A stretch of 64,000 bases of DNA from an uncultured Pseudomonadales bacterium (GTDB taxonomy: Bacteria > Patescibacteriota > Microgenomatia > UBA1400 > PJMF01). The notes under the pieces were generated by a model. That model was given only the letters and a program-made list of their open reading frames with translations, had not been told where the DNA came from and made no database searches. The translations under genes were made by a program, and so were the position numbers. Of the stretch, positions 1 to 64,000 are shown piece after piece. The stretch covers positions 5,148-69,147 of the forward strand of contig CAZYBC010000004.1 of NCBI GenBank assembly GCA_964645645.1. Direction: 5' to 3'. Within the stretch, counting starts at the first letter, position 1, and every line of letters starts with the position of its first letter.

Positions 1-2700
1 AGTGGCATTATTTGGCAAGCTATTTTGCAAGGTGATGGTGATCAACAAGTTACTTTAAATTCTGTTACCGTTACCGCTGAATTAGATAGTACTGCGCCAC
101 CAGTTAATGCCACTGCCGTAACTGTTATTGGAGCTGGTGCAGGTGGCTGGGTAAACACTGAACCAACTATTTCTTGGGCTAGTGGCTCTGACAATGATGG
201 AGGATCAAGAATTCTAGGCTATTGTATTGCTTTAGATGAAGTTAACATTGATTCAGCCAGCAATACACTTAATCCTGCTACCCAAGCTGGTTCTGTCATG
301 GAAGTTGACGGTAGTGTCATTGATGACGGAGTTGAATCGGCAGCTTGTCCATATATTGTTATTGGAAATAGTGTTAATTTAGCCAATATTACAGGTTTAA
401 CTTTAACTTCTGGCAAACAATACTATTTTAGTATTAAAGCTTTAGATAATGCTGGGAATATCTTTTCTGGGAGCAGTGAAGATTATCAAGATTTAGCTAC
501 TTTCAAAATTGATAATACCGCACCTAGCAATCCAGCATATATTTCTTTACCTGGTGATTTTATTGCCACCAAAAGTGCTACTTTATCTTGGCCAATTTCT
601 GGCGGTCAACAAGCCAGCGATGATGCTTCTGGAGTAGCTGGTTTTCAATATCGAATTGGCACCAGCGGCACTTGGTATGGTGATATTCACAATGGCAATC
701 AGAATTCTACTGATCTTCTTACTAATGACGGCAACTATGAATTCACCCAAGCCTATGATTTTGCTAATATTGCCGAAGGGACTAACTTGATCCAATTCCG
801 TACCTATGACAATGCTGGCAATGTTTCTAGTGTTGTCATTACTGGACTTTTAAAAATTAATACCACTGCTCCAAGTGAGCCAGCTAATCTTACAGTTACT
901 CCTAGTACCAATACTGTTAATTCTTTTGCTTTTGATTGGGATGTTCCAGCTACTTATTCTGGTAATATTGATGAATTTACATATTGTTACACTGTTAATA
1001 CCTTACCTTCAGCAACAACCTGTAATTGGACTGCAGCAGGTGTAACAGAATTAACAGCCGATGCTTACGCTACTCAGCCTGGATCAAACGTTTTTTATTT
1101 AGTCAGTAAAAGTGATGCTGGCACAGTTAATTATGAAAACTATGCTTCTATCACCTTTACTGCTAATACTTCTGCACCAAGTATTCCCCAAAACCTAGAC
1201 ATCGCTGATGTAAGCGTCAAAGCTACCAGCTCTTGGAAATTAGCTTTAGCCTGGGAAGCTCCTAGCAGTTTGGGAGCTGGAGTGGAGTACTATCAAGTTT
1301 ATCATTCTACAGATAACAGCACGTTTACTTCAGAATCCACTGTTTATGACATTTCTTATGTTGATACAGGTTTGTCTCAAGTGACCCATTACTATAAAGT
1401 AAGAGCCTGTGATAGCGCTAATAATTGTGGAGCATTTACCTCAGCAGTTTCTCTTTATCCTGATGGAAAATATACTACTTCACCAAGTTTAAATTCTGGA
1501 CCTAGCGCGAGTAATTTAACTACCAAAAAAGCTACGATCAGTTGGACTACTAGCCGTACATCTGACAGTAAAGTTGCTTATGGTCTTAAAAGTGGGAGTT
1601 ATTATGACGAAGAACCTTCTAATTCTAGCCAAGTCACTGATCACTCAATTAAATTAACTAATCTTTCTCCAGGTACTACTTACTACTATAAAGCCAAATG
1701 GACAGATGAAGATGGCAATACTGGCGAATCAGATGAAAAAACCTTTACTACTAATCCAGCTCCTTCTATTTCAGCCGTAGAAGCTACTGACACTGGCTTG
1801 TCTTCTACTTTAATCACTTTCACTGTTAAAAATGCCGTTAAGGCTAAAATTCTTTATGGTAAAACTGCCAATTATGGTGGTTCTCAAGAAGTCACGACAT
1901 CTACGCTAGAATCAACTTACTCAATTAAATTAGAAGATTTGGACGATGATTCAGAATATCACTATAAATTAGTGCTGTTAGATACTGAAAATGCTGAATA
2001 TGAGTTTGAAGACCATGTCTTCCAAACTTTACCTAGACCAAGAATTAGTAACGTTCAAATAGAAGAAATCAAAGGAGCAGCTCAACCAGCTGTATTAGTT
2101 AGTTGGGAATCCAATACAGGCATTTCCAGTATTATCAATTACTACCCAATTGATAATGCTAAGGAAACTCTTAACCAAGTAAATATCGAATTAATTAAAG
2201 GTGAACATCAAATGTTACTAAAAAATTTAAAAGCTGAGACTCAATATCAGATGTATATTAAAGGTGTTGATAAAATTGGTAATGAGGCTGTTTCTAGTTT
2301 AACTACTTTTACCACTGCCACTGATACTCGTCCTCCAGTTATCTATAACCTTAAAATTAGCACAGCTACTCAAGGTGAAGGGGCAGAGGCCCAGGCTCAA
2401 CTTTTAATTTCTTTTGATACCGATGAAGAATCAACTACACAGATTGAATTTGGAGAAGGTAGCCAAGAGACTTATTCTCACCGTACTCAATTAGATACAG
2501 ATTTAACCTTACATCACTTTACAATCGTGCCTAATTTGTCTCCAGCCAAAGTCTATCACTTACGAGCTTTAACTAAAGATAAGGCTGGTAATGAAACTGC
2601 GTCAATTGATAAAGTTATGGTCACTGGTAGAGCAACTGATAATGCCTTAGATTTGGTCATTAATAATTTATTTGAAATATTTGGATTTCTAAGAAAATAA
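1..2700 (+). CDS. Large secreted surface protein with tandem fibronectin-III/Ig-like repeats. It is N-terminally truncated by the window edge, because the frame is open back to position 1. It is a paralog of 35705-38872.
   Basis: Open frame from nt 1. Repeated beta-sandwich-like segments such as SWTTSRTSDSKVAYG and LSPGTTYYYKAKWTDEDGNTG. The C-terminal 400 aa align with the protein on the opposite strand at 35705-38872. Confidence 0.7.
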   Translation, partial: SGIIWQAILQGDGDQQVTLNSVTVTAELDSTAPPVNATAVTVIGAGAGGWVNTEPTISWASGSDNDGGSRILGYCIALDEVNIDSASNTLNPATQAGSVMEVDGSVIDDGVESAACPYIVIGNSVNLANITGLTLTSGKQYYFSIKALDNAGNIFSGSSEDYQDLATFKIDNTAPSNPAYISLPGDFIATKSATLSWPISGGQQASDDASGVAGFQYRIGTSGTWYGDIHNGNQNSTDLLTNDGNYEFTQAYDFANIAEGTNLIQFRTYDNAGNVSSVVITGLLKINTTAPSEPANLTVTPSTNTVNSFAFDWDVPATYSGNIDEFTYCYTVNTLPSATTCNWTAAGVTELTADAYATQPGSNVFYLVSKSDAGTVNYENYASITFTANTSAPSIPQNLDIADVSVKATSSWKLALAWEAPSSLGAGVEYYQVYHSTDNSTFTSESTVYDISYVDTGLSQVTHYYKVRACDSANNCGAFTSAVSLYPDGKYTTSPSLNSGPSASNLTTKKATISWTTSRTSDSKVAYGLKSGSYYDEEPSNSSQVTDHSIKLTNLSPGTTYYYKAKWTDEDGNTGESDEKTFTTNPAPSISAVEATDTGLSSTLITFTVKNAVKAKILYGKTANYGGSQEVTTSTLESTYSIKLEDLDDDSEYHYKLVLLDTENAEYEFEDHVFQTLPRPRISNVQIEEIKGAAQPAVLVSWESNTGISSIINYYPIDNAKETLNQVNIELIKGEHQMLLKNLKAETQYQMYIKGVDKIGNEAVSSLTTFTTATDTRPPVIYNLKISTATQGEGAEAQAQLLISFDTDEESTTQIEFGEGSQETYSHRTQLDTDLTLHHFTIVPNLSPAKVYHLRALTKDKAGNETASIDKVMVTGRATDNALDLVINNLFEIFGFLRK

Positions 2701-2703
2701 GCC

Positions 2704-3447
2704 ATGACTAAAAAAGAAATTCTAACTATCAAAGACGTTACCAAAAATTTTGTCGTGGGCAAACAAAAAATTGAAATTATTAAAAAAGCCTCTTTTACAA
2801 TTTACGAACAAGACTTTGTCATTATCTTTGGCCCTTCTGGTTGTGGTAAAAGCACGTTGCTCCACATTATGTTAGGCTTAGAAGAACCAAGTAGTGGTCA
2901 AGTTAACCTGCTAGGACAAAACTTATACCATTTAGATGAAGATAACCGAGCTGAATTGCGTAAAAAACAAATTGGGATGATTTATCAGCAAGCATTTTGG
3001 ATGCAATCCAGAACTGTTTTACAAAATGTTGCATTTCCTTTAACTCTCTTAGGCAAACCGCGTAGTGTTGCTTATGAACGAGCCTTAGAAAGTTTAAAAT
3101 TAACTGGAATGGACAATTGGCAAAATTATTTTCCAACTGAACTTTCTTCTGGGCAACAACAAAAGGTTTCTTTAGCTAGAGCATTAATTAATAATCCAAC
3201 TTTAATTGTAGCGGACGAACCAACTGGTAACCTAGATAGCGGCTCAAGTTTAGAATTAATGAATTTAATGAATAAACTTAACCACGCTGGTAAAACTATT
3301 ATCATGGTTACTCATGACCTAGAGTTTTTGAAATTTGGAAGTAGAGTAGTAGAAATGAAAGATGGAGAAGTTATTCAAGAATTAACCAATAATCATAGCG
3401 AAATCAAAAAAGCCAGTCAAAATGGCAAAAAACATTTATTAACATGA
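2704..3447 (+). CDS. ABC transporter ATP-binding protein (MacB/LolD-like)
   Basis: Walker [13 protein letters not shown] signature LSSGQQQ, Walker [17 protein letters not shown] stop overlaps the ATG of the next gene. Confidence 0.9.
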   Translation: MTKKEILTIKDVTKNFVVGKQKIEIIKKASFTIYEQDFVIIFGPSGCGKSTLLHIMLGLEEPSSGQVNLLGQNLYHLDEDNRAELRKKQIGMIYQQAFWMQSRTVLQNVAFPLTLLGKPRSVAYERALESLKLTGMDNWQNYFPTELSSGQQQKVSLARALINNPTLIVADEPTGNLDSGSSLELMNLMNKLNHAGKTIIMVTHDLEFLKFGSRVVEMKDGEVIQELTNNHSEIKKASQNGKKHLLT

Positions 3448-5450
3448 AAAATCTCGGTCAAAAATTAATTAAATATTCTTTATCTGCACTTAAAAATTTC
3501 CAGGAAATTTTTATCTTTTTTCTATTATTAAATTGTTTTTTTATCAATCAGCTATTTAGCAAAATTACAAATATAAATAAGTTACCAACTTTGATTAAAC
3601 AAATTGTTCACAATTGTCAGCAGATTGTACTAAAGGTTATGAACAAACTGGATAGAGGAAGCCGTGACAGTATTTCTCAAACTGAGATTATCCAAATTTC
3701 TCTTGAAAATATGTTTGTTAAAACTACCAGAACCGCAATTACAGTAGGAGGTATGAGCATTGCTATTGCCGTGATTGTTTTTTTAGTTTCTATTGGTTAT
3801 GGTTTACAAGATTTAGTTGTTTCTAGAGTTAGTAAATTAGAAGAAATGCAACAAACTGATGTGACTACTGGAGATGTAGGCAACTTATTTATTAATGATG
3901 AAAGCCTCAATGTTTTTTCTGGCATTAATCATGTTAAAGCTGTTTACCCAATTATTTCTTTAGTTGGAAAAGTCAGCATCAAAGAATCAGCCACCGAAGT
4001 AGTCATTAATGGCGTTACAAGCGATTATCTTAAAAACTCTGCTCTTAAAACCAGCAAAGGATATATTTTTGAAAATAAAGATACCACTCAGCCAGTCGCT
4101 GATAAAAAATTAACACTTACTCCTAGCCAAAACGTCGAGCCAGATATAAATGTGCTAATCGGTGAAGTTGAATTTTATCTTGATCAAAATCAATGGTTAG
4201 CAGTTAGAGAAGAACCTCAAAACAATGCCACTATCATTGGCTATACTCAACGCATCAATAGCCGAGCTCAAAATGGAGAAGAAGTCTGGGGAGAAAGTTA
4301 TAATAATGAGGAAACAACTGGCCAAGCTAGTGAGAGCGCTACTGGCCAAAAACTCGGTAAATGGATTAAAAGCGAAGTGGCTCTATGGGAAAAAACTGCT
4401 TGCGATGAAAGTAATTCTGATTGTATTAACGGCCAGTACTTAATGATTAGAGACAATAGCCAACAGCAACTAAAACAGATAGGTTATTTAACTGAAAATA
4501 AATTAACTGCCTATAGTTTAGTCAAACCACTGGGCGCCGAGACCAATAACACCATTAATGAAAACCAAAGCCAATCAATTGATGACCAAATTAAAGAATT
4601 AACTTCTCAAAACAAAGAAGAAGTTAGCAAAACTGAAAAAATAAAATTAAGTGATGAAGCTCAAAAAGAAATTATTGTTAATAATGCCATGGTGCAATTA
4701 TTAGGTGAAAATCTAGATAGCATTCTTAATAAAGAGATTGAAATTACCTTTATAGTTACCAGTGATCTAACCACTGGCCAACAAAATAAAAAAGTTGAAT
4801 CTTTTCCTGCTAAATATAAAGTGATTGGCATTATTAATAATGGCACTAATGCCATGGCTTGGGTACCCTTTACAGATCTACGCTCTTTAGGCATTAATAA
4901 TTATTCTAGTGCTAGAGTCATTTTGGATACAGATAAAAACCTAACAATTGTAAGAACTCAGATTGAGAATATGGGCTATAAAACAAATTCAGTGGCGGAC
5001 ACTGTTACTAAAATAAAAAATCTCTTTACTACTTTTAGAATTACCCTTGCTGCTATTGGAATGGCATCTTTAGGTGTAGCTGCACTGGGAATGTTTAACA
5101 CCTTAACAATTTCACTCTTAGAAAGAACCAGAGAAGTAGGCGTCATGAAAGCCATTGGCATGAAATCTAGAGAAGTTAGAGATTTATTTTTATCAGAATC
5201 AATGATCATGGGTTTTATGAGTGGTATTTTAGGAATTATCATTGGTTTTGTAGCTGGAAAAGTCACTGGTTTATTACTCTCTGTATTTTCACTCACTAAA
5301 GGTTATGGTTTATTGAATATTACTTCATTACCACTTTCTTTTATCTTGATAATTATGTTTTTATCAATTACAGTTGGATTTGTGACTGGTATCTATCCAG
5401 CTAATCGAGCGAAAAAAGTATCAGCATTAAATGCGGTGAGATATGAATGA
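3444..5450 (+). CDS. ABC transporter permease, FtsX/MacB-like, with a large extracytoplasmic domain
   Basis: N-terminal TM segment, about 400-aa soluble domain, then C-terminal FtsX-type TM helices (LLERTREVGVMKAIGM motif). Translationally coupled to the upstream ATPase. Confidence 0.8.
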   Translation: MKNLGQKLIKYSLSALKNFQEIFIFFLLLNCFFINQLFSKITNINKLPTLIKQIVHNCQQIVLKVMNKLDRGSRDSISQTEIIQISLENMFVKTTRTAITVGGMSIAIAVIVFLVSIGYGLQDLVVSRVSKLEEMQQTDVTTGDVGNLFINDESLNVFSGINHVKAVYPIISLVGKVSIKESATEVVINGVTSDYLKNSALKTSKGYIFENKDTTQPVADKKLTLTPSQNVEPDINVLIGEVEFYLDQNQWLAVREEPQNNATIIGYTQRINSRAQNGEEVWGESYNNEETTGQASESATGQKLGKWIKSEVALWEKTACDESNSDCINGQYLMIRDNSQQQLKQIGYLTENKLTAYSLVKPLGAETNNTINENQSQSIDDQIKELTSQNKEEVSKTEKIKLSDEAQKEIIVNNAMVQLLGENLDSILNKEIEITFIVTSDLTTGQQNKKVESFPAKYKVIGIINNGTNAMAWVPFTDLRSLGINNYSSARVILDTDKNLTIVRTQIENMGYKTNSVADTVTKIKNLFTTFRITLAAIGMASLGVAALGMFNTLTISLLERTREVGVMKAIGMKSREVRDLFLSESMIMGFMSGILGIIIGFVAGKVTGLLLSVFSLTKGYGLLNITSLPLSFILIIMFLSITVGFVTGIYPANRAKKVSALNAVRYE

Positions 5451-5454
5451 TGTT

Positions 5455-5670
5455 ATTGATCATAGGCTTTGTAAACACACCGCGAGCGGAATGGTTTACA
5501 AAGCCTATGATCAATAACTTAATTAAACACGCCGCAGGCGGAACGATTTACAAGATCTAATATTAGCTATTCTAGTTAAACGCACCGCAGGCGGAACGAT
5601 TTAGAAAGAACAATACTAAGATCATAACTTGATATTTTTTAAATGCACCGCAAGCGGAATGGTTTAAGCT
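5455..5670 (+). repeat. Tandem array of four REP-like imperfect palindromic units. The 26-nt cores are AAACRCRCCGC-NN-GCGGAAYGRTTTA, starting at 5473, 5525, 5578 and 5641. The first unit is embedded in a longer 22-bp-arm inverted repeat.
   Basis: Direct reading shows cores aaacacaccgcgagcggaatggttta, aaacacgccgcaggcggaacgattta, aaacgcaccgcaggcggaacgattta and aaatgcaccgcaagcggaatggttta. Flanking arms are ttgatcataggctttgtaaac / gtttacaaagcctatgatcaa. Confidence 0.8.
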
Positions 5671-5713
5671 AATTCCTTTATTAAAAAATCAAGTTTAAAA
5701 TAAAACTAGACTT

Positions 5714-6067
5714 ATGAACTTACTTTTTTTTACTTTATCTGCTTTGTTAAGTTATCGTTTTAATAGTTCTTTATCTAGACAAGGACATAAGATTAATAAA
5801 AGAATGCCGTATTTAAAAGTTAAATGTTTTCAGTTTAGTCCTAACATCAAAATTATTCTTAAAAGTAGAACTATTCACCTTCATCATTGGTTTACTTACT
5901 CAATTATTTTAATTATTACCCTTACTTTTAAGGCTGGATTTTTAGATAGCTTATTTTCTCAAGGTTTTTTATTAGGTGGCATTATTCAGGGTTTAACTTT
6001 TCCAGACTGGAAAAAATTTGTCATTAAAAATGAAGAACTTGAATCAAACCGTCAATTAAAACTATGA
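5714..6067 (+). CDS. Hypothetical small membrane protein
   Basis: ORF only, with hydrophobic segments and no recognisable motif. Confidence 0.3.
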   Translation: MNLLFFTLSALLSYRFNSSLSRQGHKINKRMPYLKVKCFQFSPNIKIILKSRTIHLHHWFTYSIILIITLTFKAGFLDSLFSQGFLLGGIIQGLTFPDWKKFVIKNEELESNRQLKL

Positions 6068-6816
6068 ACAATATCTTGATACCTTTATCACTTTCATTTT
6101 TAGCTGGAATCTGTACAGTTTTTGGAAGTTTTATTCTTTTTTTTATTAAAAATTTTAAAAAAAGTTATTTAAGTTTTTTTCTAGGAATTTCTGCTGGATC
6201 AATGATTTACCTTTCCTTTATGGAATTAATGCCAGAATCAGTTACTGAACTCGGCTTTGGACTAGCTAATACAATGTTTTTTTTAGGAATATTATTTATT
6301 GCAATTATAGATTTTATTGTTCCTCATCATTTTATAAACTATTGCTCAAAAAAAGGTATTAAATATAATAAACTGATGCTTTCAGGATTTATGGTTGCTG
6401 TAGCTATAACAATTCATAATTTTCCAGAAGGAATAGCAGTTTTTATGAGCTCATTAGGAAATACTCGTTTTGGCCTTTTAATTGCTTTTGCTACCGCTCT
6501 TCACAATATCCCAGAAGGAGTAGCAGTTGCCACACCAATTTATTTTGCTACTAAAAATAAATTTAAAGCTTTTAGCTATTCACTCCTAGCCGGTATTGCC
6601 GAACCATTAGGAGCCATTATTGCTTTTATTATTTTAAAACCTTATCTTTCCCCAATTTTTTTATCTTATATTTTCGCTTTCATCGCTGGAATAATGATTT
6701 ACATTAGCTTTGATGAATTATTACCATCTTGTTTTAAAAATAGCCAAGAACACACAGCAATTGCTGGTATTATTCTAGGCATGCTAATAATGGTTTTAAG
6801 TTTAAATTTTATTTAA
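6064..6816 (+). CDS. zupT: ZIP-family zinc transporter (ZupT-like)
   Basis: Multi-TM protein with HNFPEGIAV and HNIPEGVAVA metal-binding motifs typical of ZupT. Confidence 0.8.
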   Translation: MNNILIPLSLSFLAGICTVFGSFILFFIKNFKKSYLSFFLGISAGSMIYLSFMELMPESVTELGFGLANTMFFLGILFIAIIDFIVPHHFINYCSKKGIKYNKLMLSGFMVAVAITIHNFPEGIAVFMSSLGNTRFGLLIAFATALHNIPEGVAVATPIYFATKNKFKAFSYSLLAGIAEPLGAIIAFIILKPYLSPIFLSYIFAFIAGIMIYISFDELLPSCFKNSQEHTAIAGIILGMLIMVLSLNFI

Positions 6817-6863
6817 TTTTTTATTTTCTATAACACTAACATTTGATAAATAATACTTGACTT

Positions 6864-6885
6864 TTATTGAATATCTATTCAATAA
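6864..6885. promoter_or_regulatory. Operator-like palindrome TTATTGAATA-tc-TATTCAATAA. It sits between a TTGACT -35-like hexamer (6857-6862) and the likely true start codon at 6893.
   Basis: Perfect 10-bp inverted arms read directly. The same core recurs at 8122-8155. Confidence 0.55.
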
Positions 6886-6892
6886 TGTTATT

Positions 6893-8095
6893 ATGCCCAA
6901 ATCTAAAAAACAACCAAATAATAAATTATTATTTTTACTAACATTCTGCTTAATTTCCCTATTTTTAATCATTTACTTAATTATAAATAAACCAATTTCT
7001 GTTTTTAAAAACTTAGAAAAAAAATCAACTATTAATGGATTGATGATGCTCATTGAGTTTGAAAAAATTGACGGCATTTTACAATGGGAAAAAGAATTAG
7101 ATAGTCGTAATTTAACAGCTCTAGTTAAAGTTCAAAACAATGTTTTAGAAGAATACCCAGAAGTTTTTGAAAGATTAGCCAGCAAAGGTTATGAAATTGC
7201 TGGAGGATACGATAAAGCTGCCTTTTGGGATATGTCTTATGAAGAACAATATAAATATTTAAAAGAAGCACAAGAAATAGTAGAAAAAACAACTCATAAA
7301 AAAATGAAAGTTTTTGGTAGCCGCTATTTTGCTTATGATGAAAACACGCTTAAAGCTGCTGATGAATTAGGTATTGAATATATTTTAGGGAGAGGAACTC
7401 AAGATGTTTTAGCTCTTATTTATGCTCCTCAAGAATATAATATTAAAATTATTTCTGTTACTAATGTTGAAAATGGAGAAATGGGACGGGGTTCGTTATG
7501 CGATTATAGTCTTTGGGCTAGAGGAGCTGATTCAAAAGAATTTGCCCAAATTTTAACAGAAAGTATTGCTAAGAAACCAAAAAACATGATTTTAGTTTCT
7601 CATGCTTATCTGGGTGGGACTAGACTGGAGTGGTGGGAAGAATATAAACAAATCTTAGAATCTGACCAAATATCTTGGGTAGATTTTGATACTTGGGTAA
7701 ATAAACAAAACATTTTAACAATCTCAAATACTGATATTCCAATCAATCGAGAAGTAAAATATGTCCAACCTCAACCAGCTAAGGATATGGAAGAATATGC
7801 TCCAATTCCATCTTTAGAACAGAATGAATTAGTCATATTTCATAATGGATTAGGAGAAATGTGTTTAGAGGCTTTAAAATTTTTTAAACAACATCAAATT
7901 AAATTTATAGAATACTTAAACACAGACAAAAATTTTGCTAACCTACTAGCTAATTATCAAAAAGTATATCCCAATAGTGAAGGTGAATCAGATAGCTACC
8001 AATATTTTCCAGTCATTTTTTACAAAGGAAAAGCTTATTCTGGATTCAACGAAAAAATCAGAAATGAAATCTTAAAAAATTCTTCGAGAAAATAA
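6893..8095 (+). CDS. Hypothetical membrane-anchored protein with a C-terminal glutaredoxin-like segment. The ORF track starts it at a TTG at 6857, but the ATG at 6893 (MPKSKKQ) is the more likely start.
   Basis: N-terminal TM anchor. No catalytic motif recognised. The track start overlaps the promoter and operator. Confidence 0.5.
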   Translation: MPKSKKQPNNKLLFLLTFCLISLFLIIYLIINKPISVFKNLEKKSTINGLMMLIEFEKIDGILQWEKELDSRNLTALVKVQNNVLEEYPEVFERLASKGYEIAGGYDKAAFWDMSYEEQYKYLKEAQEIVEKTTHKKMKVFGSRYFAYDENTLKAADELGIEYILGRGTQDVLALIYAPQEYNIKIISVTNVENGEMGRGSLCDYSLWARGADSKEFAQILTESIAKKPKNMILVSHAYLGGTRLEWWEEYKQILESDQISWVDFDTWVNKQNILTISNTDIPINREVKYVQPQPAKDMEEYAPIPSLEQNELVIFHNGLGEMCLEALKFFKQHQIKFIEYLNTDKNFANLLANYQKVYPNSEGESDSYQYFPVIFYKGKAYSGFNEKIRNEILKNSSRK

Positions 8096-8121
8096 TATCT
8101 CTCTTGACATTTAGCTTCCAT

Positions 8122-8155
8122 ACAATTATATTGAATACTTATTCAATATAATTGT
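8122..8155. promoter_or_regulatory. 34-bp perfect palindrome ACAATTATATTGAATA-ct-TATTCAATATAATTGT. It overlaps the -10 region downstream of a TTGACA hexamer at 8104-8109, upstream of the DUF5320/DUF134 pair.
   Basis: 16-bp perfect inverted arms read directly. It shares the TATTGAATA/TATTCAATA core with 6864-6885. Confidence 0.6.
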
Positions 8156-8178
8156 AAAAATGAAAGGATAAATACAAT

Positions 8179-8370
8179 ATGCCAAGATTTGATAAAACAG
8201 GCCCACAAGGACAAGGTCCAAAAACTGGAAGAGGCATGGGAGAATGCGAAAAAAATGAAAAAAAGACAAAAAGAGGATTTGGAAGATGTTGTGATAAATA
8301 TGGTAGAGGTATGGGGAGATTTGCAGGAAAAAATATTGAGCAAATAGAAGAAAAAAATACTGATGCCTAG
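8179..8370 (+). CDS. DUF5320-family small Gly/Pro-rich protein
   Basis: MPRFDKTGPQGQGPKTGRGMGEC matches the MPRGDGTGPxGxGPxTGRG signature of DUF5320. An AGGA-type RBS lies 8 nt upstream. It is adjacent to a DUF134 gene, as is usual for this family. The antisense ORF 8143-8343 is rejected. Confidence 0.6.
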   Translation: MPRFDKTGPQGQGPKTGRGMGECEKNEKKTKRGFGRCCDKYGRGMGRFAGKNIEQIEEKNTDA

Positions 8371-8641
8371 AAATAAAATCCCCCGTTGTATACAGTTTAA
8401 TTCTAATGTTGTTTATTTTAAACCTCAGGGTATTCCACTAAAAATACTGGAAGAAGTCGTCCTTTTAGTTGAGGAGGTTGAAGCTTTAAGGCTTTACGAG
8501 GTCGATAACTTAAACCAAATAAATGCTGCTGAAAAAATGAAAATCTCACAGCCAACTTTTGCGAGAATCTTAGCTAGTGCAAATAAAAAAATTGCTGAGG
8601 CAATTGTTAAAGGTAAAGCTATTAGGATTTTATATCAATAA
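8363..8641 (+). CDS. DUF134/UPF0251-family putative DNA-binding protein
   Basis: MPRNKIPRCIQFNSNVVYFKPQGIP ... LSQPTFARIL ... GKAIRI matches the UPF0251 pattern (MPRxxKxRxV..P....FKPxGIP, C-terminal HTH). Confidence 0.65.
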   Translation: MPRNKIPRCIQFNSNVVYFKPQGIPLKILEEVVLLVEEVEALRLYEVDNLNQINAAEKMKISQPTFARILASANKKIAEAIVKGKAIRILYQ

Positions 8642-8664
8642 AAATTTGTAAAAATTTTCAATAG

Positions 8665-8700
8665 ACTTACTGCAAAATTTTATTTCGCAGTAAGTTTATT
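8665..8700 (+). terminator. Rho-independent terminator hairpin (ACTTACTGC...GCAGTAAGT) followed by TTATT
   Basis: 9-bp perfect stem read directly, 20 nt after the DUF134 stop. Confidence 0.5.
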
Positions 8701-8830
8701 AATTAAGCCAATCTTTGCCCATAGTTAAAATGAGTAAAACTCTAGCTTATCATAAATGGTTCTGTAGCAAAAAAACCTAGCTATCTGTTTTTTTTCTGTT
8801 TATAATGAGAATAATGCAGGTTTTGAAAAA
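8695..8830 (-). pseudogene. Degraded remnant of the 3' end of a metallophosphoesterase paralog (compare 15418-16098)
   Basis: The reverse complement reads ...FMIS*SFTHFNYGQRLA*, paralleling PLMINPGFTRFNYGQ of 15418-16098. About 70 percent nucleotide identity to 15440-15545, with an internal stop. Confidence 0.5.
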
Positions 8831-11504
8831 AATCTCTATTCCTTTGTGGAAGAAACTAATCATTAGATTTTTGTTATTAGTGGTTCTAACTGGCAACCTT
8901 TATTACTTATCATGGAGATTTAACACTTTATTCTGGACTAATAGAACTTTATCTGGCCTTTTGTTACTGACTGAATTAGTTTTTTTTGCTAATTTTTTAA
9001 TTCATTTTCCAGTTTTATGGCTTAAAAAACCAAAAAATATTTTAACCCAGATACCTAAATTTACTAAAAAATTAGCCATTTTGATTCCTACTTACAATGA
9101 ACCATTAAACATTCTTAGCCAGACCATCGAACAAAGTTTAGCTATAGCAATTCCTCAAAATTTAAAAGTTAAGATTGTGGTATTAGATGACGGCAACCGG
9201 GACTGGCTAAAAAAATATGTTAAGGAGTTAGCCAAAACAACTTCGGTCACTTTGGAATACTTAACTAGAACCGAAAGGTTTGGTTATAAAGCTGGCAACA
9301 TTAACAACTACCTTAAAAGTGTTTGCCAAGAAGATTTTATTTTAGTTTTAGATGCTGATTTTGTTCCTTTCAAAAATATTTTGGAAGAATTTTATCCTTA
9401 CTTAGGTATTGAAAAATTAGGTTTTGTTCAAGCTCCGCAATTTTTTAATAATATTGCTAAAGGTGATCCGTTTGGACAGGATCCTGCTATCTGGTTTTCA
9501 CTTTTACAGGTTGGCAGATATGGTCAAAATGCCTTAATTTGTTGTGGCTCTCCAACTTTATGGTCAGTGCCAGCTCTTCAATCTATTGGCTATATGCAAT
9601 ATAGCGTCACCGAAGACTTTTTAACTGGAGCAATGATTCAATCAAAAGGATGGCAAGCTATTTATTTGCAAAAAGATGTTGCTGAGGGTAAAGCGAGTGA
9701 AGATATTATTGATGTCAAGAAAAAAACTTTACGTTATTCTTCCGGGGCTTTTGAATTTTTTTCTTTTGCCAAAAAGTTATTAGCCAATGGCCATTTGTCT
9801 TTAAGACAACGTTTTTTACATTTTACCTATCCTTTAGCTTTTGTTGCACCTTTACTAACCCCAATTTTAATTGCCATTCCGATTTTATCCATCTTAACAG
9901 GCATTAGCCCTTTTGTTATTGACCAAAGTAGTTACCCTCATTTATTAAGCCAAATTATTGCTTTAATTAGTTTTCAAATTATTTTCTTTTTAGCCGTAGG
10001 TAAAAAAGCTTGGAAATCTTGGCAATTTTATTTAGGAATGTTCCCAGTTTATACAAAAGCGCTGTTACAAACTATCTTTGGTAAAACTGTGTTTCAAGTT
10101 AGTAAAAAAGGCGTCCAAAGTGCCGCGGCTTATGCTCAATTAAAAGCAGTTCGATTACAAATTTTTATTTTATTACTAAGCTGGGTTACCTTTTTTAAAG
10201 GTTTATTACTTTTTAGAGAAAATATTATTAGTATTTCTTTATATCCAGCTCTTTTCTGGTTGTTACTCAATAATTTTCTATTATTTGGCGTAATAAAAGC
10301 TCCTTTGTATTTAAGTTGGCAACAACTATTAACTCAAATTAAAGAACTAGGTAAAAATAAATTAAACTTTTTATTCAATAAAAAATTTGCGTTGATGGCT
10401 TTTATTTTTTTGATTATTGCTGGAGCAGGCAGTATGTGGTTTAGACAACGCTCAGTGCCTAATATAGAAGTTAAAGTACAACAAACAAATCTTAATAAAA
10501 TGAAAAATAACTTAGATTTATTAACAACTAAGTTATCACTTAATGACGACAGACGCTTCCAAACTTTACTATTTTTTACTGATTGGGGTGATAATAAGCG
10601 TGAAGTTGGCCAGGCTAATTTTTATCTTAAAGTTGAACCATCATTAAACTTAGCTTATGAAAATCAACTTGTGCCAATTATTACTTGGGAACCAGTAAAA
10701 AAGAATCTTTTAGGAGAATTTGCCGAAGACATCACTTTAAAAAGTATTAGAGAAGGGCAAAGCGACCAATATTTAATTGGCTGGCGAAATGGTTTGCAAG
10801 AATGGATGGATAAACATCCCGGATACGAAGTGAGAATTAGATTAATGCACGAAATGAACGCTCCAATTGACCGCTACCACTGGAGCCATGTTTCTCCAGC
10901 TGAATATCGAGCCAGTTATGAATATGTTTATAATTTAATTAGCCAAGTTAATGGTAATTTAAAGTGGATGGCAGTTTTCCAAAACTTCACGGCTGATGCT
11001 GGATGGACACAAAAACGAGCTAAAGATTATGACCGTTATATTCCTAATATTCCGGTTGATTATATTGGAATAGATGGTTACAGCAGACCTTTCTTAGCTG
11101 GTAAAGATGGGCCACCTGGAGGAGAAGTTACTCCAGCTCAAGTGTTACCCAGAGCCTTCTTTAAAGCCATGCGAGAAGCTTATCCCCAAGCAAAACTAGT
11201 TATCAGTGAAACAGCTGTCCCATATATGCCTAAAACTGATGAAGCCTTACCTTATCCAGCTGGAGAACTATCTTATCAAATGACAGATCTTGAGCGAGCC
11301 GCGTGGATTAATGACTTTAAAGATTATTTATTAGAGATCGACCAAGATTTTGGACTAGAAGAGATGACCTGGTTTAATGGTAATACTGATTATCATTGGT
11401 CAATTTTTGCCGAACAAGACCAATTAACAATCGCTGCCTTTAAGCAATTAATGTTAGAGTTAAATAAGGCTAAAATTAAAATTGGAATATATCCTGGTGA
11501 ATAA
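8805..11504 (+). CDS. Membrane GT2 processive glycosyltransferase (cellulose/chitin-synthase-like) fused to a C-terminal GH26-like domain
   Basis: GT2 motifs VVLDDGNRD, VLDADFVP, QAPQFF and TED, plus multiple TM helices. The C-terminal 350 aa carry RLMHEMNAPIDRYHW, resembling the GH26 motif of the two downstream genes. The true start may lie downstream of 8805. Confidence 0.65.
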   Translation: MRIMQVLKKISIPLWKKLIIRFLLLVVLTGNLYYLSWRFNTLFWTNRTLSGLLLLTELVFFANFLIHFPVLWLKKPKNILTQIPKFTKKLAILIPTYNEPLNILSQTIEQSLAIAIPQNLKVKIVVLDDGNRDWLKKYVKELAKTTSVTLEYLTRTERFGYKAGNINNYLKSVCQEDFILVLDADFVPFKNILEEFYPYLGIEKLGFVQAPQFFNNIAKGDPFGQDPAIWFSLLQVGRYGQNALICCGSPTLWSVPALQSIGYMQYSVTEDFLTGAMIQSKGWQAIYLQKDVAEGKASEDIIDVKKKTLRYSSGAFEFFSFAKKLLANGHLSLRQRFLHFTYPLAFVAPLLTPILIAIPILSILTGISPFVIDQSSYPHLLSQIIALISFQIIFFLAVGKKAWKSWQFYLGMFPVYTKALLQTIFGKTVFQVSKKGVQSAAAYAQLKAVRLQIFILLLSWVTFFKGLLLFRENIISISLYPALFWLLLNNFLLFGVIKAPLYLSWQQLLTQIKELGKNKLNFLFNKKFALMAFIFLIIAGAGSMWFRQRSVPNIEVKVQQTNLNKMKNNLDLLTTKLSLNDDRRFQTLLFFTDWGDNKREVGQANFYLKVEPSLNLAYENQLVPIITWEPVKKNLLGEFAEDITLKSIREGQSDQYLIGWRNGLQEWMDKHPGYEVRIRLMHEMNAPIDRYHWSHVSPAEYRASYEYVYNLISQVNGNLKWMAVFQNFTADAGWTQKRAKDYDRYIPNIPVDYIGIDGYSRPFLAGKDGPPGGEVTPAQVLPRAFFKAMREAYPQAKLVISETAVPYMPKTDEALPYPAGELSYQMTDLERAAWINDFKDYLLEIDQDFGLEEMTWFNGNTDYHWSIFAEQDQLTIAAFKQLMLELNKAKIKIGIYPGE

Positions 11505-11570
11505 TGATAAATTGCTAGGGGATGTAGTATAATTACATTATTAAACTAATATCATTTTAATAACTCATTT

Positions 11571-12674
11571 GTGAAAAAAATCAAAAATTTACCACTACTA
11601 TTAATTATCACCTTCATCGCTCTAGCTTCTTTGCTTTTGGTTTATTACTTACCTCGTAGTCAAGATACTCGATCTAAAGGTTATACTGAAGAAACATCTG
11701 TCAGCCCACAAACAGTTCTTGAGCCAACTACCACAACTGTAGAAAAAACCAGAGAACCTCTGTACTTAGGCTTTATCGTTAAAACCATTAGTGATCAAGA
11801 CATTAATGATGTTAATCAGCTTAGCAATAATCAAGTCTCCTTAATTGGTTCATATATCCAATGGGGCAATACCGGTAACTCCAAATTTACTCCAGAATTT
11901 TTTCAAGTCTTTAAACGCAGACAGATAACTCCGCTAATTACCTGGGAGCCATGGGATCCCAGCGCTGGTGTTAATCAAAAAAACTATACTTTAAGAAGCA
12001 TCATTAATGGAGATCATGATGAATATATTAGACAATCAGCTCAAGCAATCAAACGCGCAGAAATGCCTGTCTTTTTACGTTTTGCCCATGAAATGAATGG
12101 CAACTGGTACCCATGGAGTGGCACTACAAATGGCAACACAGCTCAAGAATATAAAGCTGCTTGGCAACATGTCGTGGAACTTTTTCGTTCTGAAGAAGTC
12201 ACCAATGTTACCTGGGTCTGGAGTCCTAATTCTGCCAGCTATCCCAACGACCCACTCAATGATTTAGCAGCATATTATCCAGGTGATGATTATGTTGACT
12301 GGGTAGCTTTAGATGGCTTTAATTGGGGCACCAAACAGGCAAGCAGTGGCTGGCAAAGTTTTGACAGCATCTTTCAAGAGTCTTATCTCAAATTAGTCAA
12401 TTTAACTAGCAAGCCAATCATGATTGCAGAAGTTGCTTCTACTGAATTAGGTGGAAATAAAGCTACTTGGATTAAAGAAACTTTAGAACAAAGCTTAAAA
12501 GATAATTATGCTCAAATTAGAGCCGTGGTATTTTTTAACCTAAACAAAGAAACTGATTGGAGAATTGAATCTTCTCCCACCAGCGTCACTCAATTTATTG
12601 AATCACTCAATAGTTTGCCATTTGTTACTAATTTAAATTTACTAAATGGTAAAATTTTAGAACCATCACTTTAA
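11571..12674 (+). CDS. Secreted glycoside hydrolase family 26 (beta-mannanase-like)
   Basis: N-terminal signal/TM segment and RFAHEMNGNWYPWSG. Confidence 0.7.
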   Translation: MKKIKNLPLLLIITFIALASLLLVYYLPRSQDTRSKGYTEETSVSPQTVLEPTTTTVEKTREPLYLGFIVKTISDQDINDVNQLSNNQVSLIGSYIQWGNTGNSKFTPEFFQVFKRRQITPLITWEPWDPSAGVNQKNYTLRSIINGDHDEYIRQSAQAIKRAEMPVFLRFAHEMNGNWYPWSGTTNGNTAQEYKAAWQHVVELFRSEEVTNVTWVWSPNSASYPNDPLNDLAAYYPGDDYVDWVALDGFNWGTKQASSGWQSFDSIFQESYLKLVNLTSKPIMIAEVASTELGGNKATWIKETLEQSLKDNYAQIRAVVFFNLNKETDWRIESSPTSVTQFIESLNSLPFVTNLNLLNGKILEPSL

Positions 12675-12709
12675 ACCTGATTTTTTTAAAAGTTAGGTTA
12701 TAAAAAAGC

Positions 12710-13948
12710 GTGCCAACTAAGAAAAAAACAAAAACTGCCCATTCTGTTTTGCTTAAAGTTTTAGGCTTTTTATTTTTGTTTTCTTTATTCACCCTAAGTT
12801 TTTTTACTGTTGTTTCAATCAATTCCACCAAAAAAAATTATTTATCAAAACATAACGACCTGTTATTAAGTTATCTAAAAAATCCACCTGATAATATTCT
12901 TTTACAAGGTATTACTGGTTCAGCTAGCCTCAATACTTATTACCAGCTTGATTTAACAACTGACAGCAATTTGGCTTATCAACAACTAAAAAATCCACAA
13001 TTAAAGCAAGAACCACCCCAACTAAAACCGCTTACTCCTCCTACTGATTTTTCAGACCGATCAACTTCTGAATTAGGCTTTAAACTTTTACAAGAGTTAC
13101 AAAAATTTGTTAACAACACTCCTTTTTTAAATCAAAATGATGAGCTACGTGATTTTGTTGCCCTCAATAAAAATCAACTCCCTAAAGTGGCAATTATTGG
13201 CCGGTTTCAAAATTGGGCTGATCCGCGCACTAACCGTTTTGACCAATACTTTGTTAATAGTGTTAAAAAAATGGGTGCTATTCCATATATTACTTGGGAA
13301 CCTTGGGCTGAAAAAGAACAAGCCGATCCCAGCAATCAACCAGATTTCCGTTTAGCAAACATTGTTGAAGGTAAATTTGATAAATACATTAAAGAATATG
13401 CCAAAGAAGCAGCTAAGTTTAACTATCCACTTTTTATCCGTTTTGCTCATGAAATGAATGGTCATTGGTATCCTTGGGGAGGGAAAGTTAATCAAAATAC
13501 TCCAGAAGATTACGTGGCTGCTTGGAGACATATTCATCAAATTTTTAAACAAGAAGGTGCTCATAATGTCATCTGGGTTTGGTCGCCTAATGAACCTTAT
13601 GGTGGGGCTTCTAACCAGAATTCAGACTTATTTAATCTTTATTATCCAGGTGATGATTATGTTGATTGGGTGGGTTTTTCTGCCTACAATTGGGGCAATT
13701 ATCGAGAATATGATACTCCACGCACTTTTAAAGAAATCACTGATGCTTCATACCAACTTTTATCACAGTACAACAAACCTCTCATGATCTCAGAAATTAA
13801 TAGTGCTAACATTAATGTGGATAAATTAGCTTGGATAAAAGAAATGAAAAAAACTATTTTGGATTATCCAAAAATAAAAGCAATTGTTTGGTATGAGAGT
13901 GAACAACAAATGCCTTTTAAAATTGAAGAACAACTTTTTTTTCAATAA
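12710..13948 (+). CDS. Secreted glycoside hydrolase family 26 (beta-mannanase-like), paralog of 11571-12674
   Basis: RFAHEMNGHWYPWGG, ITWEPW and YYPGDDYVDWVG are shared with the upstream paralog. Confidence 0.7.
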   Translation: MPTKKKTKTAHSVLLKVLGFLFLFSLFTLSFFTVVSINSTKKNYLSKHNDLLLSYLKNPPDNILLQGITGSASLNTYYQLDLTTDSNLAYQQLKNPQLKQEPPQLKPLTPPTDFSDRSTSELGFKLLQELQKFVNNTPFLNQNDELRDFVALNKNQLPKVAIIGRFQNWADPRTNRFDQYFVNSVKKMGAIPYITWEPWAEKEQADPSNQPDFRLANIVEGKFDKYIKEYAKEAAKFNYPLFIRFAHEMNGHWYPWGGKVNQNTPEDYVAAWRHIHQIFKQEGAHNVIWVWSPNEPYGGASNQNSDLFNLYYPGDDYVDWVGFSAYNWGNYREYDTPRTFKEITDASYQLLSQYNKPLMISEINSANINVDKLAWIKEMKKTILDYPKIKAIVWYESEQQMPFKIEEQLFFQ

Positions 13949-13951
13949 CTT

Positions 13952-15415
13952 ATGAAAAATTTTATAGTAACTAAACTAGCTAAAAAAAAAGAATTAATCT
14001 TTATTTTTTTGCTAACAATTTTAGGCGCTTTACTAAGATTTAATAATTTAGCTAGTAAAGAATTTTGGGAAGACGAAGCTTTTACTGGTATAATTGTCAA
14101 AGAAAATTGGGCTGAAGCTTGGAATTTAACTCTCAATGACACTCATCCACCGTTATATAACATGTTACTAAAAGCATGGGGAGAACTATTTGGTTATACT
14201 GATTTTGCTTTAAGAAGTTTGTCTGTGGTTTTAGGTACTCTGACTATCCCATTAGTTTTTTATTTGGTTAAAAAGCTCCAAAATTTATCTCGCTTAACTC
14301 CTTATTTTGCAGCAATTATCGTTACGGCTAACCCATTTTTAGTTTATTACTCTCAGGAAAGCCGCTCTTATGCCTTATTAGGGTTAGTGACAGTCTTAAC
14401 AACCCTAGCTCTTTACCAAGCCTTAACTCAACCAAAGTTACAATTAAGTAAAAATTGGTTAGCTCTCAGTTTTTTATTAACCTTAGGTATTTTTACTCAT
14501 TATATTTTTTTCTTTACTGTCTTAGGAGTGGGTTTAACTATTTGTAGTTATTGGCTAGCAAATCATCAACTACAATTAAAAAATCTCAAACATTTAGCAC
14601 TCATTACTATTGAAACAAGCTTTTTACCTCTCTTAAGTTTTGCGCTGTGGTGGCCATTATTTAAAACCCAAACCAACGTAGCCAAAGATACCACTGCCTG
14701 GATTCAGCCTGTTAATTTTAGCTATCTAATCAGAGATGCTTATATTGCTTTTTTTGGCTTTAACCAACATTGGGCCAGAATTCTGCCCATCACTGAACCT
14801 TTTGCCATTATTATTTTGTTATTGATTTTCAGCTTGATTATTTATACCCTTATCAAAACTAAAAATAGATTGGCGCTTCTATTTAGTTTTGTCATGAGTA
14901 TCGTCCCAATTTTAGCTATCATCATTGTCTCACTTTATTTTGGCAAACATCTTTTTTTGGAAAGATATTTAATTGGCTTTAATATTTTCTTGCTCATTTT
15001 TATCATTACAATTATTGCCGAAACAGAAAAAAAATTACTGATTTATCCGCTCGTTGGTTTTTATTTATTAATTGCTTGTAACTCTTTATTCAACCCTCAA
15101 GCTGGAGCTGATAAAGCTCAACAAAACTTAGGTTATAGAGAACTAAATAATTACATTAAAAACAGCAATAAAACTTTTGTCTTTGCCGACCCATTTGAAT
15201 TCACCATTGCTAAATATTATTTAGATAAAGAATTTTGGCCTAAAATCAAAGTTTTTGATTACCGCCAAGGATTATGGTATGGCACTTGGTTACTAATAGA
15301 TGACGTAGACTGCGTCAACCCTTGGACTATGAACAATTACCTGGTGGTTAACTATGATCCGTTTAATAGGGGAGAAGCAATCAGGATTAAGGAATTTAAG
15401 CTTTATGAACAGTAA
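13952..15415 (+). CDS. Integral-membrane GT-C glycosyltransferase (GT39/ArnT/PMT-like)
   Basis: About 11 predicted TM helices plus an N-terminal FWEDEAF loop typical of the GT39/ArnT fold. Confidence 0.55.
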   Translation: MKNFIVTKLAKKKELIFIFLLTILGALLRFNNLASKEFWEDEAFTGIIVKENWAEAWNLTLNDTHPPLYNMLLKAWGELFGYTDFALRSLSVVLGTLTIPLVFYLVKKLQNLSRLTPYFAAIIVTANPFLVYYSQESRSYALLGLVTVLTTLALYQALTQPKLQLSKNWLALSFLLTLGIFTHYIFFFTVLGVGLTICSYWLANHQLQLKNLKHLALITIETSFLPLLSFALWWPLFKTQTNVAKDTTAWIQPVNFSYLIRDAYIAFFGFNQHWARILPITEPFAIIILLLIFSLIIYTLIKTKNRLALLFSFVMSIVPILAIIIVSLYFGKHLFLERYLIGFNIFLLIFIITIIAETEKKLLIYPLVGFYLLIACNSLFNPQAGADKAQQNLGYRELNNYIKNSNKTFVFADPFEFTIAKYYLDKEFWPKIKVFDYRQGLWYGTWLLIDDVDCVNPWTMNNYLVVNYDPFNRGEAIRIKEFKLYEQ

Positions 15416-15417
15416 TA

Positions 15418-16098
15418 TTATAAACCTTCATTAATTAAGCTAATCTTTTTATTTTGTATATGAACGCATTGCCCATAGTTAAAGCGAGTAAACCCAGGGT
15501 TTATCATAAGCGGCTCTGTTGAATGTTCTTGAAAATGAGAATGGCCGCAAATTAAATTAAGATTATTTTTTTGAATATATTTTTTAAACTTTTTATTAAC
15601 TTGCGAATAATGTTGCATCAAAAGCTGATGTACAAATTTATTTCCTAAATATTCTCTCGTTGAAGCAAGAGCTCCACCCAATCTAAAATTAGGAAAATTA
15701 AAACGTTCATCGTAGGCCGGTGAAATAGTATTGCCATGGAGAATTAAATATTTTATGCCATCAATGCTAATTTCTAAAGATTCATGTGATTCCTGACAAA
15801 AAATAGCTGGAGTATCTTGCCCTGTGATATATTTTTTATGATCATGATTTCCATAAAAATAGAGTGTGGCTTTTTTTTGCAGCAGGGGAAATAGTCTGTC
15901 TCGCCAGGGAGAAGTTATAAAATCATTCCAGCTTGTAAGCCAAGCATCCCAAAAATCTCCTAACAGCATTACGACATCCGCTTTTTCAATATTCTTTTTA
16001 AGAAATTGAAAAATTCTTTCATTAAATAAGGATGTCAGATGTGTATCTGAAAAAATTACAATTTTTTGATGGTTGGTGTTTATTTCCATGAAGATCAA
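15418..16098 (-). CDS. Calcineurin-like metallophosphoesterase
   Basis: FSDTHL, GDFWD, GNHDH, LHGN and GHSHF metal-ligand motifs. Confidence 0.8.
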   Translation of the reverse strand: MIFMEINTNHQKIVIFSDTHLTSLFNERIFQFLKKNIEKADVVMLLGDFWDAWLTSWNDFITSPWRDRLFPLLQKKATLYFYGNHDHKKYITGQDTPAIFCQESHESLEISIDGIKYLILHGNTISPAYDERFNFPNFRLGGALASTREYLGNKFVHQLLMQHYSQVNKKFKKYIQKNNLNLICGHSHFQEHSTEPLMINPGFTRFNYGQCVHIQNKKISLINEGL

Positions 16099-16662
16099 TT
16101 ACTTTCTCAGCTTCAAAATATAATTTTTCTGTAAAGCTAATTCATCTAACATTGAATGAAGTATTTTGGACTTCTCTTTAATTTCTAATCCTTTTGCAGC
16201 ATCTTGAGCTTTAATGAGTACTTCTTTTAATTCTTCAATTTCCAGAACCGTGGCGGCAATACAGTAATAGCTTTTAGAACGCCCCTCGTTAAACTCGGTT
16301 AACATTTTTTTTAGAATCAGCTCCCTGGCAATTTGGGTCTTCTCAAATTCATTTACCCCAATTTTTTTAATCAAAGCAATGTCATTTTCAAGTTTTTGAT
16401 AACACTTAAATGAATCAACCTTACAACCAAGTGCTCGATGTTTTGCCCATTCCTCACAGGTTTTATTTTCATCACACTCCCAGCAAAATTCGACCTTTTT
16501 TTTCTTAATGGCGCAAGTAATAAATGGGCAACCCACCGCCATTCTTGCTTTACTCTTACAACCTAAACATCGGCTATTTGCCACAGTATTAAAATTTGGA
16601 CAAAGCCGGCAAGAAAGTCCGCATATGCCAATTTCGGGATATTCTGTTTTCATAACTAACAT
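16099..16662 (-). CDS. Cysteine-rich protein (DUF3795-like)
   Basis: CGLSCRLCP, CLGCKS, GCPFITC and CWECDENKTCEEW cysteine clusters. Confidence 0.45.
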   Translation of the reverse strand: MLVMKTEYPEIGICGLSCRLCPNFNTVANSRCLGCKSKARMAVGCPFITCAIKKKKVEFCWECDENKTCEEWAKHRALGCKVDSFKCYQKLENDIALIKKIGVNEFEKTQIARELILKKMLTEFNEGRSKSYYCIAATVLEIEELKEVLIKAQDAAKGLEIKEKSKILHSMLDELALQKNYILKLRK

Positions 16663-16667
16663 TTCTT

Positions 16668-17111
16668 TTACTCAATAATTTTAGTTCCACTCCAGCGAAA
16701 AGGTGAAAAATCAATTTTCAATAAATTTTGAAGAGGAAGAAACATTGGTTTTGGCAGCTCATTCCACTTAAACCAACGCCACTCCTCACATTTTGTTGGT
16801 TCCATAACTTCTGGCTCACCACTTTTACTAGATGCAATCACAAAAACAGTGATGTAATGTTTACCTTCTTTATAAAAAATATCATTAGTATATGGACCGT
16901 ATTGTAAATTTGTAATTTCCAAGCCGACTTCCTCTTTTGTCTCTCTCCTAGCACAATCAGCAATACTTTCATTTATTTCAAGATGACCGCCAGGAAAATT
17001 CCAAGTTCCTTCTCCATGTGAATTTTTGCGTTTACCAAGCAAAACTAAATCATCTCTTATGATAATAACTCCCAATCCTACTTTGGGTCGTCCCTTGAGT
17101 ATAATTGACAT
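16668..17111 (-). CDS. NUDIX hydrolase
   Basis: Nudix box GGHLEINESIADCARRETKEEVGL. Confidence 0.85.
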   Translation of the reverse strand: MSIILKGRPKVGLGVIIIRDDLVLLGKRKNSHGEGTWNFPGGHLEINESIADCARRETKEEVGLEITNLQYGPYTNDIFYKEGKHYITVFVIASSKSGEPEVMEPTKCEEWRWFKWNELPKPMFLPLQNLLKIDFSPFRWSGTKIIE

Positions 17112-17118
17112 AACTTAT

Positions 17119-17313
17119 TTAAATATATAATAAACTACTTCTATCTAGTTTAGTAGATTCGGCAACCTTACTCATGTCTTTAATTTTTGCTACATCACCT
17201 AATGCTTTCGCAATGAGTTTATTATCCCCAGTGGCAAAAGAAACATTGAGATATTCTTTAATATCTTTTTCTGTTTTTAGATAATCAGTGGAACTATATT
17301 TTGTTATTTTCAT
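17119..17313 (-). CDS. Truncated HTH addiction-module antidote-like protein (COG3636-like)
   Basis: LIAKALGDVAKIKDMSKVAESTKLDRSSLLY parallels LIAAALGDIARARGMSQLARDTGLSRESLYKAL of that family. The C-terminal end is missing. Confidence 0.4.
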   Translation of the reverse strand: MKITKYSSTDYLKTEKDIKEYLNVSFATGDNKLIAKALGDVAKIKDMSKVAESTKLDRSSLLYI

Positions 17314-17324
17314 AAATAGATCGC

Positions 17325-17957
17325 TTAATGAGTACTTAGACTTTCAGTAAGCGCCCTACCAATCAATTTTTCTAAAAGAGTTAAATCACCTTCATCACCA
17401 GCTTGCATGGCTTTAAGATATTCCTTCCTATCATCATCTGTTCCGACTTGTATTTCAATAGGTGGTAATTTTAATTTCAGTAAAATAAGCGATGTTAATA
17501 TCCGAGCAGTTCGACCATTGTAGTCTTGAAATGGATGAATAAAGACAAACCTATGTTGAAACCAAGCAAGGAAGCAAACGACCTTATCTATATATTCTGG
17601 ATCATTAGATTTAGGCAAACTATTAAGCTGCGCCTTTAAATCATCTAATAAATTTTTAACCAATTCTGGTATTTGAAAATATGCTGGTGCTTCTTTTCCA
17701 GAATAAGTAACTTGGATAGTTCTAAACTTGCCTGCCCAATCAGGGAAAATCCATTGAAAAGAAATCGCATGGAGTTTAAGAATCAATGAAGTAGTAATTT
17801 CTGTGTTTTTTCTAGACTTGATTAAATCATAAATAAACTCTAAGCCTTTTTTTGTGCCTTCTAACTCAAATTGAAGTAATTTTGTGCGAGGAATAATACC
17901 AAAAGCGGTTTCTTTGAAAGAAGTTGCACCTAGTGGTTTTGTGCTATCAATAGACAT
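17325..17957 (-). CDS. Fic/Doc-family protein (putative AMPylating toxin)
   Basis: Fic motif HPFQDYNGRTAR, a variant of HPFx(D/E)GNGRxxR. Confidence 0.75.
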   Translation of the reverse strand: MSIDSTKPLGATSFKETAFGIIPRTKLLQFELEGTKKGLEFIYDLIKSRKNTEITTSLILKLHAISFQWIFPDWAGKFRTIQVTYSGKEAPAYFQIPELVKNLLDDLKAQLNSLPKSNDPEYIDKVVCFLAWFQHRFVFIHPFQDYNGRTARILTSLILLKLKLPPIEIQVGTDDDRKEYLKAMQAGDEGDLTLLEKLIGRALTESLSTH

Positions 17958-17960
17958 TGT

Positions 17961-18134
17961 TTACTTAAATAACGCATTCACCATCTTGCGAGTAACTGGT
18001 TCACCCTCAAGTTTGGTGGTTCTGAAAATCATCTCAGGCATAGCAGCAAGAAACGCACTTAGTAATGACTTTTTAGTGGTTTTCTTTTTTTTATAGCTAG
18101 TATATGCCTTATGAAGGCGAGATTGCTTTTTCAT
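17961..18134 (-). CDS. Unannotated 57-aa ORF immediately upstream of fic, a putative VbhA-like Fic antitoxin
   Basis: The reverse complement reads MKKQSRLHKAYTSYKKKKTTKKSLLSAFLAAMPEMIFRTTKLEGEPVTRKMVNALFK. It contains TTKLEG, which matches the inhibitory (S/T)xxxE(G/N) motif. Its stop lies 3 nt before the fic ATG. Confidence 0.5.
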   Translation of the reverse strand: MKKQSRLHKAYTSYKKKKTTKKSLLSAFLAAMPEMIFRTTKLEGEPVTRKMVNALFK

Positions 18135-18369
18135 AGCTGAGAGTATTATAGCTCAAAAATCTTGAGGAATCTTTAGAATAAATATTGTGCCAGAATCGTG
18201 CCGCGTATCGTACCAATAAAAGTAAAATTAGTAATTATAATAGATTGGACATATGATGCCAGAAAAATTACTCTTGGAAAACCCTATTTATATGGCTATA
18301 GAAATCCAGAAAATAACATTTTTTGGTTATTTAATGAATGTATAACAGAAATGTTAAATATCGAAATAT

Positions 18370-18910
18370 TAGATAGTTGTGAAGCTCGCCGGGCTAAAGC
18401 CCGGAGCTTCACAGCGGATCTGTGTTTAGTTTGCTGATATACTTGCCTGTATGACAAGCAAGTATCAGGTAGGCTCTCATACTAAACATCGCCTTATTTA
18501 TCACTTCACTTTTATCCCTAAATACCGTAAAGAAATTATTAGAGGAAAGCTTAAAAAAAGACTGATTGAACTCTTTAACGAGTGCGCTTCTGTTAATAAT
18601 TGGTTAATCCTTCAATTGGAAATTCTTTCTGATCACGTCCATTTACTTATTCAACTTAATACTGATGATTCTCCTGCCAAAACTATGCAATTCCTTAAAG
18701 GTGGTTCTTCCATTGTGATCAGAAAAGAATTCCCTGATATCAAAGCTTTCCTCTGGGGTGACTCCTTCTGGGCCGATGGCTATTTTGTGGAAACTATCGG
18801 TATTAAAAATGAAAAAATTATCAGAGCCTACCTGGACTCTCAGCAAACTAAACACTCTAAGCCTCGCATTCACCACCGGGCTTGAAAGCCCGGCGTTCTC
18901 TGCTCAGGCG
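18370..18910 (+). mobile_element. IS200/IS605-family insertion sequence (tnpA only) with subterminal hairpins
   Basis: Left hairpin gaagctcGCCGGGCtaaaGCCCGGagcttc at about 18377-18406. Right hairpin CCGGGCttgaaaGCCCGG at about 18871-18888. The Y1 transposase gene lies between them. Confidence 0.75.
18451..18885 (+). CDS. tnpA: IS200/IS605 Y1 (HUH) transposase TnpA
   Basis: 144 aa with the HUH motif LSDHVHLLI, the typical IS200 TnpA size, and flanking hairpins. Confidence 0.85.
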   Translation: MTSKYQVGSHTKHRLIYHFTFIPKYRKEIIRGKLKKRLIELFNECASVNNWLILQLEILSDHVHLLIQLNTDDSPAKTMQFLKGGSSIVIRKEFPDIKAFLWGDSFWADGYFVETIGIKNEKIIRAYLDSQQTKHSKPRIHHRA

Positions 18911-19286
18911 TTATAGAAAAGTAGGTACTGATTATTTAAGCAATAATACAATTGGATATGCTCACTCAATTATTTTTATAGACGCTCTTATAAAACGAAC
19001 GTCAGAATTATCTGGAAAATCTGAAACAGAGATAAGATATTCATTATATTCTGGGTACTTGAGAGGTGATCACAGTGCACTAAGGGTTTTTAAAGAAACA
19101 TTTGGAGTTAATGCTTTGAGTTATTTATCAATTCTAGATGATTCACATTCATCATGGATGTATATTGAAATAGTTGCAAAAAAATTTGGATTCAAACCTG
19201 ATGAAATAGAACAAATGAAAATAAAAGCACAAGATTATGTCGAAAATAAAAAACCAATTAATATTATGGGAGGAATAATAATATAA
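18882..19286 (+). CDS. Hypothetical protein. The true start is probably internal, because the 5' end overlaps the IS right end.
   Basis: ORF only. Confidence 0.3.
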   Translation: MKARRSLLRRYRKVGTDYLSNNTIGYAHSIIFIDALIKRTSELSGKSETEIRYSLYSGYLRGDHSALRVFKETFGVNALSYLSILDDSHSSWMYIEIVAKKFGFKPDEIEQMKIKAQDYVENKKPINIMGGIII

Positions 19287-19662
19287 AAAGTTTAACCCTT
19301 TTTACAAGTTAAATTTCTCAAAAATTAATCTAGATATCCCATGCAGTCTTGTAATGGGTTCTTGTACAAAAGAGTTAATAAATGGTGATACAAGCGACTG
19401 TGAAGGAGACGTTTATACTACTGAGAGAGGTCAAGATAGATGTATAACAAAAAAGCTAGAAAATTTTGAAGTTACTCAAGATAAACTGATATGGTATGGA
19501 AAAAAACACGATCTTTAGAATAAAAATTTTGGGGTCGGTCACCATACTTAATAAGTAGTAGTTTGATGCAGTCGGTAGAGCGTATTTTAGCAGTGTTTGA
19601 TGATGCGGTGCAGTTTGGGCTGGTATCACTTCGATTGAATGAAATATACAACTTACAACTTA

Positions 19663-21414
19663 CTAGCTATTCTTCGTAAAAAGCACTGGAGTATTTGATT
19701 GCGGGCAAACGCCCTCAATTATGTTTGTTTGAATCACTATGGGCATTGGAAATTCATTTCCCGTTAACAAGGCCTGCCCCCTTTTGAAGGTTGGTAAAAA
19801 TGACAACAACCCTAAAGAACTATCTTGCACCGAATTCTTGATTGCCTCAATATCTCGGTCATTTATTAACCTATGAGCTATGAATGTTCCCATTTGACTT
19901 AATACACCTGCAGGAATATCTGCTGGTCTTTGTGTGCTAAGGCATAAAAAAAGTCCAAATTTTCTAGATTCTTTTGCTAGCTTTGCAAATGCGTCTAGTC
20001 TGTATTCGTTAGAGTATTCATCTTTTACTCGATCACGTTCAAAAATTAGGTGGGCTTCATCTACCATTAACACAACTGGTTTCAATTTAAAATTTTTAAA
20101 TACATCTAACTGCTTCCTCAATCCCTCAAGAAAAAACCTACCGATTGCATTACTAAATATATCCCTAGCATATGCATCAGTCGGAATTTGTGAAACGTCA
20201 AGCAAAAGCAATTTTTCGTTAGAATTATAAAATTCAATAAACTCATTCGCAAACTCTTTTAACTCACTTATCTTCTTAAAACCGAACAAAGTTGAAATAC
20301 CATTCTTAACCCTTAAATTTGATATTCTTCTGACAAGGGATGTGCAATGATCCAGGTGTCCCATATTCTGACCACCCCATAAAGCATAATTTTTTTCACC
20401 TTGTCTTGAACCAAATGCAGCGTCGTATACACACTCATACTCTATCTGCTTCATTAATTTTCCAATATCAAAGTCAGCGTATTCATCTTCGACTTGTTCA
20501 ATATATTGTTCATACAAAGTGTTATATTTTACTTTTTCCAAATTTTCTTTAATTATGTACCCTTCCTTAACAATTTCGGATTCATCTGCAACTTTGGCCA
20601 ACTTAAGACTTCTTATGGCTTGTTGCAAAATTGGTTCTTGAACTTGCCCAGATGGTCTAAAAAGTGCAAATAAATCAGATTCAGTCAACTTCTGATATGG
20701 AAAATTTGTGTCCCCACCTTCTCCAAATTTTAACCTTCGTGTATATGTTTGTTTACCAAATACCTCAAATTCACCATTTGCGTCTATTAATACAATTTTG
20801 GAATTATTTTTTTTAACGAGTTCTTCAATTAATTTTGCTAAGGTATAACTCTTCCCACTACCAGTAGTGCCAACAATTGCACAATGTCTTGATAATAGCG
20901 CGTTTGCAGATACTCTGATTGCTTTAGCTGAATCAGAATCGAGCTTGGCTAGTTCAAGTAGATCTTGAGGCGAATTTTTATCGTTTGTCTTCTTGCCAAA
21001 ATCTTTGATTAATTTTTCTAATAATGTAATTGGACAAGCATAGGCTTTTGCACCTATTTCGGGATATTGCTCTACGCCTGCGCCATTGTTCACTAAACTA
21101 AATGAATCGAAAGATAATTGAAATTCAACGATTGCAACGGGATAAGAATTGCTTTTTTTAATTGCAGAACTGCTTTCATATGAAGAATTTTTATCCTGCA
21201 ATACAACCTTGATAGTTTTCGCTAACAAACCATAACCATGCCCCTCAATCACCACATAATTACCAACGAGTCCACCCTGTAGGATTTCACCATCATAATA
21301 AAATCTATCAAGTAATTTAGGAGATGGGAAACAAACGCTTGCTGTTGTAGGCGTAACAGAAGAAACATATCCAATGAACCGTTCACGATTAAAAGGGGAC
21401 GCCGTCATCTTCAA
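19663..21414 (-). CDS. herA: HerA-like (DUF87) ATPase of a SIR2-HerA anti-phage module
   Basis: Walker A GTTGSGKSYTLAKL, Walker B VVLMVDEAHLIF. About 580 aa. Overlaps the upstream SIR2 gene by 26 nt. Confidence 0.75.
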   Translation of the reverse strand: MKMTASPFNRERFIGYVSSVTPTTASVCFPSPKLLDRFYYDGEILQGGLVGNYVVIEGHGYGLLAKTIKVVLQDKNSSYESSSAIKKSNSYPVAIVEFQLSFDSFSLVNNGAGVEQYPEIGAKAYACPITLLEKLIKDFGKKTNDKNSPQDLLELAKLDSDSAKAIRVSANALLSRHCAIVGTTGSGKSYTLAKLIEELVKKNNSKIVLIDANGEFEVFGKQTYTRRLKFGEGGDTNFPYQKLTESDLFALFRPSGQVQEPILQQAIRSLKLAKVADESEIVKEGYIIKENLEKVKYNTLYEQYIEQVEDEYADFDIGKLMKQIEYECVYDAAFGSRQGEKNYALWGGQNMGHLDHCTSLVRRISNLRVKNGISTLFGFKKISELKEFANEFIEFYNSNEKLLLLDVSQIPTDAYARDIFSNAIGRFFLEGLRKQLDVFKNFKLKPVVLMVDEAHLIFERDRVKDEYSNEYRLDAFAKLAKESRKFGLFLCLSTQRPADIPAGVLSQMGTFIAHRLINDRDIEAIKNSVQDSSLGLLSFLPTFKRGQALLTGNEFPMPIVIQTNIIEGVCPQSNTPVLFTKNS

Positions 21415-22681
21415 TGTCCTCTCTAGCAGGTTCTTTTATTAATATACCTTCATGTCTAGCTTCGAAAGTTTTTTCGGCCTCCTCATCAAAGTTAATTGGA
21501 ATTTCATTAACAAATCTTTGAAAAGTATCAGCAATCAATGTGATGTTATTATTTGTTTGATCACTAATTTTTTTGTTGAACATCGACACAACTTCTTGAG
21601 AAGATTTTTCGTCAGTTATTTTTGGTGATACTATTGCTAATTCGAAATTGAGATTAGACTCCAATGCTTCTAAAACCGCTCGATTGATATGTAGATCACT
21701 AAAACTATAGCCGATAACGAGCAAAACGGTATTTTCCTTTCTTAACGTCTGCTGAAACCTTGACATCATTTCAAAAAATGGCATTTGATAGCTTTGCTCG
21801 AATTTATGATTACTTGGGGGAATTATCATCGGATCATCGCTTGGTGTTTGGAGTCGTATAACTTGCGCTTTGTCTTCTGATCCTTCCCAATCTAAAGAAC
21901 CATGAAGTTTGAATAGTTGAAACACTTTTTCCTCATAATTTTCCTGGTCGTGAATTCTGTGATGTTCTCGTTTGACAATATCTAAGTCGAAATTTGAACC
22001 ATGAAAGACGGGTTTTCTAGTAAATGAAAACCCATCAACAATTGTGGCATTAATCATTTCACCTGCTTGCTCAAATAAAGTATCGTAATTCAATGTATAT
22101 AGCTGTAATCTACGTTTGTTTGAACTGCGAGCAGATATGACACTTTTTAAAAATTTCTTATGTGGTGAATTATCATGTAAAAATAAATTGCATTCACTTT
22201 TAATCGTTTTTATTATTGATTGCTTGACTTCGATGCATAATGATACATTTTCTTTTGTTTCTTGTCGTATATCGTATTCATTAGCTGTAGAATACATCTC
22301 AAGTTTGCTAATGAATCGCTCAAGCTGAAAATTATCTTCTTTTTCATTTAACAAATTTTGAAGAGCAGACACCTTCTTTTCATCAATATTTTTTTTGCAT
22401 TCAACCCAAATTTGCCCAACAGTTTTACCAGTATATTTGGTAGATGTTGTATCTAGGCTCTTGCCTTTTTTATCTAAAGTGATGGATGTGCCAGCTCCAG
22501 TTAATACCACAAAGTTGTCAGCCAACAGCCACTCTTTTAATTTTTGAGATATTTCTTGATATGCTAATTTTATACTCGACTCATCAATATAAGTAGAAAC
22601 ACCATCTGTTAATTTTACTTGGGCTTTTGAATTAGCTTTAATGCCAGTACTTGATTTGATCAGAGATAGAGTATCTCCCAT
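21389..22681 (-). CDS. SIR2-domain protein (NAD+-consuming effector of the SIR2-HerA defense system)
   Basis: Sirtuin-fold motifs VVLTGAGTSI (GAGxS), YTLNYDTLFE (TxNxD) and FKLHGSLDW (catalytic His-Gly). Paired with herA. Confidence 0.7.
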   Translation of the reverse strand: MGDTLSLIKSSTGIKANSKAQVKLTDGVSTYIDESSIKLAYQEISQKLKEWLLADNFVVLTGAGTSITLDKKGKSLDTTSTKYTGKTVGQIWVECKKNIDEKKVSALQNLLNEKEDNFQLERFISKLEMYSTANEYDIRQETKENVSLCIEVKQSIIKTIKSECNLFLHDNSPHKKFLKSVISARSSNKRRLQLYTLNYDTLFEQAGEMINATIVDGFSFTRKPVFHGSNFDLDIVKREHHRIHDQENYEEKVFQLFKLHGSLDWEGSEDKAQVIRLQTPSDDPMIIPPSNHKFEQSYQMPFFEMMSRFQQTLRKENTVLLVIGYSFSDLHINRAVLEALESNLNFELAIVSPKITDEKSSQEVVSMFNKKISDQTNNNITLIADTFQRFVNEIPINFDEEAEKTFEARHEGILIKEPAREDIEDDGVPF

Positions 22682-22713
22682 ATATTCCTCACTATCATTT
22701 GTTAACTATTTAT

Positions 22714-24165
22714 TTAACTCGCTTTCACCAACGATGCCTCCAATTCCTCGAATTGCTCTAAGGCATTACGAAGGTTTTCGGTAATTTCAGCAAGTAATAT
22801 CTCTGGCTCAGGTAGGTTTTCTAAATCTTCAAGCGATTCATCTTTAAGCCAAAAAATGTCCAAGCTCGTATTGTCACGCTTTATCAATTCGTCGTAAGAA
22901 AACATTTTGAAACGGTTGGTTTCAGAGCGTTCATGGCGATTGGTGGGGTTGTAGCAAGCAATGAAGTCCTCAAGGTCTTTTAAGGTCATCATATTTTGTT
23001 TTAAGGTGAAGTGTTTATTGGTTCTAAGATCGTAAAACCAAACCTCTTTTGTCCAAGGGTTTTCACTAGCTGGCTTTTTATCAAAAAAGATCACATTAGC
23101 CTTGACTCCATTGGCGTAAAAAATCCCAGTCGGTAATCGTAGGATGGTATGGACATCATAGTCATGCAGTAGCTTCTTGCGTATCGTTTCACCCGCGCCT
23201 GCTTCAAATAGTACATTGTCAGGAACTACCACCGCAGCACGACCACCAATTTTTAGTAGTGTTTTGATGTGTTGTAAAAAGTTTAATTGTTTGTTGGAAG
23301 TAGTCGCCCAAAAGTCTTCTCGCTCATAGGTTTGTTGTTCAGATTCAACCTCTCCAGCGGTATTGGTAATTTTAATACTGCTTTTTCGCCCGAAAGGTGG
23401 ATTAGTTAATACCAAGTCGAATCTATCGCCAGGGTCAGAAATAAGGCTATCTCCTACAGTTACAGGGCTGTTTTCACCGCCTATGCCATGCAAGAACAAG
23501 TTCATAGCACACAGTCTGGCGGTATTATCGACAATATCCCAGCCTTTAAAGGTGTTATTTCGTACAAACATCTGTTGGTCGATATCAAGCTTATGGTGTT
23601 CGTTTAGGTATTCATTAGTTGCTAGGAAAAATCCACCGGTACCACAAGCCGGATCGCACACCGTTTGGCCTGGTTCTGGTCGCATAACCTCCACCATAGC
23701 TCGAATTAAAGCTCTAGGGGTAAAGTATTGCCCAGCTCCGCTTTTGGTATCTTGGGCATTTCGTTCAAGCAAACCTTCGTAGATTTCACCTTTAACGTCT
23801 ACATCTAAGCCCATCCAAGTTTCACCATCGATCAAACTAACCAATCTTTTTAGTTTTGCAGGGTCTTGAATACGGTTTTGTGATTTACGGAAAATTAGGC
23901 CAAGTAAACCGCCTTCTTTTGAAAGCTCAAGCAAAATATGGCGATATTGTGCTTCAAGGTCAGTACCGTTGAGTTTAATTAAACTAGCCCAATCTAAACC
24001 TTCTGGGATTATTGAGGCTCTTTTGGTTAGCTTTGTTTGTTCATCAGCCATTTTGAGGAATAGAAGATAGGTAAGCTGTTCGACGTAATCGCCATAGCTT
24101 ACTCCGTCATCCAACAAAACAGTGCAAAATCCCCAAACTTTATTTACGATATTTGATTTTGTCAT
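22714..24165 (-). CDS. hsdM: Type I restriction-modification N6-adenine DNA methyltransferase HsdM
   Basis: Motif I VCDPACGTGGFF, motif IV LTNPPFG, HsdM N-terminal domain. Confidence 0.9.
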   Translation of the reverse strand: MTKSNIVNKVWGFCTVLLDDGVSYGDYVEQLTYLLFLKMADEQTKLTKRASIIPEGLDWASLIKLNGTDLEAQYRHILLELSKEGGLLGLIFRKSQNRIQDPAKLKRLVSLIDGETWMGLDVDVKGEIYEGLLERNAQDTKSGAGQYFTPRALIRAMVEVMRPEPGQTVCDPACGTGGFFLATNEYLNEHHKLDIDQQMFVRNNTFKGWDIVDNTARLCAMNLFLHGIGGENSPVTVGDSLISDPGDRFDLVLTNPPFGRKSSIKITNTAGEVESEQQTYEREDFWATTSNKQLNFLQHIKTLLKIGGRAAVVVPDNVLFEAGAGETIRKKLLHDYDVHTILRLPTGIFYANGVKANVIFFDKKPASENPWTKEVWFYDLRTNKHFTLKQNMMTLKDLEDFIACYNPTNRHERSETNRFKMFSYDELIKRDNTSLDIFWLKDESLEDLENLPEPEILLAEITENLRNALEQFEELEASLVKAS

Positions 24166-25307
24166 ACTAATTTCCCTTCAAAAGCTTGTTTTAAAATTGA
24201 TTGCTTAAGTTGATTGGTTTTTATTTTTGTCATTTGTAATAAGTTATTCAAATACGCTACTTTCGAAGATATTTCTTCATATTCTAAGTATGCCTGTTCA
24301 ACTGTTTTTCTTTCTGGTACCGGCACACATATTCTTGCAAGAGTTGATTGACTAATAGTGTTTTGCCCGGCCGATGACACCTTGTTTAGCTGAACAAACT
24401 TTCTCATCTTCGAAGTATTCATATACATCTGTACCCACTCAGCTAGATAAGGTTGTTTTAATCGAAATCGAATAAAATGATCACAGAATGCAATATCACC
24501 ATCTAGCCTATTACATAAAATCATTCGTCCAACAAAATTAGTACTCCCGTTAACACGGATGCACAATAAATCGTTTTCAGATAATTTATATTTTTCAATT
24601 TCGTTTTGATCTAATAAAATTGATCTTGTTTTTGTTAAATCTAATTTTTGGTCACTAATATCTGCCAACCTAACAACAACAGTATTTATTCCTGTTGTCC
24701 CAGAACGTTTGCTAATACCATTTTGAGATAGTTCAAATAATTCAGGAAATGTAATCAAATTTGAACTTGGTTGAACATTGTTAAACAATCTTTCAAGCCA
24801 TGAAGCTCTATATGTTTCTGTTTCTATAATTAATTTTTTTATTTCACCTATATTTACATCAATCACTGAAAACAGCTCTTCAATTTTATCGACGATTTTT
24901 TGTTGGTCATCTATTGGAGGGAGTGGAATTTGTAAGGGTGACAAATTAGTCCGAGTAATTTGCGGCTGTGCTGAACCTGAAATTACTTTTGAAAAATCAG
25001 AGCCTATCAAAGCGTATTTTAAAAACAACTTATTAAGGTTATCAGTTTTTGGTTTTGCAACCATTGAATTACCTGTAATCCACGAAAACGCTTCACTAAA
25101 ATTTATCGTTCCACAAGTTGCCCCACGACAAGTAATACAAACCTGTTCATCTTCATGATTGTATTGGTCATAATATCCTATGACGCCATTAGCGCCATAA
25201 ACCTTATATTTCCCATATTTTAAAATTTGCTTTGATGTAATAGTTTTGGGTTGGTATAAATCACACACATCCCCCAAACTTACTTTTTTATAAATACTAT
25301 TTGTCAT
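24162..25307 (-). CDS. hsdS: Type I R-M specificity subunit HsdS (two target-recognition domains)
   Basis: 381 aa with a two-TRD architecture and conserved central and C-terminal helical repeats. 4-nt overlaps with hsdM and hsdR. Confidence 0.8.
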   Translation of the reverse strand: MTNSIYKKVSLGDVCDLYQPKTITSKQILKYGKYKVYGANGVIGYYDQYNHEDEQVCITCRGATCGTINFSEAFSWITGNSMVAKPKTDNLNKLFLKYALIGSDFSKVISGSAQPQITRTNLSPLQIPLPPIDDQQKIVDKIEELFSVIDVNIGEIKKLIIETETYRASWLERLFNNVQPSSNLITFPELFELSQNGISKRSGTTGINTVVVRLADISDQKLDLTKTRSILLDQNEIEKYKLSENDLLCIRVNGSTNFVGRMILCNRLDGDIAFCDHFIRFRLKQPYLAEWVQMYMNTSKMRKFVQLNKVSSAGQNTISQSTLARICVPVPERKTVEQAYLEYEEISSKVAYLNNLLQMTKIKTNQLKQSILKQAFEGKLV

Positions 25308-28012
25308 ATCACTAAATAACTATTCAATTCATTTGTAATCTGCTCTAGTTGCCCGCCAAACACCTCATGAGCCTTAAAGATACCACCCCTATCTCTGAAT
25401 GGAGGTAACTCAAAACTAGTGATTTCTCCATTAAGCTGAATTGAGCCATTGATTGCCACAAAGTCTTTAATCATTTTAAGCCAAAAAAGTTGATCGTCAG
25501 AAAATTGCATACCTTTGGCATGAGTATCATCCAGCCATTTTTGGAATCGCTCTTCAACTGTAGTGGGGAATGGTTCGAGGTCTTGGGATTTATCTACCGC
25601 AAATCGGACTAAGGAAACAATGTTAGTTAACACTCGATCTGGCCTGGCATTTCTGACCTTTGATTTATACAGCTCTCGATATGCATTCCATAGCTGATCA
25701 TTGGTGAATCTGACATTGGCATGAAGCAACCTATCTCGAAGTTCCTTAATTTCTTGGAAGGTCAAAGCCTGTTTTTTGTACGGCTTGTTAAAGATAATTT
25801 GCAAGGCAGTAATTTCATCTTGATTTTGTTTGATGTACTCCTCAAAACTTTGGACTAATTCTTGTGGGGCGATTGGTTCGGGCTTCGGAACGTCAATCGG
25901 ATTGTCTGGGGATAGGTCAATCACTATTTCATTGCGTTGTTTAATATCGAGCATTAACTGTCTAAAGTCGGGATTATCGAAATAATTTAGAGCCTCTTGT
26001 TTCTGTTGTTGCTTTTGCTCATCAGTGCCAGCTTTGTCAGGGTCGATCACATCTAAAAGTTCGTGAGCCACTTGTTTTAAGGTAACTCCATTATTGGCTT
26101 GTTGTAGTTCGTCTTTATCGGAATCAGATAATGATTGTTCAAATTTGGAAATACGACCAGCCAGAGAGGCAATCCCATCATCATCAATGGTTCTTAGGGC
26201 TGCACTTTCAAGCAAGGATTTGAATGACACAAATGGTTGACGCTCAAGAGTACGAGAATCAGTTTTTACGCTTTCAGTTACCCCAACAGCATCAAAAATT
26301 ACAAATCTGTTTTTGTAATCTGCATCAGGTGTGACAGCTTTAAGGTCATCCTCGCCAATGGTACGAGTCCCTCGACCCTTCATCTGCTCAAAATAAACTC
26401 GGGATTTGACATCACGCATAAAGATCAAGCACTCAAGGGGTTTGATGTCGGTACCAGTCGAAATCATATCAACCGTAACGGCTATACGTGGGAAATATGA
26501 ATTGCGGAAACTTTGAATTAAATCTTCGACGTTTTCGCCTGTTCGGTAGGTAATCTTTTTTGCAAACTGATTTCATTTACCAAATACTTCACGCACGATA
26601 TGAACAATCTCCTCTGCATGGTTATCATCTTTGGCAAAAATCAAAGTTTTGGGAACAGTTTCACGATCAGGGAAAATATCAGGCAACCAGTTTTTGAATA
26701 CTCGTATAACAGTTCTAATCTGATCGGGGGCAACTACACTTCGATCAAGCTGACTAGCTTCATAGGTTAAATCTTCATCTAATTGCTCCCATCTAAGTTT
26801 TCTAGTTTGACGATCACGAACATCAACAAAAGTGCCTTGATTGATGGTATTACCTTGCTCACCAATTTGAGTTTTGATGCGGTATACGTCGTAACCAACG
26901 TTAATTCCATCAGCTACAGCACGTTCATGAGAATACTCCATGATGAGATTGCTATTGAAAAAGCCTACCGTATGTTTTGATGGCGTGGCAGTTAATCCTA
27001 TTAGAGTAGCGTCAAAATACTCAAGGACTTGTCGCCAAAGGTTATAAATAGAGCGATGGCATTCGTCGGTTACAATAAAGTCAAAGGTTTCGATAGGTAG
27101 TTTAGGATTGTATTCAACTGGTGCATTATCTTCGTAACTAAAAGCAGGTGGATTATCAAATTGTGAACCTTCTTCCAATGTTTCATCAAAATCTTGATTT
27201 CCTGAAAGAATTGAGTACATGCGTTGGATGGTGCCAATGCAAACTTTACTAACCGGATCAATGCTGGGGCTTTTAAGATGCTGAACGTTGTATAGCTCGG
27301 TAAACTTGCGGCCATCATCGGGAACGGTAAACTTTTGGAATTCTTTGAGTGTTTGTCTGCCCAAGTTGCCACGATCGACTAAAAATAAAATACGTTTGGC
27401 TTTGCCATATTTAAGCAATCGGTAAATAAACGAAGTAGCAGTAAAAGTTTTACCACTACCTGTGGCCATTTGAAGTAAAGCTCGGGGATCGTCTTTGGCC
27501 AATGATTTTTCAAGATTGGTGATAGCCTCAATCTGACAATCACGAAGGCCAACCACGTTTAATTCTGGGAATTTTTGCAAACGACCTCTGAGGGTTGAGT
27601 CATCTTGCACCCATTCAAGTAATGTTTCTGGTTTATGGAAGGCGAACAAGCGTCTGGATCTAGGTTGTGGATCACGTTCATTTCGAAAAAAAGTTTCTGT
27701 TCCAGTACTTTCGTAAGCAAATGGTAGGTTTTCATCCACCTTGGGTAAATTTGGATCGGTACTGGTAATGTACTTGCCAGATTGTTCGGCAACACCGCTA
27801 AGGGTAGTGCCTGCCGCTTTGGCTTCGACTACACCCACTGCTTTTCGATCAACAAAAAGCATGTAATCGGCTGGTCCTTTTTGGGTTGGAAATTCTCTTA
27901 CAGCAACACCTAATTTTGCTCCTAGATTTAATCTGGAGCGATCTTGAATATCCCATCCTGCCTGGATGAGTAATTTATCGATATCTTGTCGTGCTATTTC
28001 TTCTGGTGTCAT
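25304..28012 (-). pseudogene. hsdR: Type I restriction endonuclease HsdR, interrupted by a single in-frame TGA at 26573-26575
   Basis: N-terminal part 26573-28012 has QMATGSGKTFTA and DECHR. C-terminal part 25304-26572 continues in the same frame straight after the TGA (...REVFGK*NQFAKKITYRTGENVEDL...RIAVTVDMISTGTDIKP...QMKGRGTR) with no other stop or frameshift. Confidence 0.8.
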
Positions 28013-28183
28013 ACATATAGTTTCCTGAAAACTGAAGTACTGACAATTATAGCTCTTAGCCTGGGATAATAAAAGAATACAAGTTTACCTCTAAAAAATA
28101 CCTTTTTTGGGGTGGAGTAAGAGAGGTTGTTAGAAATTTAATTCCTCAGCTCAATCCCTATTTTCTCACACTAACAAGCTTTT

Positions 28184-28226
28184 GAAAAAAAAATAGCTGC
28201 AAAAAGTTGGTCAGACTTTTTGCAGC
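28184..28226 (-). terminator. Rho-independent terminator (GCTGCAAAAAGT-loop-ACTTTTTGCAGC, then T-run on the minus strand)
   Basis: 12-bp perfect stem read directly, followed on the minus strand by TATTTTTTTTT. It lies downstream of 28248-28625. Confidence 0.65.
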
Positions 28227-28247
28227 TTGAAGTGATCTGATACCGCG

Positions 28248-28625
28248 CTACTGTTTTTTACGCCAGTTGCGATACCAGATCATAAATGGCAAACCAATTA
28301 ATAAGGCAGCCCCGCCAGCGAAGTAAAAAATCCAGTGGAAACTGAGTCCCATCTCGATTCCTCCTAAGCCAGCGATTAGAATCAACACAAACCACAACCT
28401 AAATTGCAGGTCTTGATCGTGTTTAACTCTAGCGTCAACTGCTTTTGCTCCCTTCATGCTCAAAGCAAACCACCCACGAATTAACAACCCAACTACGATA
28501 CCTCCCACTGCTGACCGAGCAAAGGGAAAGCTACCACCGTATGGAGTCATTAAAAAAATGAGCGCCGCAAGAGCAGAGAGAACTGAGAAAACGTTCACCT
28601 CCTGCTTTGGTGTCATTTCTAACAC
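28248..28625 (-). CDS. Hypothetical small membrane protein
   Basis: Four hydrophobic segments. Local GC looks higher than the flanking chromosome. Confidence 0.45.
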   Translation of the reverse strand: MLEMTPKQEVNVFSVLSALAALIFLMTPYGGSFPFARSAVGGIVVGLLIRGWFALSMKGAKAVDARVKHDQDLQFRLWFVLILIAGLGGIEMGLSFHWIFYFAGGAALLIGLPFMIWYRNWRKKQ

Positions 28626-28728
28626 CTCCTTAGTTGCCGTAAGATTTGCTTTGCGCTAACGCATCGCCACAGCAACTAATAATTATTATATCAAGTAAAA
28701 GCTTAAAAGTAAATATTATAGGATATTG

Positions 28729-28805
28729 GGGTGGCTGACGAGACTTGAACTCGCGACCTCCGCTTTCACAGAGCGGCGCTCTAAACCAACTGAGCTACAA
28801 CCACC
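28729..28805 (-). tRNA. tRNA-His (anticodon GTG)
   Basis: Reverse complement GGTGGTTGTAGCTCAGTTGGTTTAGAGCGCCGCTCTGTGAAAGCGGAGGTCGCGAGTTCAAGTCTCGTCAGCCACCC. 8-bp acceptor stem with an encoded G-1, D-arm, CT-GTG-AA anticodon loop, TTCAAGT T-loop. Confidence 0.8.
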
Positions 28806-28881
28806 ATATAAATGTTAACTGATTAATTTCAGCTAACTTTATTTTTAAAAAAGTCTAAAAGATTTTTCTAAGACTTTTCTG

Positions 28882-28955
28882 TACGCCAAGTAGGACTCGA
28901 ACCTGCGACCTACTGCTTAGAAGGCAGTCGCTCTATCCAGCTGAGCTATTGGCGC
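28882..28955 (-). tRNA. tRNA-Arg (anticodon TCT)
   Basis: Reverse complement GCGCCAATAGCTCAGCTGGATAGAGCGACTGCCTTCTAAGCAGT...TTCGAGTCC...TTGGCGTA. Cloverleaf with a CT-TCT-AA anticodon loop. There is one T-stem mismatch and a G1:U72 pair. Confidence 0.7.
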
Positions 28956-29038
28956 GTGTTTAGGTTAAATAACTAAAAAGCATTTAACCTGCATATTTTC
29001 TCAGAAAAACGTGTTTTTTTCTACTGTTAAATAAAAAC

Positions 29039-29626
29039 TTACTGATTAGCTTCTCCTAGCACAAACCCTTTAGCCTGCCCAAATTGCAAAAAACCATTAA
29101 AATCTAATTTTGTATTACTAATTTTAGAATCAGCAAAATTAGTTCTAAGAATGCTAGCACCACTTAAATCTGCCTTAGCCAAAATGCAATTTTCAAAGCT
29201 GGCTCCATCTAATTTAGCCAAAGAAAAATTAGCTTCTGACAGATCACATTTCATAAAGATACTATTACTCAAATCGCTTTTAGAAAAATTAGTTTTTTGT
29301 AATTTAGCCATTACTTTTAAATTTTTATCTCCAGATTTTAGTTTGTAAAAAATAGCGTTTTCAATTAAACATTCTTCAAAACTGCATTCCTTAAAGTTAA
29401 CTTCGGAAAAATCTAAATAACTTAATTTTGATTCTACAAATTTGCAAAATTCAAAAGCACTCATATCAAAAACCACTTCACTAAAATCACAATTCTGAAA
29501 AACGCAGTGCTTAAAAAATGACAGTCTTAAATTGACCTTACTAAATTTACAGTCAATAAAATTATCTTTTTCAAAATTTTCTCCGCTGAGTTCTGAAATA
29601 TTAAATTGTTTATGACGATAAAACAT
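29039..29626 (-). CDS. Pentapeptide-repeat protein
   Basis: Tandem A(D/N)LSxA pentapeptides (ADLSGASILRTNFADSKISNTKLD). Confidence 0.75.
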   Translation of the reverse strand: MFYRHKQFNISELSGENFEKDNFIDCKFSKVNLRLSFFKHCVFQNCDFSEVVFDMSAFEFCKFVESKLSYLDFSEVNFKECSFEECLIENAIFYKLKSGDKNLKVMAKLQKTNFSKSDLSNSIFMKCDLSEANFSLAKLDGASFENCILAKADLSGASILRTNFADSKISNTKLDFNGFLQFGQAKGFVLGEANQ

Positions 29627-29674
29627 AAGACTATAATATCACTCTTTTATACGCTATAATATCAGGTTACCTTT

Positions 29675-31870
29675 ATGCCATTTCAATTAGTTTCACCCTT
29701 CCAACCCACCGGCGATCAACCTCAAGCTATTGAGGCATTGACTGCTAAAATTCAAGCCGGTAATCGCCACCAAACTTTGTTAGGTGTTACTGGGTCGGGG
29801 AAGACTTTTACCATGGCAAATATTATTGCAAAGACGCAAAAGCCAACTTTAATTATTGCTCATAATAAAACTTTGGCTGCTCAGCTTTATCAGGAATTCC
29901 GCGATTTTTTCCCCAATAATGCCGTTAGCTATTTTGTCTCTTACTACGATTATTATCAGCCAGAAGCTTACATTCCCACCACTGATACTTATATCGAAAA
30001 AGAGGCCCAGATTAATGATGAAATTGATAAGCTACGTTTAGCTAGTACAACCAATTTAATGACCCGCGACGATGTGATTATCATTGCCAGTGTGTCCTGT
30101 ATTTATAACCTTGGTTCACCGGTTGAATATGGTCAATACATGATGGAATTGATTGAAGGGGAAATTATCGCTCGTGAGAGTTTACTAATTCAACTAAGTA
30201 ATATGCAATACGAACGCTCCAGCGCTGAATTACGCCGTGGGACTTATCGTTTGAGAGGGGACACGATTCAAATTTGGCCTGCTTATCAAGATACAGCCCT
30301 CAATCTTGACACTTTAGCCAATCAAATTGTCAGTATTGATGAAATTGATCCAATTTCTGGTCAAATTACTCCGGACAGTCGGGCTTTTCAAGCCCAAACC
30401 GGTCATCTCAAACGTTATGTTTTATATCCAGCTAAACATTATCTTATTAATCCCAAAAACCAGGCTGATTCCATTAAAGAAATTGAGCAAGATTTGATTG
30501 ATCGGGTAGCTCAACTTACCCAAGCTGGTAAAACCCTTGAGGCTTACCGCTTAAAACAAAAAGTTAGTTATGACTTAGAAATGATTAAAGAATTTGGTTT
30601 TGTGAATGGCATTGAAAACTATTCACGCTATTTTGACGGCCGAGAGCCAGGATCCGCCCCTTTTACTTTGCTGGAATATTTCCGCGAAAACCGCCGCCGC
30701 TTTGGCAAAACTGCTGATGGTCAAGCAGACACTTTCTTAACCATTATTGATGAAAGCCATATCAGTGTGCCGCAAATTCGGGGTATGTATAACGGCGACC
30801 AAGCCCGCAAAAAAACCCTGATTGATTACGGTTTCCGCTTGCCCAGTGCTTTGGATAACCGCCCGTTACAATTTCAAGAATTTTTAGCTAATAATGATCA
30901 ATTTTTATATGTCAGCGCCACCCCCAATGATTGGGAGGTTCAGCAGAGTGGAGGAGAAGAGCAAATTGTAGAACAACTCATTCGTCCCACAGGCTTGCTA
31001 GATCCACAATTAGAAGTCCGCTCCAGTAAAAATCAAATTGAAGATTTAGTTTGGGAAGTAGTTTTGCGCAAACAACGTGGCCAACGGGCTATCGTCACCA
31101 CCTTAACTAAAAAAATGGCTGAGGTTTTAACTGACTATCTGAATGACGAACAAAAAATTAAAAAATTAATCGCCCATCACCTAAAAAATAATCCAGAATT
31201 ATCCGCTGATAATTTAGCTCTACCCAAAGTCGCTTATCTACACTCTGATGTTGAAACCTTAGAACGCTCTGATATTTTAACTTCATTGCGTAAAGGTGAA
31301 TATGACGTGGTGGTTGGGATTAACTTGCTGCGTGAAGGTTTAGATTTACCAGAAGTCACTTTAGTAGCAATTTTAGACGCTGATAAAGAAGGATTTTTGC
31401 GCAGCGCCACTTCTTTGATTCAAACCATCGGCCGGGCCGCTCGTCATGATCAAGGCATGGCCATTCTTTATGCAGAAAAAATTACCAGATCAATGCAAAT
31501 TGCTATTGATGAGACCAAACGCAGACGACAAATTCAACTCGAATATAACCAAGAACATGGCATTACGCCGGCCACGATTATTAAACCAATCCGAGACCGA
31601 ATGGTAGAGAAAAAAGAAGACAATGACTATGAAACCATTGGCCAAAATTCATCAGCTAAGTCTGCCAACAAAAAACCCAAGAAACCATTGTTAGTTTATC
31701 TATCTAAAAAAGAAGCTGTTGATCTAAATAATTTTGATCCCACTAGTTTTACCCCAGGAGAAAAAAATCGGCTGGCTAAACTGTTGAAAACCAAAATGCA
31801 CCAAGCCGCTGATGATTTAGATTTTGAACTAGCGGCAATTATTAGGGATAGCTTAAGCAAAATAGAATAG
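29675..31870 (+). CDS. uvrB: Excinuclease ABC subunit B
   Basis: LGVTGSGKTF Walker A, UvrB helicase motifs, C-terminal UVR domain. Confidence 0.95.
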   Translation: MPFQLVSPFQPTGDQPQAIEALTAKIQAGNRHQTLLGVTGSGKTFTMANIIAKTQKPTLIIAHNKTLAAQLYQEFRDFFPNNAVSYFVSYYDYYQPEAYIPTTDTYIEKEAQINDEIDKLRLASTTNLMTRDDVIIIASVSCIYNLGSPVEYGQYMMELIEGEIIARESLLIQLSNMQYERSSAELRRGTYRLRGDTIQIWPAYQDTALNLDTLANQIVSIDEIDPISGQITPDSRAFQAQTGHLKRYVLYPAKHYLINPKNQADSIKEIEQDLIDRVAQLTQAGKTLEAYRLKQKVSYDLEMIKEFGFVNGIENYSRYFDGREPGSAPFTLLEYFRENRRRFGKTADGQADTFLTIIDESHISVPQIRGMYNGDQARKKTLIDYGFRLPSALDNRPLQFQEFLANNDQFLYVSATPNDWEVQQSGGEEQIVEQLIRPTGLLDPQLEVRSSKNQIEDLVWEVVLRKQRGQRAIVTTLTKKMAEVLTDYLNDEQKIKKLIAHHLKNNPELSADNLALPKVAYLHSDVETLERSDILTSLRKGEYDVVVGINLLREGLDLPEVTLVAILDADKEGFLRSATSLIQTIGRAARHDQGMAILYAEKITRSMQIAIDETKRRRQIQLEYNQEHGITPATIIKPIRDRMVEKKEDNDYETIGQNSSAKSANKKPKKPLLVYLSKKEAVDLNNFDPTSFTPGEKNRLAKLLKTKMHQAADDLDFELAAIIRDSLSKIE

Positions 31871-31882
31871 TACAATATTGAT

Positions 31883-32083
31883 ATGTATAATTGGAACATA
31901 GACACTACTAAATTAAAGAAAAATCCTGATGAATACGCTAAATTTATTTTAGAACAAAGAATTAATTTTGGACTAAATGGTAAAAAACTTTCATTAAAAA
32001 ACCTTAAAAAATACTGGAACGAGTTAGATATTGATTTGGCAAAAAAAAATTATTTACAAAAAATTATATGGCCTCAATCTTAA
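31883..32083 (+). CDS. Small hypothetical protein overlapping the start of the downstream nucleotidyltransferase gene. It could be a cognate antitoxin.
   Basis: 66-aa ORF with a 16-nt overlap with 32068-32724. Confidence 0.3.
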   Translation: MYNWNIDTTKLKKNPDEYAKFILEQRINFGLNGKKLSLKNLKKYWNELDIDLAKKNYLQKIIWPQS

Positions 32084-32724
32084 CTAAACAACAAAAATTA
32101 GCTTTAAAACTTATTGCACAAACGCAACTTGCTTCATTTTTTTATTTTTCTGGTGGAACAGCTTTAGCACATTATTATTTACGACATCGCAAATCAGAAG
32201 ATTTAGATTTTTTTTGCGAAAATGAATTTGATCCACAACAAATTACGATCATTTTAAAAAGTATTCAAAATAAACTCAAGTTTAATGAATTTGATTTTCA
32301 AAATAGTTTTAACCGAAATTTATATTTTTTAAAATTTGATGATAATTATGTTTTAAAACTTGAATTTACTTATTATCCTTTTCAACAAATTGAAAAACCT
32401 TCAAAAAAAGATAATTTATTAATAGATAGTCCAATTGACATCGCTACTAACAAATTATTCACCATTGTCCAAAAACCCAGAGGTAGAGATTATTATGATT
32501 TGTATTATTTAATTGATAAATATGGCTACCAAATTGAAGATTTACGCATGAAAGCTAAGATTAAATTTGATTGGCATATTGATCCATTACAATTAGCTTC
32601 TAGGTTAAATGAAGTTGACCTAAAATTAGATGATCCAATTCTTTTAAAAAAAATCAATAAGAAAAAATTGATTAATTTTTTTCAAAATGAAGCCATAAAA
32701 TTAAGCAAAAAAATTTTAGATTGA
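32068..32724 (+). CDS. AbiEii/DUF1814-like nucleotidyltransferase (third copy)
   Basis: FSGGTALAHYYL...RKSEDLDFF matches the GGTAL...RxSxDLDF signature shared with 39125-39823 and 43443-44201. Confidence 0.55.
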   Translation: MASILTKQQKLALKLIAQTQLASFFYFSGGTALAHYYLRHRKSEDLDFFCENEFDPQQITIILKSIQNKLKFNEFDFQNSFNRNLYFLKFDDNYVLKLEFTYYPFQQIEKPSKKDNLLIDSPIDIATNKLFTIVQKPRGRDYYDLYYLIDKYGYQIEDLRMKAKIKFDWHIDPLQLASRLNEVDLKLDDPILLKKINKKKLINFFQNEAIKLSKKILD

Positions 32725-32754
32725 GATAATTTTTACACCACCTTTTTTATTTAC

Positions 32755-32897
32755 TTTGCCATTCCGCCTGCGGCGTATTTAATTAGGAAATTAGTAATAC
32801 ACTTTGTAAACCATTCAAACGAAGCTTGTTGCGTTTAATTAAGCTGTTGATGTAAACCATTCCACCTGTGGTGTGTTTACAAAGCCTATGATCAATA
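32755..32897 (-). repeat. Tandem array of three REP-like units of the same family as 5455-5670, in reverse orientation, at the 3' end of the second FtsX-like permease gene
   Basis: Reverse complement gives aaatacgccgcaggcggaatgg (32759-32780), a degenerate middle copy (32808-32836) and ttgatcataggctttgtaaacacaccacaggtggaatggtttac (32852-32897). The last is near-identical to 5455-5500 except ccgcgagcgg becomes ccacaggtgg. Confidence 0.75.
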
Positions 32898-32900
32898 GAC

Positions 32901-34922
32901 CTATTCATATCTCAACGCATTTAATGCTGAAATTTTGGTGGCTCTTTTAGCAGGATAATGACCAGTTAAAATTCCCACAATGGTTGATAAAAACATTACA
33001 GAAATAACAAAAGTAAAAGGAATTACTGAGACATCAACTAAACCAACTCCCTTTACCACAGCTACACTGGATAAAGCCAAACTCAATAATTTTCCTGCGC
33101 TATAACCAATCATCAATCCCAATAAGCCCCCATAAAAACCCATAATCATCGATTCGGTTAAAAATAATTCTTTTACTTCTGCAGATTTCATGCCCATTGC
33201 TTTCATCAAACCTACTTCACGGGTTCTCTCTAATAAAGACACCGTTAAAGTATTAAACATCCCCAAAGTAGCAACTGCTAAAGCCACCATCCCCACTATC
33301 CCTAAAACTAATCTAAAAGTAGCAAACAAATTATTAATCTGAGCAACTGTATCAACTACTGAAACTGTCCCATAACCCATTGATTCAATCGCCGATCTAA
33401 CATTAGCCAACTGATTTTTTTCTTTGACAATAATTTTAATTTGAGACATGCGATTAATGCCCAAAGACCTCAATTCCACAAAAGGAACATAAACTACAGG
33501 CGTATCTTCTTCTGGAGTAACTCCTACAATTTTGTAAGTGGTGGGGGCAGATTCAATTCTTTCTGTTTCTCCCTCAACCAAATTACCAATTGCCACAAAA
33601 GTTAAAGTGATTTCTTGACCGACAGCTTGATTTTCAGCTAAACCGATGACATTTAACACTGCTTTGTTAACTACTGCTTCTCGTAAAGAATTTTTATTGA
33701 GCTCTACAACCTTAATTTTGTTATTTATGGGCATATTAGCCGAACTACTAGCCAAATTAACAATTGGCAAAGTGCCATCAGCTTTAGTAACGCCTAACAC
33801 TTTGGCTGACTCATTGACTGTAATTGGAGAAAGCCAAGCCGTATAACCCTCTTTTATTAATTGTTTGCCAGCTTCATCTCTAAGAGGAATATATTGCCCA
33901 TCTTCACAATCTTGGTCAACCACGGCTAAAGCATTTACCTCGGTTTTTTCTGCCTCAGTTTTAACGCAAGTTTGATTTTTCCACAAAGTAAATTCTGCCT
34001 TAATCCAAAAAGCAGTGTTTGTTGGTAAACTATCTTCTGGACCAGCATAATCGGCATAATGATCACCTAAAACTTGACTGCCATTTTGAGTCTCAGCTAC
34101 TTTTTTAGTGTAACCTAATACCGAACTTTGAGTAGAGGATTCACTACGCACTCTCAGCCACTCACCCTCTTTAATACTAAAAGTTAAAAGCTCAGCGCTA
34201 TCACTAGCTTGCTGAGTTTGACCAGTAATATCAGTAGTAATAATCTTGCTTGATTTTGGTGAAGTAGAACTAACTAAATCATCACTCACAAAAATTTGGC
34301 CGTGAATGGGCTGAATAGCTGAGCTTTTTAAATAATCGGTGGTAACTCCATAAACTGCTAAATCTGAAACAGAATTTTGATAAGAAATTTTACCAACAAC
34401 ACTGATTAAGGGGAGTGTAGCCTTAATTTGTGGCATATCTTTTAAACTAGCCAGCAATGATTCATTTAAAGCAGTTTCTTCACTTAACCCAGGTAAAATT
34501 TCTGCTTGTTCAAGCTCTTCCAACCGAGCCACTCGTGAAGTAACTAAATTTTCTAAACCATAACCAACTGAGACTAAAAAAACAATAAAAGCAATACTAA
34601 TGGCCATCCCGCCAATCGTGACCATGGTTCTGGTTTTTTTAACCTGCATATTGCGGAATGACAATTCAATTAAATAAGATCGGCTTAAAGTTTTTTGCTG
34701 ATTTTTTTCTAAAAAATCCAAAGTTTTTTCATAAAATTTATCAAATTGACCGGCCAAAGAGAGAACAGGTTTTAACCAAAAATAATCTTTTTTAATAGCT
34801 AATAAAAGATTAAAAACAATCTTAAGAGAATATAAAACCACCATTAACATAAAGCTGGCAAGATTTTTAAATCTAAATAACAACATCTTTAACCAGTTGT
34901 TTATTTTTTTCCAAATGATCAT
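32901..34922 (-). CDS. ABC transporter permease, FtsX/MacB-like (paralog of 3444-5450)
   Basis: Same architecture and C-terminal FtsX TM block (LLERTREVGLMKAMGM) as 3444-5450. Confidence 0.8.
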   Translation of the reverse strand: MIIWKKINNWLKMLLFRFKNLASFMLMVVLYSLKIVFNLLLAIKKDYFWLKPVLSLAGQFDKFYEKTLDFLEKNQQKTLSRSYLIELSFRNMQVKKTRTMVTIGGMAISIAFIVFLVSVGYGLENLVTSRVARLEELEQAEILPGLSEETALNESLLASLKDMPQIKATLPLISVVGKISYQNSVSDLAVYGVTTDYLKSSAIQPIHGQIFVSDDLVSSTSPKSSKIITTDITGQTQQASDSAELLTFSIKEGEWLRVRSESSTQSSVLGYTKKVAETQNGSQVLGDHYADYAGPEDSLPTNTAFWIKAEFTLWKNQTCVKTEAEKTEVNALAVVDQDCEDGQYIPLRDEAGKQLIKEGYTAWLSPITVNESAKVLGVTKADGTLPIVNLASSSANMPINNKIKVVELNKNSLREAVVNKAVLNVIGLAENQAVGQEITLTFVAIGNLVEGETERIESAPTTYKIVGVTPEEDTPVVYVPFVELRSLGINRMSQIKIIVKEKNQLANVRSAIESMGYGTVSVVDTVAQINNLFATFRLVLGIVGMVALAVATLGMFNTLTVSLLERTREVGLMKAMGMKSAEVKELFLTESMIMGFYGGLLGLMIGYSAGKLLSLALSSVAVVKGVGLVDVSVIPFTFVISVMFLSTIVGILTGHYPAKRATKISALNALRYE

Positions 34923-35701
34923 TGCTGTAATTTTTCTCCTCGTTTTGTATTATGAATATTTTTTTTAAAATATTCACTGGGATTTGTAGCTTGAGAAATA
35001 ATTTTGCCATCAAACATTTCTAAACTCCGAGAAGCATAATCTAAATATTCCAAATCGTGAGTCACCATAATCACTGTTTTACCTTGCCGATGTAAATTAG
35101 CCAGCAATTTCATCAACTCTTGACCAGATTTAAAATCTAAATTACCAGTTGGCTCATCCGCAATGATTAAATCTGGATTAGTCACCATCGCTCTAGCTAA
35201 AGCCACGCGTTGTTGTTGTCCGCTAGATAACTCTGTAGGGATATAATCTTGCCAATCGGTCATGCCTACTAAATCTAAAACCGCCAAAGCCTTTACGGCA
35301 GCCTCTTTGGCTTTCATGCCGCTTAAACGCAATGGAAACATCACATTTTCTTTAACCGTTAAAGCTTTTACCCAGTTGGGCTGCTGATAAACCATGCCAA
35401 TGTAATATTTTCTTAAATCAGATAGGCCATCTTCATCAAGGCTATCATATAAAGATTGACCTTTAAATAAAACTTTGCCATGAGTAGGTTTTTCCAAGCC
35501 CAATAAAATATGCAATAAGGTAGATTTACCACAACCTGATGGCCCAAAAATTACTAAAAATTCGCCAGCTTTTACGACTAAATTAATATCCATTAAAATA
35601 GGCGTGGCTTGAGCTTTCACAAAAAAAGTTTTATCTATATTAATCGCTTCAAGCACAGGGCGATTAGATTTTGCTGGTAGAGTCTTATTCATTTCAATCA
35701 T
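34919..35701 (-). CDS. ABC transporter ATP-binding protein (paralog of 2704-3447, roughly 55 percent identical by eye)
   Basis: [37 protein letters not shown]. Confidence 0.9.
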
Positions 35702-35704
35702 TGA

Positions 35705-38700
35705 TTATTCCTTAATAATTCGCAAAAAACTAAACGCTGAACTTAAATTTTCCATCACTAAATCAAAAGCTGAGCGAGTGGCTTTGGGCGCAATCGTAGC
35801 CATATCAATACTGAGCGCTTCATTCCCAGCTGCGTCTTTAGAAATAGCTCTTAAGTGATAAACCTGGCTAGGCGTAAGACCAGAAATAATTACCGAGTGA
35901 TTAAGAGTTAAATTGCCATCTTCTTGAGTTTTTTGACCATAACTTGTCCCAGTGCCTTCTCCATATTCTACTTGGGTAGTAGCTGGCTCATCAGTCGTCC
36001 AAGAGACTACCAGTTGAGCTTTTACTTGACCAGCCGCAAAACCAACTGGCGGAATAGTGCCACCAATTACTTTCAACCCAATAATTTGTGATGGTCGAGT
36101 ATCAGTAGCCGTCGTAAACACAAAAGTATCAGAAGAAGCTTCATTGCCAGCTTTATCCAAGCCTTTTACTAGTAGATTATATTGTTGAGAAGGCAAAAAG
36201 CCAGAAATAGTCATCTCTCGATTACCAGCCAACAACTCCACATCAACTTGATCTTTAGCCAGACTGGGTTGACCAACTGGATAATAGCTAACAATTGCTG
36301 AAGTCGGCGTATTGACTGTCCAACTAACTAAAATGGTAGTTTGAGAAGTGCCGGCTACTTCTTGCAAACTCACATTCGTAATCCTTGGTCTAGGCATGGT
36401 AGTAAAAGTTAAAGCCTGACCTTCATACTCATAACCTTCGCTATCAAAAGTATTAATTTTGTAATAATAAGTAGTGCCATCTTCCAGACCAGATAACTCA
36501 GTGGTCACTATATTAGCCGTGGTAGAAGTAGCCACCTCTTTTAAACCACCAAAGGCCGTACTTTTACCATAATAAATTTTAACGCTACTTGCTCCACTAA
36601 CAGTATATTTAATGATGGCACTGCTTAGGCCAATTTGAGTAGCTTGAGGATCTGTGACTGAAGGCGCCGCTTGAGTGGTAAAACGCTTTTCACTACTTGT
36701 ACCAGTGTTACCGTCTTCATCAGTCCACTTCACTTTATAATAATAGACTGTACCTGGAGACAAATTAGTTAAATTAATAGTGTGGTCAGTCACTTGAGAA
36801 GCATTAGATGGTTCTTCGGTAAAATAACTTCCTGAACTAGTGCCAAAAGACACTTTAGAATCACTGTTTCTACTAGTTGTCCAAACAATTTTAGCTTTTC
36901 TGGTAGTCACCGAGCTTTCACTGGGGCCAGAAGTTAAACTAGCCGCCTCAGTATAAGTGCCTTTGGGAGTAAGAGTAACCGCATTGGTATAGGAAGGACT
37001 AGCCGTTGATTCGCTAGAAGTATCACTTGTGCCAATCCGCCAATAATACTGCCTTGATTCGCCAACAGTATCCACATAAGCTGTCCCGCTGGTGGTAGTA
37101 ACAGTAGTCCAAATAGAACCATCGGTTGACCTTTGCACTGTATAGGTTAAGGTACCAGTGCCTTGGTAAGTAGGATGATTCCAAGCTAAAGAAGCCCGCC
37201 ATAAAGAAGCAGATTTAATTGATGCATCAGCCACACTTAAATCTTTGGCTGGATCTGGCATAGTAGAGTTTAAAGTAAAAGTGCCAGCAATATAGTTACT
37301 AGGAGAATAGTTATCTCCGTCATCCACCGCCACTACTCGCACGGTATTGCTCCCTTTTTGCACGCCAGCTAATTCGCTAGCTGATAAACTGGTGCCAGTA
37401 ATAGGGATATAAGTGGCTGAATTAGAAGTTAAAGTGCTCAAAGTTGAAGGCGGAGTAGTATTAATCATGTAGTAATAACTAGCAATCGTTTGCCCATCCG
37501 CCGGCGTAGCCGCTGGCCAGGAAAGAGCAAAAGAATTGCTCGTGCTAGTGGTTGGCGTAATCGTCACCACTGCATCACCAGCAAAAACTGGAGCATCTCC
37601 TCCATAAGCCAAATTCCCAGTTCTATAAGTAGAAGGGGAAGAAACATTGCCAGCTAAATCAACCGTTCTAAAAGAAATAATATTATCACCAATCACTAAA
37701 TAATCACCATCACGAGCTTGAGTTAAATAAAGCGGTTGCTCATAAGCAGCGGGGATATAAGAAATGCCCAATAAAGCATGCGTGCTGGTGCCAAGCCAAT
37801 CACCACTATTATTAAGCATGTATTGCCACCCCAAAACTGCCGAGTGGACATCACTACTAGCTGCACTGCCACTGGTAGGCCAAGAAAAATTCATGTCCAC
37901 AATGTTATTAAATGTTCCAGAAGCAGGATTAATATAGGACACATTAGTCGGCGCAGTATTATCAAAAATAAAACTAAAAGTGGCCATACTGGTGTTATAA
38001 GTATTACCAGCATTATCAATGGCTTTAATATTCAAATGATAAGTGGTGCCATTCACAAAACTACTGGATAAATAATCACCAGCAGATAAATCTAAAACCT
38101 CACTAGCCACAATAAACATACAATCAGTGCCAAGCGTAGAAACTGGAGAATTGGTGAGCAGGCCCGCGGTACCAGATTGCGTTAAATGATTGCCAGGATC
38201 AGCACTAGCTGAAGTACCAAGATACAAACAATAACCTTTTAAGTCTGATCCACCCACATTATCAGCCCCAGCACTCCAGGTAAAATAAGGTTCAGTACTA
38301 TTAGAATAACCAGCCTCTGGAATAGTGTGGCCAGCCACGGCTGACTTCATCACAATGGCGGAGGCATTAGTGGCAGGCTCAGTAATATCAGTGCTGTAGT
38401 CAGCAATACTCACCCCAGGGCTAGTAAAATTTAACCAGCCCACATCTTCACTAAAAGCATAACCACTTAAAGTGCCAGTACTCAGGTTAATCGTTACCGC
38501 ACTATTGTAATTGCTGAAATCAATATAAGCGCCAGTTGCTACCACTAAGGCTTTACCAGCTAAAATCCCGGTATCTGGATCATAAGTGACTGGCCCTTGC
38601 GGATTATCAGTTTCACCAAAAGCCACCCAACCCACATCTTCACTAAACACATAGCCCTCAAAATTGTGGGCAATCATATTAATCCGGACATTAGAATTGT

Positions 38701-38872
38701 AATTATCAAAATCTAAAAAAACACTAGTGTTTGCTGCTACGGCCTTACCAGAGATAGCAAAGCTAGAAGCATAAACCAAAGGATGAAAACTTTTTAGCAC
38801 TAAAAGACCAGCCAGCACTAAACTAACTAACGGCAAAAACTTCTTGGCAGAGTTTAGCTTAAACTTTAACAC
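35705..38872 (-). CDS. Large secreted Fn3/Ig-like-repeat surface protein (1055 aa) with a signal peptide. Paralog of 1-2700.
   Basis: N-terminal signal peptide. The C-terminal 450 aa align with the 25-2700 protein (SWTTSRNSDSKVSFG, LSPGTVYYYKVKWTDEDGNTG). Confidence 0.75.
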   Translation of the reverse strand: MLKFKLNSAKKFLPLVSLVLAGLLVLKSFHPLVYASSFAISGKAVAANTSVFLDFDNYNSNVRINMIAHNFEGYVFSEDVGWVAFGETDNPQGPVTYDPDTGILAGKALVVATGAYIDFSNYNSAVTINLSTGTLSGYAFSEDVGWLNFTSPGVSIADYSTDITEPATNASAIVMKSAVAGHTIPEAGYSNSTEPYFTWSAGADNVGGSDLKGYCLYLGTSASADPGNHLTQSGTAGLLTNSPVSTLGTDCMFIVASEVLDLSAGDYLSSSFVNGTTYHLNIKAIDNAGNTYNTSMATFSFIFDNTAPTNVSYINPASGTFNNIVDMNFSWPTSGSAASSDVHSAVLGWQYMLNNSGDWLGTSTHALLGISYIPAAYEQPLYLTQARDGDYLVIGDNIISFRTVDLAGNVSSPSTYRTGNLAYGGDAPVFAGDAVVTITPTTSTSNSFALSWPAATPADGQTIASYYYMINTTPPSTLSTLTSNSATYIPITGTSLSASELAGVQKGSNTVRVVAVDDGDNYSPSNYIAGTFTLNSTMPDPAKDLSVADASIKSASLWRASLAWNHPTYQGTGTLTYTVQRSTDGSIWTTVTTTSGTAYVDTVGESRQYYWRIGTSDTSSESTASPSYTNAVTLTPKGTYTEAASLTSGPSESSVTTRKAKIVWTTSRNSDSKVSFGTSSGSYFTEEPSNASQVTDHTINLTNLSPGTVYYYKVKWTDEDGNTGTSSEKRFTTQAAPSVTDPQATQIGLSSAIIKYTVSGASSVKIYYGKSTAFGGLKEVATSTTANIVTTELSGLEDGTTYYYKINTFDSEGYEYEGQALTFTTMPRPRITNVSLQEVAGTSQTTILVSWTVNTPTSAIVSYYPVGQPSLAKDQVDVELLAGNREMTISGFLPSQQYNLLVKGLDKAGNEASSDTFVFTTATDTRPSQIIGLKVIGGTIPPVGFAAGQVKAQLVVSWTTDEPATTQVEYGEGTGTSYGQKTQEDGNLTLNHSVIISGLTPSQVYHLRAISKDAAGNEALSIDMATIAPKATRSAFDLVMENLSSAFSFLRIIKE

Positions 38873-39124
38873 TAAGATAAGAATAGCAAAAAAGAGGCTG
38901 TGATAGCAAGCTGAAAAACTGTTTTGTTTTATCTGGCAATAAAGTCTAAATAATTATCTTTATTTATTGTTTGAAAGTGTGAATTTGGATAATTATCTGT
39001 CCAAGCTTGTGGTAACTTTGCAGTATTTTTACTTAACTTAAATTCAAAACAAACTGAATTAGCGTTAATTCCGCTTGTCTATGATCCGAAATAGCGCCAA
39101 TTCCGCTTATGGAGCTATTTAAAA

Positions 39125-39823
39125 TTATTTTTCATTGCTTTCTTTTCGCAATTGCAATAAAGAAATAGTCTCTTCTCGCAACTTAGCTCTAGCCCAATCC
39201 TTCTGCCCTTCAGTCAATAATTCACCTGACCCATCCAAAATATTGCGGTTATTCATTTTTTCTAATTTTTTAATACATTTTTCTACTAACGTATCGAAAG
39301 GCATCTCTGCTCGCTGTTCTACAATTTTTTTATTAATTAAAAAACGATTTTTCAAAAAAAACCAAACATCATAAATGTCTCGGCTAGTTTTGCCCATCCG
39401 TTCATACATAGCCATTAATTTATGAGCAAACATATCCTCAGCAACCATCACCAGCATCGACATCCCAAGATAAGTTTTTATTTCATATTTTGAGCCAAAA
39501 TGTCTACGATTGATTTCTATCTTAATATTGTGAGCCTTATCTTGATATGAAAGTAAGCAAAATAAATTATGACGTTTTTTATATGAATCTTTAAGTTGCC
39601 CGTATTTTTTCACAATCTCTACCACTCGCTCAAAAACTAAAGCTTCTTTGTCATCATCCAATAAATCAAAATCAAGATCAACTGAAAATCGATCTAAGCC
39701 ATAAAACATTAACAAAGCTGTTCCGCCTTTAAATCCCAAAAAAGGTGAAATAGTGGTATCAGAATAAATATTTTTCAGAATTTGAAACAAAATAGTTTTA
39801 TGAATTACAATATCAAATGTCAT
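39125..39823 (-). CDS. abiEii: AbiEii-family nucleotidyltransferase toxin (type IV TA / abortive infection)
   Basis: FKGGTALLMFYGLDRFSVDLDF (GGTAL...RFSxDLDF). 4-nt overlap with the upstream abiEi. Confidence 0.7.
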   Translation of the reverse strand: MTFDIVIHKTILFQILKNIYSDTTISPFLGFKGGTALLMFYGLDRFSVDLDFDLLDDDKEALVFERVVEIVKKYGQLKDSYKKRHNLFCLLSYQDKAHNIKIEINRRHFGSKYEIKTYLGMSMLVMVAEDMFAHKLMAMYERMGKTSRDIYDVWFFLKNRFLINKKIVEQRAEMPFDTLVEKCIKKLEKMNNRNILDGSGELLTEGQKDWARAKLREETISLLQLRKESNEK

Positions 39824-40401
39824 AAATTAGATACCTTTTTAAATAAAGACTGCACTTTTTTTTCTAGACTTTTATTTTCATATAATGGTAATAATTGAAA
39901 TATTTTTTTCCAATCAAGCGCTCTTAAATTATCAAAATGATAATCAGTGCTATGATACAAAATGTCCAAAAATGATCTTTCTTTGGTGGCAATAGAAACA
40001 CCATTTGTTTGTTGAATTCCAATGGAATTAGCTAAGATAGCACTTTTTACTTTTCGATATGAATAAATTTGCCCATCAATAATAATTTTTCTACTTAAAT
40101 AAGACGCAACCGTAATCACTGTTTGATATTGGAAGATTAAACCTTCTTTTGCCAAAACAGTTTCAAAACTAACATAAGAGGGTAAAAATATTCTAGTGGC
40201 TAGTTCTAATTTGTTATAATTTTTGTCTTTGACGTAGATGCCTTTGCGCAATCGATAAAGCTGGCCTTTTTTAACATAATAATTTAAACGAACTCTAGCA
40301 GATGTTGTATCATCATCCTGCCACAATAAAGCCAAGTCTTTTAAAGTAAAGACTGTTTTATTTAATCTTAAAATAATATCTAAATAATTACCTTTTTGCA
40401 T
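39820..40401 (-). CDS. abiEi: AbiEi-family antitoxin / transcriptional regulator
   Basis: Size, position upstream of and overlapping abiEii, and an N-terminal wHTH-like segment. Confidence 0.6.
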   Translation of the reverse strand: MQKGNYLDIILRLNKTVFTLKDLALLWQDDDTTSARVRLNYYVKKGQLYRLRKGIYVKDKNYNKLELATRIFLPSYVSFETVLAKEGLIFQYQTVITVASYLSRKIIIDGQIYSYRKVKSAILANSIGIQQTNGVSIATKERSFLDILYHSTDYHFDNLRALDWKKIFQLLPLYENKSLEKKVQSLFKKVSNL

Positions 40402-40404
40402 ATT

Positions 40405-40443
40405 TTGAACTGTAAGTTAGGTTTAACCTAACCTACAGTTCAA
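40405..40443. promoter_or_regulatory. 39-bp near-perfect palindrome abutting the abiEi start codon (TTGAACTGTAAGTTAGGTT-t-AACCTAACCTACAGTTCAA). Candidate AbiEi autoregulatory operator or RBS-sequestering hairpin.
   Basis: 19-bp arms with one mismatch, read directly. Confidence 0.5.
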
Positions 40444-40719
40444 AATATATGCTTAATTAAAATCACTGTCAAGCAGCAGCTAGATAAAATAGATGCACTT
40501 GGAAAAAAATTTCTTTATGATAATTAAGCTCTAACATAAAGTGGCCAGATTTTTAAACAGCTATGCTATTTAGCTACAGCTATTAAAAGAGAAGTTTAAT
40601 AAATTAAAAGGCGATTTACTTACCTATTTTTTAGGTATAAATAACCCACTTTTTTTATCTAAAAACCAGCTAAAATACTTAGCTTTACGATAAGAAAGTC
40701 TACAAAGTAAATCTTTTTT

Positions 40720-40865
40720 AGCCAATTATTGGTCTGGCACGACTAACACCACTAATACTAATAACGCTTGGTACACTAATCTAAGCAATGGCAACACGAA
40801 CAACAATACCAAGACTACAGCTACATATTCATTTCGGTGTGTGTTTTAGTCTAAGGACTTTTAAA
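40720..40865 (+). other. DGR template repeat (TR)
   Basis: 146 bp matching the reverse complement of 42462-42607, with differences only at 13 TR adenines. Located immediately upstream of avd. Confidence 0.92.
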
Positions 40866-40872
40866 GAAAACT

Positions 40873-41229
40873 ATGTTTTATCAAAGCATGCCACTTTATC
40901 TAGAGCTGATTAACTTACTCAAGTTAGAATATAAGCTAAATAAAAATATTGCCAAACAATATCGTTATTCTTTGGGAGAAAAAATTATTGATTTAACCTG
41001 GCAAATGCTGGATTTATTTATTGAAGTTCAACATTTAAGCAACATTTCAAACTCTAATAAAACAGCTCTCATTAAAACAATGATTGCTGATCATGAAAAA
41101 TTGCAATTACGGCTCAGATTTTTAGGAGAATTGCAACTAATTTCTCTTAAACAACAAGCTCAATTGCTTGCTCATACAACGGCTATTGGCAAAATGCTGG
41201 GCAGCTGGCTAAAACATGTCCCAAAATAA
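40873..41229 (+). CDS. avd: DGR accessory variability determinant (Avd, four-helix-bundle family)
   Basis: 118 aa, helical, bAvd-like layout. Lies directly between the TR and the RT and overlaps the RT by 14 nt. Confidence 0.75.
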   Translation: MFYQSMPLYLELINLLKLEYKLNKNIAKQYRYSLGEKIIDLTWQMLDLFIEVQHLSNISNSNKTALIKTMIADHEKLQLRLRFLGELQLISLKQQAQLLAHTTAIGKMLGSWLKHVPK

Positions 41230-42400
41230 AACTAGCACAATTTTTACTTATCAAAAAATTCTTAAAGCTTATTTTTTCTGCCGAAAACATAAGCGTCAAG
41301 CTCTGAGTGCTTTGGCTTATGAACTAAACTTTGAGAAAAATCTTGGTCAATTGATAGAGCAGCTACAAAATAAAACCTATCAACCCCAAAGTGCGGTTTA
41401 TTTTATTGTTACCAAACCAAAACCTAGGGAAATTTTTGCCAGTGAATTTGGAGATAGAATTACCCATCATTTGCTTATTAACGAAGTAGAAAAAATCTGG
41501 GAAAAAGACATTTTCATCACTGATTCTTATGCTTGTAGAAAGGGCAAAGGCCACCATTTTGCCCTCCAAAGAGTGAAAAACTTAGCTAAAAAGTATCGAT
41601 ATTATGGCCAATTTGATATTAGTAATTTTTTCTCTAGTATTGATAAAAATATTTTATTTGAAATTTTTGCCAAAGTTATAAAAACACAAGCAAAACCAGA
41701 ATTCTGGAAAAATAATCTTTTATGGCTAACTAAAATAATTATTTTTTCTGATCCCACCCAAGATTTTTTTTATAAAGGCAATCAAAAATTAAAAAAATTA
41801 GTGCCAGCACAAAAGTCATTATTTAATCAAGAACCAGAAATTGGCTTGCCGATTGGCAATCTAAGTAGCCAATTTCTGGCTAATGTTTATCTTAATGAAC
41901 TAGATCAATTTGTAAACAAAAAGCTTAAAATAACCGCCTACGCTAGGTACGTTGATGACTTTTTAATCTTTAGTAATTCAAAAACTAAAGTTATTCAAGC
42001 CAGAAATCAAATTAAAGAATTTTTAAAAACTGAACTCAAATTAACCTTGCATCCTAAAAAACAGCAAATTCAAACTACTTGGCATGGCATTCCTTTTGTT
42101 GGCTACTTTATTAAGCCAGGTGGAGCGCAAGTTAGAAGAAATGTGGTAAAAACTCTTAAAAATAAATTGTTTTATGCCCAAAAACTCAAAAATTTACCCC
42201 AAATCATTACCTCTTTAAATTCTTATTATGGCCATTTTATTCATGCTAATTCATATCGCTTAAGAAAACACCTTTTTAAACAACATCTAAGTCAAGAATT
42301 TCATCAGTATCTGTGGGTAAAAGGTCATTACCAATCTTTTTGGCCAACTAAAAAGTTTTTTGCTAAAGGAAAAAATCTTTCCTTTAGCAAAAAAAAATAA
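41216..42400 (+). CDS. DGR reverse transcriptase
   Basis: RT motifs SYACRKGKGHHFAL (motif 2-like), LPIGNLSSQFLANVYLNELD (motif B') and YVDDFLIF (YxDD). 394 aa, typical for DGR RTs. Confidence 0.9.
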   Translation: MSQNKTSTIFTYQKILKAYFFCRKHKRQALSALAYELNFEKNLGQLIEQLQNKTYQPQSAVYFIVTKPKPREIFASEFGDRITHHLLINEVEKIWEKDIFITDSYACRKGKGHHFALQRVKNLAKKYRYYGQFDISNFFSSIDKNILFEIFAKVIKTQAKPEFWKNNLLWLTKIIIFSDPTQDFFYKGNQKLKKLVPAQKSLFNQEPEIGLPIGNLSSQFLANVYLNELDQFVNKKLKITAYARYVDDFLIFSNSKTKVIQARNQIKEFLKTELKLTLHPKKQQIQTTWHGIPFVGYFIKPGGAQVRRNVVKTLKNKLFYAQKLKNLPQIITSLNSYYGHFIHANSYRLRKHLFKQHLSQEFHQYLWVKGHYQSFWPTKKFFAKGKNLSFSKKK

Positions 42401-42411
42401 AAAAACTCAAA

Positions 42412-42463
42412 CCCGCCTTTGGCGGGAATAAAAACCTAAGTTTCAGATTCTGAAACTTAGGTT
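42412..42463. terminator. Two adjacent hairpins (CCCGCCtttGGCGGG and AACCTAAGTTTCAGAttcTGAAACTTAGGTT) between the convergent RT and target genes
   Basis: Perfect stems read directly. The second hairpin lies immediately 3' of the VR on the target sense strand. Confidence 0.6.
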
Positions 42464-42607
42464 TAAAAGGCCTTAGACTAAAACACACACCGAAATGAAT
42501 ATGTAGCTGTAGTCTTGGTAAGGTTGTACGTGACGCCACTGCTTAGATGAGTGTACCAAGCGTTATTAGTAACAGTGGTGGAAGTCGTGCCAGACCAATA
42601 AGTGGCT
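42462..42607 (-). other. DGR variable repeat (VR), covering the last 42 codons and the stop of the target gene
   Basis: See TR. VR codons T,S,V,H,S,V,Y,L correspond to TR AAT/AAC codons. Confidence 0.92.
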
Positions 42608-43371
42608 GCACTATTACTTAAAAACTCAGCTGAGCCATCTATATAGGCCATCATCAACTCTTTTTGATAAGGCAAGCGCCAACCAGTACCTAAAGCTTCA
42701 CAGCCGGTTTTACTACTAATTAGTTTTACACACTTACAAGCCACATCGCCATGAGCAACACAAGAGCCAGGATTCTCCGCTGAACCAGGCTGAGCACAAT
42801 TATTCGCCGTAAACCAATTCGCCGCACTACTAATTCTAGCCGACCAGACTAAGCCAGTGTTGGCATCCTGCTTTTCTGCTTGAGCATTACTAGTATTACA
42901 GTAAGTATTCGCTTCATTACAAGTGGTCCAGCTAGCCAGATAACTCCCAGTTGGTAAAGTAGTAGCATCATGAATCCCGCCCACACTCTGTGGATAATCT
43001 GCATTTCCGCCATTATATGTACCATTAGCCTTAGCATCATTAAAAGTTCCTCTGGCAGCCGCATTAATTCTATTCCAGTAAGCCCCCCAATCTCCCCAGG
43101 ACCCAGCGGCCGTACTACCATAATCTAAAGTTGTTAAAGCATCAGCGAGTTGTTTTAAACGAGAATCAGCCTCAGATTCTGGAGAAGAACCTGTCTGTTC
43201 GGCGCGAATAATTTTAATTTGCCGGTTAAGACTCAGCCCTACCAAAACTAAAAACCCCACGGACAAAACTAACTGCCACGAAAAAATTTTTTGGCTTCTT
43301 ACAAATAGCAAGCGGATTTTTTGAAAAAATTTCATACTAATAATATGACGGATTAGAGAATGAGGTGTCAA
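42478..43371 (-). CDS. DGR target protein: secreted or membrane-anchored DUF1566 / C-type-lectin-fold (FGE-like) protein with the VR at its C-terminus
   Basis: GWRLPYQKELMMAY (DUF1566 WRLPT.EL motif), N-terminal hydrophobic anchor, C-terminal ...YSFRCVF typical of DGR CLec-fold targets. Confidence 0.85.
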   Translation of the reverse strand: MTPHSLIRHIISMKFFQKIRLLFVRSQKIFSWQLVLSVGFLVLVGLSLNRQIKIIRAEQTGSSPESEADSRLKQLADALTTLDYGSTAAGSWGDWGAYWNRINAAARGTFNDAKANGTYNGGNADYPQSVGGIHDATTLPTGSYLASWTTCNEANTYCNTSNAQAEKQDANTGLVWSARISSAANWFTANNCAQPGSAENPGSCVAHGDVACKCVKLISSKTGCEALGTGWRLPYQKELMMAYIDGSAEFLSNSAATYWSGTTSTTVTNNAWYTHLSSGVTYNLTKTTATYSFRCVF

Positions 43372-43380
43372 GACTTAGTA

Positions 43381-43433
43381 AGTATAGCCTAATTAAACCA
43401 TTCCGCTTGCGGTGTGTTTAATAAGGCTATACT
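43381..43433. repeat. Single REP-like element with 11-bp flanking arms (agtatagcct...aaggctatact)
   Basis: Core aaaccattccgcttgcggtgtgttta is the reverse complement of aaacacaccgcaagcggaatggttt. Confidence 0.7.
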
Positions 43434-43442
43434 TACCAAGAT

Positions 43443-44201
43443 TTATACCGTTGTAATACTCTCAAATGGCAGGCTTTTGATAAGTTCCTCAATCTGACTG
43501 TCATCTACCTGCTTGGAATAGTAAATCTGGCCCATTTCCTGCTCTTTTTCAGTAGCAATTACCTTCCAGTTGGTTTGGATACTGGCTTTAGTAATTGGTC
43601 GGCGAATTTCCTTTTGCCGGACATATGAAATAATTTCATCCAAATCCAGCTGGTACTTTTCCAAAAGTAAGTAGATATCATAGAAATCTCGATAACGAGC
43701 CCGATCACTCATAGCTCGGATTTTCTCAGCACAGACTTCTCTGATATCCATAACAGACACTTTAAAATCTACACCCCAGACATTGTGATAAACCATCGTT
43801 TGAGGTGTAAGTAACACATTTTGCAAGAAGTCGATTTCTACCTTGAGCGAATTGGGCTGAATAAGTGGTCCCATATACTGAAGTTTTTCAAACTTAATTG
43901 TGGCATTAGAAAGATAGTCCTTTTTTATACTCAGATAATCAATATTATCAAAAATTTCCCTAATTTCTTCAAGTGACAACTGTGTTTTATTTGAAGAAAA
44001 ATCTAAATCCTCAGAAAAACGATATTGATCCAAATAACAGTGATGAAGGGCTGTGCCACCCTTAAAAATAAGATTTTTGCCAATTTTAGAAGCGGCAATA
44101 ATCTGCATTACCAGAGCTAAGAAATAATCCTTCTCAGCAATATGTAAAGGATAACGCAAACTTTTACGATTGATAATTTCAAGTTGTTGTCTAGTAAGCA
44201 T
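43443..44201 (-). CDS. abiEii: AbiEii-family nucleotidyltransferase toxin (second copy)
   Basis: IFKGGTALHHCYLDQYRFSEDLDF. Confidence 0.7.
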   Translation of the reverse strand: MLTRQQLEIINRKSLRYPLHIAEKDYFLALVMQIIAASKIGKNLIFKGGTALHHCYLDQYRFSEDLDFSSNKTQLSLEEIREIFDNIDYLSIKKDYLSNATIKFEKLQYMGPLIQPNSLKVEIDFLQNVLLTPQTMVYHNVWGVDFKVSVMDIREVCAEKIRAMSDRARYRDFYDIYLLLEKYQLDLDEIISYVRQKEIRRPITKASIQTNWKVIATEKEQEMGQIYYSKQVDDSQIEELIKSLPFESITTV

Positions 44202-44206
44202 AGGGT

Positions 44207-44989
44207 TTATTTAACTGACTGATATTTATCAAAATAAGCATCATAATATAATCGCCATTTGGCATTAAACTTAGTATCTCCAAAAATCATCAGGTGAGTA
44301 CCTTTTAACTTAACTTGATTATAAAGATCACTAGAATCAATTCCTAAAAGATCAAATAAGAAACCAAATATCTTAATGGTAACTAAAGACATCTTACCTA
44401 AATACTCAATCATTCTTTGTATATCAAGTGAACTTTTATACAATGAGAGCTTTTCCACAACCAAATCAACAGTATATTTGCTTTTATGGAATTGAATCAT
44501 ATCAATTAAGGCTTTTTCAGCCGTGGCCATACGCACTGTCTTATTATCTATAATTACCTCTTCCCAACCAAAAAACCATTTATCCAATACTTTTACAAAG
44601 CTATACTCGGCTGACTGCAATTGCACCGTCTTATACTGCACCTGAGAGATTGAAATAGTTTTGTTGGTTAGTTGGTCAAACATGCCATGATAAGCTAAAG
44701 CTGACTCAAAAGAGATGTAAGAATCTTTAACTAAAAGATTGGCAACGACATAGGGCGAGAGAGATAAAAATCCACGGTTGCTCAGGTCAGAGATGGCATA
44801 CAAACCTTTTTTTACCCGAATCAGCCAGCCGTTGTGGGTTAATTTAACAATTACCTTTTTTGTCCTCTGCTGGTTCCACAATCCCTCAGCCTGGCTATAA
44901 ATCTGCTCAGAAGTCACAATTTGGCCATGTTTGACGATCAGATTCTCTAGAAGCATGCTTTGATTGGTGTTTAGAATAGTTTGTTTCAT
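44207..44989 (-). CDS. abiEi: AbiEi-family antitoxin (second copy)
   Basis: 260 aa, upstream of abiEii. Two-domain layout resembling 39820-40401 over the N-terminal domain. Confidence 0.6.
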   Translation of the reverse strand: MKQTILNTNQSMLLENLIVKHGQIVTSEQIYSQAEGLWNQQRTKKVIVKLTHNGWLIRVKKGLYAISDLSNRGFLSLSPYVVANLLVKDSYISFESALAYHGMFDQLTNKTISISQVQYKTVQLQSAEYSFVKVLDKWFFGWEEVIIDNKTVRMATAEKALIDMIQFHKSKYTVDLVVEKLSLYKSSLDIQRMIEYLGKMSLVTIKIFGFLFDLLGIDSSDLYNQVKLKGTHLMIFGDTKFNAKWRLYYDAYFDKYQSVK

Positions 44990-45281
44990 ATAGCTTAAGT
45001 ACCCTTTTATGGGAACTATCTACTTATAGATTAAACAATTCTAATAAACTTGTCAAGAATCCACATCAGAAAATACTTTTATTTAAGATTATCTGATTGA
45101 GCTCGACAAATCATAAATCAACAGGTTCAGACATATTTATGGGTTCAACAATGATATCTCCATGCCGATTTTTAAATACTCTAAAAATTTCGTCTACAAA
45201 TTAGAAATTCAATTACTATAATTACAAACTAGCCACTTTATGAATTTTAGGATTAAATAAAATTTTATTAATCTATTACAC

Positions 45282-45328
45282 ATAGTTTCACTAAATCATT
45301 CCACTTGTAGTGCATTTAGTGAGACTAT
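45282..45328. repeat. Diverged REP-like element upstream of uvrA
   Basis: atagtttcactAAATCATTCCACttgtaGTGCATTTagtgagactat. The inner palindrome CAC..GTG replaces CCGC..GCGG. Confidence 0.55.
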
Positions 45329-45445
45329 ATATAAAGGTAGATTTTTCCAAACAAAACCCATATAATATACTTTCGCCAAAAATGCTGTGGGCGCAGAAAA
45401 TTCTGCCAACCTCATCAAATTAAAAAGCTGGCGAAATCACAATAA

Positions 45446-48400
45446 ATGTCAAAAACAAACCCTGCCAATTCTAACGCCAAAAAAACTAAGACCGCTTCAC
45501 CAGAGCCGGTTTCTCCTAACACTCACATTATTGTCACCGGGGCGCGTGAGCATAACCTCGCTAACATCAATTTAACCATTCCCAAAAACCAGCTGGTGGT
45601 TTTTACTGGCTTATCTGGTAGCGGCAAAAGTTCTTTAGCTTTTGATACTTTATACGCTGAAGGTCAACGTCGCTACGTGGAATCTTTAAGCTCTTATGCT
45701 CGCCAGTTTTTAGGGGGGATGAAAAAGCCAGCGGTTGATCAAATTGATGGGCTATCACCAGCTATTTCTATTGATCAAAAAACAACTTCACATAATCCTC
45801 GTTCTACCGTGGGCACGATTACTGAAATTTACGATTATTTGCGCTTACTTTTTGCTAGAGTGGGGCATCCTCATTGTCCAGAATGTGGTCAAGAAATTGC
45901 TAGCCAAAGTATTGATCAGATTGTTAATCAAGCTTTAAATAAAATTGAAGATCAGCTGAACCAAACTCAGCAACCGGCCAAACTCTTTATCCTTTCGCCA
46001 GTGGTTAAAAATCGTAAAGGGGAATTTTCTAGCTTATTAGCTTCATTACAAAAAAAAGGGTTTATTCGGGCTAGAATTGATGGCAATGTTTATGATTTGC
46101 GTCAAGAATTAAACCTCATTAAAACCAATAAACATAATATTGAAATTATTGTTGATCGGTTGATAATCAGTAAGCAACAAATGCGCGATGAGGCTGAACT
46201 CAAAACCATTAAAAGCCGGCTTAATCAATCTTTTGAAGAAGCGCTAAAACTGACTGATGGTTTAGCAATGATTAGTTTTATTTTAGATCAAAGTTTTGAT
46301 TTTCCAGAAAAACCGACTGACTTCAAAGACATTTTGTTCAGTGAAAAACTAGCTTGTAGTAATTGTGGCATTTCCATCAAAGAGCTAGAACCAAGAATGT
46401 TTTCTTTTAACTCTCCAGATGGCGCTTGTCCAGTTTGTCATGGTTTAGGTTCAATTTTAAAAATTGATCCTGATAAAATTTTAGCGTCAGATTTAACACT
46501 CAGCGAAGGGGCAATTATTCCTTTTGCCACTACTTTGGCTAGAGAAGGCTGGTGGACTAGATTAATCAAAACAGTGGTAGAAGATGCTGGTTATGATTTT
46601 CGTAAAACTCCATTTAAAGACATGAGTGAACAATTTCAGCAAGTGTTGTTATATGGTTCCAAAAAAATTTATGATGTAACTGGCGAAAATCGTTTTGGCC
46701 AAATGACCACTATTCAACAACAATTTGAAGGTTTTCTCAAAAATCTCGAAAGACGCTATCAAGAAACTAACAGTGATTTTATGCGTCACGAAATTGAACG
46801 CTACATGCGTAAAGAAACTTGCCAAGCTTGTTTGGGTGATCGGCTCAAGCCAGAATCTTTGGCAGTATATATTGATCATCAAAATATTGCTGATGTCAGT
46901 AAATTGCCCATTTCTCAGGCGCTAAAATGGATAGAAACTTTGCAAAAGCAAGATATTCTTAATCCTAAAGAAAAAGCCATTGCTCAATCAATTCTCAAAG
47001 AAATTCTCGCTCGTTTAAATTTTTTAACTTCGGTTGGTCTTAATTATTTAAACTTAGCTAGAGAAGCCGCCACCTTAGCCGGTGGTGAAGCTCAGCGGAT
47101 TCGCTTAGCATCTCAAATTGGCACTGGTCTAACTGGCGTGTTATATATTTTGGATGAACCGACCATTGGTTTACACCAACGTGACAATCATCAACTCATT
47201 AACACGCTCAAAAATCTGCGTGACAAAGGTAATAGTGTGATGGTGGTAGAGCATGACCGTGACTTAATGTTAGAAAGTGATTATTTGTTTGATTTTGGCC
47301 CAGAAGCTGGCAAAAATGGCGGCCAGGTAGTCGCTTTTGGGACACCCGAAGAAGTTTTAGCTAGTAAAAATTCTTTAACGGCTAAATATTTAGCCCGTAA
47401 AAAAGATGTTCTTAGAGAAAGACTCTCCGTTAATCTTAAGCCTCAAGAATTATCCGGCATTAAAACTGCCAGCCAAACTCAACAAGCCATTAAAATCAAA
47501 GGTGCTAATAAACATAACCTTAAAGGTTTAGATGTTGAATTGCCGTTAGGTAAATTAATTTGTATTACTGGTATTTCTGGTTCTGGAAAATCTACGCTTT
47601 TGCATGACACGCTTTATGCTAATTTAGCTGATAAGCTTGGCAAAAAAGTTGACGAAAAGCCAGGTTTTGTACAGGAATTTATTGTACCAGATTTGGTTAA
47701 ACGAGTTAGCTTAATTGACCAAAGTCCCATTGGTAAAACACCACGTTCTAATCCAGCTACTTACACAAAAATTTTTGATTACATTCGCAAAATTTTTGTA
47801 AATACTAAAGAAGCGCAAGTGCGCGGTTATAACCTTAGCCGCTTTAGCTTTAATGTCAAAGGTGGTCGTTGTGAAGCTTGCCAAGGTGACGGTCAGCTTA
47901 AAATTGAAATGCAGTTTTTACCTGATGTTTATGTCACTTGTGATGTTTGTCACGGCAAACGTTATAACAGCGAAACTTTGCAAGTTACCTATCAAGAAAA
48001 AAATATTGCCGAAGTTTTAAACATGGAAGTCGCTCAAGCTTACGAATTTTTTAAGAATCATGCCACTTTACGCCATAAACTCAAAACCCTCATTGACGTT
48101 GGTTTAGGTTATATCGAATTAGGTCAACCTGCGCCAACGCTCAGCGGCGGTGAAGCTCAGCGGGTGAAGTTAGCCAAAGAACTGGCGACCAAAAGTTATG
48201 ACCATACCATCTATTTACTTGATGAACCAACCACTGGTTTACACTTTGCCGATATTCAAAAACTACTCAATGTTTTAAGCCAACTTGTAGCTCAAGGCAA
48301 CACCGTAATTGTGATTGAACACAATCTCGACATTATTAAAAATGCTGATTGGATTATTGATTTAGGCCCAGAAGGTGGTGAGGCCGGTGGTGAAATTGTG

Positions 48401-48490
48401 GCCGTAGGGACACCAGAGCAAGTAGCACAAAATCCTAATTCCTTTACTGGCTATTATCTAAAACAAGAACTAGAACTAATGAAAAAATAG
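45446..48490 (+). CDS. uvrA: Excinuclease ABC subunit A
   Basis: Two ABC ATPase modules (GLSGSGKSSLAFDT, GISGSGKSTLLHDT), zinc-finger Cys clusters, LSGGEAQR signature motifs. Confidence 0.95.
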   Translation: MSKTNPANSNAKKTKTASPEPVSPNTHIIVTGAREHNLANINLTIPKNQLVVFTGLSGSGKSSLAFDTLYAEGQRRYVESLSSYARQFLGGMKKPAVDQIDGLSPAISIDQKTTSHNPRSTVGTITEIYDYLRLLFARVGHPHCPECGQEIASQSIDQIVNQALNKIEDQLNQTQQPAKLFILSPVVKNRKGEFSSLLASLQKKGFIRARIDGNVYDLRQELNLIKTNKHNIEIIVDRLIISKQQMRDEAELKTIKSRLNQSFEEALKLTDGLAMISFILDQSFDFPEKPTDFKDILFSEKLACSNCGISIKELEPRMFSFNSPDGACPVCHGLGSILKIDPDKILASDLTLSEGAIIPFATTLAREGWWTRLIKTVVEDAGYDFRKTPFKDMSEQFQQVLLYGSKKIYDVTGENRFGQMTTIQQQFEGFLKNLERRYQETNSDFMRHEIERYMRKETCQACLGDRLKPESLAVYIDHQNIADVSKLPISQALKWIETLQKQDILNPKEKAIAQSILKEILARLNFLTSVGLNYLNLAREAATLAGGEAQRIRLASQIGTGLTGVLYILDEPTIGLHQRDNHQLINTLKNLRDKGNSVMVVEHDRDLMLESDYLFDFGPEAGKNGGQVVAFGTPEEVLASKNSLTAKYLARKKDVLRERLSVNLKPQELSGIKTASQTQQAIKIKGANKHNLKGLDVELPLGKLICITGISGSGKSTLLHDTLYANLADKLGKKVDEKPGFVQEFIVPDLVKRVSLIDQSPIGKTPRSNPATYTKIFDYIRKIFVNTKEAQVRGYNLSRFSFNVKGGRCEACQGDGQLKIEMQFLPDVYVTCDVCHGKRYNSETLQVTYQEKNIAEVLNMEVAQAYEFFKNHATLRHKLKTLIDVGLGYIELGQPAPTLSGGEAQRVKLAKELATKSYDHTIYLLDEPTTGLHFADIQKLLNVLSQLVAQGNTVIVIEHNLDIIKNADWIIDLGPEGGEAGGEIVAVGTPEQVAQNPNSFTGYYLKQELELMKK

Positions 48491-48600
48491 CTTGACTGCA
48501 CAATAGAGGTCAACTGAACGGCTAAAAAAACTAGAAATGTGTCGGGATTTTTGTCGAGATACTCTTTCGTCAGTTTCTTTTCTCTAGTATATTAAACTTA

Positions 48601-50514
48601 ATGACATTAAATTTTAAAAAAATTATCTTTGCTTTAGGCCTTACTTTTTTTTGTGCAAGTCAGTGTTTTGTTCATCCGCTACCGATTTCCGCCCAAGAAA
48701 ATCCTGTTCCAGAACCAACCCAACAGCCAGCCAGTGAACAAAATTTTGATACTAGCTTAACCACCATCTACACCGTCAATAAAAATGGCCAAACTTATGT
48801 AGAGCATCAATTTAAAATCAAAAATTTATCCCCAGAATATTACATTAACAAATATGGCCTCCAACTAAACAGCACTTCTATTGATAACATTAAAATTTAC
48901 CATCAAAATAAAGAACTTACTCCAGAAGTCACTAAAACCAACAAGGAAACTAGCATCGGCATTAGCTTGAGCGAAAAAGTTGTTGGAGAAGGAAAAATTA
49001 ATCAGCTTAAAATTAGCTATACGGATCCAGATGTCGCTCAAATTAATGGTCAAGTTTTAGAAATCAATATCCCTAAATTAGCTGATGCTAGCAAATACAA
49101 CCAACGGGATGTCAAATTAATTACACCAATTTATTATGGCTACCCTCAACGGGTTAATCTTACTAACTATGCGAATAGTCTTGATAATCAACAAGTAATT
49201 ACCTATTTTGCCAACCCTGGTGGAGAAGCCATTTCCGCACTCTTTGGCAATCAGCAGATTTACCAACTTAAAGCTGACTACTACTTAAATAACAATACTA
49301 GCAATCCTGGCTTAACTCAGATTGCTTTGCCACCAGATACCCCTTGGCAAAAAATTAATTACCAAGTTTTAGAACCGTTACCAGACGATTTTAAACTTGA
49401 TCAGGATGGTAATTGGATTGCTACTTATAAACTAGCTCCAGCTACCAGTATGACTGTTAAAATTCAGGCTTTAGTCAAAGTTAGCATTAATCAAGATCCC
49501 AATATTCCTGTGATTAGCCCAGGCAAAGAACATCTAGCCACCGCCAAACCTTGGCCAGTAGACAATGGCCAAATTAAAGATCTAGCTAAAACTTATAATT
49601 CTCCTAAAACTATCTATCAATACAGCATTGATACCTTAGATTACACCACCAAAGATTTGAGTAAAAAAATTGATCGTTTAGGGACGATGGAAGCGCTGAA
49701 CAACCCTACTGATGCTACCTGCCAAGAATTTACTGACTTATTTATTACTTTAGCCAGAGCCAATAATATTCCAGCCAGAAGATTAACTGGTTATGCTTAT
49801 TCTAATAACGAAAAGCTTAAACCCCTCAGTCTTAATCAAGACATTTTGCATGCTTGGCCAGAATATTGGGATGAAACTAAAAAAAATTGGATCAGCGTTG
49901 ATCCAACCTGGGAAGATACTACTGGCGGAATTGATTACTTTAATCAATTTGACTTAAACCATTTAGTCTTTGCCATTAATGGAGTAGACAGTAATCTACC
50001 TTATCCTGCTGGAGCATATAAAGAAGAGAGCAATCACGGTAAAACCGTAGAAGTCAGTTTTGCTCAAGATTTTCCAGTCATGCTACCCAAATTTGATTTA
50101 AAACTAGAACCAAGAGAACAGCCGTTTTCTTTGTTACCGGGTCTATATTATTTAACCCTTACTAACCAAACTGGTCAGGCTTGGTATAATTTAGACTTAG
50201 ATTTTGAAAGTGAAGCTGCCATTTTAATTGAAAACAGCTTTAATATTGATGCTTTTACGCTGCTACCTTTCCAAAATCTACAATTACCAGTCATTATTTA
50301 TAATCAAAATGGATGGAAACTCTCAGATACTCAATTAAACATTTTACTTAAATACAATCATGAAACCAAAGTCCAGCAACAATACCAAATTAAAACCGCA
50401 CCCAAGCTCCACCACTTTATCTACAACCCAGTCTTCTTGGCTAGCTTGGTCATCGGTGGTCTCATCGTTACCCTCATCGCCGGGAGTATATTGGTTTTTA
50501 GACGGAAAAAATAG
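48601..50514 (+). CDS. Secreted transglutaminase-like cysteine protease-fold protein with a C-terminal TM anchor
   Basis: Signal peptide, transglutaminase core CQEFTDLFITLARANNIPARRLTGYAY, C-terminal hydrophobic helix then RRKK. Confidence 0.65.
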   Translation: MTLNFKKIIFALGLTFFCASQCFVHPLPISAQENPVPEPTQQPASEQNFDTSLTTIYTVNKNGQTYVEHQFKIKNLSPEYYINKYGLQLNSTSIDNIKIYHQNKELTPEVTKTNKETSIGISLSEKVVGEGKINQLKISYTDPDVAQINGQVLEINIPKLADASKYNQRDVKLITPIYYGYPQRVNLTNYANSLDNQQVITYFANPGGEAISALFGNQQIYQLKADYYLNNNTSNPGLTQIALPPDTPWQKINYQVLEPLPDDFKLDQDGNWIATYKLAPATSMTVKIQALVKVSINQDPNIPVISPGKEHLATAKPWPVDNGQIKDLAKTYNSPKTIYQYSIDTLDYTTKDLSKKIDRLGTMEALNNPTDATCQEFTDLFITLARANNIPARRLTGYAYSNNEKLKPLSLNQDILHAWPEYWDETKKNWISVDPTWEDTTGGIDYFNQFDLNHLVFAINGVDSNLPYPAGAYKEESNHGKTVEVSFAQDFPVMLPKFDLKLEPREQPFSLLPGLYYLTLTNQTGQAWYNLDLDFESEAAILIENSFNIDAFTLLPFQNLQLPVIIYNQNGWKLSDTQLNILLKYNHETKVQQQYQIKTAPKLHHFIYNPVFLASLVIGGLIVTLIAGSILVFRRKK

Positions 50515-51820
50515 AGTTTTATACGTTGGTAAAGCCAAAAATTTAAAAAAACGTTTACAAAACTATACTCAGCTTAAACGTCTATCACCGCGCATCAAAG
50601 ACATGGTGCATACGGCGGTTAAATTGCAGTGGGAAGTTTTAGAAAGTGAACTAGAAGCTTTGTTAATTGAAGCGGAATTAATTCGCCTGCATCAGCCAGC
50701 TTTTAATATTTTACTCAAAGATGACAAAACTCCACTTTATTTAGTCATTACTGATGAAACTTATCCACGTCTTTTACGGATTCGCAAAAAAGAAATTCCC
50801 CAATACCAAAACCGCGGTAAAATTTTAGGCCCTTACCAAAGTAGTTATAAACTCAATGAAGTATTAAAAATAGCTCGCCGGATTTTTCCCTGGTGCGACG
50901 AAGCTGGCAAAAAAACTCATTTTTCTACCAACCAGCCAACACCCAAAGCCTGTTTTTATTACCATCTGCAACTGTGTTCTGGAGCCTGTATCGGCAAAGT
51001 TTCTTCAGCAGATTATCAAGCCATGATTAAACAACTCACTTTGTTTTTACAAGGCAAGAAAAAAAACGTGGTTAAAAACATGACTACCCAGATGAAAGAT
51101 TTAGCTGATCAACTCAAATTTGAACAAGCTAATCAAATTAAACTTCAGTTAGCCATGATTGAAGAAGTCACCAGCCATAATTACCACCTTAAACCAGAAT
51201 TAATTTTACCAGCGCTCAATCAAAATCAAGCCCAACACGCTTTGCTGCATCTTTATAAAATCCTCGCAACTCACTTAAATTTACCCAAAAATTACCAATT
51301 TCACCGCATGGAAGGCTATGACGTTAGCAACATTATGGGCAAAAATGCCAGCGTTTCCATGGTGGTTTTTGAGGACGGTCAGCCAGCCAAAGACCAATAT
51401 CGACTTTTTAATATCAAAACTCTTGATACACCCAATGATTACCAGATGATGAAAGAAGCCCTCACTCGCCGTCAAAATCATTCCGAATGGCCTTGGCCTA
51501 ATCTAATTATTATGGATGGGGGAAAAGGGCAAGTACGCTCGGCGTTAAGTGTTTGGAAAAACACCAATACACCCATTATTGGCTTAGTAAAACACCCAGA
51601 CCGCGTGGTAATTCCAAGCCGAGTGGAAAGTATGGTCGGGAATACCACCGGGGCTATTGGCTCCGACAAATCCAAGCGACTCAAAATTACTTGGCAAGTG
51701 ATCAAACTCCCAACAGATCATCCCAGCTTAAAACTTTTGGAACAGGTGCGGGATGAATCACATCGTTTTGCAAAAAAGCAACATATGAAATTGAGAAATA
51801 AGAGTTTTATTGAAGAGTAA
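50360..51820 (+). CDS. uvrC: Excinuclease ABC subunit C. The true start is probably downstream, for example the in-frame GTG at 50456, because the track start overlaps the preceding gene by 155 nt.
   Basis: GIY-YIG motif PGVYWFLDGKNRVLYVGKAKNLKKRL, UvrC central and RNaseH-like domains. Confidence 0.85.
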   Translation: MKPKSSNNTKLKPHPSSTTLSTTQSSWLAWSSVVSSLPSSPGVYWFLDGKNRVLYVGKAKNLKKRLQNYTQLKRLSPRIKDMVHTAVKLQWEVLESELEALLIEAELIRLHQPAFNILLKDDKTPLYLVITDETYPRLLRIRKKEIPQYQNRGKILGPYQSSYKLNEVLKIARRIFPWCDEAGKKTHFSTNQPTPKACFYYHLQLCSGACIGKVSSADYQAMIKQLTLFLQGKKKNVVKNMTTQMKDLADQLKFEQANQIKLQLAMIEEVTSHNYHLKPELILPALNQNQAQHALLHLYKILATHLNLPKNYQFHRMEGYDVSNIMGKNASVSMVVFEDGQPAKDQYRLFNIKTLDTPNDYQMMKEALTRRQNHSEWPWPNLIIMDGGKGQVRSALSVWKNTNTPIIGLVKHPDRVVIPSRVESMVGNTTGAIGSDKSKRLKITWQVIKLPTDHPSLKLLEQVRDESHRFAKKQHMKLRNKSFIEE

Positions 51821-51902
51821 GCCAACCTAGCTTGCCAACCCCACTACAGCTGTTCTAAACTTTAAAATAGTTACTTACTGCAAAATAAAAAATATAACCT
51901 CT

Positions 51903-52268
51903 ATGAAAATCCTTAAATCTATTCTTATCACCGGCCTCAGCATTGCTTTATTAGCTTATCTTTTGCCAACAGTTTCTTATCAAAATTTAACTGCCCTAAT
52001 TCTAGCCAGCATTGTACTGACTTTACTGAATAAAATTGTTAAACCAATTTTAAAAATTCTATTTTTACCAGTTAATATTGTCACTTTAGGTCTATTTTCT
52101 TGGGTAATTAATTTAGCCTTACTAGCTTTGGCCACTTATTTAGTGCCTGGTTTCCAAATTAAAGCCATGGTGCTTTTTGGCCAACCAATCGGCTGGTTGG
52201 GTTCTTTATTTATCACTTCTTTTTTGATTGCCATTGCCCAAAGTTTTATTGGCTTATTTATTAAATAA
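51903..52268 (+). CDS. Small 4-TM membrane protein (DUF360/YvlD-like)
   Basis: Four hydrophobic helices, 121 aa. Confidence 0.45.
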   Translation: MKILKSILITGLSIALLAYLLPTVSYQNLTALILASIVLTLLNKIVKPILKILFLPVNIVTLGLFSWVINLALLALATYLVPGFQIKAMVLFGQPIGWLGSLFITSFLIAIAQSFIGLFIK

Positions 52269-52373
52269 CAGCGCTCCCAAGAGCTAAAAAACCTTTTAGA
52301 TAAAATTTTTTGATTAAACTTCTCTAAAGCCTGGTAACTACCATCACCGCTTAAAAATTGCTATAATGTTAGT

Positions 52374-53384
52374 ATGAAAATTCGTCATTTATTGTTTGTA
52401 TTATGTTTACCTCTAGTTACTAGCCTCGCTAGTAGCCAAAAAGTCTGGGCTCAAACCACCGAGCAAGTCGCTGTAGAACAAGCCCAAGTTGCTCCTACCA
52501 AAAAACCTACTTTAGACACTGTCGAAATTGAAATTTTAGATCATGATGTACAAGCTACTTTATCAGCCACTCAAGAAGCTACAGGAGAAACTAAATTGGC
52601 TTCTCCTTCCGCTGAAGTAGTCCAAAAAATTCAAGAAAAAAAAGACGAGGATATTACTGAAACTGGGGGCAAACAAAAAAGCAAATTAGTCACTTATATT
52701 GAAGAACATCCACCCGGACCATTAAGTTGGAATAACTTTTTATTGCATGCCTTAATTAAGGCAATTGAGAAAGGTTTACCAGCCAACCTTGTGGTTTTGT
52801 TATTGCTCTTTCCTTTAATTGCTTCTCTTATTGCGGTCTCCAGACATATTTTGGGCTTGCAAGGTTTTGGTATTTATATCCCCGCAGTTTTATCCGTAGC
52901 CTTTGTATCCACAGGAATTTTTAATGGGGTAATTATCTTTTTAGCAGTGCTAATTTTTGCCACTTTAACCAGATTCCTAATCAAAAAACTCAAATTACCA
53001 TATTTACCTAGAACTGCCATGTTATTGTGGGGAGTTTCAATTTTAGTCTTAGGTTTATTAGTTTTATCTTCCCAATTTAATATTTTAGACTTATTAAGCA
53101 TTAATATTTTTCCAATCTTAATTATCATGTTGTTAACAGAAAATTTCATGGAATCTCAGCTATTTAATAGTCAAAAAGAAGCCTTAAAACTTACTTTTGA
53201 AACTTTATTAATTGCGGTTTCTTGTGCTGTTTTGATTAGCCAAGATGCTGTACAAATGTTTGTTATTTTAAGACCAGAATTAACCCTCATTGGCACAGCC
53301 GTCCTTAACTACATGATTGGTAAATATACCGGCTTAAGACTTTTGGAATATCTCCGCTTTAGTCAAATCATTAACAACAAATAA
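52374..53384 (+). CDS. Signal-peptide protein with an extracytoplasmic domain followed by a multi-TM domain. Candidate membrane partner of the ATP-grasp/QEGLA cluster.
   Basis: N-terminal signal peptide, about 100-aa soluble region, then 6-7 TM helices. Confidence 0.45.
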   Translation: MKIRHLLFVLCLPLVTSLASSQKVWAQTTEQVAVEQAQVAPTKKPTLDTVEIEILDHDVQATLSATQEATGETKLASPSAEVVQKIQEKKDEDITETGGKQKSKLVTYIEEHPPGPLSWNNFLLHALIKAIEKGLPANLVVLLLLFPLIASLIAVSRHILGLQGFGIYIPAVLSVAFVSTGIFNGVIIFLAVLIFATLTRFLIKKLKLPYLPRTAMLLWGVSILVLGLLVLSSQFNILDLLSINIFPILIIMLLTENFMESQLFNSQKEALKLTFETLLIAVSCAVLISQDAVQMFVILRPELTLIGTAVLNYMIGKYTGLRLLEYLRFSQIINNK

Positions 53385-53386
53385 CT

Positions 53387-54667
53387 ATGCTCAAAGCTAA
53401 CACCATTTTGGGCATGAATGCTCGAAATCAACTCTACACGACTCTTAATTCCAAAAAGGCACGTAGTATTTGTTCGTCAAAATATGCTACTAAAATTCTA
53501 TTGACTAATAAAAATATTCCCACTGCTCAAATCTATGCCGTAATGGCTACCTCTGAGGATATTAATGAATTTGATTGGTCAACTTTAACTACCAACTTCG
53601 TGATTAAACCAACCAACGGCAATGCGGGTAAAGGGGTAATCGCATTTAGAAAATATTCCGAAAAAGGTCATTATTGGCTAGATACGCTAAGAAGAAAGTG
53701 GACCCTGGATGATCTAAAATTACATTGTTTTGATATTTTGGAAGGGCAATATAGCACTTATGGTTCTAACCACAAAATTATTATTGAAGAGCGTGTCCCT
53801 ATTCATCCTAAATTGCTTAAATATTCCAGCCAAGGTACGCCAGATATTAGAATCATTGTTTTTAATAGTGTGCCAGTGATGGCAATGATGCGTTTACCTA
53901 CCTTAGAATCAGAAGGTCGAGCTAATTTATCTCAGGGAGCAATTGGTTTAGGGATTGATCTAGCTACGGGATTGACTACTCACGCCATTATCCATAAAAA
54001 CCAGGTTATCAAATATCTACCTGGTACAGAAAAAAAATTAATTGGCATTAAAATTCCTTTTTGGCAAAAATTACTTTTAACCGCCGTGCAAGCTTCTCAT
54101 GCCGCAGATTTATCTTTTGCCGGCATTGATTTATTTGTTCACAAAGAAAAAGGGCCAATGGTGGTAGAACTTAATTCTAATCCTGGGTTGTCTATTCAAA
54201 ATGCTAATGATGCTGGCTTAAGACGCCGTTTGCAAAGAGTAGAGGATCTCAACGTTCTTAATGCTGAACATGGCGTCAGAATCGGCCAAGCTTTATTTGC
54301 CGAACACTACGCTGACCAAATTGTAGCTGAAGAAGGCATTAAAATTATTCAAGCTAAAGAAGAAATTAGCCTTTTTGACAGCCAAAATCATCCTCATAAA
54401 GTCAATGCTTTAATTAACACTGGCCGACAACAAAGTGTCGTAGCCTTTGATTTAATGGAAGATCTCAATTTAATTGAAATCGATGATCCTTTATGGTTTA
54501 ACACTTCCCGCGAAGAAGGCAAAATTCCAATTGTAGAAATTAAAATTAAACTTAAACAACGAACTATTAAAACAACTGCCATTGTTTCTAAAAGATTAAA
54601 TCGCAAAAAATGTAAAATTGAGATTGGCAGACATGATTTAGCTGGCTTTTTAATTAAAGCACTGTAA
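53387..54667 (+). CDS. ATP-grasp ligase, alpha-L-glutamate-ligase-related (RimK-like) family
   Basis: N-terminal ILGMNARNQLY motif of the RimK-related family. ATP-grasp core FVIKPTNGNAGKGV. Confidence 0.65.
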   Translation: MLKANTILGMNARNQLYTTLNSKKARSICSSKYATKILLTNKNIPTAQIYAVMATSEDINEFDWSTLTTNFVIKPTNGNAGKGVIAFRKYSEKGHYWLDTLRRKWTLDDLKLHCFDILEGQYSTYGSNHKIIIEERVPIHPKLLKYSSQGTPDIRIIVFNSVPVMAMMRLPTLESEGRANLSQGAIGLGIDLATGLTTHAIIHKNQVIKYLPGTEKKLIGIKIPFWQKLLLTAVQASHAADLSFAGIDLFVHKEKGPMVVELNSNPGLSIQNANDAGLRRRLQRVEDLNVLNAEHGVRIGQALFAEHYADQIVAEEGIKIIQAKEEISLFDSQNHPHKVNALINTGRQQSVVAFDLMEDLNLIEIDDPLWFNTSREEGKIPIVEIKIKLKQRTIKTTAIVSKRLNRKKCKIEIGRHDLAGFLIKAL

Positions 54668-54710
54668 ATCTGATTGTCTATTAAAAAAATCAGATTTTAG
54701 AAAATTATTT

Positions 54711-55649
54711 ATGGGTCTAATCCGTGATTTAACACCACTCAATCTGCTTACTGAAAAACAAAAATTTTTTGCCGATACAACTTACAACCCACAATTTAAA
54801 TACATTAGAAAATTTAGCAAGGCTGAGCTTTATCAATATGGTTTTCCTAAAGCTAAATTAGTAGCTTTTGCCGAAATGATCCTCAAAAAATATCCCGGAA
54901 GAACTATTTCCAATCGTGAAATATTATCTAAAACTTACATCAAACAACAAATTACAGATCTATTTCAAAAATTAGGTTTAACTAAAATTCCCATTTATTT
55001 TTCTACAGATTTTTCTTTTAGTGCCATGCTATCTAGCGAAGGCTTATTTTTTAGAGAACCGGTTTTTTTAAGTAAAGAAGAATTAATTTCTAAACTCAAC
55101 CATGAAATTCAAACTCATTTGTTAAGAAGAATTAATCATCAACACTTTTTTGGCAAAAAAATTAAAATTGAAGACGAAGTAGAATTTAAAAAAACTGAAG
55201 AAGGTTTAGCTGTCCTTAACTACTACATTCAGAAAAAAAATAAATTTAGCCGTAAATCATTTGTCAGTTACTATTCTGTATATCTAACTCAAAAATATTC
55301 TTTTGCCAAAAGCTTTGCTATTCTTAGAAGTTATCAAGTTAATGAAAAAATGGCTTGGAATCTTTTAGTCCAAAAAAAACGAGGTTTAGAAGATACTAGC
55401 CAGCCCGGTGGTTTTACCAAAGATTTAGTTTATCTAGAAGGCATGGTCAAAGTTGCCAAATGGCTATTAAAAAACCAAACCCCCAATTTGTTATATGCTG
55501 GTAGAATAAGTTTAAAACAAGCCGATCAACTAAAAAACACCATTGATCAAAAACAAATTTTACTGCCTACTTTTTTAGCTGATCAAAAATTTTATCTTAA
55601 CCAAATTAAAAAAATTGTTGAAGCCAATCACTTAGATGAACTTTTTTAA
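54711..55649 (+). CDS. QEGLA-motif (DUF1704) family protein, predicted carboxypeptidase-like
   Basis: TEEGLAV matches the family's QEGLA motif. Gene context with the RimK-related ligase matches the known conserved neighbourhood. Confidence 0.55.
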   Translation: MGLIRDLTPLNLLTEKQKFFADTTYNPQFKYIRKFSKAELYQYGFPKAKLVAFAEMILKKYPGRTISNREILSKTYIKQQITDLFQKLGLTKIPIYFSTDFSFSAMLSSEGLFFREPVFLSKEELISKLNHEIQTHLLRRINHQHFFGKKIKIEDEVEFKKTEEGLAVLNYYIQKKNKFSRKSFVSYYSVYLTQKYSFAKSFAILRSYQVNEKMAWNLLVQKKRGLEDTSQPGGFTKDLVYLEGMVKVAKWLLKNQTPNLLYAGRISLKQADQLKNTIDQKQILLPTFLADQKFYLNQIKKIVEANHLDELF

Positions 55650-55651
55650 CT

Positions 55652-56635
55652 ATGCCACAAAATTCTCAAATCCCAAACTTAGACGCCAGCGCCAGAATTA
55701 TTAGTGAAGAAGCACAAAAAAGAGGCATTCATTGCAGCTATTTTGAGCATCGCAACTTAATCTTAATGGAAAAAAATGGTCAACAATGGTATACCTGCGG
55801 ATCAAGAACCTCTTTTCAATCCTCAGTGGGTCTAACTATTGCTAACAACAAAAGTTTAACCAAAAAAATACTTAATCGTTTTGACTTACCAACTGCCAAA
55901 GCAGTTAGAGTTAATCAACAGAGCGACCTAGTCCAAATCAAAAATTTACAATTTCCTTTAGTAATGAAACCCATTGATGGCGCTCATGGCAGTGGGGTAG
56001 TGGTTGGCCTAAAAACCTATCAAGAAGCTGAAGCTGCTTGGCAAGCTAATCCTAAAATTATGATTTTTGAAGAAACTCTCCAAGGCATAGAATATCGCGT
56101 TGTCTGTATTGATTATAAATTTACAGCCGCCGCTTTCCGCAAACCAGCTCATGTAATAGGAGATGGCCAGCAAACCATCGCTCAACTCATTGCAGAAAAA
56201 AACCAACACCCATGGCGCTCTGAAGGCCATCAAGGTAATTTAACTAAAATCATGGTTGATGATCTAGTCACAGCCAACCTGGCCGAACAAAATTTCAAAG
56301 TAGATGATGTGCCAGCCAAAGACAGCTATGTCTTTTTACGTAAAACTGCTAACCTTTCTACAGGCGGTGAAGCTTGGGATGTAACTGATGAAGTCTGCCC
56401 AGAAAACATTGCCCTATTTGAAAAAATTGCCCGTTGCTGTGATTTAAATACCATCGGGATTGATATCATGTGCCAAACTTTAACTACCCCCATTACTCAG
56501 CAAGCCCAAGCTGGAGTAATTGAAGTTAATGCTTCACCTGGTTTAAGAATGCATCATTATCCTATTAAAGGCAAAGCTAGAAATGTAGCTGGACAAATTT
56601 TAGATATGGTAGAAAAGTATGTCCTAATTAAATAG
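55652..56635 (+). CDS. Second ATP-grasp ligase (RimK/cyanophycin-synthetase-like)
   Basis: LVMKPIDGAHGSGVVVG ATP-grasp nucleotide-binding segment. A ligase-type C-terminal half. Confidence 0.6.
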   Translation: MPQNSQIPNLDASARIISEEAQKRGIHCSYFEHRNLILMEKNGQQWYTCGSRTSFQSSVGLTIANNKSLTKKILNRFDLPTAKAVRVNQQSDLVQIKNLQFPLVMKPIDGAHGSGVVVGLKTYQEAEAAWQANPKIMIFEETLQGIEYRVVCIDYKFTAAAFRKPAHVIGDGQQTIAQLIAEKNQHPWRSEGHQGNLTKIMVDDLVTANLAEQNFKVDDVPAKDSYVFLRKTANLSTGGEAWDVTDEVCPENIALFEKIARCCDLNTIGIDIMCQTLTTPITQQAQAGVIEVNASPGLRMHHYPIKGKARNVAGQILDMVEKYVLIK

Positions 56636-56697
56636 TTCTTAACTTCAAAGATGTTCTTTTTCTTTAAATATGTTACTATATACAAGTAACTCAAACT

Positions 56698-57951
56698 ATG
56701 AAAAAGTCATTCATTCTTCTCACCCTTACTGCCTTTGTTAGTTTGTTAATTGCCAGCTTTGGCTTAGCTAAACCAGCTTTAGCTTTACAATGTTTAGAGG
56801 AACGCAATCACACTCCTAGCACTAGTAACATTGAAGGCACTTATCTTTTTTACTGTAACCAACTTTCTTGTACTCATAGCCCAGATGCTAATAATAATGA
56901 TGTTTATGCTTTACGTTGTGATAGCAGTAATGCTGTTTATTACACTTACCGTTCTGGCAAAATTACAGATCAATGTGCCATTTTCCCAACTGGAGCAGGG
57001 GGTTATCACTATTTACCTACCGGCCAAGCTTGTGAATGTTTAGCTTATCAAATTGACTGGATGAGCAGAAATAGCAGCAATAATTTAGTTAATGTTGGTT
57101 GGACCATGGACGATGCTCCTCAAAGTAGCTGCGCTATTACCCTCACTCCTACGCCAACCATCAGCAAAACTCCAACTCCCACAAAAACTCCCACTCCAAC
57201 TAAAACTCCTACCCCTACCAAGACACCAACTCCTAGCTTAACTCCTACGCCAACTACTAAACCTCATTCTAGCTCTTGTGATGATCTTAATATTATTAGT
57301 GGCAACGATTCTTTAGTCCCAGCTACAGTTAAATTTGAAGCCAAGGCCAGTGATAGTGATAATTTAATCAGGAAATATAAATTCTATTTTGGCGATGGCG
57401 ATAGTGAAGAAAGCTATTCCAACCAAATCAGTCACTATTATGATGTCTCTGGTACTTTTACTGCCAGAGTAGAAATTCAAGATAGCCAATCTAACTGGCA
57501 AACCAGCAGTGCTTGCACCGCTAGTGTCACTATTAAATCCTCAGAAGTAGAAAGCCATAAATCAGCTTGTAGCGATCTTTTTATTACCGCCGGTAACTAT
57601 AGTTATGCGCCTACCACCATTAATTTCACAATCAATGGTTATGATAACAAAGGAAATTTGCAAGCTTATCGAATTAATTATGGTGATAATCAGCAAGAAG
57701 AACTTAGTTATAATACCTTTAGTCATTATTATGCTCAGGCTGGTACTTACACCGTTTCTGCCTATGTTAAAGATTCTCATGGTAATTGGTTAGGCGGAAG
57801 CAATGGCTGTGTCAAATCAGTGACTATTAAAAATCACGTTTTAACTCGCCAACCAGAAACCGGTGCTAACTTATTAGTTTCTGGTTTAAGCCTTATGTCT
57901 GGCATCAGTGGTTTGATCCTTAGCTATCTAAAGAAACGCTTTAAAGCCTAA
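56698..57951 (+). CDS. Secreted cell-surface protein with a Pro-Thr repeat linker and two PKD-like domains. It has a C-terminal sortase-type sorting signal (QPETG, hydrophobic span, KKRFKA).
   Basis: Signal peptide, (TPTPTK)n at about 57140-57265, PKD-like FYFGDGDSEE...HYY motifs, C-terminal LTRQPETGANLLVSGLSLMSGISGLILSYLKKRFKA. Confidence 0.65.
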   Translation: MKKSFILLTLTAFVSLLIASFGLAKPALALQCLEERNHTPSTSNIEGTYLFYCNQLSCTHSPDANNNDVYALRCDSSNAVYYTYRSGKITDQCAIFPTGAGGYHYLPTGQACECLAYQIDWMSRNSSNNLVNVGWTMDDAPQSSCAITLTPTPTISKTPTPTKTPTPTKTPTPTKTPTPSLTPTPTTKPHSSSCDDLNIISGNDSLVPATVKFEAKASDSDNLIRKYKFYFGDGDSEESYSNQISHYYDVSGTFTARVEIQDSQSNWQTSSACTASVTIKSSEVESHKSACSDLFITAGNYSYAPTTINFTINGYDNKGNLQAYRINYGDNQQEELSYNTFSHYYAQAGTYTVSAYVKDSHGNWLGGSNGCVKSVTIKNHVLTRQPETGANLLVSGLSLMSGISGLILSYLKKRFKA

Positions 57952-57985
57952 TTCATTTAGTCGAATTTAGGCTTTAACTAAAAAC

Positions 57986-58618
57986 ATGAAAGTGTTAAGC
58001 AAAATCCCTGCTTGGGTACCACTAGCGTTAGCAGGCATCTTCATCATTTGGTTGTTGAATACTTTTGTGCCGATTATTATAGTGGAAAGCCGCTACCAAA
58101 TTCAAAAATTCTTCCGTGAACAACTTAAAATTACTAGTTTAAAAGAACTGTTTGTGCCAGACTTTAGCGCCTTTAGTGACATTGGCTCTAGTTATAAAGA
58201 TTTTGGCCTGTATATCCCCAGCATTTATCTTAATGAACCAATCATTGCTAATGTCGATGCCAATAACAAAAAAAACTATCAACAGGCACTCAAACAAGGC
58301 ATCGCCCATGCCGCCGGGACGCCATTACCAGGCAATAGCGGACTTGGCTATTACTTTGCCCATTCTTCTAGTGCTGGCTTAATTTCTGCCAAAAGTGCTG
58401 TGTTTTATCTTTTAGGTAAATTAAAAGCCGGCGATCTTGTTTACATCTGGCACAACAATCAAAAGTTTACTTACCAAGTCACTCAAACTCAGATCACCCC
58501 TGCCAACCAAACTGATTTTCTTACAGCCCATTATGAACAAGAAACCATTGTCCTACAAACCTGTTGGCCAATAGGAACTAACCACCAACGCTTGTTGGTC
58601 TTTGCGCAAAGGCAATAA
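57986..58618 (+). CDS. Sortase-family transpeptidase
   Basis: N-terminal TM anchor, catalytic TLxTC-like VLQTCWP, downstream Arg, His in GIAHAAG. Confidence 0.6.
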   Translation: MKVLSKIPAWVPLALAGIFIIWLLNTFVPIIIVESRYQIQKFFREQLKITSLKELFVPDFSAFSDIGSSYKDFGLYIPSIYLNEPIIANVDANNKKNYQQALKQGIAHAAGTPLPGNSGLGYYFAHSSSAGLISAKSAVFYLLGKLKAGDLVYIWHNNQKFTYQVTQTQITPANQTDFLTAHYEQETIVLQTCWPIGTNHQRLLVFAQRQ

Positions 58619-58669
58619 AAACTAGGCTTAAAAAAGAGAGTTTTTAGGCCAAAAAAATAAAAGGAAAAA

Positions 58670-58843
58670 ATGGCAAAAAATAGAGTAAAAGAACCTATAA
58701 TTCCAAAAAAAGAATCTAATCTCGCTCAAAAAATAGCTGATTGGATATTAAATAATGCACCAGGTCTTTTTCTTTCTTTGATTAATCAAGATTCAATTGA
58801 AGCTTATGAAGATCCTAATCTTAAATATCAAAAAAAGAAGTAA
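58670..58843 (+). CDS. Unannotated 57-aa ORF with an AGGA-type RBS. Possibly a small hypothetical protein.
   Basis: aaaggaaaaaATG context. Translation MAKNRVKEPIIPKKESNLAQKIADWILNNAPGLFLSLINQDSIEAYEDPNLKYQKKK. Confidence 0.3.
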   Translation: MAKNRVKEPIIPKKESNLAQKIADWILNNAPGLFLSLINQDSIEAYEDPNLKYQKKK

Positions 58844-58869
58844 ACCCCAAAATAAAACCCTCCACTTAA

Positions 58870-59391
58870 ATGCCAACCTCCAAAGAACAACTCACACCAG
58901 ACCAACAAAGACTGCTTAAACAACGAAATCTTTCAGCACCAGCTGAAACACTTATTATTCAAGCTTTGCTAAGTGGAAATCCTCGCAAAATCCAAGCAGC
59001 AAAAGCCTTGCTTTCTGGTCACGCCTCATTACTAGACTTATGTTTAAATCAGCTCCCTGAGGAACCTTTAGAAAATTTTTGTCTAGCTGTCAATCAAGGC
59101 CTTTACGACGAAGCCATCGTGGCGCAAATGCAGGCTGATTTTCCTCATCTAACTAGAAGCTATTTAAAATTAAACCAGCCAGATTTTATAGGCATAGATA
59201 AAAGTTTACTGATACGCAGTATTCAGGCTGTTTTCCAAACTATTTATCCAAGAAGAACTTATCACAATCTTTTATCTAGATCAGCTAACGATCTTCACCA
59301 ATTTATTGAACCGAACGCAATAAACAGAATTGTACAGTTATTTAAATCCAGAGCCACTGATAGAGGAAATATGTCCCAAGCCAAAAAATAG
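58870..59391 (+). CDS. Hypothetical protein
   Basis: ORF only. Confidence 0.35.
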   Translation: MPTSKEQLTPDQQRLLKQRNLSAPAETLIIQALLSGNPRKIQAAKALLSGHASLLDLCLNQLPEEPLENFCLAVNQGLYDEAIVAQMQADFPHLTRSYLKLNQPDFIGIDKSLLIRSIQAVFQTIYPRRTYHNLLSRSANDLHQFIEPNAINRIVQLFKSRATDRGNMSQAKK

Positions 59392-59475
59392 CGTTCATTT
59401 TGCAAACCCCATAATCTTTTTTTTAGTCCATCATTAAAAGCACTTATAGCTTTATTTATCCAACCTATCTGTGGA

Positions 59476-60300
59476 TTGTCTAAATTAAGTTTTTTTTATA
59501 TAAATGGGCCTAAGATGACTACTTCCCAAAATCCCACTACTATCAAATATCTTACTAAAGATAATTTTAAAGAACTTAGCGAAAACTTTCTTACTAAAGA
59601 TGACTTTAAAGAACTGAGCAAAAACTTTCTTACTAAGAATGATTTTAAAGAACTTAGTAAAAACTTTGTTACTAAAGATTACCTTAAAGAACTGAGCAAA
59701 AACTTTGTTACCAAAGACTATCTTAAAGAGTTTGGTAAAAACCTAATTTGTGAGCTTGATAAAAAATTTGTTACTAAAAAAGAATTTAAAGAATTTAGCA
59801 CAGAAATTACTACCAACTACATTACTAGAACTGAACTTTATGAATTTGGTACAGAAGTTACTAATACTATTTTAGCTGGAGTAGACAGAATCGTAGATAG
59901 AATTGATCATAGATTTTATAAAATCGAAGACAAACTAGGCAGAACTGAAGAAAGCCTAGATCAATTAACAGAGAGAGTAGATCTCTTAGAGCCTAGAATT
60001 GATAAATTAGAAAAAGATCAAGTCATTTATGCTAACAAATTAAATAATTTATCTAAAAATGTAAACGAATTAAATATTAAATTTAAAAAATTAGACAAAA
60101 AAACTACTAATGTAGATAAACTCCTTGCTAACTTAGATAAAAAAATTTTCAATGTAGATACGCAACTTACCTATTTAGAAAATAGAATTGTTCATTTAGA
60201 TAAAAAAACCAGTAACATAAGCACTAAACTCAAGTCTCAAATTAAACAACATCTAAAACTTAAAGAACAATTCAAATTTTTACATCCTAGCTTTGCTTAA
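59476..60300 (+). CDS. Coiled-coil protein with five tandem 13-aa (39-nt) repeats KD(N/D)FKELS(E/K)NF(L/V)T
   Basis: 39-nt period tandem repeats at about 59557-59751 read directly. The remainder is heptad-like (LDKKxxNVD repeats). Confidence 0.55.
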   Translation: MSKLSFFYINGPKMTTSQNPTTIKYLTKDNFKELSENFLTKDDFKELSKNFLTKNDFKELSKNFVTKDYLKELSKNFVTKDYLKEFGKNLICELDKKFVTKKEFKEFSTEITTNYITRTELYEFGTEVTNTILAGVDRIVDRIDHRFYKIEDKLGRTEESLDQLTERVDLLEPRIDKLEKDQVIYANKLNNLSKNVNELNIKFKKLDKKTTNVDKLLANLDKKIFNVDTQLTYLENRIVHLDKKTSNISTKLKSQIKQHLKLKEQFKFLHPSFA

Positions 60301-60402
60301 GATTTTAGTTTCGCCACTTTGCCCACCACTTTCTTAGCACTCAAAACTTCATTCTGCTAATTGCCCCTTTTCAAGCTCCAGCACACTAGCTAAAATAGAA
60401 CT

Positions 60403-62961
60403 ATGAATCCAAACCAATTCACTACCAAAGCCGCCCAAGCTTTACAGGAGGCTTTTCAACTCGCTAATAAAGTTCAAGATAGCCAACTCACACCTTGGCA
60501 TTTACTCTACGTCTTGATTAAGCAACCAGATGGCTTAATTCCTACCTTGTTACAAAAATTAGAGCAAGACCCTCAAGCCTTAGCCCAACAAGTTCAAGAT
60601 AAATTACGGCAATTGCCTAAACTAGCTACCGCTAGTGAGGTTTATCCTTCCGCCCAACTTAACCAAGTGCTGAGTCAAGCCGAAACTCAAGCAGCTAAAT
60701 TAAAAGATGAATATTTAAGCACTGAGCATCTTTTTTTAGCCTTGCTTGAACAGCCAGAAATTAGCCAGCTTCTTAAGCTAAAACCACAACAAGTGTTAGC
60801 AGTGCTCAAAACAATCCGCGGTAACCAAAAAGTTACTGATCAAGATCCGGAAAATAAATATCAGGCCTTAGAAAAGTATACCCAAAATTTTACTCAATTA
60901 GCCAGAGAAGGAAAAATTGACCCAGTTATTGGGCGTGATGCAGAAATCAGACGGATTACTCAAATTTTATCTCGCCGCACCAAAAATAATCCTGTGCTAG
61001 TCGGTGAACCAGGCACTGGTAAAACTGCCATTGTAGAAGGTCTAGCCAGAAAAATTATTGATAATGACGTTCCAGATGCTTTAAAAAATAAAACCATTCT
61101 TAACCTCGACATGGGGGCTTTGATTGCCGGAGCTAAATATCGCGGGGAATTTGAAGATCGGCTCAAAGCCGTGATTAAAGAAATTGAAAAAAGTGATAGC
61201 CAACTTATTCTTTTTATTGATGAACTACACACCATTGTGGGAGCCGGGGCTAGCGAGGGTAGTACCGATGCTGGTAACTTACTCAAACCAGCTTTAGCCC
61301 GTGGCACTTTACGAACCATTGGCGCCACTACCTTAAAAGAATATCGCAAATATATTGAAAAAGATGCCGCTTTAGAACGGCGTTTCCAGCCAGTAATGGT
61401 AGAAGAGCCTAGCTTAGAAGACGCTATTTCCATTTTGCGAGGCATCAAAGAAAAATACGAAGCCCACCATGGCGTCAGAATTCGTGACAATGCCATTGTA
61501 GCCGCGGTTAATTTGTCTGATCGCTACATTACTGATCGTTTTTTGCCAGATAAAGCCATTGATCTGATGGATGAAGCTGCCAGTGCCATTCGCATCGAAA
61601 TTGATAGCAAGCCTACCGTGATTGACCAGCTAGAAAGAAAGATTCGCCAACTAGAAATTGAAAAGCAAGCTCTCAAAAAAGAAAAAGATCAAGCTAGCCA
61701 AGATCGGCTCAAGGCAATTGATAAAGAACTGAGTGAACTCAAAGAACAACATCAACAACTAGATTTGCATTGGCAAAATGAGAAAAAAATCATTGACCAA
61801 ATCAAGCAAGCTAGCAAAAAAATAGATCAACTTCGTGAGGAAGCTAAAATTGCTGAACGCAACTATGATTTAGAAAAAGTTGCCAAAATTAACTATGGCG
61901 AAATTCCAGAATTAGAAAAAAGCCTTAAAGCCAGTAAACAAGAACTTACTAAACTGCAAAAAGATCGACAAATTCTTAAAGAAGAAGTCACTGCCGAAGA
62001 CATTGCCAGTGTTGTTGCGCGCTGGACTGGTATTCCAGTAGAAAGAATGCTCAAAAGTGAAACTGACAAGCTCGTTAACTTAGAAGCTGAGTTAGCCAAG
62101 CAAGTAGTCGGTCAAGAAACAGCAGTTAAAGCTGTCGCCAATGCTATCCGCCGCAATAAAGCTGGGCTGGGCGATCTTGATCGCCCCATTGGTTCGTTTA
62201 TTTTTCTTGGACCAACTGGAGTAGGGAAGACTCAATTAGCCAAAACTTTGGCTGGTTTTCTCTTTAACGATGAAAAAATGATCATCCGCATTGATATGAG
62301 CGAATACATGGAAAAACACAGTGTCGCTCGTTTGGTTGGTTCGCCACCAGGATATGTGGGTTATGAAGAAGGTGGGCAACTCACCGAAGCAGTGCGCCGG
62401 CATCCTTACAGTGTCATTTTATTTGACGAAATTGAAAAAGCTCATCCGGATGTTTTTAATATTCTGCTTCAAATTTTGGACGATGGCCGCCTCACTGATA
62501 GCAAAGGTCGTACGGTAAACTTCAAAAATACCATCATTATTATGACCTCCAACTTAGGTAGCGATCTTATTAGCCAATTTAAAGACAAACCAGCTAAACA
62601 AGAAGAAGCTATTCAACAATTGTTGCGTCAAACCTTTAAACCTGAATTTTTGAATCGGGTGGACGAAACTATTATTTTCCAACAGCTTAGCCAAGAACAA
62701 ATTAAAGCTATTGTTAAATTGCAGCTAGAAGAAATTAAACAACGGCTGGCTAAAAAGCAACTTAGCCTAAATGTTACTGACGCCGCAGTTGATTATTTTG
62801 CGCAAACTGGCTTTGACCCAGTTTTTGGAGCTAGACCATTAAAAAGACTCATTCAAAAAGAAATCTTAGATCAACTATCTTTGGAATTAATTGAAGGTAA
62901 AATTCAGGATGGTCAGACAATTAAATTGGATTATAATAACAAAAAACTACAATTTGTATGA
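60403..62961 (+). CDS. clpB: ATP-dependent chaperone ClpB
   Basis: Two AAA+ modules ([30 protein letters not shown]), long coiled-coil M-domain, Clp N-domain. Confidence 0.95.
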
Positions 62962-62985
62962 TACAATATTGAGGTTATTTAGGAT

Positions 62986-63059
62986 GGGTGTGTAGCTCAG
63001 TTGGTTAGAGCGCTATCCTGATAAGATAGAGGTCCTTGGTTCGAGTCCAAGCACACCCA
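62986..63059 (+). tRNA. tRNA-Ile (anticodon GAT)
   Basis: GGGTGTGTAGCTCAGTTGGTTAGAGCGCTATCCTGATAAGATAGAGGTCCTTGGTTCGAGTCCAAGCACACCCA. Perfect cloverleaf with a CT-GAT-AA anticodon loop. Confidence 0.9.
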
Positions 63060-63230
63060 CTACCAAATAAAACCAAGTCTAAATTTCATCCCTCAAAACC
63101 TCTTTTTTGATATAATTAGCAATAAAAAGCTATATTTTTATGGATAAAATATTAGACTTGAAAATTAGCAGTCACTAAGATAGAATGCTAAAGTTAATAA
63201 ATAAGCAAAAAGATTGATATACAGGAATAA

Positions 63231-64000
63231 ATGAAAGATAACAAAAAAGATCAAAATACATCAAAAACTAACGATAAAACTTCTGCAGACCTCAAGGCTA
63301 CAGAAGAAAAGCTTGATCAAGTCATTGATCGTCTAAAAAAAATGGCTAAAAAAAGCGCTAAGCTAGCTGCCACAGCTGCTGTTAATTCTTCAACACCCCA
63401 ACCAATAACTGCTCAAGCAATTAAACCTCAAGCTAAAGAAAAACCAGCTACCCCTAAACTTAATTTACCTGAACCATTACTCACGCTACCAGTTATTCCG
63501 GTCCGTGAAGGTGTGCTTTTCCCCAGTACTGAATCAATTTTAACCTTTGGCAGAGAGATTTCTAAAAAAGCTTTACTCAATGCTGCTCATAATAAAAATT
63601 ATGTCGTCTTAGTCACTCAAAAAAGAGCCAATCTTAAAAATCCTCAGCCCAATGATCTTTATCAGGTTGGCACTTTAGCGATTATTGAACGAAGCATTAA
63701 AAATGAAGATACGATTAGTGCTTTAGTCCGTGGCATTAGCCGAGTAAAAATTCTTAATTTTGTTCAATTAGCGCCAATGATGATGGCCCAAGTAGTTAAA
63801 ATCAAAGAAATCCTCACTAGAGATGATGAGCTCATGGCTTTAAGCAGCCATTTACAAAAATTATTCCGCGAAATTGTTCAATTAGGCAAACCAGTTGAGT
63901 TTCTAAGCTTTATGAAACTAATGAGTGGGGTTAACGAAGGCGAGCTGGCTGACCAAATTGCTAGTACTTTAGACCTTAAAACCGCGCAACGTCAACAACT
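63231..64000 (+). CDS. lon: Lon protease, N-terminal part. The gene continues beyond the window.
   Basis: ATG at 63231, open to the window end. Lon N-domain pattern LPVIPVREGVLFPSTESILTFGREIS. Confidence 0.7.
   Translation, partial: MKDNKKDQNTSKTNDKTSADLKATEEKLDQVIDRLKKMAKKSAKLAATAAVNSSTPQPITAQAIKPQAKEKPATPKLNLPEPLLTLPVIPVREGVLFPSTESILTFGREISKKALLNAAHNKNYVVLVTQKRANLKNPQPNDLYQVGTLAIIERSIKNEDTISALVRGISRVKILNFVQLAPMMMAQVVKIKEILTRDDELMALSSHLQKLFREIVQLGKPVEFLSFMKLMSGVNEGELADQIASTLDLKTAQRQQ

Follow-up and report, generated by a model that had tools for sequence, protein, structure and literature searches.

Type I restriction-modification systems of the IB family have historically been defined by subunit complementation and antibody cross-reactivity, and Type I systems are known to diversify through TRD recombination (PMC3874165). 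A new specificity exposes the unmodified genome to HsdR (PMC4231737). Defence genes, hsdR included, are often pseudogenised in nature, and in Staphylococcus aureus RN4220 a premature stop in hsdR yields a strain which modifies without restriction (PMC3312211). Premature stops reported elsewhere (PMC7557576) were rejected as a parallel to the case described here, as they lie in the hsdS TRDs and not in hsdR. In genomes using genetic code 25, UGA often serves as a sense codon and RF2 has been lost (PMC8629427).

We have analysed an interrupted hsdR gene within a 64,000-nucleotide stretch of DNA, referred to in its entirety as the window. The best explanation of the interruption, to which we assign a probability of roughly 0.6, is a genuine nonsense mutation of very recent origin in hsdR of a Type IB-like operon, by which Gly480 (GGA) became a stop (TGA). 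The operon lies within a defence island, and the host is a candidate phyla radiation (CPR) bacterium of the Microgenomates group. As such, the lesion is an ordinary pseudogenising event, with little import beyond annotation. The relevant features of hsdR are as follows.

25304..28012, minus strand: hsdR, Type I (IB-like) restriction subunit (translation, Pfam, NCBIfam, homologues).
26573..26575, minus strand: premature TGA, codon 480, in place of an invariant Gly (translation, homologue alignment).
26576..28012, minus strand: predicted truncated HsdR, 479 aa (translation, alignment to 3H1T, Pfam).
25307..26572, minus strand: untranslated remainder of hsdR, 422 codons (translation, Pfam, 3H1T alignment).
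26567..26569, minus strand: another change specific to the window, 6 nt past the stop, giving CAG (Gln) at codon 482 (homologue alignment).

Minus-strand translation of 25304-28012 gives a single frame of 903 codons, 902 plus the natural TGA stop, free of frameshifts and broken internally just once, by TGA at codon 480 (window 26575..26573). The ORF listing shows this frame as two pieces, one of 479 aa at 26573..28012 and one of 387 aa at 25304..26467, the latter beginning at the first ATG 3' of the TGA, and the 35 codons between them (26468-26572) translate as continued HsdR sequence. Pfam detects ResIII/SWI2_SNF2/HSDR_N in the N part and EcoEI_R_C in the C part, the two halves match consecutive stretches (233-526 and 735-1118) of the 1123 positions of NCBIfam NF008521, and each of the nearest homologues is one 902-aa protein that aligns collinearly and without gaps to the two halves. 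Combined, the shared frame, consecutive model positions and collinear intact homologues identify, well beyond chance, one gene carrying one lesion. The first-pass annotation had likewise placed both halves in one frame, read the intervening 35 codons as continuous and named the TGA as sole lesion, and the frameshifts by which it thought the two ORFs might prove to be separate genes are absent. Annotation of the locus should consequently show one hsdR pseudogene, or carry a flag for verification at read level, rather than list two helicase-like proteins.

The first-pass annotation had also suggested alignment to intact HsdR proteins as a guide to the residue expected at the stop. That residue is Gly, present in 120 of the 120 best homologues, all of which are intact and 899-933 aa in length. 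The closest 902-aa homologues share 98, 92 and 87% amino acid identity, the three nearest alleles are 92.9%, 93.4% and 78% identical at the nucleotide level, and codon 480 reads GGA (relatives L001 and L084) or GGG (L002 and L003), so that a single G to T change explains the stop. Internal TGA was not found in hsdR of these nearest relatives. The conspecific strain represented by contig L001 (SRR29243425), with a backbone of 96.4% nucleotide identity, possesses an intact 902-aa hsdR, which indicates that the stop is derived and strain-specific. The TGA allele occurs in one assembly only, exact look-up of the 479-aa and 387-aa fragments returning the source NCBI contig alone; among metagenome contigs, a degenerate pattern scan produced one unrelated chance match and no contig sharing the TGA. 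Codon 482, which is GAG or GAA in L001, L084 and L002, encodes Glu in 71 and Asp in 49 of the 120 homologues and never Gln. Two changes absent from all homologues are therefore present within 7 nt, at invariant and near-invariant residues. A template switch or gene conversion was rejected as the source of these clustered changes, as the 9-mer TGAAATCAG has no other copy in the window; elsewhere in the window, its 8-mers were found only >10 kb away. As a separate observation on relatedness, the best match to the UvrB protein in a genome-contig scan is 53% identical, implying that this organism has no close GTDB representative.

HsdR motifs were placed by alignment to Vibrio vulnificus HsdR 3H1T. 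The truncated polypeptide retains the PD-(D/E)xK nuclease (D49, E63 and K65, as E63-A-K65) and SF2 motifs I (GSGKT, 185-189), II (DECH, 316-319), III (TATP, 341-344) and IV (KTLIFAK, 455-461). Motifs V (STGTD, 518-522) and VI (QMKGRGTR, 543-550) and the EcoEI_R_C domain (about 717-900) lie 3' of the stop, which separates motif IV from motif V within the second of the RecA-like motor domains. The conceptual 902-aa HsdR therefore contains the nuclease and all motor motifs I-VI, but the uninterrupted frame required for restriction proficiency is broken at codon 480. Type I enzymes require the motor motifs, and their HsdR binds the M2S methyltransferase through its C-terminal region. With the standard code, translation ends at codon 480, and a 479-aa fragment would be expected neither to translocate DNA nor to join the M2S complex, predicting, from what is known of Type I systems, a restriction-deficient cell. 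HsdM and HsdS, whose genes are intact, would still be able to methylate (r- m+), although their level may drop by polarity, hsdS and hsdM being downstream of hsdR in one operon. The earlier reading of a nonsense-inactivated R subunit is thus supported by the invariant Gly and the single G to T change, while its corollary, that methylation is left intact, is an expectation subject to possible polarity. The organism is predicted to be restriction-deficient and probably still methylates at the target of this system.

The remainder of the operon and its surroundings comprise the following features.

24162..25307, minus strand: hsdS, 381 aa, intact (Pfam Methylase_S, PADLOC Specificity_I).
22714..24165, minus strand: hsdM, 483 aa, intact (Pfam HsdM_N + N6_Mtase, PADLOC MTase_I).
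28195..28227, minus strand: terminator-like hairpin and T-run closing an upstream small membrane-protein gene (sequence).
28066..28095, minus strand: promoter-like site ahead of hsdR (by match to consensus alone; class not enriched over shuffles).
19663..22681, minus strand: SIR2 + HerA defence pair directly downstream of hsdM, in the same defence island (Pfam, PADLOC, NCBIfam).
28727..28955, minus strand: tRNA-His(GTG) and tRNA-Arg(TCT) at the edge of the island, both incapable of decoding UGA (Rfam).

hsdR, hsdS and hsdM are adjacent in this order on the minus strand, the ATG of hsdS overlapping the hsdR stop and that of hsdM the hsdS stop by 4 nt (ATGA) in each case. The same order occurs in L001, L002, L003 and a JGI contig, whereas in L084 an additional gene separates hsdS from hsdM. 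Both downstream genes proved to be intact, as first annotated, with uninterrupted frames and full-length profile matches. HsdS residues 7-380 align with positions 4-392 of the 392 in PADLOC Specificity_I; Pfam Methylase_S finds TRD1 only (residues 6-157) and NCBIfam NF007278 spans 184-380, the profile matches corresponding to two TRDs separated by conserved regions. HsdM residues 1-481 align with positions 1-479 of the 487 in MTase_I (651 bits) and include the AdoMet-binding and catalytic motifs DPACGTGGF and NPPF of an N6-adenine methyltransferase. The terminator-like hairpin suggests that hsdR-hsdS-hsdM begins a new transcription unit. Evidence for an internal promoter serving hsdS and hsdM was not obtained, promoter-like sites numbering 24 against 29.8 expected in shuffles. 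The missing Shine-Dalgarno sequence before hsdS was dropped as a sign of coupling to hsdR; its absence is uninformative because just 6 of 46 window genes have an SD-like core. Downstream, SIR2 (21389-22681; PADLOC 232 bits, 13-406 on 11-402 of 414) and HerA (19663-21414; 471 bits, 5-577 on 7-569 of 579) overlap by 26 nt, forming the adjacent SIR2-domain and HerA ATPase genes of an anti-phage pair, with the NCBIfam anti-phage SIR2/HerA models scoring below cutoff.

The age of the lesion is constrained by the codons 3' of the stop, in which the window lineage has accumulated 41 synonymous and 5 non-synonymous changes (P ~6e-18 under neutrality), a ratio not distinguishable from that in intact alleles (Fisher p=0.29). 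This signal of purifying selection suggests that hsdR was selected until very recently and, combined with the intact conspecific gene, that the lesion is either very recent or a consensus error. In the latter case hsdR would really be intact (GGA) and the T, perhaps along with the codon 482 G to C change, would be artefacts produced by low coverage, by mixed strains or by systematic errors in base calling, a reading which we consider somewhat unlikely but take seriously. A consensus error would account for an allele unique to one assembly and equally predicts a downstream sequence which looks fully selected, the two unmatched changes within 7 nt could point to local trouble in base calling or assembly, and blocks identical to the conspecific at 100% alternate along the locus with blocks diverged by 7-13%, such that strain mixtures could confuse an assembler. 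However, the other 47 genes of the window are free of internal stops, and the coding sequence, about 57 kb in total, showed no noticeable frameshift, implying a low per-base error rate, and substitution errors are rare in polished consensus. UvrA, UvrB and ClpB also have full domain complements, ClpB being of the length of its homologues, and the assembly is thus not error-ridden. A second broken gene suspected at 58870-60300 (in-frame TAG) was rejected, as its translation looks like two separate genes. The frequency with which defence genes such as hsdR are pseudogenised likewise counts against an artefact (PMC3312211).

Full-length HsdR would also be made if the codon 480 UGA were read as Gly (as in code 25), Trp or selenocysteine, which is very improbable. 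The host is a CPR bacterium, the nearest named ClpB matches being Woesebacteria, Pacebacteria and Microgenomates, the interrupted site is an invariant Gly, the residue given to UGA by code 25 (PMC8629427), and purifying selection continues 3' of the stop, all of which recoding would accommodate. The coincidence with Gly is nevertheless weak, as GGA is among only seven sense codons a single step from TGA, and UGA=Gly is known in Gracilibacteria and Absconditabacteria only (PMC8629427). TGA terminates 10 of the 48 window genes at homologue-matching lengths (e.g. hsdR, 902 aa; ClpB, 852 aa), including hsdR and hsdS themselves, and codon 480 is the lone internal TGA in 19,132 codons, 1,047 of them Gly codons, with no other internal stop. 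Genome-wide recoding (code 4 or 25) is rejected on these grounds, in line with the first-pass annotation, whose two examples of TGA as a true stop, 2704-3447 and 3444-5450, were both confirmed. Acquisition of hsdR by transfer from an organism using code 25 was also rejected, the nearest alleles using GGA or GGG without internal TGA, as was selenocysteine, given that no SECIS-like fold follows the stop (86 nt, MFE -12.9 kcal/mol, z = -0.75 versus shuffles), no Rfam match was obtained and homologues carry Gly, neither Cys nor Sec, at the site. Rfam finds just three ordinary tRNAs in the window (tRNA-His, tRNA-Arg and tRNA-Ile). The locus-specific readthrough offered earlier as an option is unsupported: the stop is absent in relatives, is followed by no structured element and is the same codon as the terminator of hsdR. 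Separate production of the two halves and their reassembly into an active R subunit is even less probable. In favour of a functional split gene, motifs and selection signatures are intact in both halves, but none of the 120 listed homologues is split, the conspecific strain has the fused gene and the break, coming after motif IV and before motif V, interrupts the RecA2 fold itself and not a domain boundary. Re-initiation was rejected, as the 35 codons past the stop contain no ATG, GTG or TTG and the first candidate ATG, at 26467, is inside motif V. Least credible of all is low-level or ambiguous decoding of UGA as Gly (e.g. by a tRNA-Gly(UCA) encoded elsewhere), which would represent an intermediate stage on the way to the code 25 of the sister lineages Gracilibacteria and Absconditabacteria and leave hsdR partly functional.

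A recent nonsense mutation thus remains the preferred reading, and the adjoining hsdS gene provides a possible context for it.

24107..25339, minus strand: block of 1,233 nt, 100% identical to the conspecific L001 (nucleotide alignment).

This block comprises the last 33 nt of hsdR, the whole of hsdS and the first 58 nt of hsdM. Zero mismatches over its length has a probability of ~3e-20 at the backbone divergence (96.4% identity), yet its flanks are 8-13% diverged from L001 and the HsdS proteins of other relatives are 23-26% identical only. Perfect identity between divergent flanks indicates, at the level of sequence, that the hsdS cassette was recently exchanged between conspecific strains. 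Speculatively, hsdR knockout may have been favoured or tolerated after the exchange left new target sites on the chromosome unmethylated. The hsdR stop as the footprint of such a self-restriction conflict is less exotic and likelier than ambiguous UGA decoding, but is still doubtful: the link to the exchange is circumstantial, and the conspecific strain with the same hsdS has an intact hsdR. If the mutation were confirmed by reads and the two events were linked, the locus would show restriction being lost in nature after a specificity switch, in a lineage with no known restriction-alleviation mechanism. It offers a snapshot of fast Type I locus turnover in CPR populations, with hsdS exchange and an apparently fresh hsdR knockout at one locus.

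Compared with known systems, the operon resembles Type IB (EcoAI/EcoEI) in its HsdR, HsdM and HsdS subunits and in an HsdR with an N-terminal PD-(D/E)xK nuclease, an SF2 motor and an EcoEI_R_C C-terminal domain (PF08463, 127.6 bits versus a cutoff of 24). The best NCBIfam models of hsdR, NF008521 and NF046051 (EcoAI/FtnUII family), are both below cutoff, and scores so far under the equivalog cutoffs (273+152 versus 729 and 174+32 versus 550) suggest a distant EcoAI/FtnUII relative. In contrast to Type IB, the genes here follow the order hsdR-hsdS-hsdM and overlap at ATGA, hsdR has a premature stop and the host belongs to the CPR. The S. aureus RN4220 allele is similar in having a single premature stop with intact methylation genes; however, RN4220 is a laboratory strain that was chemically mutagenised and has a tested phenotype, whereas here the assembly is of an uncultured organism with a predicted phenotype and hsdR is upstream of hsdS and hsdM within one operon. 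The CPR affiliation of the host, a GC content of only about 35% and a TGA exactly at a required Gly recall code 25 (Gracilibacteria/Absconditabacteria), but UGA here ends 10 of 48 genes and is internal only once, and by ClpB the host groups with Microgenomates, not Gracilibacteria. The closest likeness at hsdS is to hsdS/TRD exchange in Type I systems, with a variable hsdS between conserved hsdR and hsdM sequence. Phase-variable systems of the pneumococcal type differ in that they undergo recombinase-driven shuffling within the locus, whereas no spare hsdS copies or recombinase were found in this locus, in which the whole gene appears to have been replaced between strains.

hsdR is a single frame of 903 codons on the reverse strand (window 28012 to 25304) which, on translation, is interrupted by one internal stop only, a TGA at codon 480 (26575 to 26573). 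ORF listing divides the gene into two pieces, 26573–28012 (479 aa) and 25304–26467 (387 aa), the latter starting at the first ATG past the stop, and the 35 intervening codons read as unbroken HsdR sequence. Pfam assigns ResIII, SWI2_SNF2 and HSDR_N to the N-terminal part and EcoEI_R_C to the C-terminal part, the halves match consecutive stretches (233–526 and 735–1118) of the 1123-position NCBIfam model NF008521, and both also match the EcoAI/FtnUII-family NCBIfam model. Together with the alignment of the closest alleles, all without gaps relative to the window over 2,709 nt, these results confirm the first-pass annotation in that both halves share one frame with continuous HsdR sequence between them and that the TGA is the only lesion, with zero frameshifts.

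Relatives returned by a search of a 5.8-billion-protein collection were all intact, full-length proteins of 899–933 aa, including 902-aa HsdR relatives at 98%, 92% and 87% identity. The best 120 were aligned, as had been proposed for establishing the expected residue, and 120 of 120 have Gly at the position of the stop, within a motif, FGKGN(E/D)F, that is almost invariant among them. DNA recovered for the closest alleles carries GGA or GGG at codon 480, so that the lesion amounts to one G to T transversion, GGA to TGA.

Closest hsdR alleles: locus, source, nucleotide identity to the window, codon 480
L001, Logan SRR29243425, 92.9%, GGA
L084, Logan SRR28385528, 93.4%, GGA
L002/L003, JGI and Logan contigs, 78%, GGG

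A second unique change lies 6 nt from the premature stop, at codon 482 (26567–26569), which is CAG (Gln) in the window and Glu or Asp in 120 of 120 homologues. No local donor for the changes at codons 480 and 482 was found.

HsdR motifs were assigned from the sequence, from its alignment with the 3H1T fragment of V. vulnificus HsdR and from Pfam.

Features of the conceptual HsdR protein (residues)
D49 and E63-A-K65, nuclease residues
185–189, motif I, GSGKT
316–319, motif II, DECH
341–344, motif III, TATP
455–461, motif IV, KTLIFAK
518–522, motif V, STGTD
543–550, motif VI, QMKGRGTR
about 717–900, EcoEI_R_C domain

The stop falls within the second RecA-like domain, between motifs IV and V, leaving the predicted truncated product without half of the motor or any of the C-terminal region. 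Because the motor motifs are essential in Type I enzymes and HsdR requires its C-terminal part to bind the M2S complex, the fragment should be restriction-dead. A functional split HsdR is implausible, as the 35 codons that follow the stop offer no ATG, GTG or TTG as a start and the earliest ATG falls inside motif V.

The genes are ordered hsdR-hsdS-hsdM on the reverse strand with ATGA stop/start overlaps at the junctions, and the strong terminator of a small membrane-protein gene precedes the operon. Both hsdM and hsdS are intact, as first annotated, HsdM carrying DPACGTGGF and NPPF and HsdS giving a full-length match to the PADLOC specificity profile. That methylation is likewise intact we only infer, since polarity from the stop, which precedes hsdS and hsdM within a single transcription unit, might lower methylase expression. 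hsdS lacks a ribosome-binding site, a feature that would point to coupling with hsdR, but 40 of 46 window genes lack one as well and the absence is uninformative. The locus is a small defence island, with tRNA-His and tRNA-Arg directly upstream of the operon and a SIR2-HerA pair, then an IS200-type transposase gene, downstream. Shine-Dalgarno-like cores precede only 6 of 46 window genes, three of these being hsdR, SIR2 and HerA, and GC is 0.41 in the hsdR region versus about 0.35, consistent with an island (19663–28012) foreign to an SD-poor genome. Adjoining it at 18451–19286 are an IS200/IS605-family tnpA (144 aa) and an overlapping 134-aa ORF without a family match, which may be a tnpB remnant.

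The initial view that TGA is a real stop elsewhere in the window, making genome-wide recoding unlikely, is borne out by the 48 likely genes (19,132 codons, 90% coding density), which end in TAA (29), TGA (10) or TAG (9) and contain the hsdR TGA as their sole internal stop, compared with 1,047 Gly codons. TGA is also the natural terminator of hsdR (at 902 aa, as in homologues), of hsdS and of ClpB (852 aa, the same as relatives). The closest named ClpB matches (about 70–74% identity) are Woesebacteria, Pacebacteria and Microgenomates, placing the host among Microgenomates-group CPR bacteria; UGA is known to be read as Gly only in Gracilibacteria and Absconditabacteria (PMC8629427). A stretch of 86 nt beginning just ahead of the TGA is no more stably folded than shuffled sequences (z = −0.75), and Rfam detects three ordinary tRNAs (His, Arg, Ile) and nothing else over the window. 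Recoding, selenocysteine or programmed readthrough at codon 480 is thus unsupported, and locus-specific readthrough, the third of the options initially listed, has no support either. That the stop replaces Gly is a weak coincidence, because only seven sense codons are a single substitution away from TGA and GGA is among them; ambiguous UGA-Gly decoding in this CPR bacterium, a relative of the lineages that use code 25, with this coincidence as its sole support, is extremely improbable.

Codon changes were polarised among three roughly equidistant hsdR alleles. E482Q, unscorable in this way, is added in parentheses.

Synonymous/non-synonymous changes by lineage
Window: upstream of the stop 18/3; downstream 41/4 (5 non-synonymous with E482Q)
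L001 (intact): upstream 32/3; downstream 59/5
L084 (intact): upstream 41/10; downstream 32/0

In the downstream half of the window allele, 5 of 46 changes are non-synonymous (P about 6e-18 under neutral drift), and the alleles with an intact gene do not differ in this respect (Fisher p=0.29). This pattern indicates purifying selection on the downstream half for essentially the whole window branch, and the stop is consequently either very young or not real. We favour a real mutation, with a probability of about 0.62, nonsense inactivation of hsdR being a familiar natural and laboratory event. A consensus error, although less likely, would account for the uniqueness of the TGA allele, whose 479-aa and 387-aa fragments are singletons of one 74,345-bp NCBI contig, for a degenerate scan of metagenome contigs that returned one unrelated chance match only for TGA in this context, and for two odd changes so close together; however, internal stops are absent from the 47 other window genes, in which no frameshift was seen either, which argues that the consensus is good.

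A pentapeptide-repeat/uvrB backbone contig (L086) from SRR29243425 is 96.4% identical to the window over 2,936 nt, indicating that a conspecific strain is present there, and the hsdR of this strain (L001) is intact. Relative to L001, the 5' end of the locus (27972–28309) is 100% identical over 338 nt and the hsdR body is 3–13% diverged, reaching 10–13% at the 3' end. A 1,233-nt block (window 24107–25339, L001 2999–4233) is then 100% identical, comprising the last 33 nt of hsdR, hsdS in full and 58 nt at the start of hsdM, past which the hsdM 5' end is about 8% diverged. With the backbone diverged by 3.6%, a stretch of 1,233 nt free of mismatches has a probability of about 3e-20; HsdS of other relatives is only 23–26% identical to that of the window. 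An identical block with diverged flanks points to very recent exchange of the hsdS specificity cassette between conspecific lineages, and exchange of specificity by recombination is known in Type I systems generally (PMC3874165). Such a swap may have favoured hsdR knockout, as a new specificity would leave the chromosome unmodified against HsdR, a situation handled in E. coli by ClpXP-dependent restriction alleviation (PMC4231737). The idea is speculative, given that the same hsdS accompanies an intact hsdR in the other strain. Among related loci, L084 carries an AlbA_2/HATPase_c_4 gene between hsdS and hsdM (3976–5433) and a DpnI-like gene after hsdM (6948–7364). In L002, ThsB-TIR and caspase-like genes (16803–18161) follow the Type I locus, and the surroundings, with a relaxase, TraG-like protein and serine recombinase, look like a mobile element.

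Elsewhere, the window contains a complete diversity-generating retroelement (40720–43371), whose 146-nt repeats are 91% matched with 13 of 13 mismatches at template-repeat adenines.

Components of the retroelement
40720–40865, template repeat
40873–41229, bAvd
41216–42400, reverse transcriptase
42462–42607, variable repeat
42478–43371, reverse strand, target gene with Lcl_C-type C-terminus

Three AbiEii-type nucleotidyltransferase toxin genes (32068–32724, 39125–39823 and 43443–44201), the last two with upstream ORFs lacking a Pfam match (39820–40401 and 44207–44989), probably represent multiple AbiE toxin-antitoxin pairs. Paralogous three-gene modules in opposite orientation (25–5450, forward; 32901–38872, reverse) each encode a large fn3/Pur_ac_phosph_N surface protein (891 and 1055 aa, respectively), an ABC ATPase and a MacB/FtsX-type permease.

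By sequence, the system belongs to Type I restriction-modification and would function alike; its closest family is Type IB (EcoAI/EcoEI), although it scores below the equivalog thresholds. The hsdR lesion is of a well-known kind, with nothing new in kind here; S. aureus RN4220, which has a nonsense hsdR, performs modification and not restriction (PMC3312211).

Follow-up and report, generated by a model that had tools for sequence, protein, structure and literature searches.

The window, a term used here for the whole stretch of 64,000 nucleotides of DNA that was analysed, carries two ABC/FtsX cassettes with the same gene content, in which a large fn3-rich protein and an ABC ATPase are encoded together with a permease of the FtsX/MacB type. 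Both cassettes end in an array of short palindromic units, which are the subject of this analysis.

25-5450, plus strand: cassette 1, three genes
3444-5450, plus strand: permease gene of cassette 1 (Pfam FtsX and MacB_PCD)
32901-38872, minus strand: cassette 2, three genes
32901-34922, minus strand: permease gene of cassette 2 (Pfam FtsX and MacB_PCD)

The two permeases are 38% identical at the protein level, which agrees with the original prediction that their identity is only moderate and corrects its figure of about 45 percent divergence to approximately 62%. At the 3' ends of the coding regions, identity between the cassettes is 69% over the final 150 nt and 80% over the final 60 nt. Proteins homologous to the permeases, and to an AbiEii protein described below, come from organisms named as Patescibacteria or as candidate phyla of the Microgenomates group. 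In more distant relatives, the orthologue of cassette 2 adjoins genes of plasmid or conjugation type (contigs L012, 5347-8031, and L013, 5364-6268), which include Replic_Relax and a TraG/VirD4-like coupling protein, and the ABC/FtsX cassette itself may ride on mobile DNA.

Between and around the cassettes lie three whole or partial type IV toxin-antitoxin (AbiEi/AbiEii) modules and a complete diversity-generating retroelement, arranged as follows.

32068-32724: AbiE module or part, third of three
39125-40401: AbiE module or part, with an AbiEii gene at 39125-39823
43443-44989: AbiE module or part, with an AbiEii gene at 43443-44201
40720-43371: diversity-generating retroelement, complete
40720-40865: template repeat of the retroelement
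40873-41229: bAvd gene
41216-42400: retroelement reverse transcriptase
42401-42477: two strong hairpins between convergent stops of the retroelement
42462-42607: variable repeat, 146 nt, 91% complementary to the template and overlapping the 3' end of the target gene
42478-43371, minus strand: retroelement target gene, with an Lcl_C/DUF1566 domain

The AbiEii protein encoded at 43443-44201 is 85-91% identical to proteins of many different genomes of the Microgenomates group, and its promoter region is conserved as well; these comparisons suggest frequent horizontal transfer of the AbiE module. A search with the AbiEi protein returned only contigs that are 100% identical to the window. Elsewhere, a defence-island-like stretch (19663-28012) begins with a HerA-like ATPase and a SIR2_2 protein (19663-22681) and continues with a type I restriction-modification system, made up of HsdM (22714-24165), HsdS (24162-25307) and an R subunit that is apparently split (25304-26467 and 26573-28012). 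Two adjoining paralogous GH26 glycoside hydrolase genes (11571-13948), next to a cellulose-synthase-like glycosyltransferase gene, have in common a 58-nt stretch of 84% identity, and the open reading frame at 59476-60300, which encodes a coiled-coil-like protein, contains tandem 39-nt coding repeats (59545-59802; approximately five copies, 65-87% identity).

A family of hairpin units

The units were counted with a core pattern (CACCGCRAGCGGAAYGRTTTA, with at most 3 mismatches tolerated) that has 7 matches in the window, as compared with 0 in 100 shuffles. Four of these matches, all on the plus strand, lie in the tail of cassette 1 beyond the permease stop at 5450 (at 5478, 5530, 5583 and 5646), and one, on the minus strand, lies in the tail of cassette 2 beyond the permease stop at 32901 (at 32853); the other two are located on the minus strand away from the cassettes, at 43394 and 45292. 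A covariance model (R1), built from ten units and searched with its filters off, returned eight strong units and one weak unit at four loci and nothing further in the 64 kb, thereby adding to the core matches the units designated W6 and, in a degenerate state, W5b. The window holds nine units and two remnants in all, at five loci, with four units behind cassette 1 and three behind cassette 2; the first unit of each array is followed by three more in cassette 1 and by two more in cassette 2, just as had been predicted (two or three).

5452-5515, plus strand: W1, full-length, starting 2-3 nt after the stop codon of permease 1; R1 score 72.4 bits
5516-5558, plus strand: W2, decayed, with the core retained and the left arm shorter; 39.7 bits; z = -1.0
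5559-5613, plus strand: W3, decayed, with recognisable arms whose complementarity is gone; 51.9 bits; z = -0.9
5623-5676, plus strand: W4, decayed, core intact; 55.1 bits; z = +0.4
32843-32896, minus strand: W5, first unit past the stop codon of permease 2; 58.8 bits; -12.2 kcal/mol, z = -1.1
32803-32841, minus strand: W5b, strongly degenerate, inner hairpin replaced; 13 bits, E = 3.8
32745-32798, minus strand: W6, decayed, with the core kept and the right-hand TTTA lost; 55.8 bits; z = +0.6
43384-43437, minus strand: W7, full-length; 71.4 bits; -31.2 kcal/mol, z = -8.8
45282-45335, minus strand: W8, full-length, mutated; 68.1 bits; -22.4 kcal/mol, z = -5.5
39060-39115, minus strand: two probable remnants, each with AAGCGGAAT, the second also retaining GATCATAG

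W1 forms a near-perfect hairpin around the conserved apical core CACCGCGAGCGGAATG (-36 kcal/mol, z = -9.9). W2, which has an orthologue in a sister strain (by alignment to contig L016), resembles a unit of the type found first on contig L011 with its left arm shortened, and W5 matches W1 in its left arm and core and is short of ten nucleotides in its right arm (AAAGCCTATG, deleted). W7 separates the stop codon of the AbiEii gene (43443-44201) from the start of the retroelement target gene, and W8 lies in the intergenic region from which the AbiEi and UvrA genes diverge. The two remnants begin 4 nt past the stop codon of the AbiEii gene 39125-39823, upstream of cassette 2; the sequence that they share occurs 5 times in the window against an expectation of 0.63, and the whole of 39060-39115 is identical in the sister strain. 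A GATC is found at each unit junction of cassette 1 (5458, 5509, 5554 and 5620), which amounts to four in approximately 165 nt of that array, as compared with about one per 310-370 nt across the window.

Full-length units are represented by W1, W7 and W8 and by the first units of two sister-strain contigs, L011a and L016a. Such a unit is a hairpin of 54-66 nt (-22 to -36 kcal/mol, z from -5.5 to -11), in which outer arms of 20-23 nt lead into an inner TAAAY/RTTTA stem and then into a conserved, asymmetric tip (CACCGCAAGCGGAATG) that reads CA-CCG-CRRG-CGG-AATG and contains an AA bulge. When ten units are aligned, a structure of 27 pairs is filled by standard pairs in 85.6% of cells, a value that falls to 30-41% if the partners are slid by 1-3 columns, and compensatory changes on both sides are found in 18 of the 27 pairs; the observed values were reached by none of 500 shuffles. 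From copy to copy, the tip is approximately 90% conserved and the arms agree at only about 60-65%, yet within intact copies the arms pair in perfect Watson-Crick fashion (22/22 in W1, and 27/27 and 26/26 in others). Cells holding G.T and cells holding A.C are equally frequent across the units (11 each), and this strand test therefore lends no support to a constraint acting on RNA from one strand.

Most units in the arrays have lost this structure. W2-W4, W5, W5b and W6 fold like shuffled sequence (z from -1.1 to +0.6), so that the strong hairpin is gone from all three units of cassette 2, whose tail as a whole folds no better than shuffles, and three of the four units of cassette 1 likewise fold no better than shuffles. 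Deletions of about ten nucleotides contribute to the decay, one having removed part of the right arm of W5 and another, also of 10 nt, part of the core of the second unit in the sister strain.

Distribution, age and turnover

Outside the window, the family was seen only in two Logan contigs from SRR29243425 (L011 and L016), which represent the sister strain; the sequence compared in detail comprised the one window of 64 kb and a few short contigs. When 185,579 species-representative genomes were scanned with CRCCGCRRGCGGAAYGRTTTA, unrelated taxa yielded 10 single hits, as compared with approximately 9 that would be expected by chance (a hand estimate based on the degeneracy of the pattern and the size of the collection), and the one hit that was inspected, on a Peregrinibacteria contig, has GC-rich surroundings and none of the flanks of the element. 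Among JGI metagenomes, a degenerate pattern of 26 nt gave 3 hits, none with AT-rich arms and all apparently inside coding sequence of unrelated, more GC-rich DNA, and no hit was returned from the IMG/VR viral contigs. In a search of the window against Rfam, only three tRNAs pass the gathering threshold and no CRISPR repeat matches above threshold; a permissive search with the elements yielded only sub-threshold matches, mostly to hairpin models of eukaryotic miRNA precursors. To judge from these searches, the family appears to be lineage-restricted.

The first units of the two arrays are far more alike than the genes that precede them. W1 and W5 are identical at 43 of 47 nt, starting 3 nt past the stop codons, with the junctions TGA TGT|TATTGATCATAGGCTTTGTAAACACACC GCGAGC GGAATGGTTTACA for W1 and TAG GTC|TATTGATCATAGGCTTTGTAAACACACC ACAGGT GGAATGGTTTACA for W5; the alignment thereby bears out the prediction of a nearly identical element within 5 nt of both permease stops. 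The identity consists of blocks of 28 and 13 nt, has a sharp left edge, and is interrupted by four differences that all fall within six apical nucleotides.

Comparison of the permeases with their orthologues places the arrival of the family relative to the duplication that produced the cassettes. The identity matrix resolves two clades that are 38-42% identical to each other, one containing permease 1 with P0224 (97%) and P0122 (55%), and the other containing permease 2 with P0002 (77%) and P0003, P0006 and P0009 (58-60%), a structure that implies that the duplication is older than the split from the orthologues of 55-60% identity. Behind the orthologous cassettes at that level of identity, no member of the family is found at the corresponding loci: on contigs L012 and L013, a hairpin of unrelated sequence with a T-run after it lies approximately 20 nt past the stop, and L015 has only a short unrelated sequence. 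The absence of the family from these orthologues indicates that it reached both cassette tails after the duplication, and on this phylogenetic evidence we conclude that it was acquired after the paralogues split.

Turnover at the same position is evident within a much narrower range of relationship. The permease on L016 is 97% identical to that of cassette 1, and the DNA that encodes it is about 96% identical as far as the stop codon; behind it nonetheless stands a different member of the family as first unit, which is approximately 60% identical over its whole length (arms and core together) and has arms that pair perfectly with each other, and near-identity with the window resumes at the second, orthologous unit. 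On L011, which carries the orthologue of cassette 2, a third kind of first unit begins 3 nt past the stop. The slot adjacent to the stop codon is accordingly occupied by different members in different strains, and is shared by both cassettes only in the genome of the window. Because the sister strain, with a 97% identical permease, has a different member in that slot, the near-identity of W1 and W5 must be recent; it points to a recent copying event inside this genome, rather than to conservation since the gene duplication. Such copying might have proceeded by transposition, or by ectopic conversion confined to the element. The original prediction had offered a choice between recent spread of the element to this position and conservation for a function since the duplication, of which the former is favoured by these comparisons and the latter is not.

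Both Logan contigs end 69-113 nt past the stop, within the repeats. Compared with L011 and L016, the window (560-5600 and 32800-39950) shows a mosaic of identity that ranges overall from 64 to 100%, and within one operon the identity to the sister strain falls from 100% over more than 1 kb to 64-72%, which implies frequent recombination between related populations.

The units are not specific to the cassettes. Of the five loci, two or three have no relation to FtsX tails (W7 at 43384-43437, W8 at 45282-45335 and, as the third, the remnants at 39060-39115), and copies of this kind largely amount to the finding that the original prediction had itself named as its refutation; that two of five loci are nevertheless the tails of paralogous cassettes exceeds random placement (about 0.4% for both, a post-hoc estimate). 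What the loci have in common is their position relative to genes. Four of the five start 2-5 nt past a stop codon, W8 in its divergent region being the exception, and at all five the units are oriented like the gene next to them. This orientation is confounded with GC skew, so that a bias of replication and a bias of transcription are inseparable here; a function exerted through RNA would likewise be in keeping with the uniform orientation at the five loci. No unit resembling W7 is present after the approximately 90% identical AbiEii genes of other genomes. The AbiE modules that lack the element elsewhere have flanks unrelated to those of the window. Neither a target-site duplication nor a 5' target motif recurs consistently among the units, and W7 alone has a possible one (TAAATCTTG / TAAGTCTTG).

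As for an enzyme that might move the units, no transposase in the window can be linked to the family. The sole Y1 transposase (18451-18885, 144 aa) is of the IS200 type by NCBIfam, with 119.4 bits against a cut-off of 55 for NF033573 (IS200), and 39.1 bits for the REP_Tyr_transpos model NF047646, which is below the cut-off of 80; it is not flanked by units, and there are none within 10 kb. The gene has a classical upstream IS200 hairpin (18378-18413) and a stem that covers its start codon (18439-18465), both unrelated to the family, has no accompanying TnpB, and is followed by an unannotated ORF of 134 aa (18882-19286). A link to a RAYT within the window was rejected, the only Y1 gene being of the IS200 type with unrelated hairpins of its own. 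Domain searches, which covered 50 of the 61 ORFs of at least 80 aa, returned no match to a tyrosine recombinase or integrase, or to Nop, Tas or Cas proteins.

Explanations and comparison with known systems

The tails are probably composed of lineage-restricted, non-autonomous palindromic intergenic repeats, REP-like or MITE-like in nature, in a Patescibacteria (Microgenomates-type) genome. Under this explanation, a fresh unit would be a hairpin of about 60 nt whose asymmetric apical core is presumably recognised by a protein and whose arms need only be able to pair; such units would land, or be copied, just downstream of stop codons in the orientation of the upstream gene, would accumulate there into head-to-tail arrays, and would then be disabled by point mutations and by deletions of about ten nucleotides. 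Mobility or ectopic conversion is the copying mechanism that we infer, and any effect of the intact copies as terminators or in the protection of mRNA may be a by-product. Two points are not accounted for by copying of a repeat, namely the sharp edge of the W1/W5 identity and the apical clustering of the differences, which together argue against a simple conversion driven by flanking homology.

That the units are instead selected 3' RNA structures, acting as terminators without a U-tract or as barriers against 3'-5' exonucleases that both cassettes need, is unlikely, despite several observations that are in keeping with such a role. The intact copies are very stable, sense-oriented and located 2-5 nt past stop codons; the corresponding position in the more distant orthologues of cassette 2 is taken by an unrelated hairpin and T-run; a scan of the first 20 kb of the window returned 11 canonical terminators against 12 expected, showing no enrichment, and other genes there end in long AT-rich hairpins; and REPs of other bacteria are reported to serve as terminators or mRNA stabilisers (PMC3733652). 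A Rho-independent terminator, however, would require a G+C-rich hairpin with a T-run directly after it, and no such run stands behind any unit (the following bases being AATAACTTAATT, AAGTCTTGACAC and similar), nor did a terminator scan find a site in the tail of cassette 1. The reading as a canonical terminator was rejected on the missing T-runs and the lack of enrichment in the scan. The strong hairpin has moreover been lost from 3/3 units of cassette 2 and 3/4 of cassette 1, the equality of G.T and A.C cells and the purely Watson-Crick pairing of intact copies leave no strand-specific signature, W8 lies in a divergent promoter region rather than at a 3' end, and a simple hairpin would not need a conserved core. 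The related idea that the tail is ancestral to the duplication of the cassettes, and has been selectively conserved since, could draw on the alignment in register of the coding 3' ends with the first unit and on the presence of the family behind both cassettes in both strains, but is highly improbable, given that the 55-60% orthologues of each paralogue are without the family even though the paralogues are only 38% identical, and that strains with a 97% identical permease have different first units; descent of the tail from before the duplication was rejected on the basis of the orthologue comparison.

The alternative that the units are recombination sites acting as folded DNA, attC-like in principle, and marking the 3' boundary of exchanged AbiE/ABC modules, takes its appeal from the arrangement of the window. 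Every locus is at a module junction and is oriented as the genes of its module, in one case in the order AbiE-2, remnants, cassette 2, array, AbiEii-3, and in the other in the order UvrA, W8, AbiE-1, W7, retroelement target gene; many Microgenomates have the AbiE module at 85-90% identity, implying horizontal transfer, and identity to the sister strain is mosaic. The attC sites are imperfect palindromes as well (57-141 nt), located directly 3' of a gene in that gene's orientation, with arms that vary in sequence and retain their complementarity. Their layout is nevertheless the reverse of the one found here, since attC conserves the outer R''/R' boxes and varies in the centre, whereas these units conserve the tip, vary at the ends and lack the terminal RYYYAAC / GTTRRRY; the head-to-tail arrays contain no intervening genes, which is unlike the cassettes of an integron, no tyrosine-recombinase or integrase domain occurs among the scanned ORFs, and the same AbiE module is found in other genomes without such a site. 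A role of this kind is considered very unlikely.

It is scarcely credible that the arrays encode guide RNAs of the CRISPR or TIGR-Tas type, in spite of direct repeats that recur 52-63 nt apart in a genome of the candidate phyla radiation. TIGR-Tas arrays, which have been described from bacteria of the same radiation, likewise are made up of stem-loops in tandem, whose palindromic stems vary and whose loop motifs are conserved (PMC12045711). The period of the units differs from that of TIGR arrays, though, and they have a fixed core or loop of about 16 nt and no spacers, no box C/D pairs, and single copies that are dispersed around the window; no Nop-domain, Tas or Cas protein was found among the 50 scanned ORFs. 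CRISPR repeats are near-identical, 25-36 nt long and set apart by unique spacers of similar size, as opposed to units that are 68-88% alike, and the stretches between the cores are the units' own arms rather than unique spacers. Identities as CRISPR, TIGR-Tas or attC were rejected on the features that define each of those systems.

A more specific version of mobility, in which an actively targeted hairpin element has its tip recognised, on folded single-stranded DNA or on RNA, by a putative enzyme that installs or replaces a unit in the slot behind a stop codon, is quite unlikely, and is given the weight that it has because replacement is confined to a single slot, the arms pair perfectly despite their divergence, the tip is conserved and the family is present behind both paralogous cassettes. 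Targeted installation would explain the differing occupants of the slot (counted as four, in two cassettes and two strains), the perfect pairing of arms that diverge by approximately 35-40% between copies, the sharp edge of the W1/W5 identity, and the placement of units at the 3' edges of exchanged modules. If true, it would represent a system of stop-codon-proximal insertion or of cassette boundaries not yet described in bacteria that belong to the candidate phyla radiation, and if the slot-specific replacement is enzymatic, it would suggest a novel mode of hairpin recognition.

Under the preferred interpretation as non-autonomous intergenic repeats, the main consequence is one of caution: a common 3' tail behind paralogous operons should not be taken as a shared regulatory element, having arisen here by recent turnover of repeats, as the comparisons with orthologues and with the sister strain indicate. 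The family is also a source of variation between strains and of breaks in assemblies, both Logan contigs having ended inside arrays. Since the genomes of Patescibacteria are very small and compact, an active or recently active REP-like family would be a useful marker in them.

Among described repeats, the closest points of comparison are the REPs and the miniature hairpin families of other bacteria. REPs are small (20-40 bp) palindromic intergenic repeats, single or clustered, species-specific and variable between strains; most are located less than 20 nt away from the gene upstream, at its 3' end, in gaps between genes that are co-directional or convergent (PMC3733652). High copy number across a genome is a further property of REPs, and the 64 kb analysed here hold the nine units and two remnants at five loci. 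A search of one collection of papers jointly on repetitive extragenic palindromic repeats and Patescibacteria returned no related paper. The units described here are similarly palindromic, intergenic, close to the 3' end of the upstream gene, single or clustered, and variable between strains. They differ from REPs and BIMEs in being 54-66 nt long rather than 20-40 nt, in the absence of the unpaired GTAG/CGTC (with no consistent position at either foot in ten aligned units), in having the hairpin tip as their conserved part instead of the stem or its foot, in forming head-to-tail arrays rather than inverted pairs, and in having a host from the candidate phyla radiation; they differ from a REPtron in that the window contains no RAYT flanked by repeats.

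Families such as ERIC/IRU, Correia, RPE and SMAG are lineage-specific, non-coding, hairpin-forming and multi-copy, are often co-transcribed at the ends of genes, and decay through mutation, with terminal inverted repeats that are conserved between copies. The present family departs from ERIC/IRU and MITE-like elements in that its arms, although paired perfectly within each copy, agree at only about 60-65% from one copy to another, and in that no target-site duplication is established; it resembles them in consisting of lineage-specific, non-coding, multi-copy hairpins that decay, and on the whole represents an unremarkable type of element whose host is unusual.

Follow-up and report, generated by a model that had tools for sequence, protein, structure and literature searches.

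The AbiE systems of Streptococcus agalactiae and Lactococcus lactis (Dy et al., 2014; PMC3985639), which have been reclassified as type VII (bioRxiv 10.64898/2026.01.19.700257), are the closest described relatives of the toxin-antitoxin (TA) genes considered here, and their defining features are taken from these two sources. In S. agalactiae, the AbiEi antitoxin recognises its own promoter through inverted repeats of 23 bp spaced by N3 (PMC3985639). Similarly, the MenAT systems of Mycobacterium tuberculosis (MenT1/3/4) combine DUF1814 nucleotidyltransferase toxins with antitoxins that are either AbiEi-like or small and unrelated (PMC7450476, PMC10435456, PMC11375011). There are also modules in which a DUF6922 protein accompanies an AbiEii protein (PF21956 with PF08843). 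Cellular DGRs of Patescibacteria/CPR (DGR clade 2; Roux et al., 2021; PMC8144416) share with BPP-1 an Avd protein, a reverse transcriptase (RT) with an I/LGxxxSQ motif, an adenine-specific template repeat (TR) and variable repeat (VR), a target of C-type-lectin fold whose C terminus carries the VR, and a hairpin on the 3' side of the VR.

Genes comparable to these lie between uvrB and uvrA in the window, the whole stretch of 64,000 nucleotides that was analysed. The interval holds a MacB/FtsX-type ABC transporter, an FN3-rich surface protein of about 1055 aa, a TR-avd-RT DGR and an Lcl_C-type target, and no recombinase or other mobility gene was found in it. Two AbiEi/AbiEii operons, 39125-40401 and 43443-44989, lie on the minus strand on either side of the complete DGR, with open reading frames exactly where an earlier sequence-only reading had placed them, and a third AbiEii gene lies about 9 kb off (Table 1); the measured background would predict fewer than three AbiEii-type modules in 13.5 kb. 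The interval is most probably a conserved chromosomal surface-variation locus with three independent DUF1814 (AbiEii/MenT-family) TA modules inserted at its junctions, two of which have AbiEi-type antitoxins and one a novel 66-aa partner. GC content is 0.229 in small66, 0.242 in AbiEii-3 and 0.28 in abiEi-1, compared to a window mean of 0.354.

Table 1. Features of the DGR locus and its three TA modules (positions in the window; a full stop marks features given no strand).
Feature	Position	Strand	Evidence or remark
small66, 66-aa candidate antitoxin of AbiEii-3	31883..32083	+	conserved partner, no Pfam family
AbiEii-3, DUF1814 nucleotidyltransferase toxin, 218 aa	32068..32724	+	PF08843 E=1.9e-19
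Decayed abiEi 5'-end remnant	38908..38975	-	operator-arm end and about 18-20 codons
abiEii-1, DUF1814 nucleotidyltransferase toxin, 232 aa	39125..39823	-	PF08843 E=2.6e-20; PADLOC AbiEii E=1.4e-80
abiEi-1, antitoxin and putative autorepressor, 193 aa	39820..40401	-	PADLOC AbiEi E=9.4e-65
49-bp palindrome, candidate AbiEi operator	40400..40448	.	ends at abiEi-1 ATG
Sigma-70-like promoter of the abiE-1 operon	40444..40472	-	TTGACA, 17 nt, TATATT
Structured element directly 5' of TR	40543..40724	+	compensatory changes in 13/25 pairs
Template repeat (TR), 146 nt	40720..40865	+	91% identical to VR
avd, 118 aa	40873..41229	+	PF22296 bAvd E=2.5e-13
DGR reverse transcriptase, 394 aa	41216..42400	+	PF00078 E=5.9e-19; overlaps avd by 14 nt
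GC-rich hairpin CCCGCC…GGCGGG, terminator-like	42412..42426	.	between convergent RT and target genes
Perfect 13-1-13 hairpin	42435..42461	.	directly 3' of VR; read from sequence
Variable repeat (VR)	42462..42607	-	3' end of target gene
DGR target protein	42478..43371	-	Lcl_C PF07603 E=8.7e-11, residues 168-296
Inverted repeat, 25-nt arms	43374..43440	.	92% complementary; fills the 71-nt spacer from abiEii-2 stop to target start
abiEii-2, DUF1814 nucleotidyltransferase toxin, 252 aa	43443..44201	-	PF08843 E=9e-32; PADLOC AbiEii E=3.9e-40
abiEi-2, antitoxin, 260 aa	44207..44989	-	PADLOC AbiEi E=5.9e-36

Both pairs follow the antitoxin-then-toxin bicistronic order of AbiE. The 4-nt gene overlap proposed for each of them is present in pair 1 (ATGA), whereas pair 2, unlike characterised AbiE, has 5 nt (44202-44206) between its genes. 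As in AbiE, the toxins carry motifs I-IV with a G-to-D spacing of 15-16 residues and an R-x-[ST]-x-D-h-D core, and by motif reading the phospho-acceptor serine is kept in all three (FKGGT31, RFSVDLD45 and RDIYD148 in AbiEii-1; FKGGT46, RFSEDLD61 and RDFYD171 in AbiEii-2; FSGGT27, RKSEDLD41, K..R and RDYYD140 in AbiEii-3). PF08843 matches all three toxins and the PADLOC AbiEi profile matches both antitoxins, AbiEi-1 over its full length (profile positions 3-185 of 186), and in both pairs the nucleotidyltransferase is thus accompanied by an AbiEi-type partner, as first read. The N-terminal AbiEi_4-like regions, residues 10-57 of AbiEi-1 (23.1 bits) and 13-66 of AbiEi-2 (22.8 bits), fall under the Pfam gathering score of 25, and the matches to NCBIfam TAA_AbiEi (E=1.5e-9 and 1e-9, respectively) are also below cutoff, so that AbiEi membership is assigned to the two putative antitoxins by the PADLOC profiles, with Pfam and NCBIfam under their curated cutoffs.

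Identity to characterised AbiE is very low: AbiEii-1 matches PDB entries 4o8s/4ok0 and AbiEii-2 matches 9hlo_B (AbiGII) and 6y56, all at E≈1e-6, and no PDB sequence match was found for either antitoxin. The match of AbiEii-2 to MenT4 (6y56, E=2e-6) is a likeness to MenAT, as is the pairing of DUF1814 toxins with differing kinds of antitoxin. A further difference from the S. agalactiae and L. lactis systems is the host, which appears to be a Patescibacteria bacterium of Microgenomates type with a small genome. The two pairs have diverged, as had been claimed, and are not a recent duplication (toxins 26-29% and antitoxins 24% identical). AbiEii-1 has hundreds of homologs in Patescibacteria at 72-87% identity, and the AbiEii-2 subfamily is rarer, with 24 representative clusters at E<=1e-30.

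Upstream of abiEi-1, the palindrome has 24-nt arms around a 1-nt centre, 23/24 of them complementary, compared to the 23-nt arms and N3 centre of the S. agalactiae repeat. The promoter, the best site in a 6.7-kb region with 11/12 matches, has a -10 hexamer that abuts or overlaps this palindrome. The same layout of TTGACA promoter and long palindrome ending at the ATG is found upstream of abiEi in locus L032, where the sequence differs, and the outer half-sites of the pair-1-type palindrome are kept in L081. Upstream of pair 2, neither a convincing operator nor a strong promoter was recognised, another difference from AbiE, and the inverted repeat behind abiEii-2 is likely to block or terminate abiE-2 transcription.

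The abiEi remnant is a direct repeat of 40348-40409 (62 nt, 77% identity; 65% over 20 aa by tblastn) and therefore pair 1 is flanked by both copies. The repeat scores 50 bits, the best of 300 shuffles reaching 28.3, a comparable direct repeat is absent from six other AbiE-1-type loci, and the decayed copy is a sign of module turnover.

The third toxin gene was correctly read as an AbiEii-type gene after uvrB, but it does not stand alone: the small66 gene, which starts 12 nt past the stop of uvrB, runs 16 nt into the toxin gene. The 66-aa protein has 58 homologs in Patescibacteria (62-68 aa, 45-79% identity), and in L163-L167 the homolog is always followed by an overlapping PF08843 gene of 219-222 aa. 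AF2 predicts four helices for it (pLDDT 83), and the model matches no fold in the PDB. As a difference from MenAT, no similarity to any solved antitoxin could be detected, either in sequence or in fold. The pair presumably parallels the small-antitoxin arrangement, for which MenA1 is our comparison. In size, position and overlap it also resembles the DUF6922 modules, such as those of L001, L002, L093, L146 and L030 in which a 55-75-aa DUF6922 protein directly precedes a 203-245-aa AbiEii. Assignment to DUF6922 was rejected, however, as neither small66 nor its 58 homologs match PF21956 and the profile-profile probability is below 1%. The 66-aa protein is a novel candidate antitoxin.

The DGR is complete. 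Every TR/VR mismatch (13/13) falls on an adenine of the TR, 12 being at position 1 or 2 of an AAY codon, and the TR has a single VR partner within the window. Avd also matches NCBIfam DivGenRetAVD below cutoff (E=6.8e-13), and the RT carries IGNLSSQ213 and YVDD245 and has its nearest relatives in named Microgenomates/CPR. The target has a hydrophobic N-terminal anchor, a C-terminal Lcl_C (C-type-lectin-fold) domain bearing the VR, orthologs in L001 and L002 (51-58% identity) and probably a true start at the ATG near 43335. The hairpin directly 3' of the VR is one that we take, from BPP-1-type DGRs, to be of the DGR type. The structured element, with no Rfam match, is found by covariance model R1 in L003 (E≈5e-11) and L085 (3e-10), both outside the training set; it belongs to the DGR rather than to AbiE and forms the left boundary of the conserved cassette, and pair 1 therefore lies outside the cassette. 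Unlike in clade 2 and BPP-1, the TR is placed ahead of avd with this clade-specific element before it, and the target and RT genes converge; the likeness to clade 2 (PMC8144416) is drawn from the features named above.

The sequence-only reading had also suggested a stabilised defence-plus-diversification island, with co-migration of its parts as a check, and such a co-migrating unit is not supported. The closest syntenic DGR loci (L001, L002 and L083) keep the permease, ATPase, surface protein, TR-avd-RT and target, and have no AbiEi/AbiEii pair at either of the window's two positions. Core genes are 45-70% identical to those of the syntenic relatives and lone AbiEii genes 23-38%; the AbiEii genes at the relatives' DGR loci are of other subfamilies and at other positions. 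The nearest AbiEii relatives are all at non-syntenic loci (AbiEii-1 and L081, 84%; AbiEii-3 and L163, 69%; L002 and L093, 53%), and L163 is without a DGR. The reverse context test took in homologs of AbiE-1 and of small66/AbiEii-3. Close AbiE-1 homologs (75-84% identical) occupy five unrelated contexts, housekeeping or defence, with no RT (RVT_1) within 10 kb, and no DGR was found near the small66/AbiEii-3 homologs. In L171, several TA pairs are dispersed among ribosomal-protein genes. We consider it likely, then, that AbiE genes stand beside the DGR because promiscuous TA modules, in which these genomes are rich, were inserted separately at permissive sites between the genes of a locus that is not essential, and, with similar confidence, that DGR and AbiE are not a co-inherited or mechanistically coupled unit.

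A weakened form of the island idea replaces co-migration with recurrent recruitment, such that AbiEii-family modules are preferentially retained at Microgenomates DGR loci, either as addiction elements stabilising a costly, dispensable locus against deletion or through defence-island-like clustering with surface diversification. In the 70 closest DGR loci, AbiEii density is 2.99 per 100 kb within 1.5 kb of the RT compared to 0.77 farther away, and this roughly 4-fold excess is marginal (p=0.045; p=0.055 for all 160 loci), with p-values of 0.04-0.10 across the tests, which draw on 9 positive loci, some of them not independent of one another. PF08843 is the commonest non-DGR family in open reading frames within 2 kb of the RT (5/70 loci), independent modules of different subfamilies occur at DGR loci of the window, L001, L002, L085, L032 and L030, and the abiEi remnant would fit repeated occupation of the same junction. 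Moreover, TA-type genes (DUF6922 with AbiEii, Fic) lie inside the cassettes of L001 and L002, between RT and VR, including a Fic/DOC gene in L001, which hints at more than neutral insertion. However, AbiEii is present at only 9/160 DGR loci, the other 151 having none in flanks of up to 10 kb, and at 0/90 loci of the more distant RT clade. In the closest RT clade, the AbiEii background beyond 1.5 kb from the RT already reaches about 2.7 per 100 kb, most AbiE-1 and small66 modules occur away from DGRs, and the literature searched reports no AbiEii–DGR link. Preferential retention is therefore judged unlikely, although, given the weak statistical tendency of AbiEii to adjoin DGR RTs in this clade, some selective or insertional bias may exist.

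That the modules are functionless relics, with inactive toxins or orphaned antitoxins kept as mere regulators, is very improbable: the one clear relic and the lack of a convincing operator or strong promoter for pair 2 would suit it, but all five long reading frames and the 66-aa frame are intact, the catalytic motifs and phospho-acceptor serines are complete, pair 1 retains its near-consensus promoter and near-perfect palindrome, and the AbiEii-1 and small66 families are strongly conserved. Scarcely credible is a role of the AbiEii proteins in tailing TR RNA or cDNA or in regulating retrohoming, which would make them DGR accessory factors rather than toxins, since the RNA 3'-end activity of such enzymes, their position between RT and VR in L001 and L002, and the 4-nt overlap of AbiEii with the target start in L002, by which the target is translationally coupled, are outweighed by the lack of any AbiEii at most same-clade DGRs, the dedicated antitoxin-type partners and putatively autoregulated promoter, the overwhelming occurrence of the same modules without DGRs and the non-orthology of AbiEii genes near related DGRs.

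For each of the three independently inserted modules, we infer biochemical activity, autoregulation and any role in defence or addiction from the published AbiE/MenAT mechanism. The antitoxin would repress its own promoter, in pair 1 via the palindrome overlapping the -10 hexamer and extending to the ATG, and would bind the toxin, whose inactive state may be kept by induced autophosphorylation of the R-x-S-x-D-h-D serine. If antitoxin supply failed, through phage infection or loss of the locus, the nucleotidyltransferase would add nucleotides to tRNA 3' ends, blocking aminoacylation and arresting growth. To summarize, the AbiE modules at this locus are ordinary mobile TA modules that were independently acquired and do not travel with the DGR.

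The interval between uvrB and uvrA is best understood as a conserved chromosomal surface-variation locus whose junctions would have been colonised by three independent DUF1814 toxin-antitoxin (TA) modules. We consider this the likely reading; the modules, whose function we infer, are probably active and would work as published for AbiE and MenAT, and the bracket that two AbiE pairs form around the diversity-generating retroelement (DGR) is not taken to be a co-inherited unit. The AbiE gene coordinates proposed in the sequence-only reading are reproduced exactly by the ORF map, and the features of the locus and its relatives are collected in the table.

Features of the DGR locus and of related loci (window coordinates unless a relative is named)
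Feature	Locus	Position	Strand	Remarks
tRNA-His and tRNA-Arg genes	window	28727-28955	-	just upstream of uvrB
Pentapeptide-repeat protein	window	29039-29626	-	just upstream of uvrB
small66 ORF	window	31883-32083	+	66 aa; overlaps AbiEii-3 by 16 nt
AbiEii-3	window	32068-32724	+	PF08843 E=1.9e-19, 71.0 bits; PADLOC AbiEii E=4.5e-14
Permease-ATPase-surface protein block	window	32901-38872	-	
Decayed abiEi-1 5' end	window	38908-38975	-	
62-nt direct repeat	window	38914-38975; 40348-40409		77% identical
AbiEii-1 (pair 1)	window	39125-39823	-	PF08843 E=2.6e-20, 73.8 bits; PADLOC AbiEii E=1.4e-80
AbiEi-1 (pair 1)	window	39820-40401	-	PADLOC AbiEi E=9.4e-65, full length
49-bp palindrome	window	40400-40448		
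TTGACA-17-TATATT	window	40472-40444	-	11/12 matches
Candidate structured RNA	window	40543-40724	+	immediately 5' of TR
TR	window	40720-40865		DGR template repeat
avd	window	40873-41229		PF22296
RT	window	41216-42400		PF00078; IGNLSSQ, YVDD
GC hairpin	window	42412-42426		between RT and target
Perfect 13-1-13 hairpin	window	42435-42461		abuts VR end
VR	window	42462-42607		differs from TR at 13 positions
DGR target gene	window	42478-43371	-	convergent with RT; C-terminal Lcl_C domain E=8.7e-11
TTGACA-18-CATATT	window	43371-43342	-	
25-nt-arm inverted repeat	window	43374-43440		92% complementary
AbiEii-2 (pair 2)	window	43443-44201	-	PF08843 E=9e-32, 111.3 bits; PADLOC AbiEii E=3.9e-40
AbiEi-2 (pair 2)	window	44207-44989	-	PADLOC AbiEi E=5.9e-36, full length
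Permease-ATPase-surface protein block	L001	3134-9220		
Permease-ATPase-surface protein block	L002	147-6243		
Permease-ATPase-surface protein block	L083	1-1761		
TR / VR	L001	9483-9644 / 13772-13933		
TR / VR	L002	6400-6530 / 10000-10130		
Intra-cassette TA-type genes	L001	11455-13666		DUF6922+AbiEii and 401-aa Fic/DOC protein
Intra-cassette TA-type genes	L002	8052-10134		two DUF6922 ORFs and AbiEii
Candidate structured RNA	L001	9363-9490		
Candidate structured RNA	L002	6279-6406		
Candidate structured RNA	L084	9375-9501		
Candidate structured RNA, two copies	L083	1947-2089; 2654-2777		
Candidate structured RNA	L003	1739-1865	-	covariance-model match
Candidate structured RNA	L085	1013-1137		covariance-model match

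The DGR that lies between the pairs is complete, with the RT motifs, Avd, adenine-specific TR/VR differences, a C-terminal VR and a lectin-fold target all present. Every one of the 13 TR/VR mismatches falls at a TR adenine, 12 of them in positions 1-2 of AAY codons. A search of the window, the large surface protein included, found no second VR for this TR.

All three toxins score above the PF08843 gathering score of 22.5 bits, which bears out the AbiEii assignment originally made by eye. The pol-beta nucleotidyltransferase motifs, as defined for the AbiEii family by Dy et al. (2014; PMC3985639), are retained in each: motif I (hG[GS]) as FKGGT or FSGGT; motif II (R..DhD), with its family-specific arginine, as RFSVDLD in AbiEii-1, RFSEDLD in AbiEii-2 and RKSEDLD in AbiEii-3; motif III (K..R); and motif IV (+DxxD) as RDIYD, RDFYD and RDYYD, respectively. 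The 15-16 residues between the motif I glycine and the motif II aspartate are typical of DUF1814. Solved DUF1814 structures reached by the toxin sequences include 4o8s/4ok0, 9hlo_B (AbiGII) and 6y56 (MenT4). AbiE has recently been reclassified as type VII, with antitoxin-induced autophosphorylation of the toxin at T65 and addition of pyrimidines to tRNA by the toxin, and the Streptococcus agalactiae system did not protect against any of 32 E. coli phages (bioRxiv 10.64898/2026.01.19.700257). At the level of motif register with R63/T65/D67/D69 of S. agalactiae AbiEii, the residue that corresponds to T65, the phospho-acceptor two positions ahead of the first catalytic aspartate, is a serine in all three toxins. 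The view that the pairs are not a recent duplication also holds, as their toxins are 26-29% and their antitoxins 24% identical. Relatives of AbiEii-2 were not found among the viral contigs searched.

The partner genes are putative AbiEi antitoxins, an assignment resting mainly on the full-length PADLOC profiles. Pfam AbiEi_4 falls just under its gathering score of 25 (23.1 bits for AbiEi-1, 22.8 bits for AbiEi-2), in matches confined to N-terminal residues 10-57 and 13-66, and NCBIfam TAA_AbiEi gives about 38 bits against an equivalog cutoff of 150. AbiEi antitoxins (COG5340) have two domains, a winged HTH at the N-terminus and an antitoxicity domain at the C-terminus; the AbiEi_4-like matches cover the N-terminal part. 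A PDB sequence search with both proteins returned nothing meaningful, even with a six-sequence profile. The 4-nt gene overlap attributed to both operons, typical of abiE operons, is present in pair 1, where abiEi precedes abiEii (ATGA), but not in pair 2, which has the same gene order and strand but a 5-nt spacer, an arrangement compatible with an operon.

Of the sigma-70-like sites in the region, the best precedes pair 1; its -10 hexamer runs into a palindrome that has 24-nt arms, 23/24 complementary, and stops at the ATG of abiEi-1. This candidate operator, through which AbiEi-1 may repress its own operon, has a parallel in the 23-bp IR1/IR2 operator of S. agalactiae AbiE (PMC3985639). At L032, a relative's locus, promoter and palindrome are arranged alike upstream of abiEi, with another palindrome sequence, and the outer half-sites are retained at a further locus, L081. 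For pair 2, no convincing operator and no strong promoter were found, only a weak 9/11 repeat. The 71-nt spacer from the abiEii-2 stop to the DGR target gene is filled by an inverted repeat, just downstream of which lies a TTGACA-18-CATATT site; repeat and site may jointly shield expression of the target from the abiE-2 operon, or else tie it to that operon.

The third module differs in its partner. The AbiEii-like gene reported after uvrB is indeed a PF08843 gene, but the description of it is corrected by the overlapping 66-aa ORF (small66) that precedes it. This ORF is a real gene, with 58 homologs in Patescibacteria (62-68 aa, 45-79% identical) and the consensus MYNWN.DT..LKKNP…LEQ.INFGLNG.KL…LKKYW..L.IDP, and the family matches no Pfam family. 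In all contexts retrieved (L163-L167), a small66 homolog is followed by an overlapping PF08843 gene of 219-222 aa, and no RT lies within 10 kb. Because an overlapping AbiEii-like gene always follows, small66 qualifies as a candidate for a new family of antitoxins to DUF1814 toxins. AbiEii-3 is accordingly a toxin whose candidate antitoxin is small and unannotated, in analogy with the DUF1814 toxins whose partners are not AbiEi. At relatives' DGR loci, small DUF6922 (PF21956) proteins come before the lone AbiEii-like genes, and small66 resembles these proteins in position, size and overlap. Membership of DUF6922 is nevertheless unproven: neither the protein nor 26 family members gave a match at E<=1, and the hhalign probability was 0.7%. 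The AF2 model of small66 has four helices (pLDDT 83), and a PDB fold search with it gave no match.

Comparison with syntenic relatives separates the conserved unit from the TA modules. The RT homologs, named as Microgenomates or other CPR groups, include those of three syntenic loci, L001, L083 and L002, at 61%, 60% and 56% identity to the window RT. Common to these and the window are an FtsX/MacB permease, an ABC ATPase, an FN3/Ig-rich surface protein of ~1055-1060 aa and TR-avd-RT; the Lcl_C target is additionally common to the window, L001 and L002, the L083 contig stopping ~440 nt past the RT. This arrangement suggests that the transporter and surface protein form a functional surface or secretion unit with the DGR target. 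No AbiEi/AbiEii pair lies between surface protein and TR in L001, L002 or L083, where in the last of these the DGR non-coding region directly follows the surface-protein gene, and none follows the target in L001 or L002. A DUF6922+AbiEii module is instead found inside the cassette of L001 and L002, between RT and VR, and in L002 the AbiEii stop overlaps the target gene start by 4 nt. Core genes are 45-70% identical across the syntenic loci, the lone AbiEii genes only 23-38%, and the nearest AbiEii relatives are all non-syntenic (AbiEii-1 with L081, 84%; AbiEii-3 with L163, 69%; L002 with L093, 53%). On these comparisons the AbiEii genes are independent acquisitions: their divergence exceeds that of the core and their nearest relatives sit elsewhere. 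Precise edges for the insertion of pair 1 could not be drawn; neither 38873-39124 nor 40449-40540 can be aligned to the intergenic sequence of the relatives.

A reverse search gave the same picture. The AbiEii-1 family is very large and highly conserved in Patescibacteria, the best 120 matches all being at least 72% identical. Homologs 75-84% identical to AbiEii-1 came from five distinct contexts (loci including L081, L168, L171 and L174): between recG and nusB; in an MFS/Fic/SLFN-helicase neighbourhood; in a ribosomal cluster between a tRNA-synthetase gene and rplJ; beside a BstXI-type RM system and HerA-like ATPase; and in another recG-nusB copy (JGI). None of the five has an RT within 10 kb. 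The module in the ribosomal-protein cluster stands beside PIN/MazE pairs. Such conservation, unusual for a toxin, and insertion between housekeeping genes in different genomes suggest that AbiE-1 is a mobile unit of two genes that, in Patescibacteria, either has been spreading recently or is under strong constraint. The idea of a co-migrating island of DGR and AbiE modules is thus not sustained, since syntenic relatives lack the pairs at these positions and homologs of AbiEii-1 and of small66 occur without an RT within 10 kb. Nor does the locus look like a mobile island: it has no mobility gene (the 13 ORFs of the uvrB-uvrA interval are all accounted for and include no integrase, transposase or recombinase), and the core is kept in L001 and L002 while AbiE modules vary independently. 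The tRNA genes and the pentapeptide-repeat gene upstream of uvrB adjoin no TA module and have no integrase nearby.

Traces of turnover are present at the locus itself. GC content is low in small66/AbiEii-3 (0.23-0.24) and in abiEi-1 (0.28), compared with 0.354 for the window. Just downstream of abiEii-1, before the surface-protein gene, lies a decayed copy of the abiEi-1 5' end, comprising the end of the operator arm and ~18-20 codons with an in-frame stop. The corresponding direct repeat flanks pair 1; its score is 50 bits, where shuffles reach at most 28.3, and it was not found in six other AbiE-1-type loci. The idea that it marks the att-like end of a mobile cassette carrying AbiE was considered and rejected; its absence from those six loci leads us to read it as a local relic. 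A copy far beyond chance and absent from the six loci therefore suggests that an earlier AbiE module once occupied this junction.

A weaker form of the island idea is that AbiEii-family modules are recurrently and selectively recruited to DGR loci. All ORFs of 160 DGR-RT loci, with flanks up to 10 kb, were scanned with iterated AbiEii and AbiEi HMMs, and when 86 ORFs near the RT were scanned with Pfam, exactly the same five PF08843 genes came back, so divergent AbiEii members were not missed. AbiEii occurs in only 9/160 loci, all among the 70 with RT identity of at least 42%. Selective recruitment is favoured by PF08843 being the top non-DGR neighbour family near RTs, by the intra-cassette positions in L001 and L002, and by a marginal enrichment near RTs, in a test that rests on few, partly non-independent events: densities per 100 kb within and beyond 1.5 kb were 1.25 and 0.35 for all loci (binomial p 0.055), 2.99 and 0.77 at RT identity of at least 42% (p 0.045), and 12.52 and 2.68 at 48% or more (n=9, 5 positive; p 0.096), with zero in both zones for the 90 loci below 42%. 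The high far-flank density indicates that genomes of the closest RT clade are simply rich in AbiEii modules generally. In the literature searched, no paper reports a DGR-AbiE association, and nothing specific was found on DUF6922 or on TA genes at the DGR loci of CPR bacteria. We regard selective recruitment as improbable. Improbable too is its fullest version, in which DUF1814 modules with at least three partner types (AbiEi, DUF6922 and 66-aa) are recruited recurrently and independently to Microgenomates-type DGR loci, in some relatives within the cassette from RT to VR and in translational coupling with the target, to stabilise, drive or regulate the hypervariation locus. Direct mechanistic coupling of AbiE and DGR is unlikely, set beside the RT-free contexts of AbiE homologs, and wholesale decay of the AbiE modules is unlikely too, set beside the intact toxin motifs.

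The conserved surface-variation locus also includes a candidate structured RNA 5' of TR. Its parts are the conserved motif GGCCrGAGTT, one hairpin, AAAGGCGATTC and a long-range helix around a GC hairpin that varies; compensatory changes occur in 13/25 predicted pairs. A covariance model matches L003 (E≈5e-11) and L085 (E≈3e-10), both left out of model building; the element is directly upstream of TR in L085 and upstream of avd, on the avd strand, in L003. It is found in every locus with an RT at least ~53% identical to that of the window, whose copy carries a ~50-nt insertion, and matched no Rfam family.

To summarize, the locus adds well-preserved, uncharacterised AbiE/MenT-type modules from Patescibacteria to the known family, together with a 66-aa candidate antitoxin family for DUF1814 toxins without annotation in any database. 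Independent insertions best account for the striking bracket that the TA pairs form around the DGR, and the unit conserved with the DGR is the ABC transporter and large surface protein, not the TA modules. AbiEii next to CPR DGRs is a weak tendency. If selective recruitment were true in its fullest version, TA modules would add to cellular DGRs in streamlined genomes an accessory layer that is under selection and was not recognised before, and confirmation of the tendency at scale would bear on how tiny genomes keep costly accessory loci.
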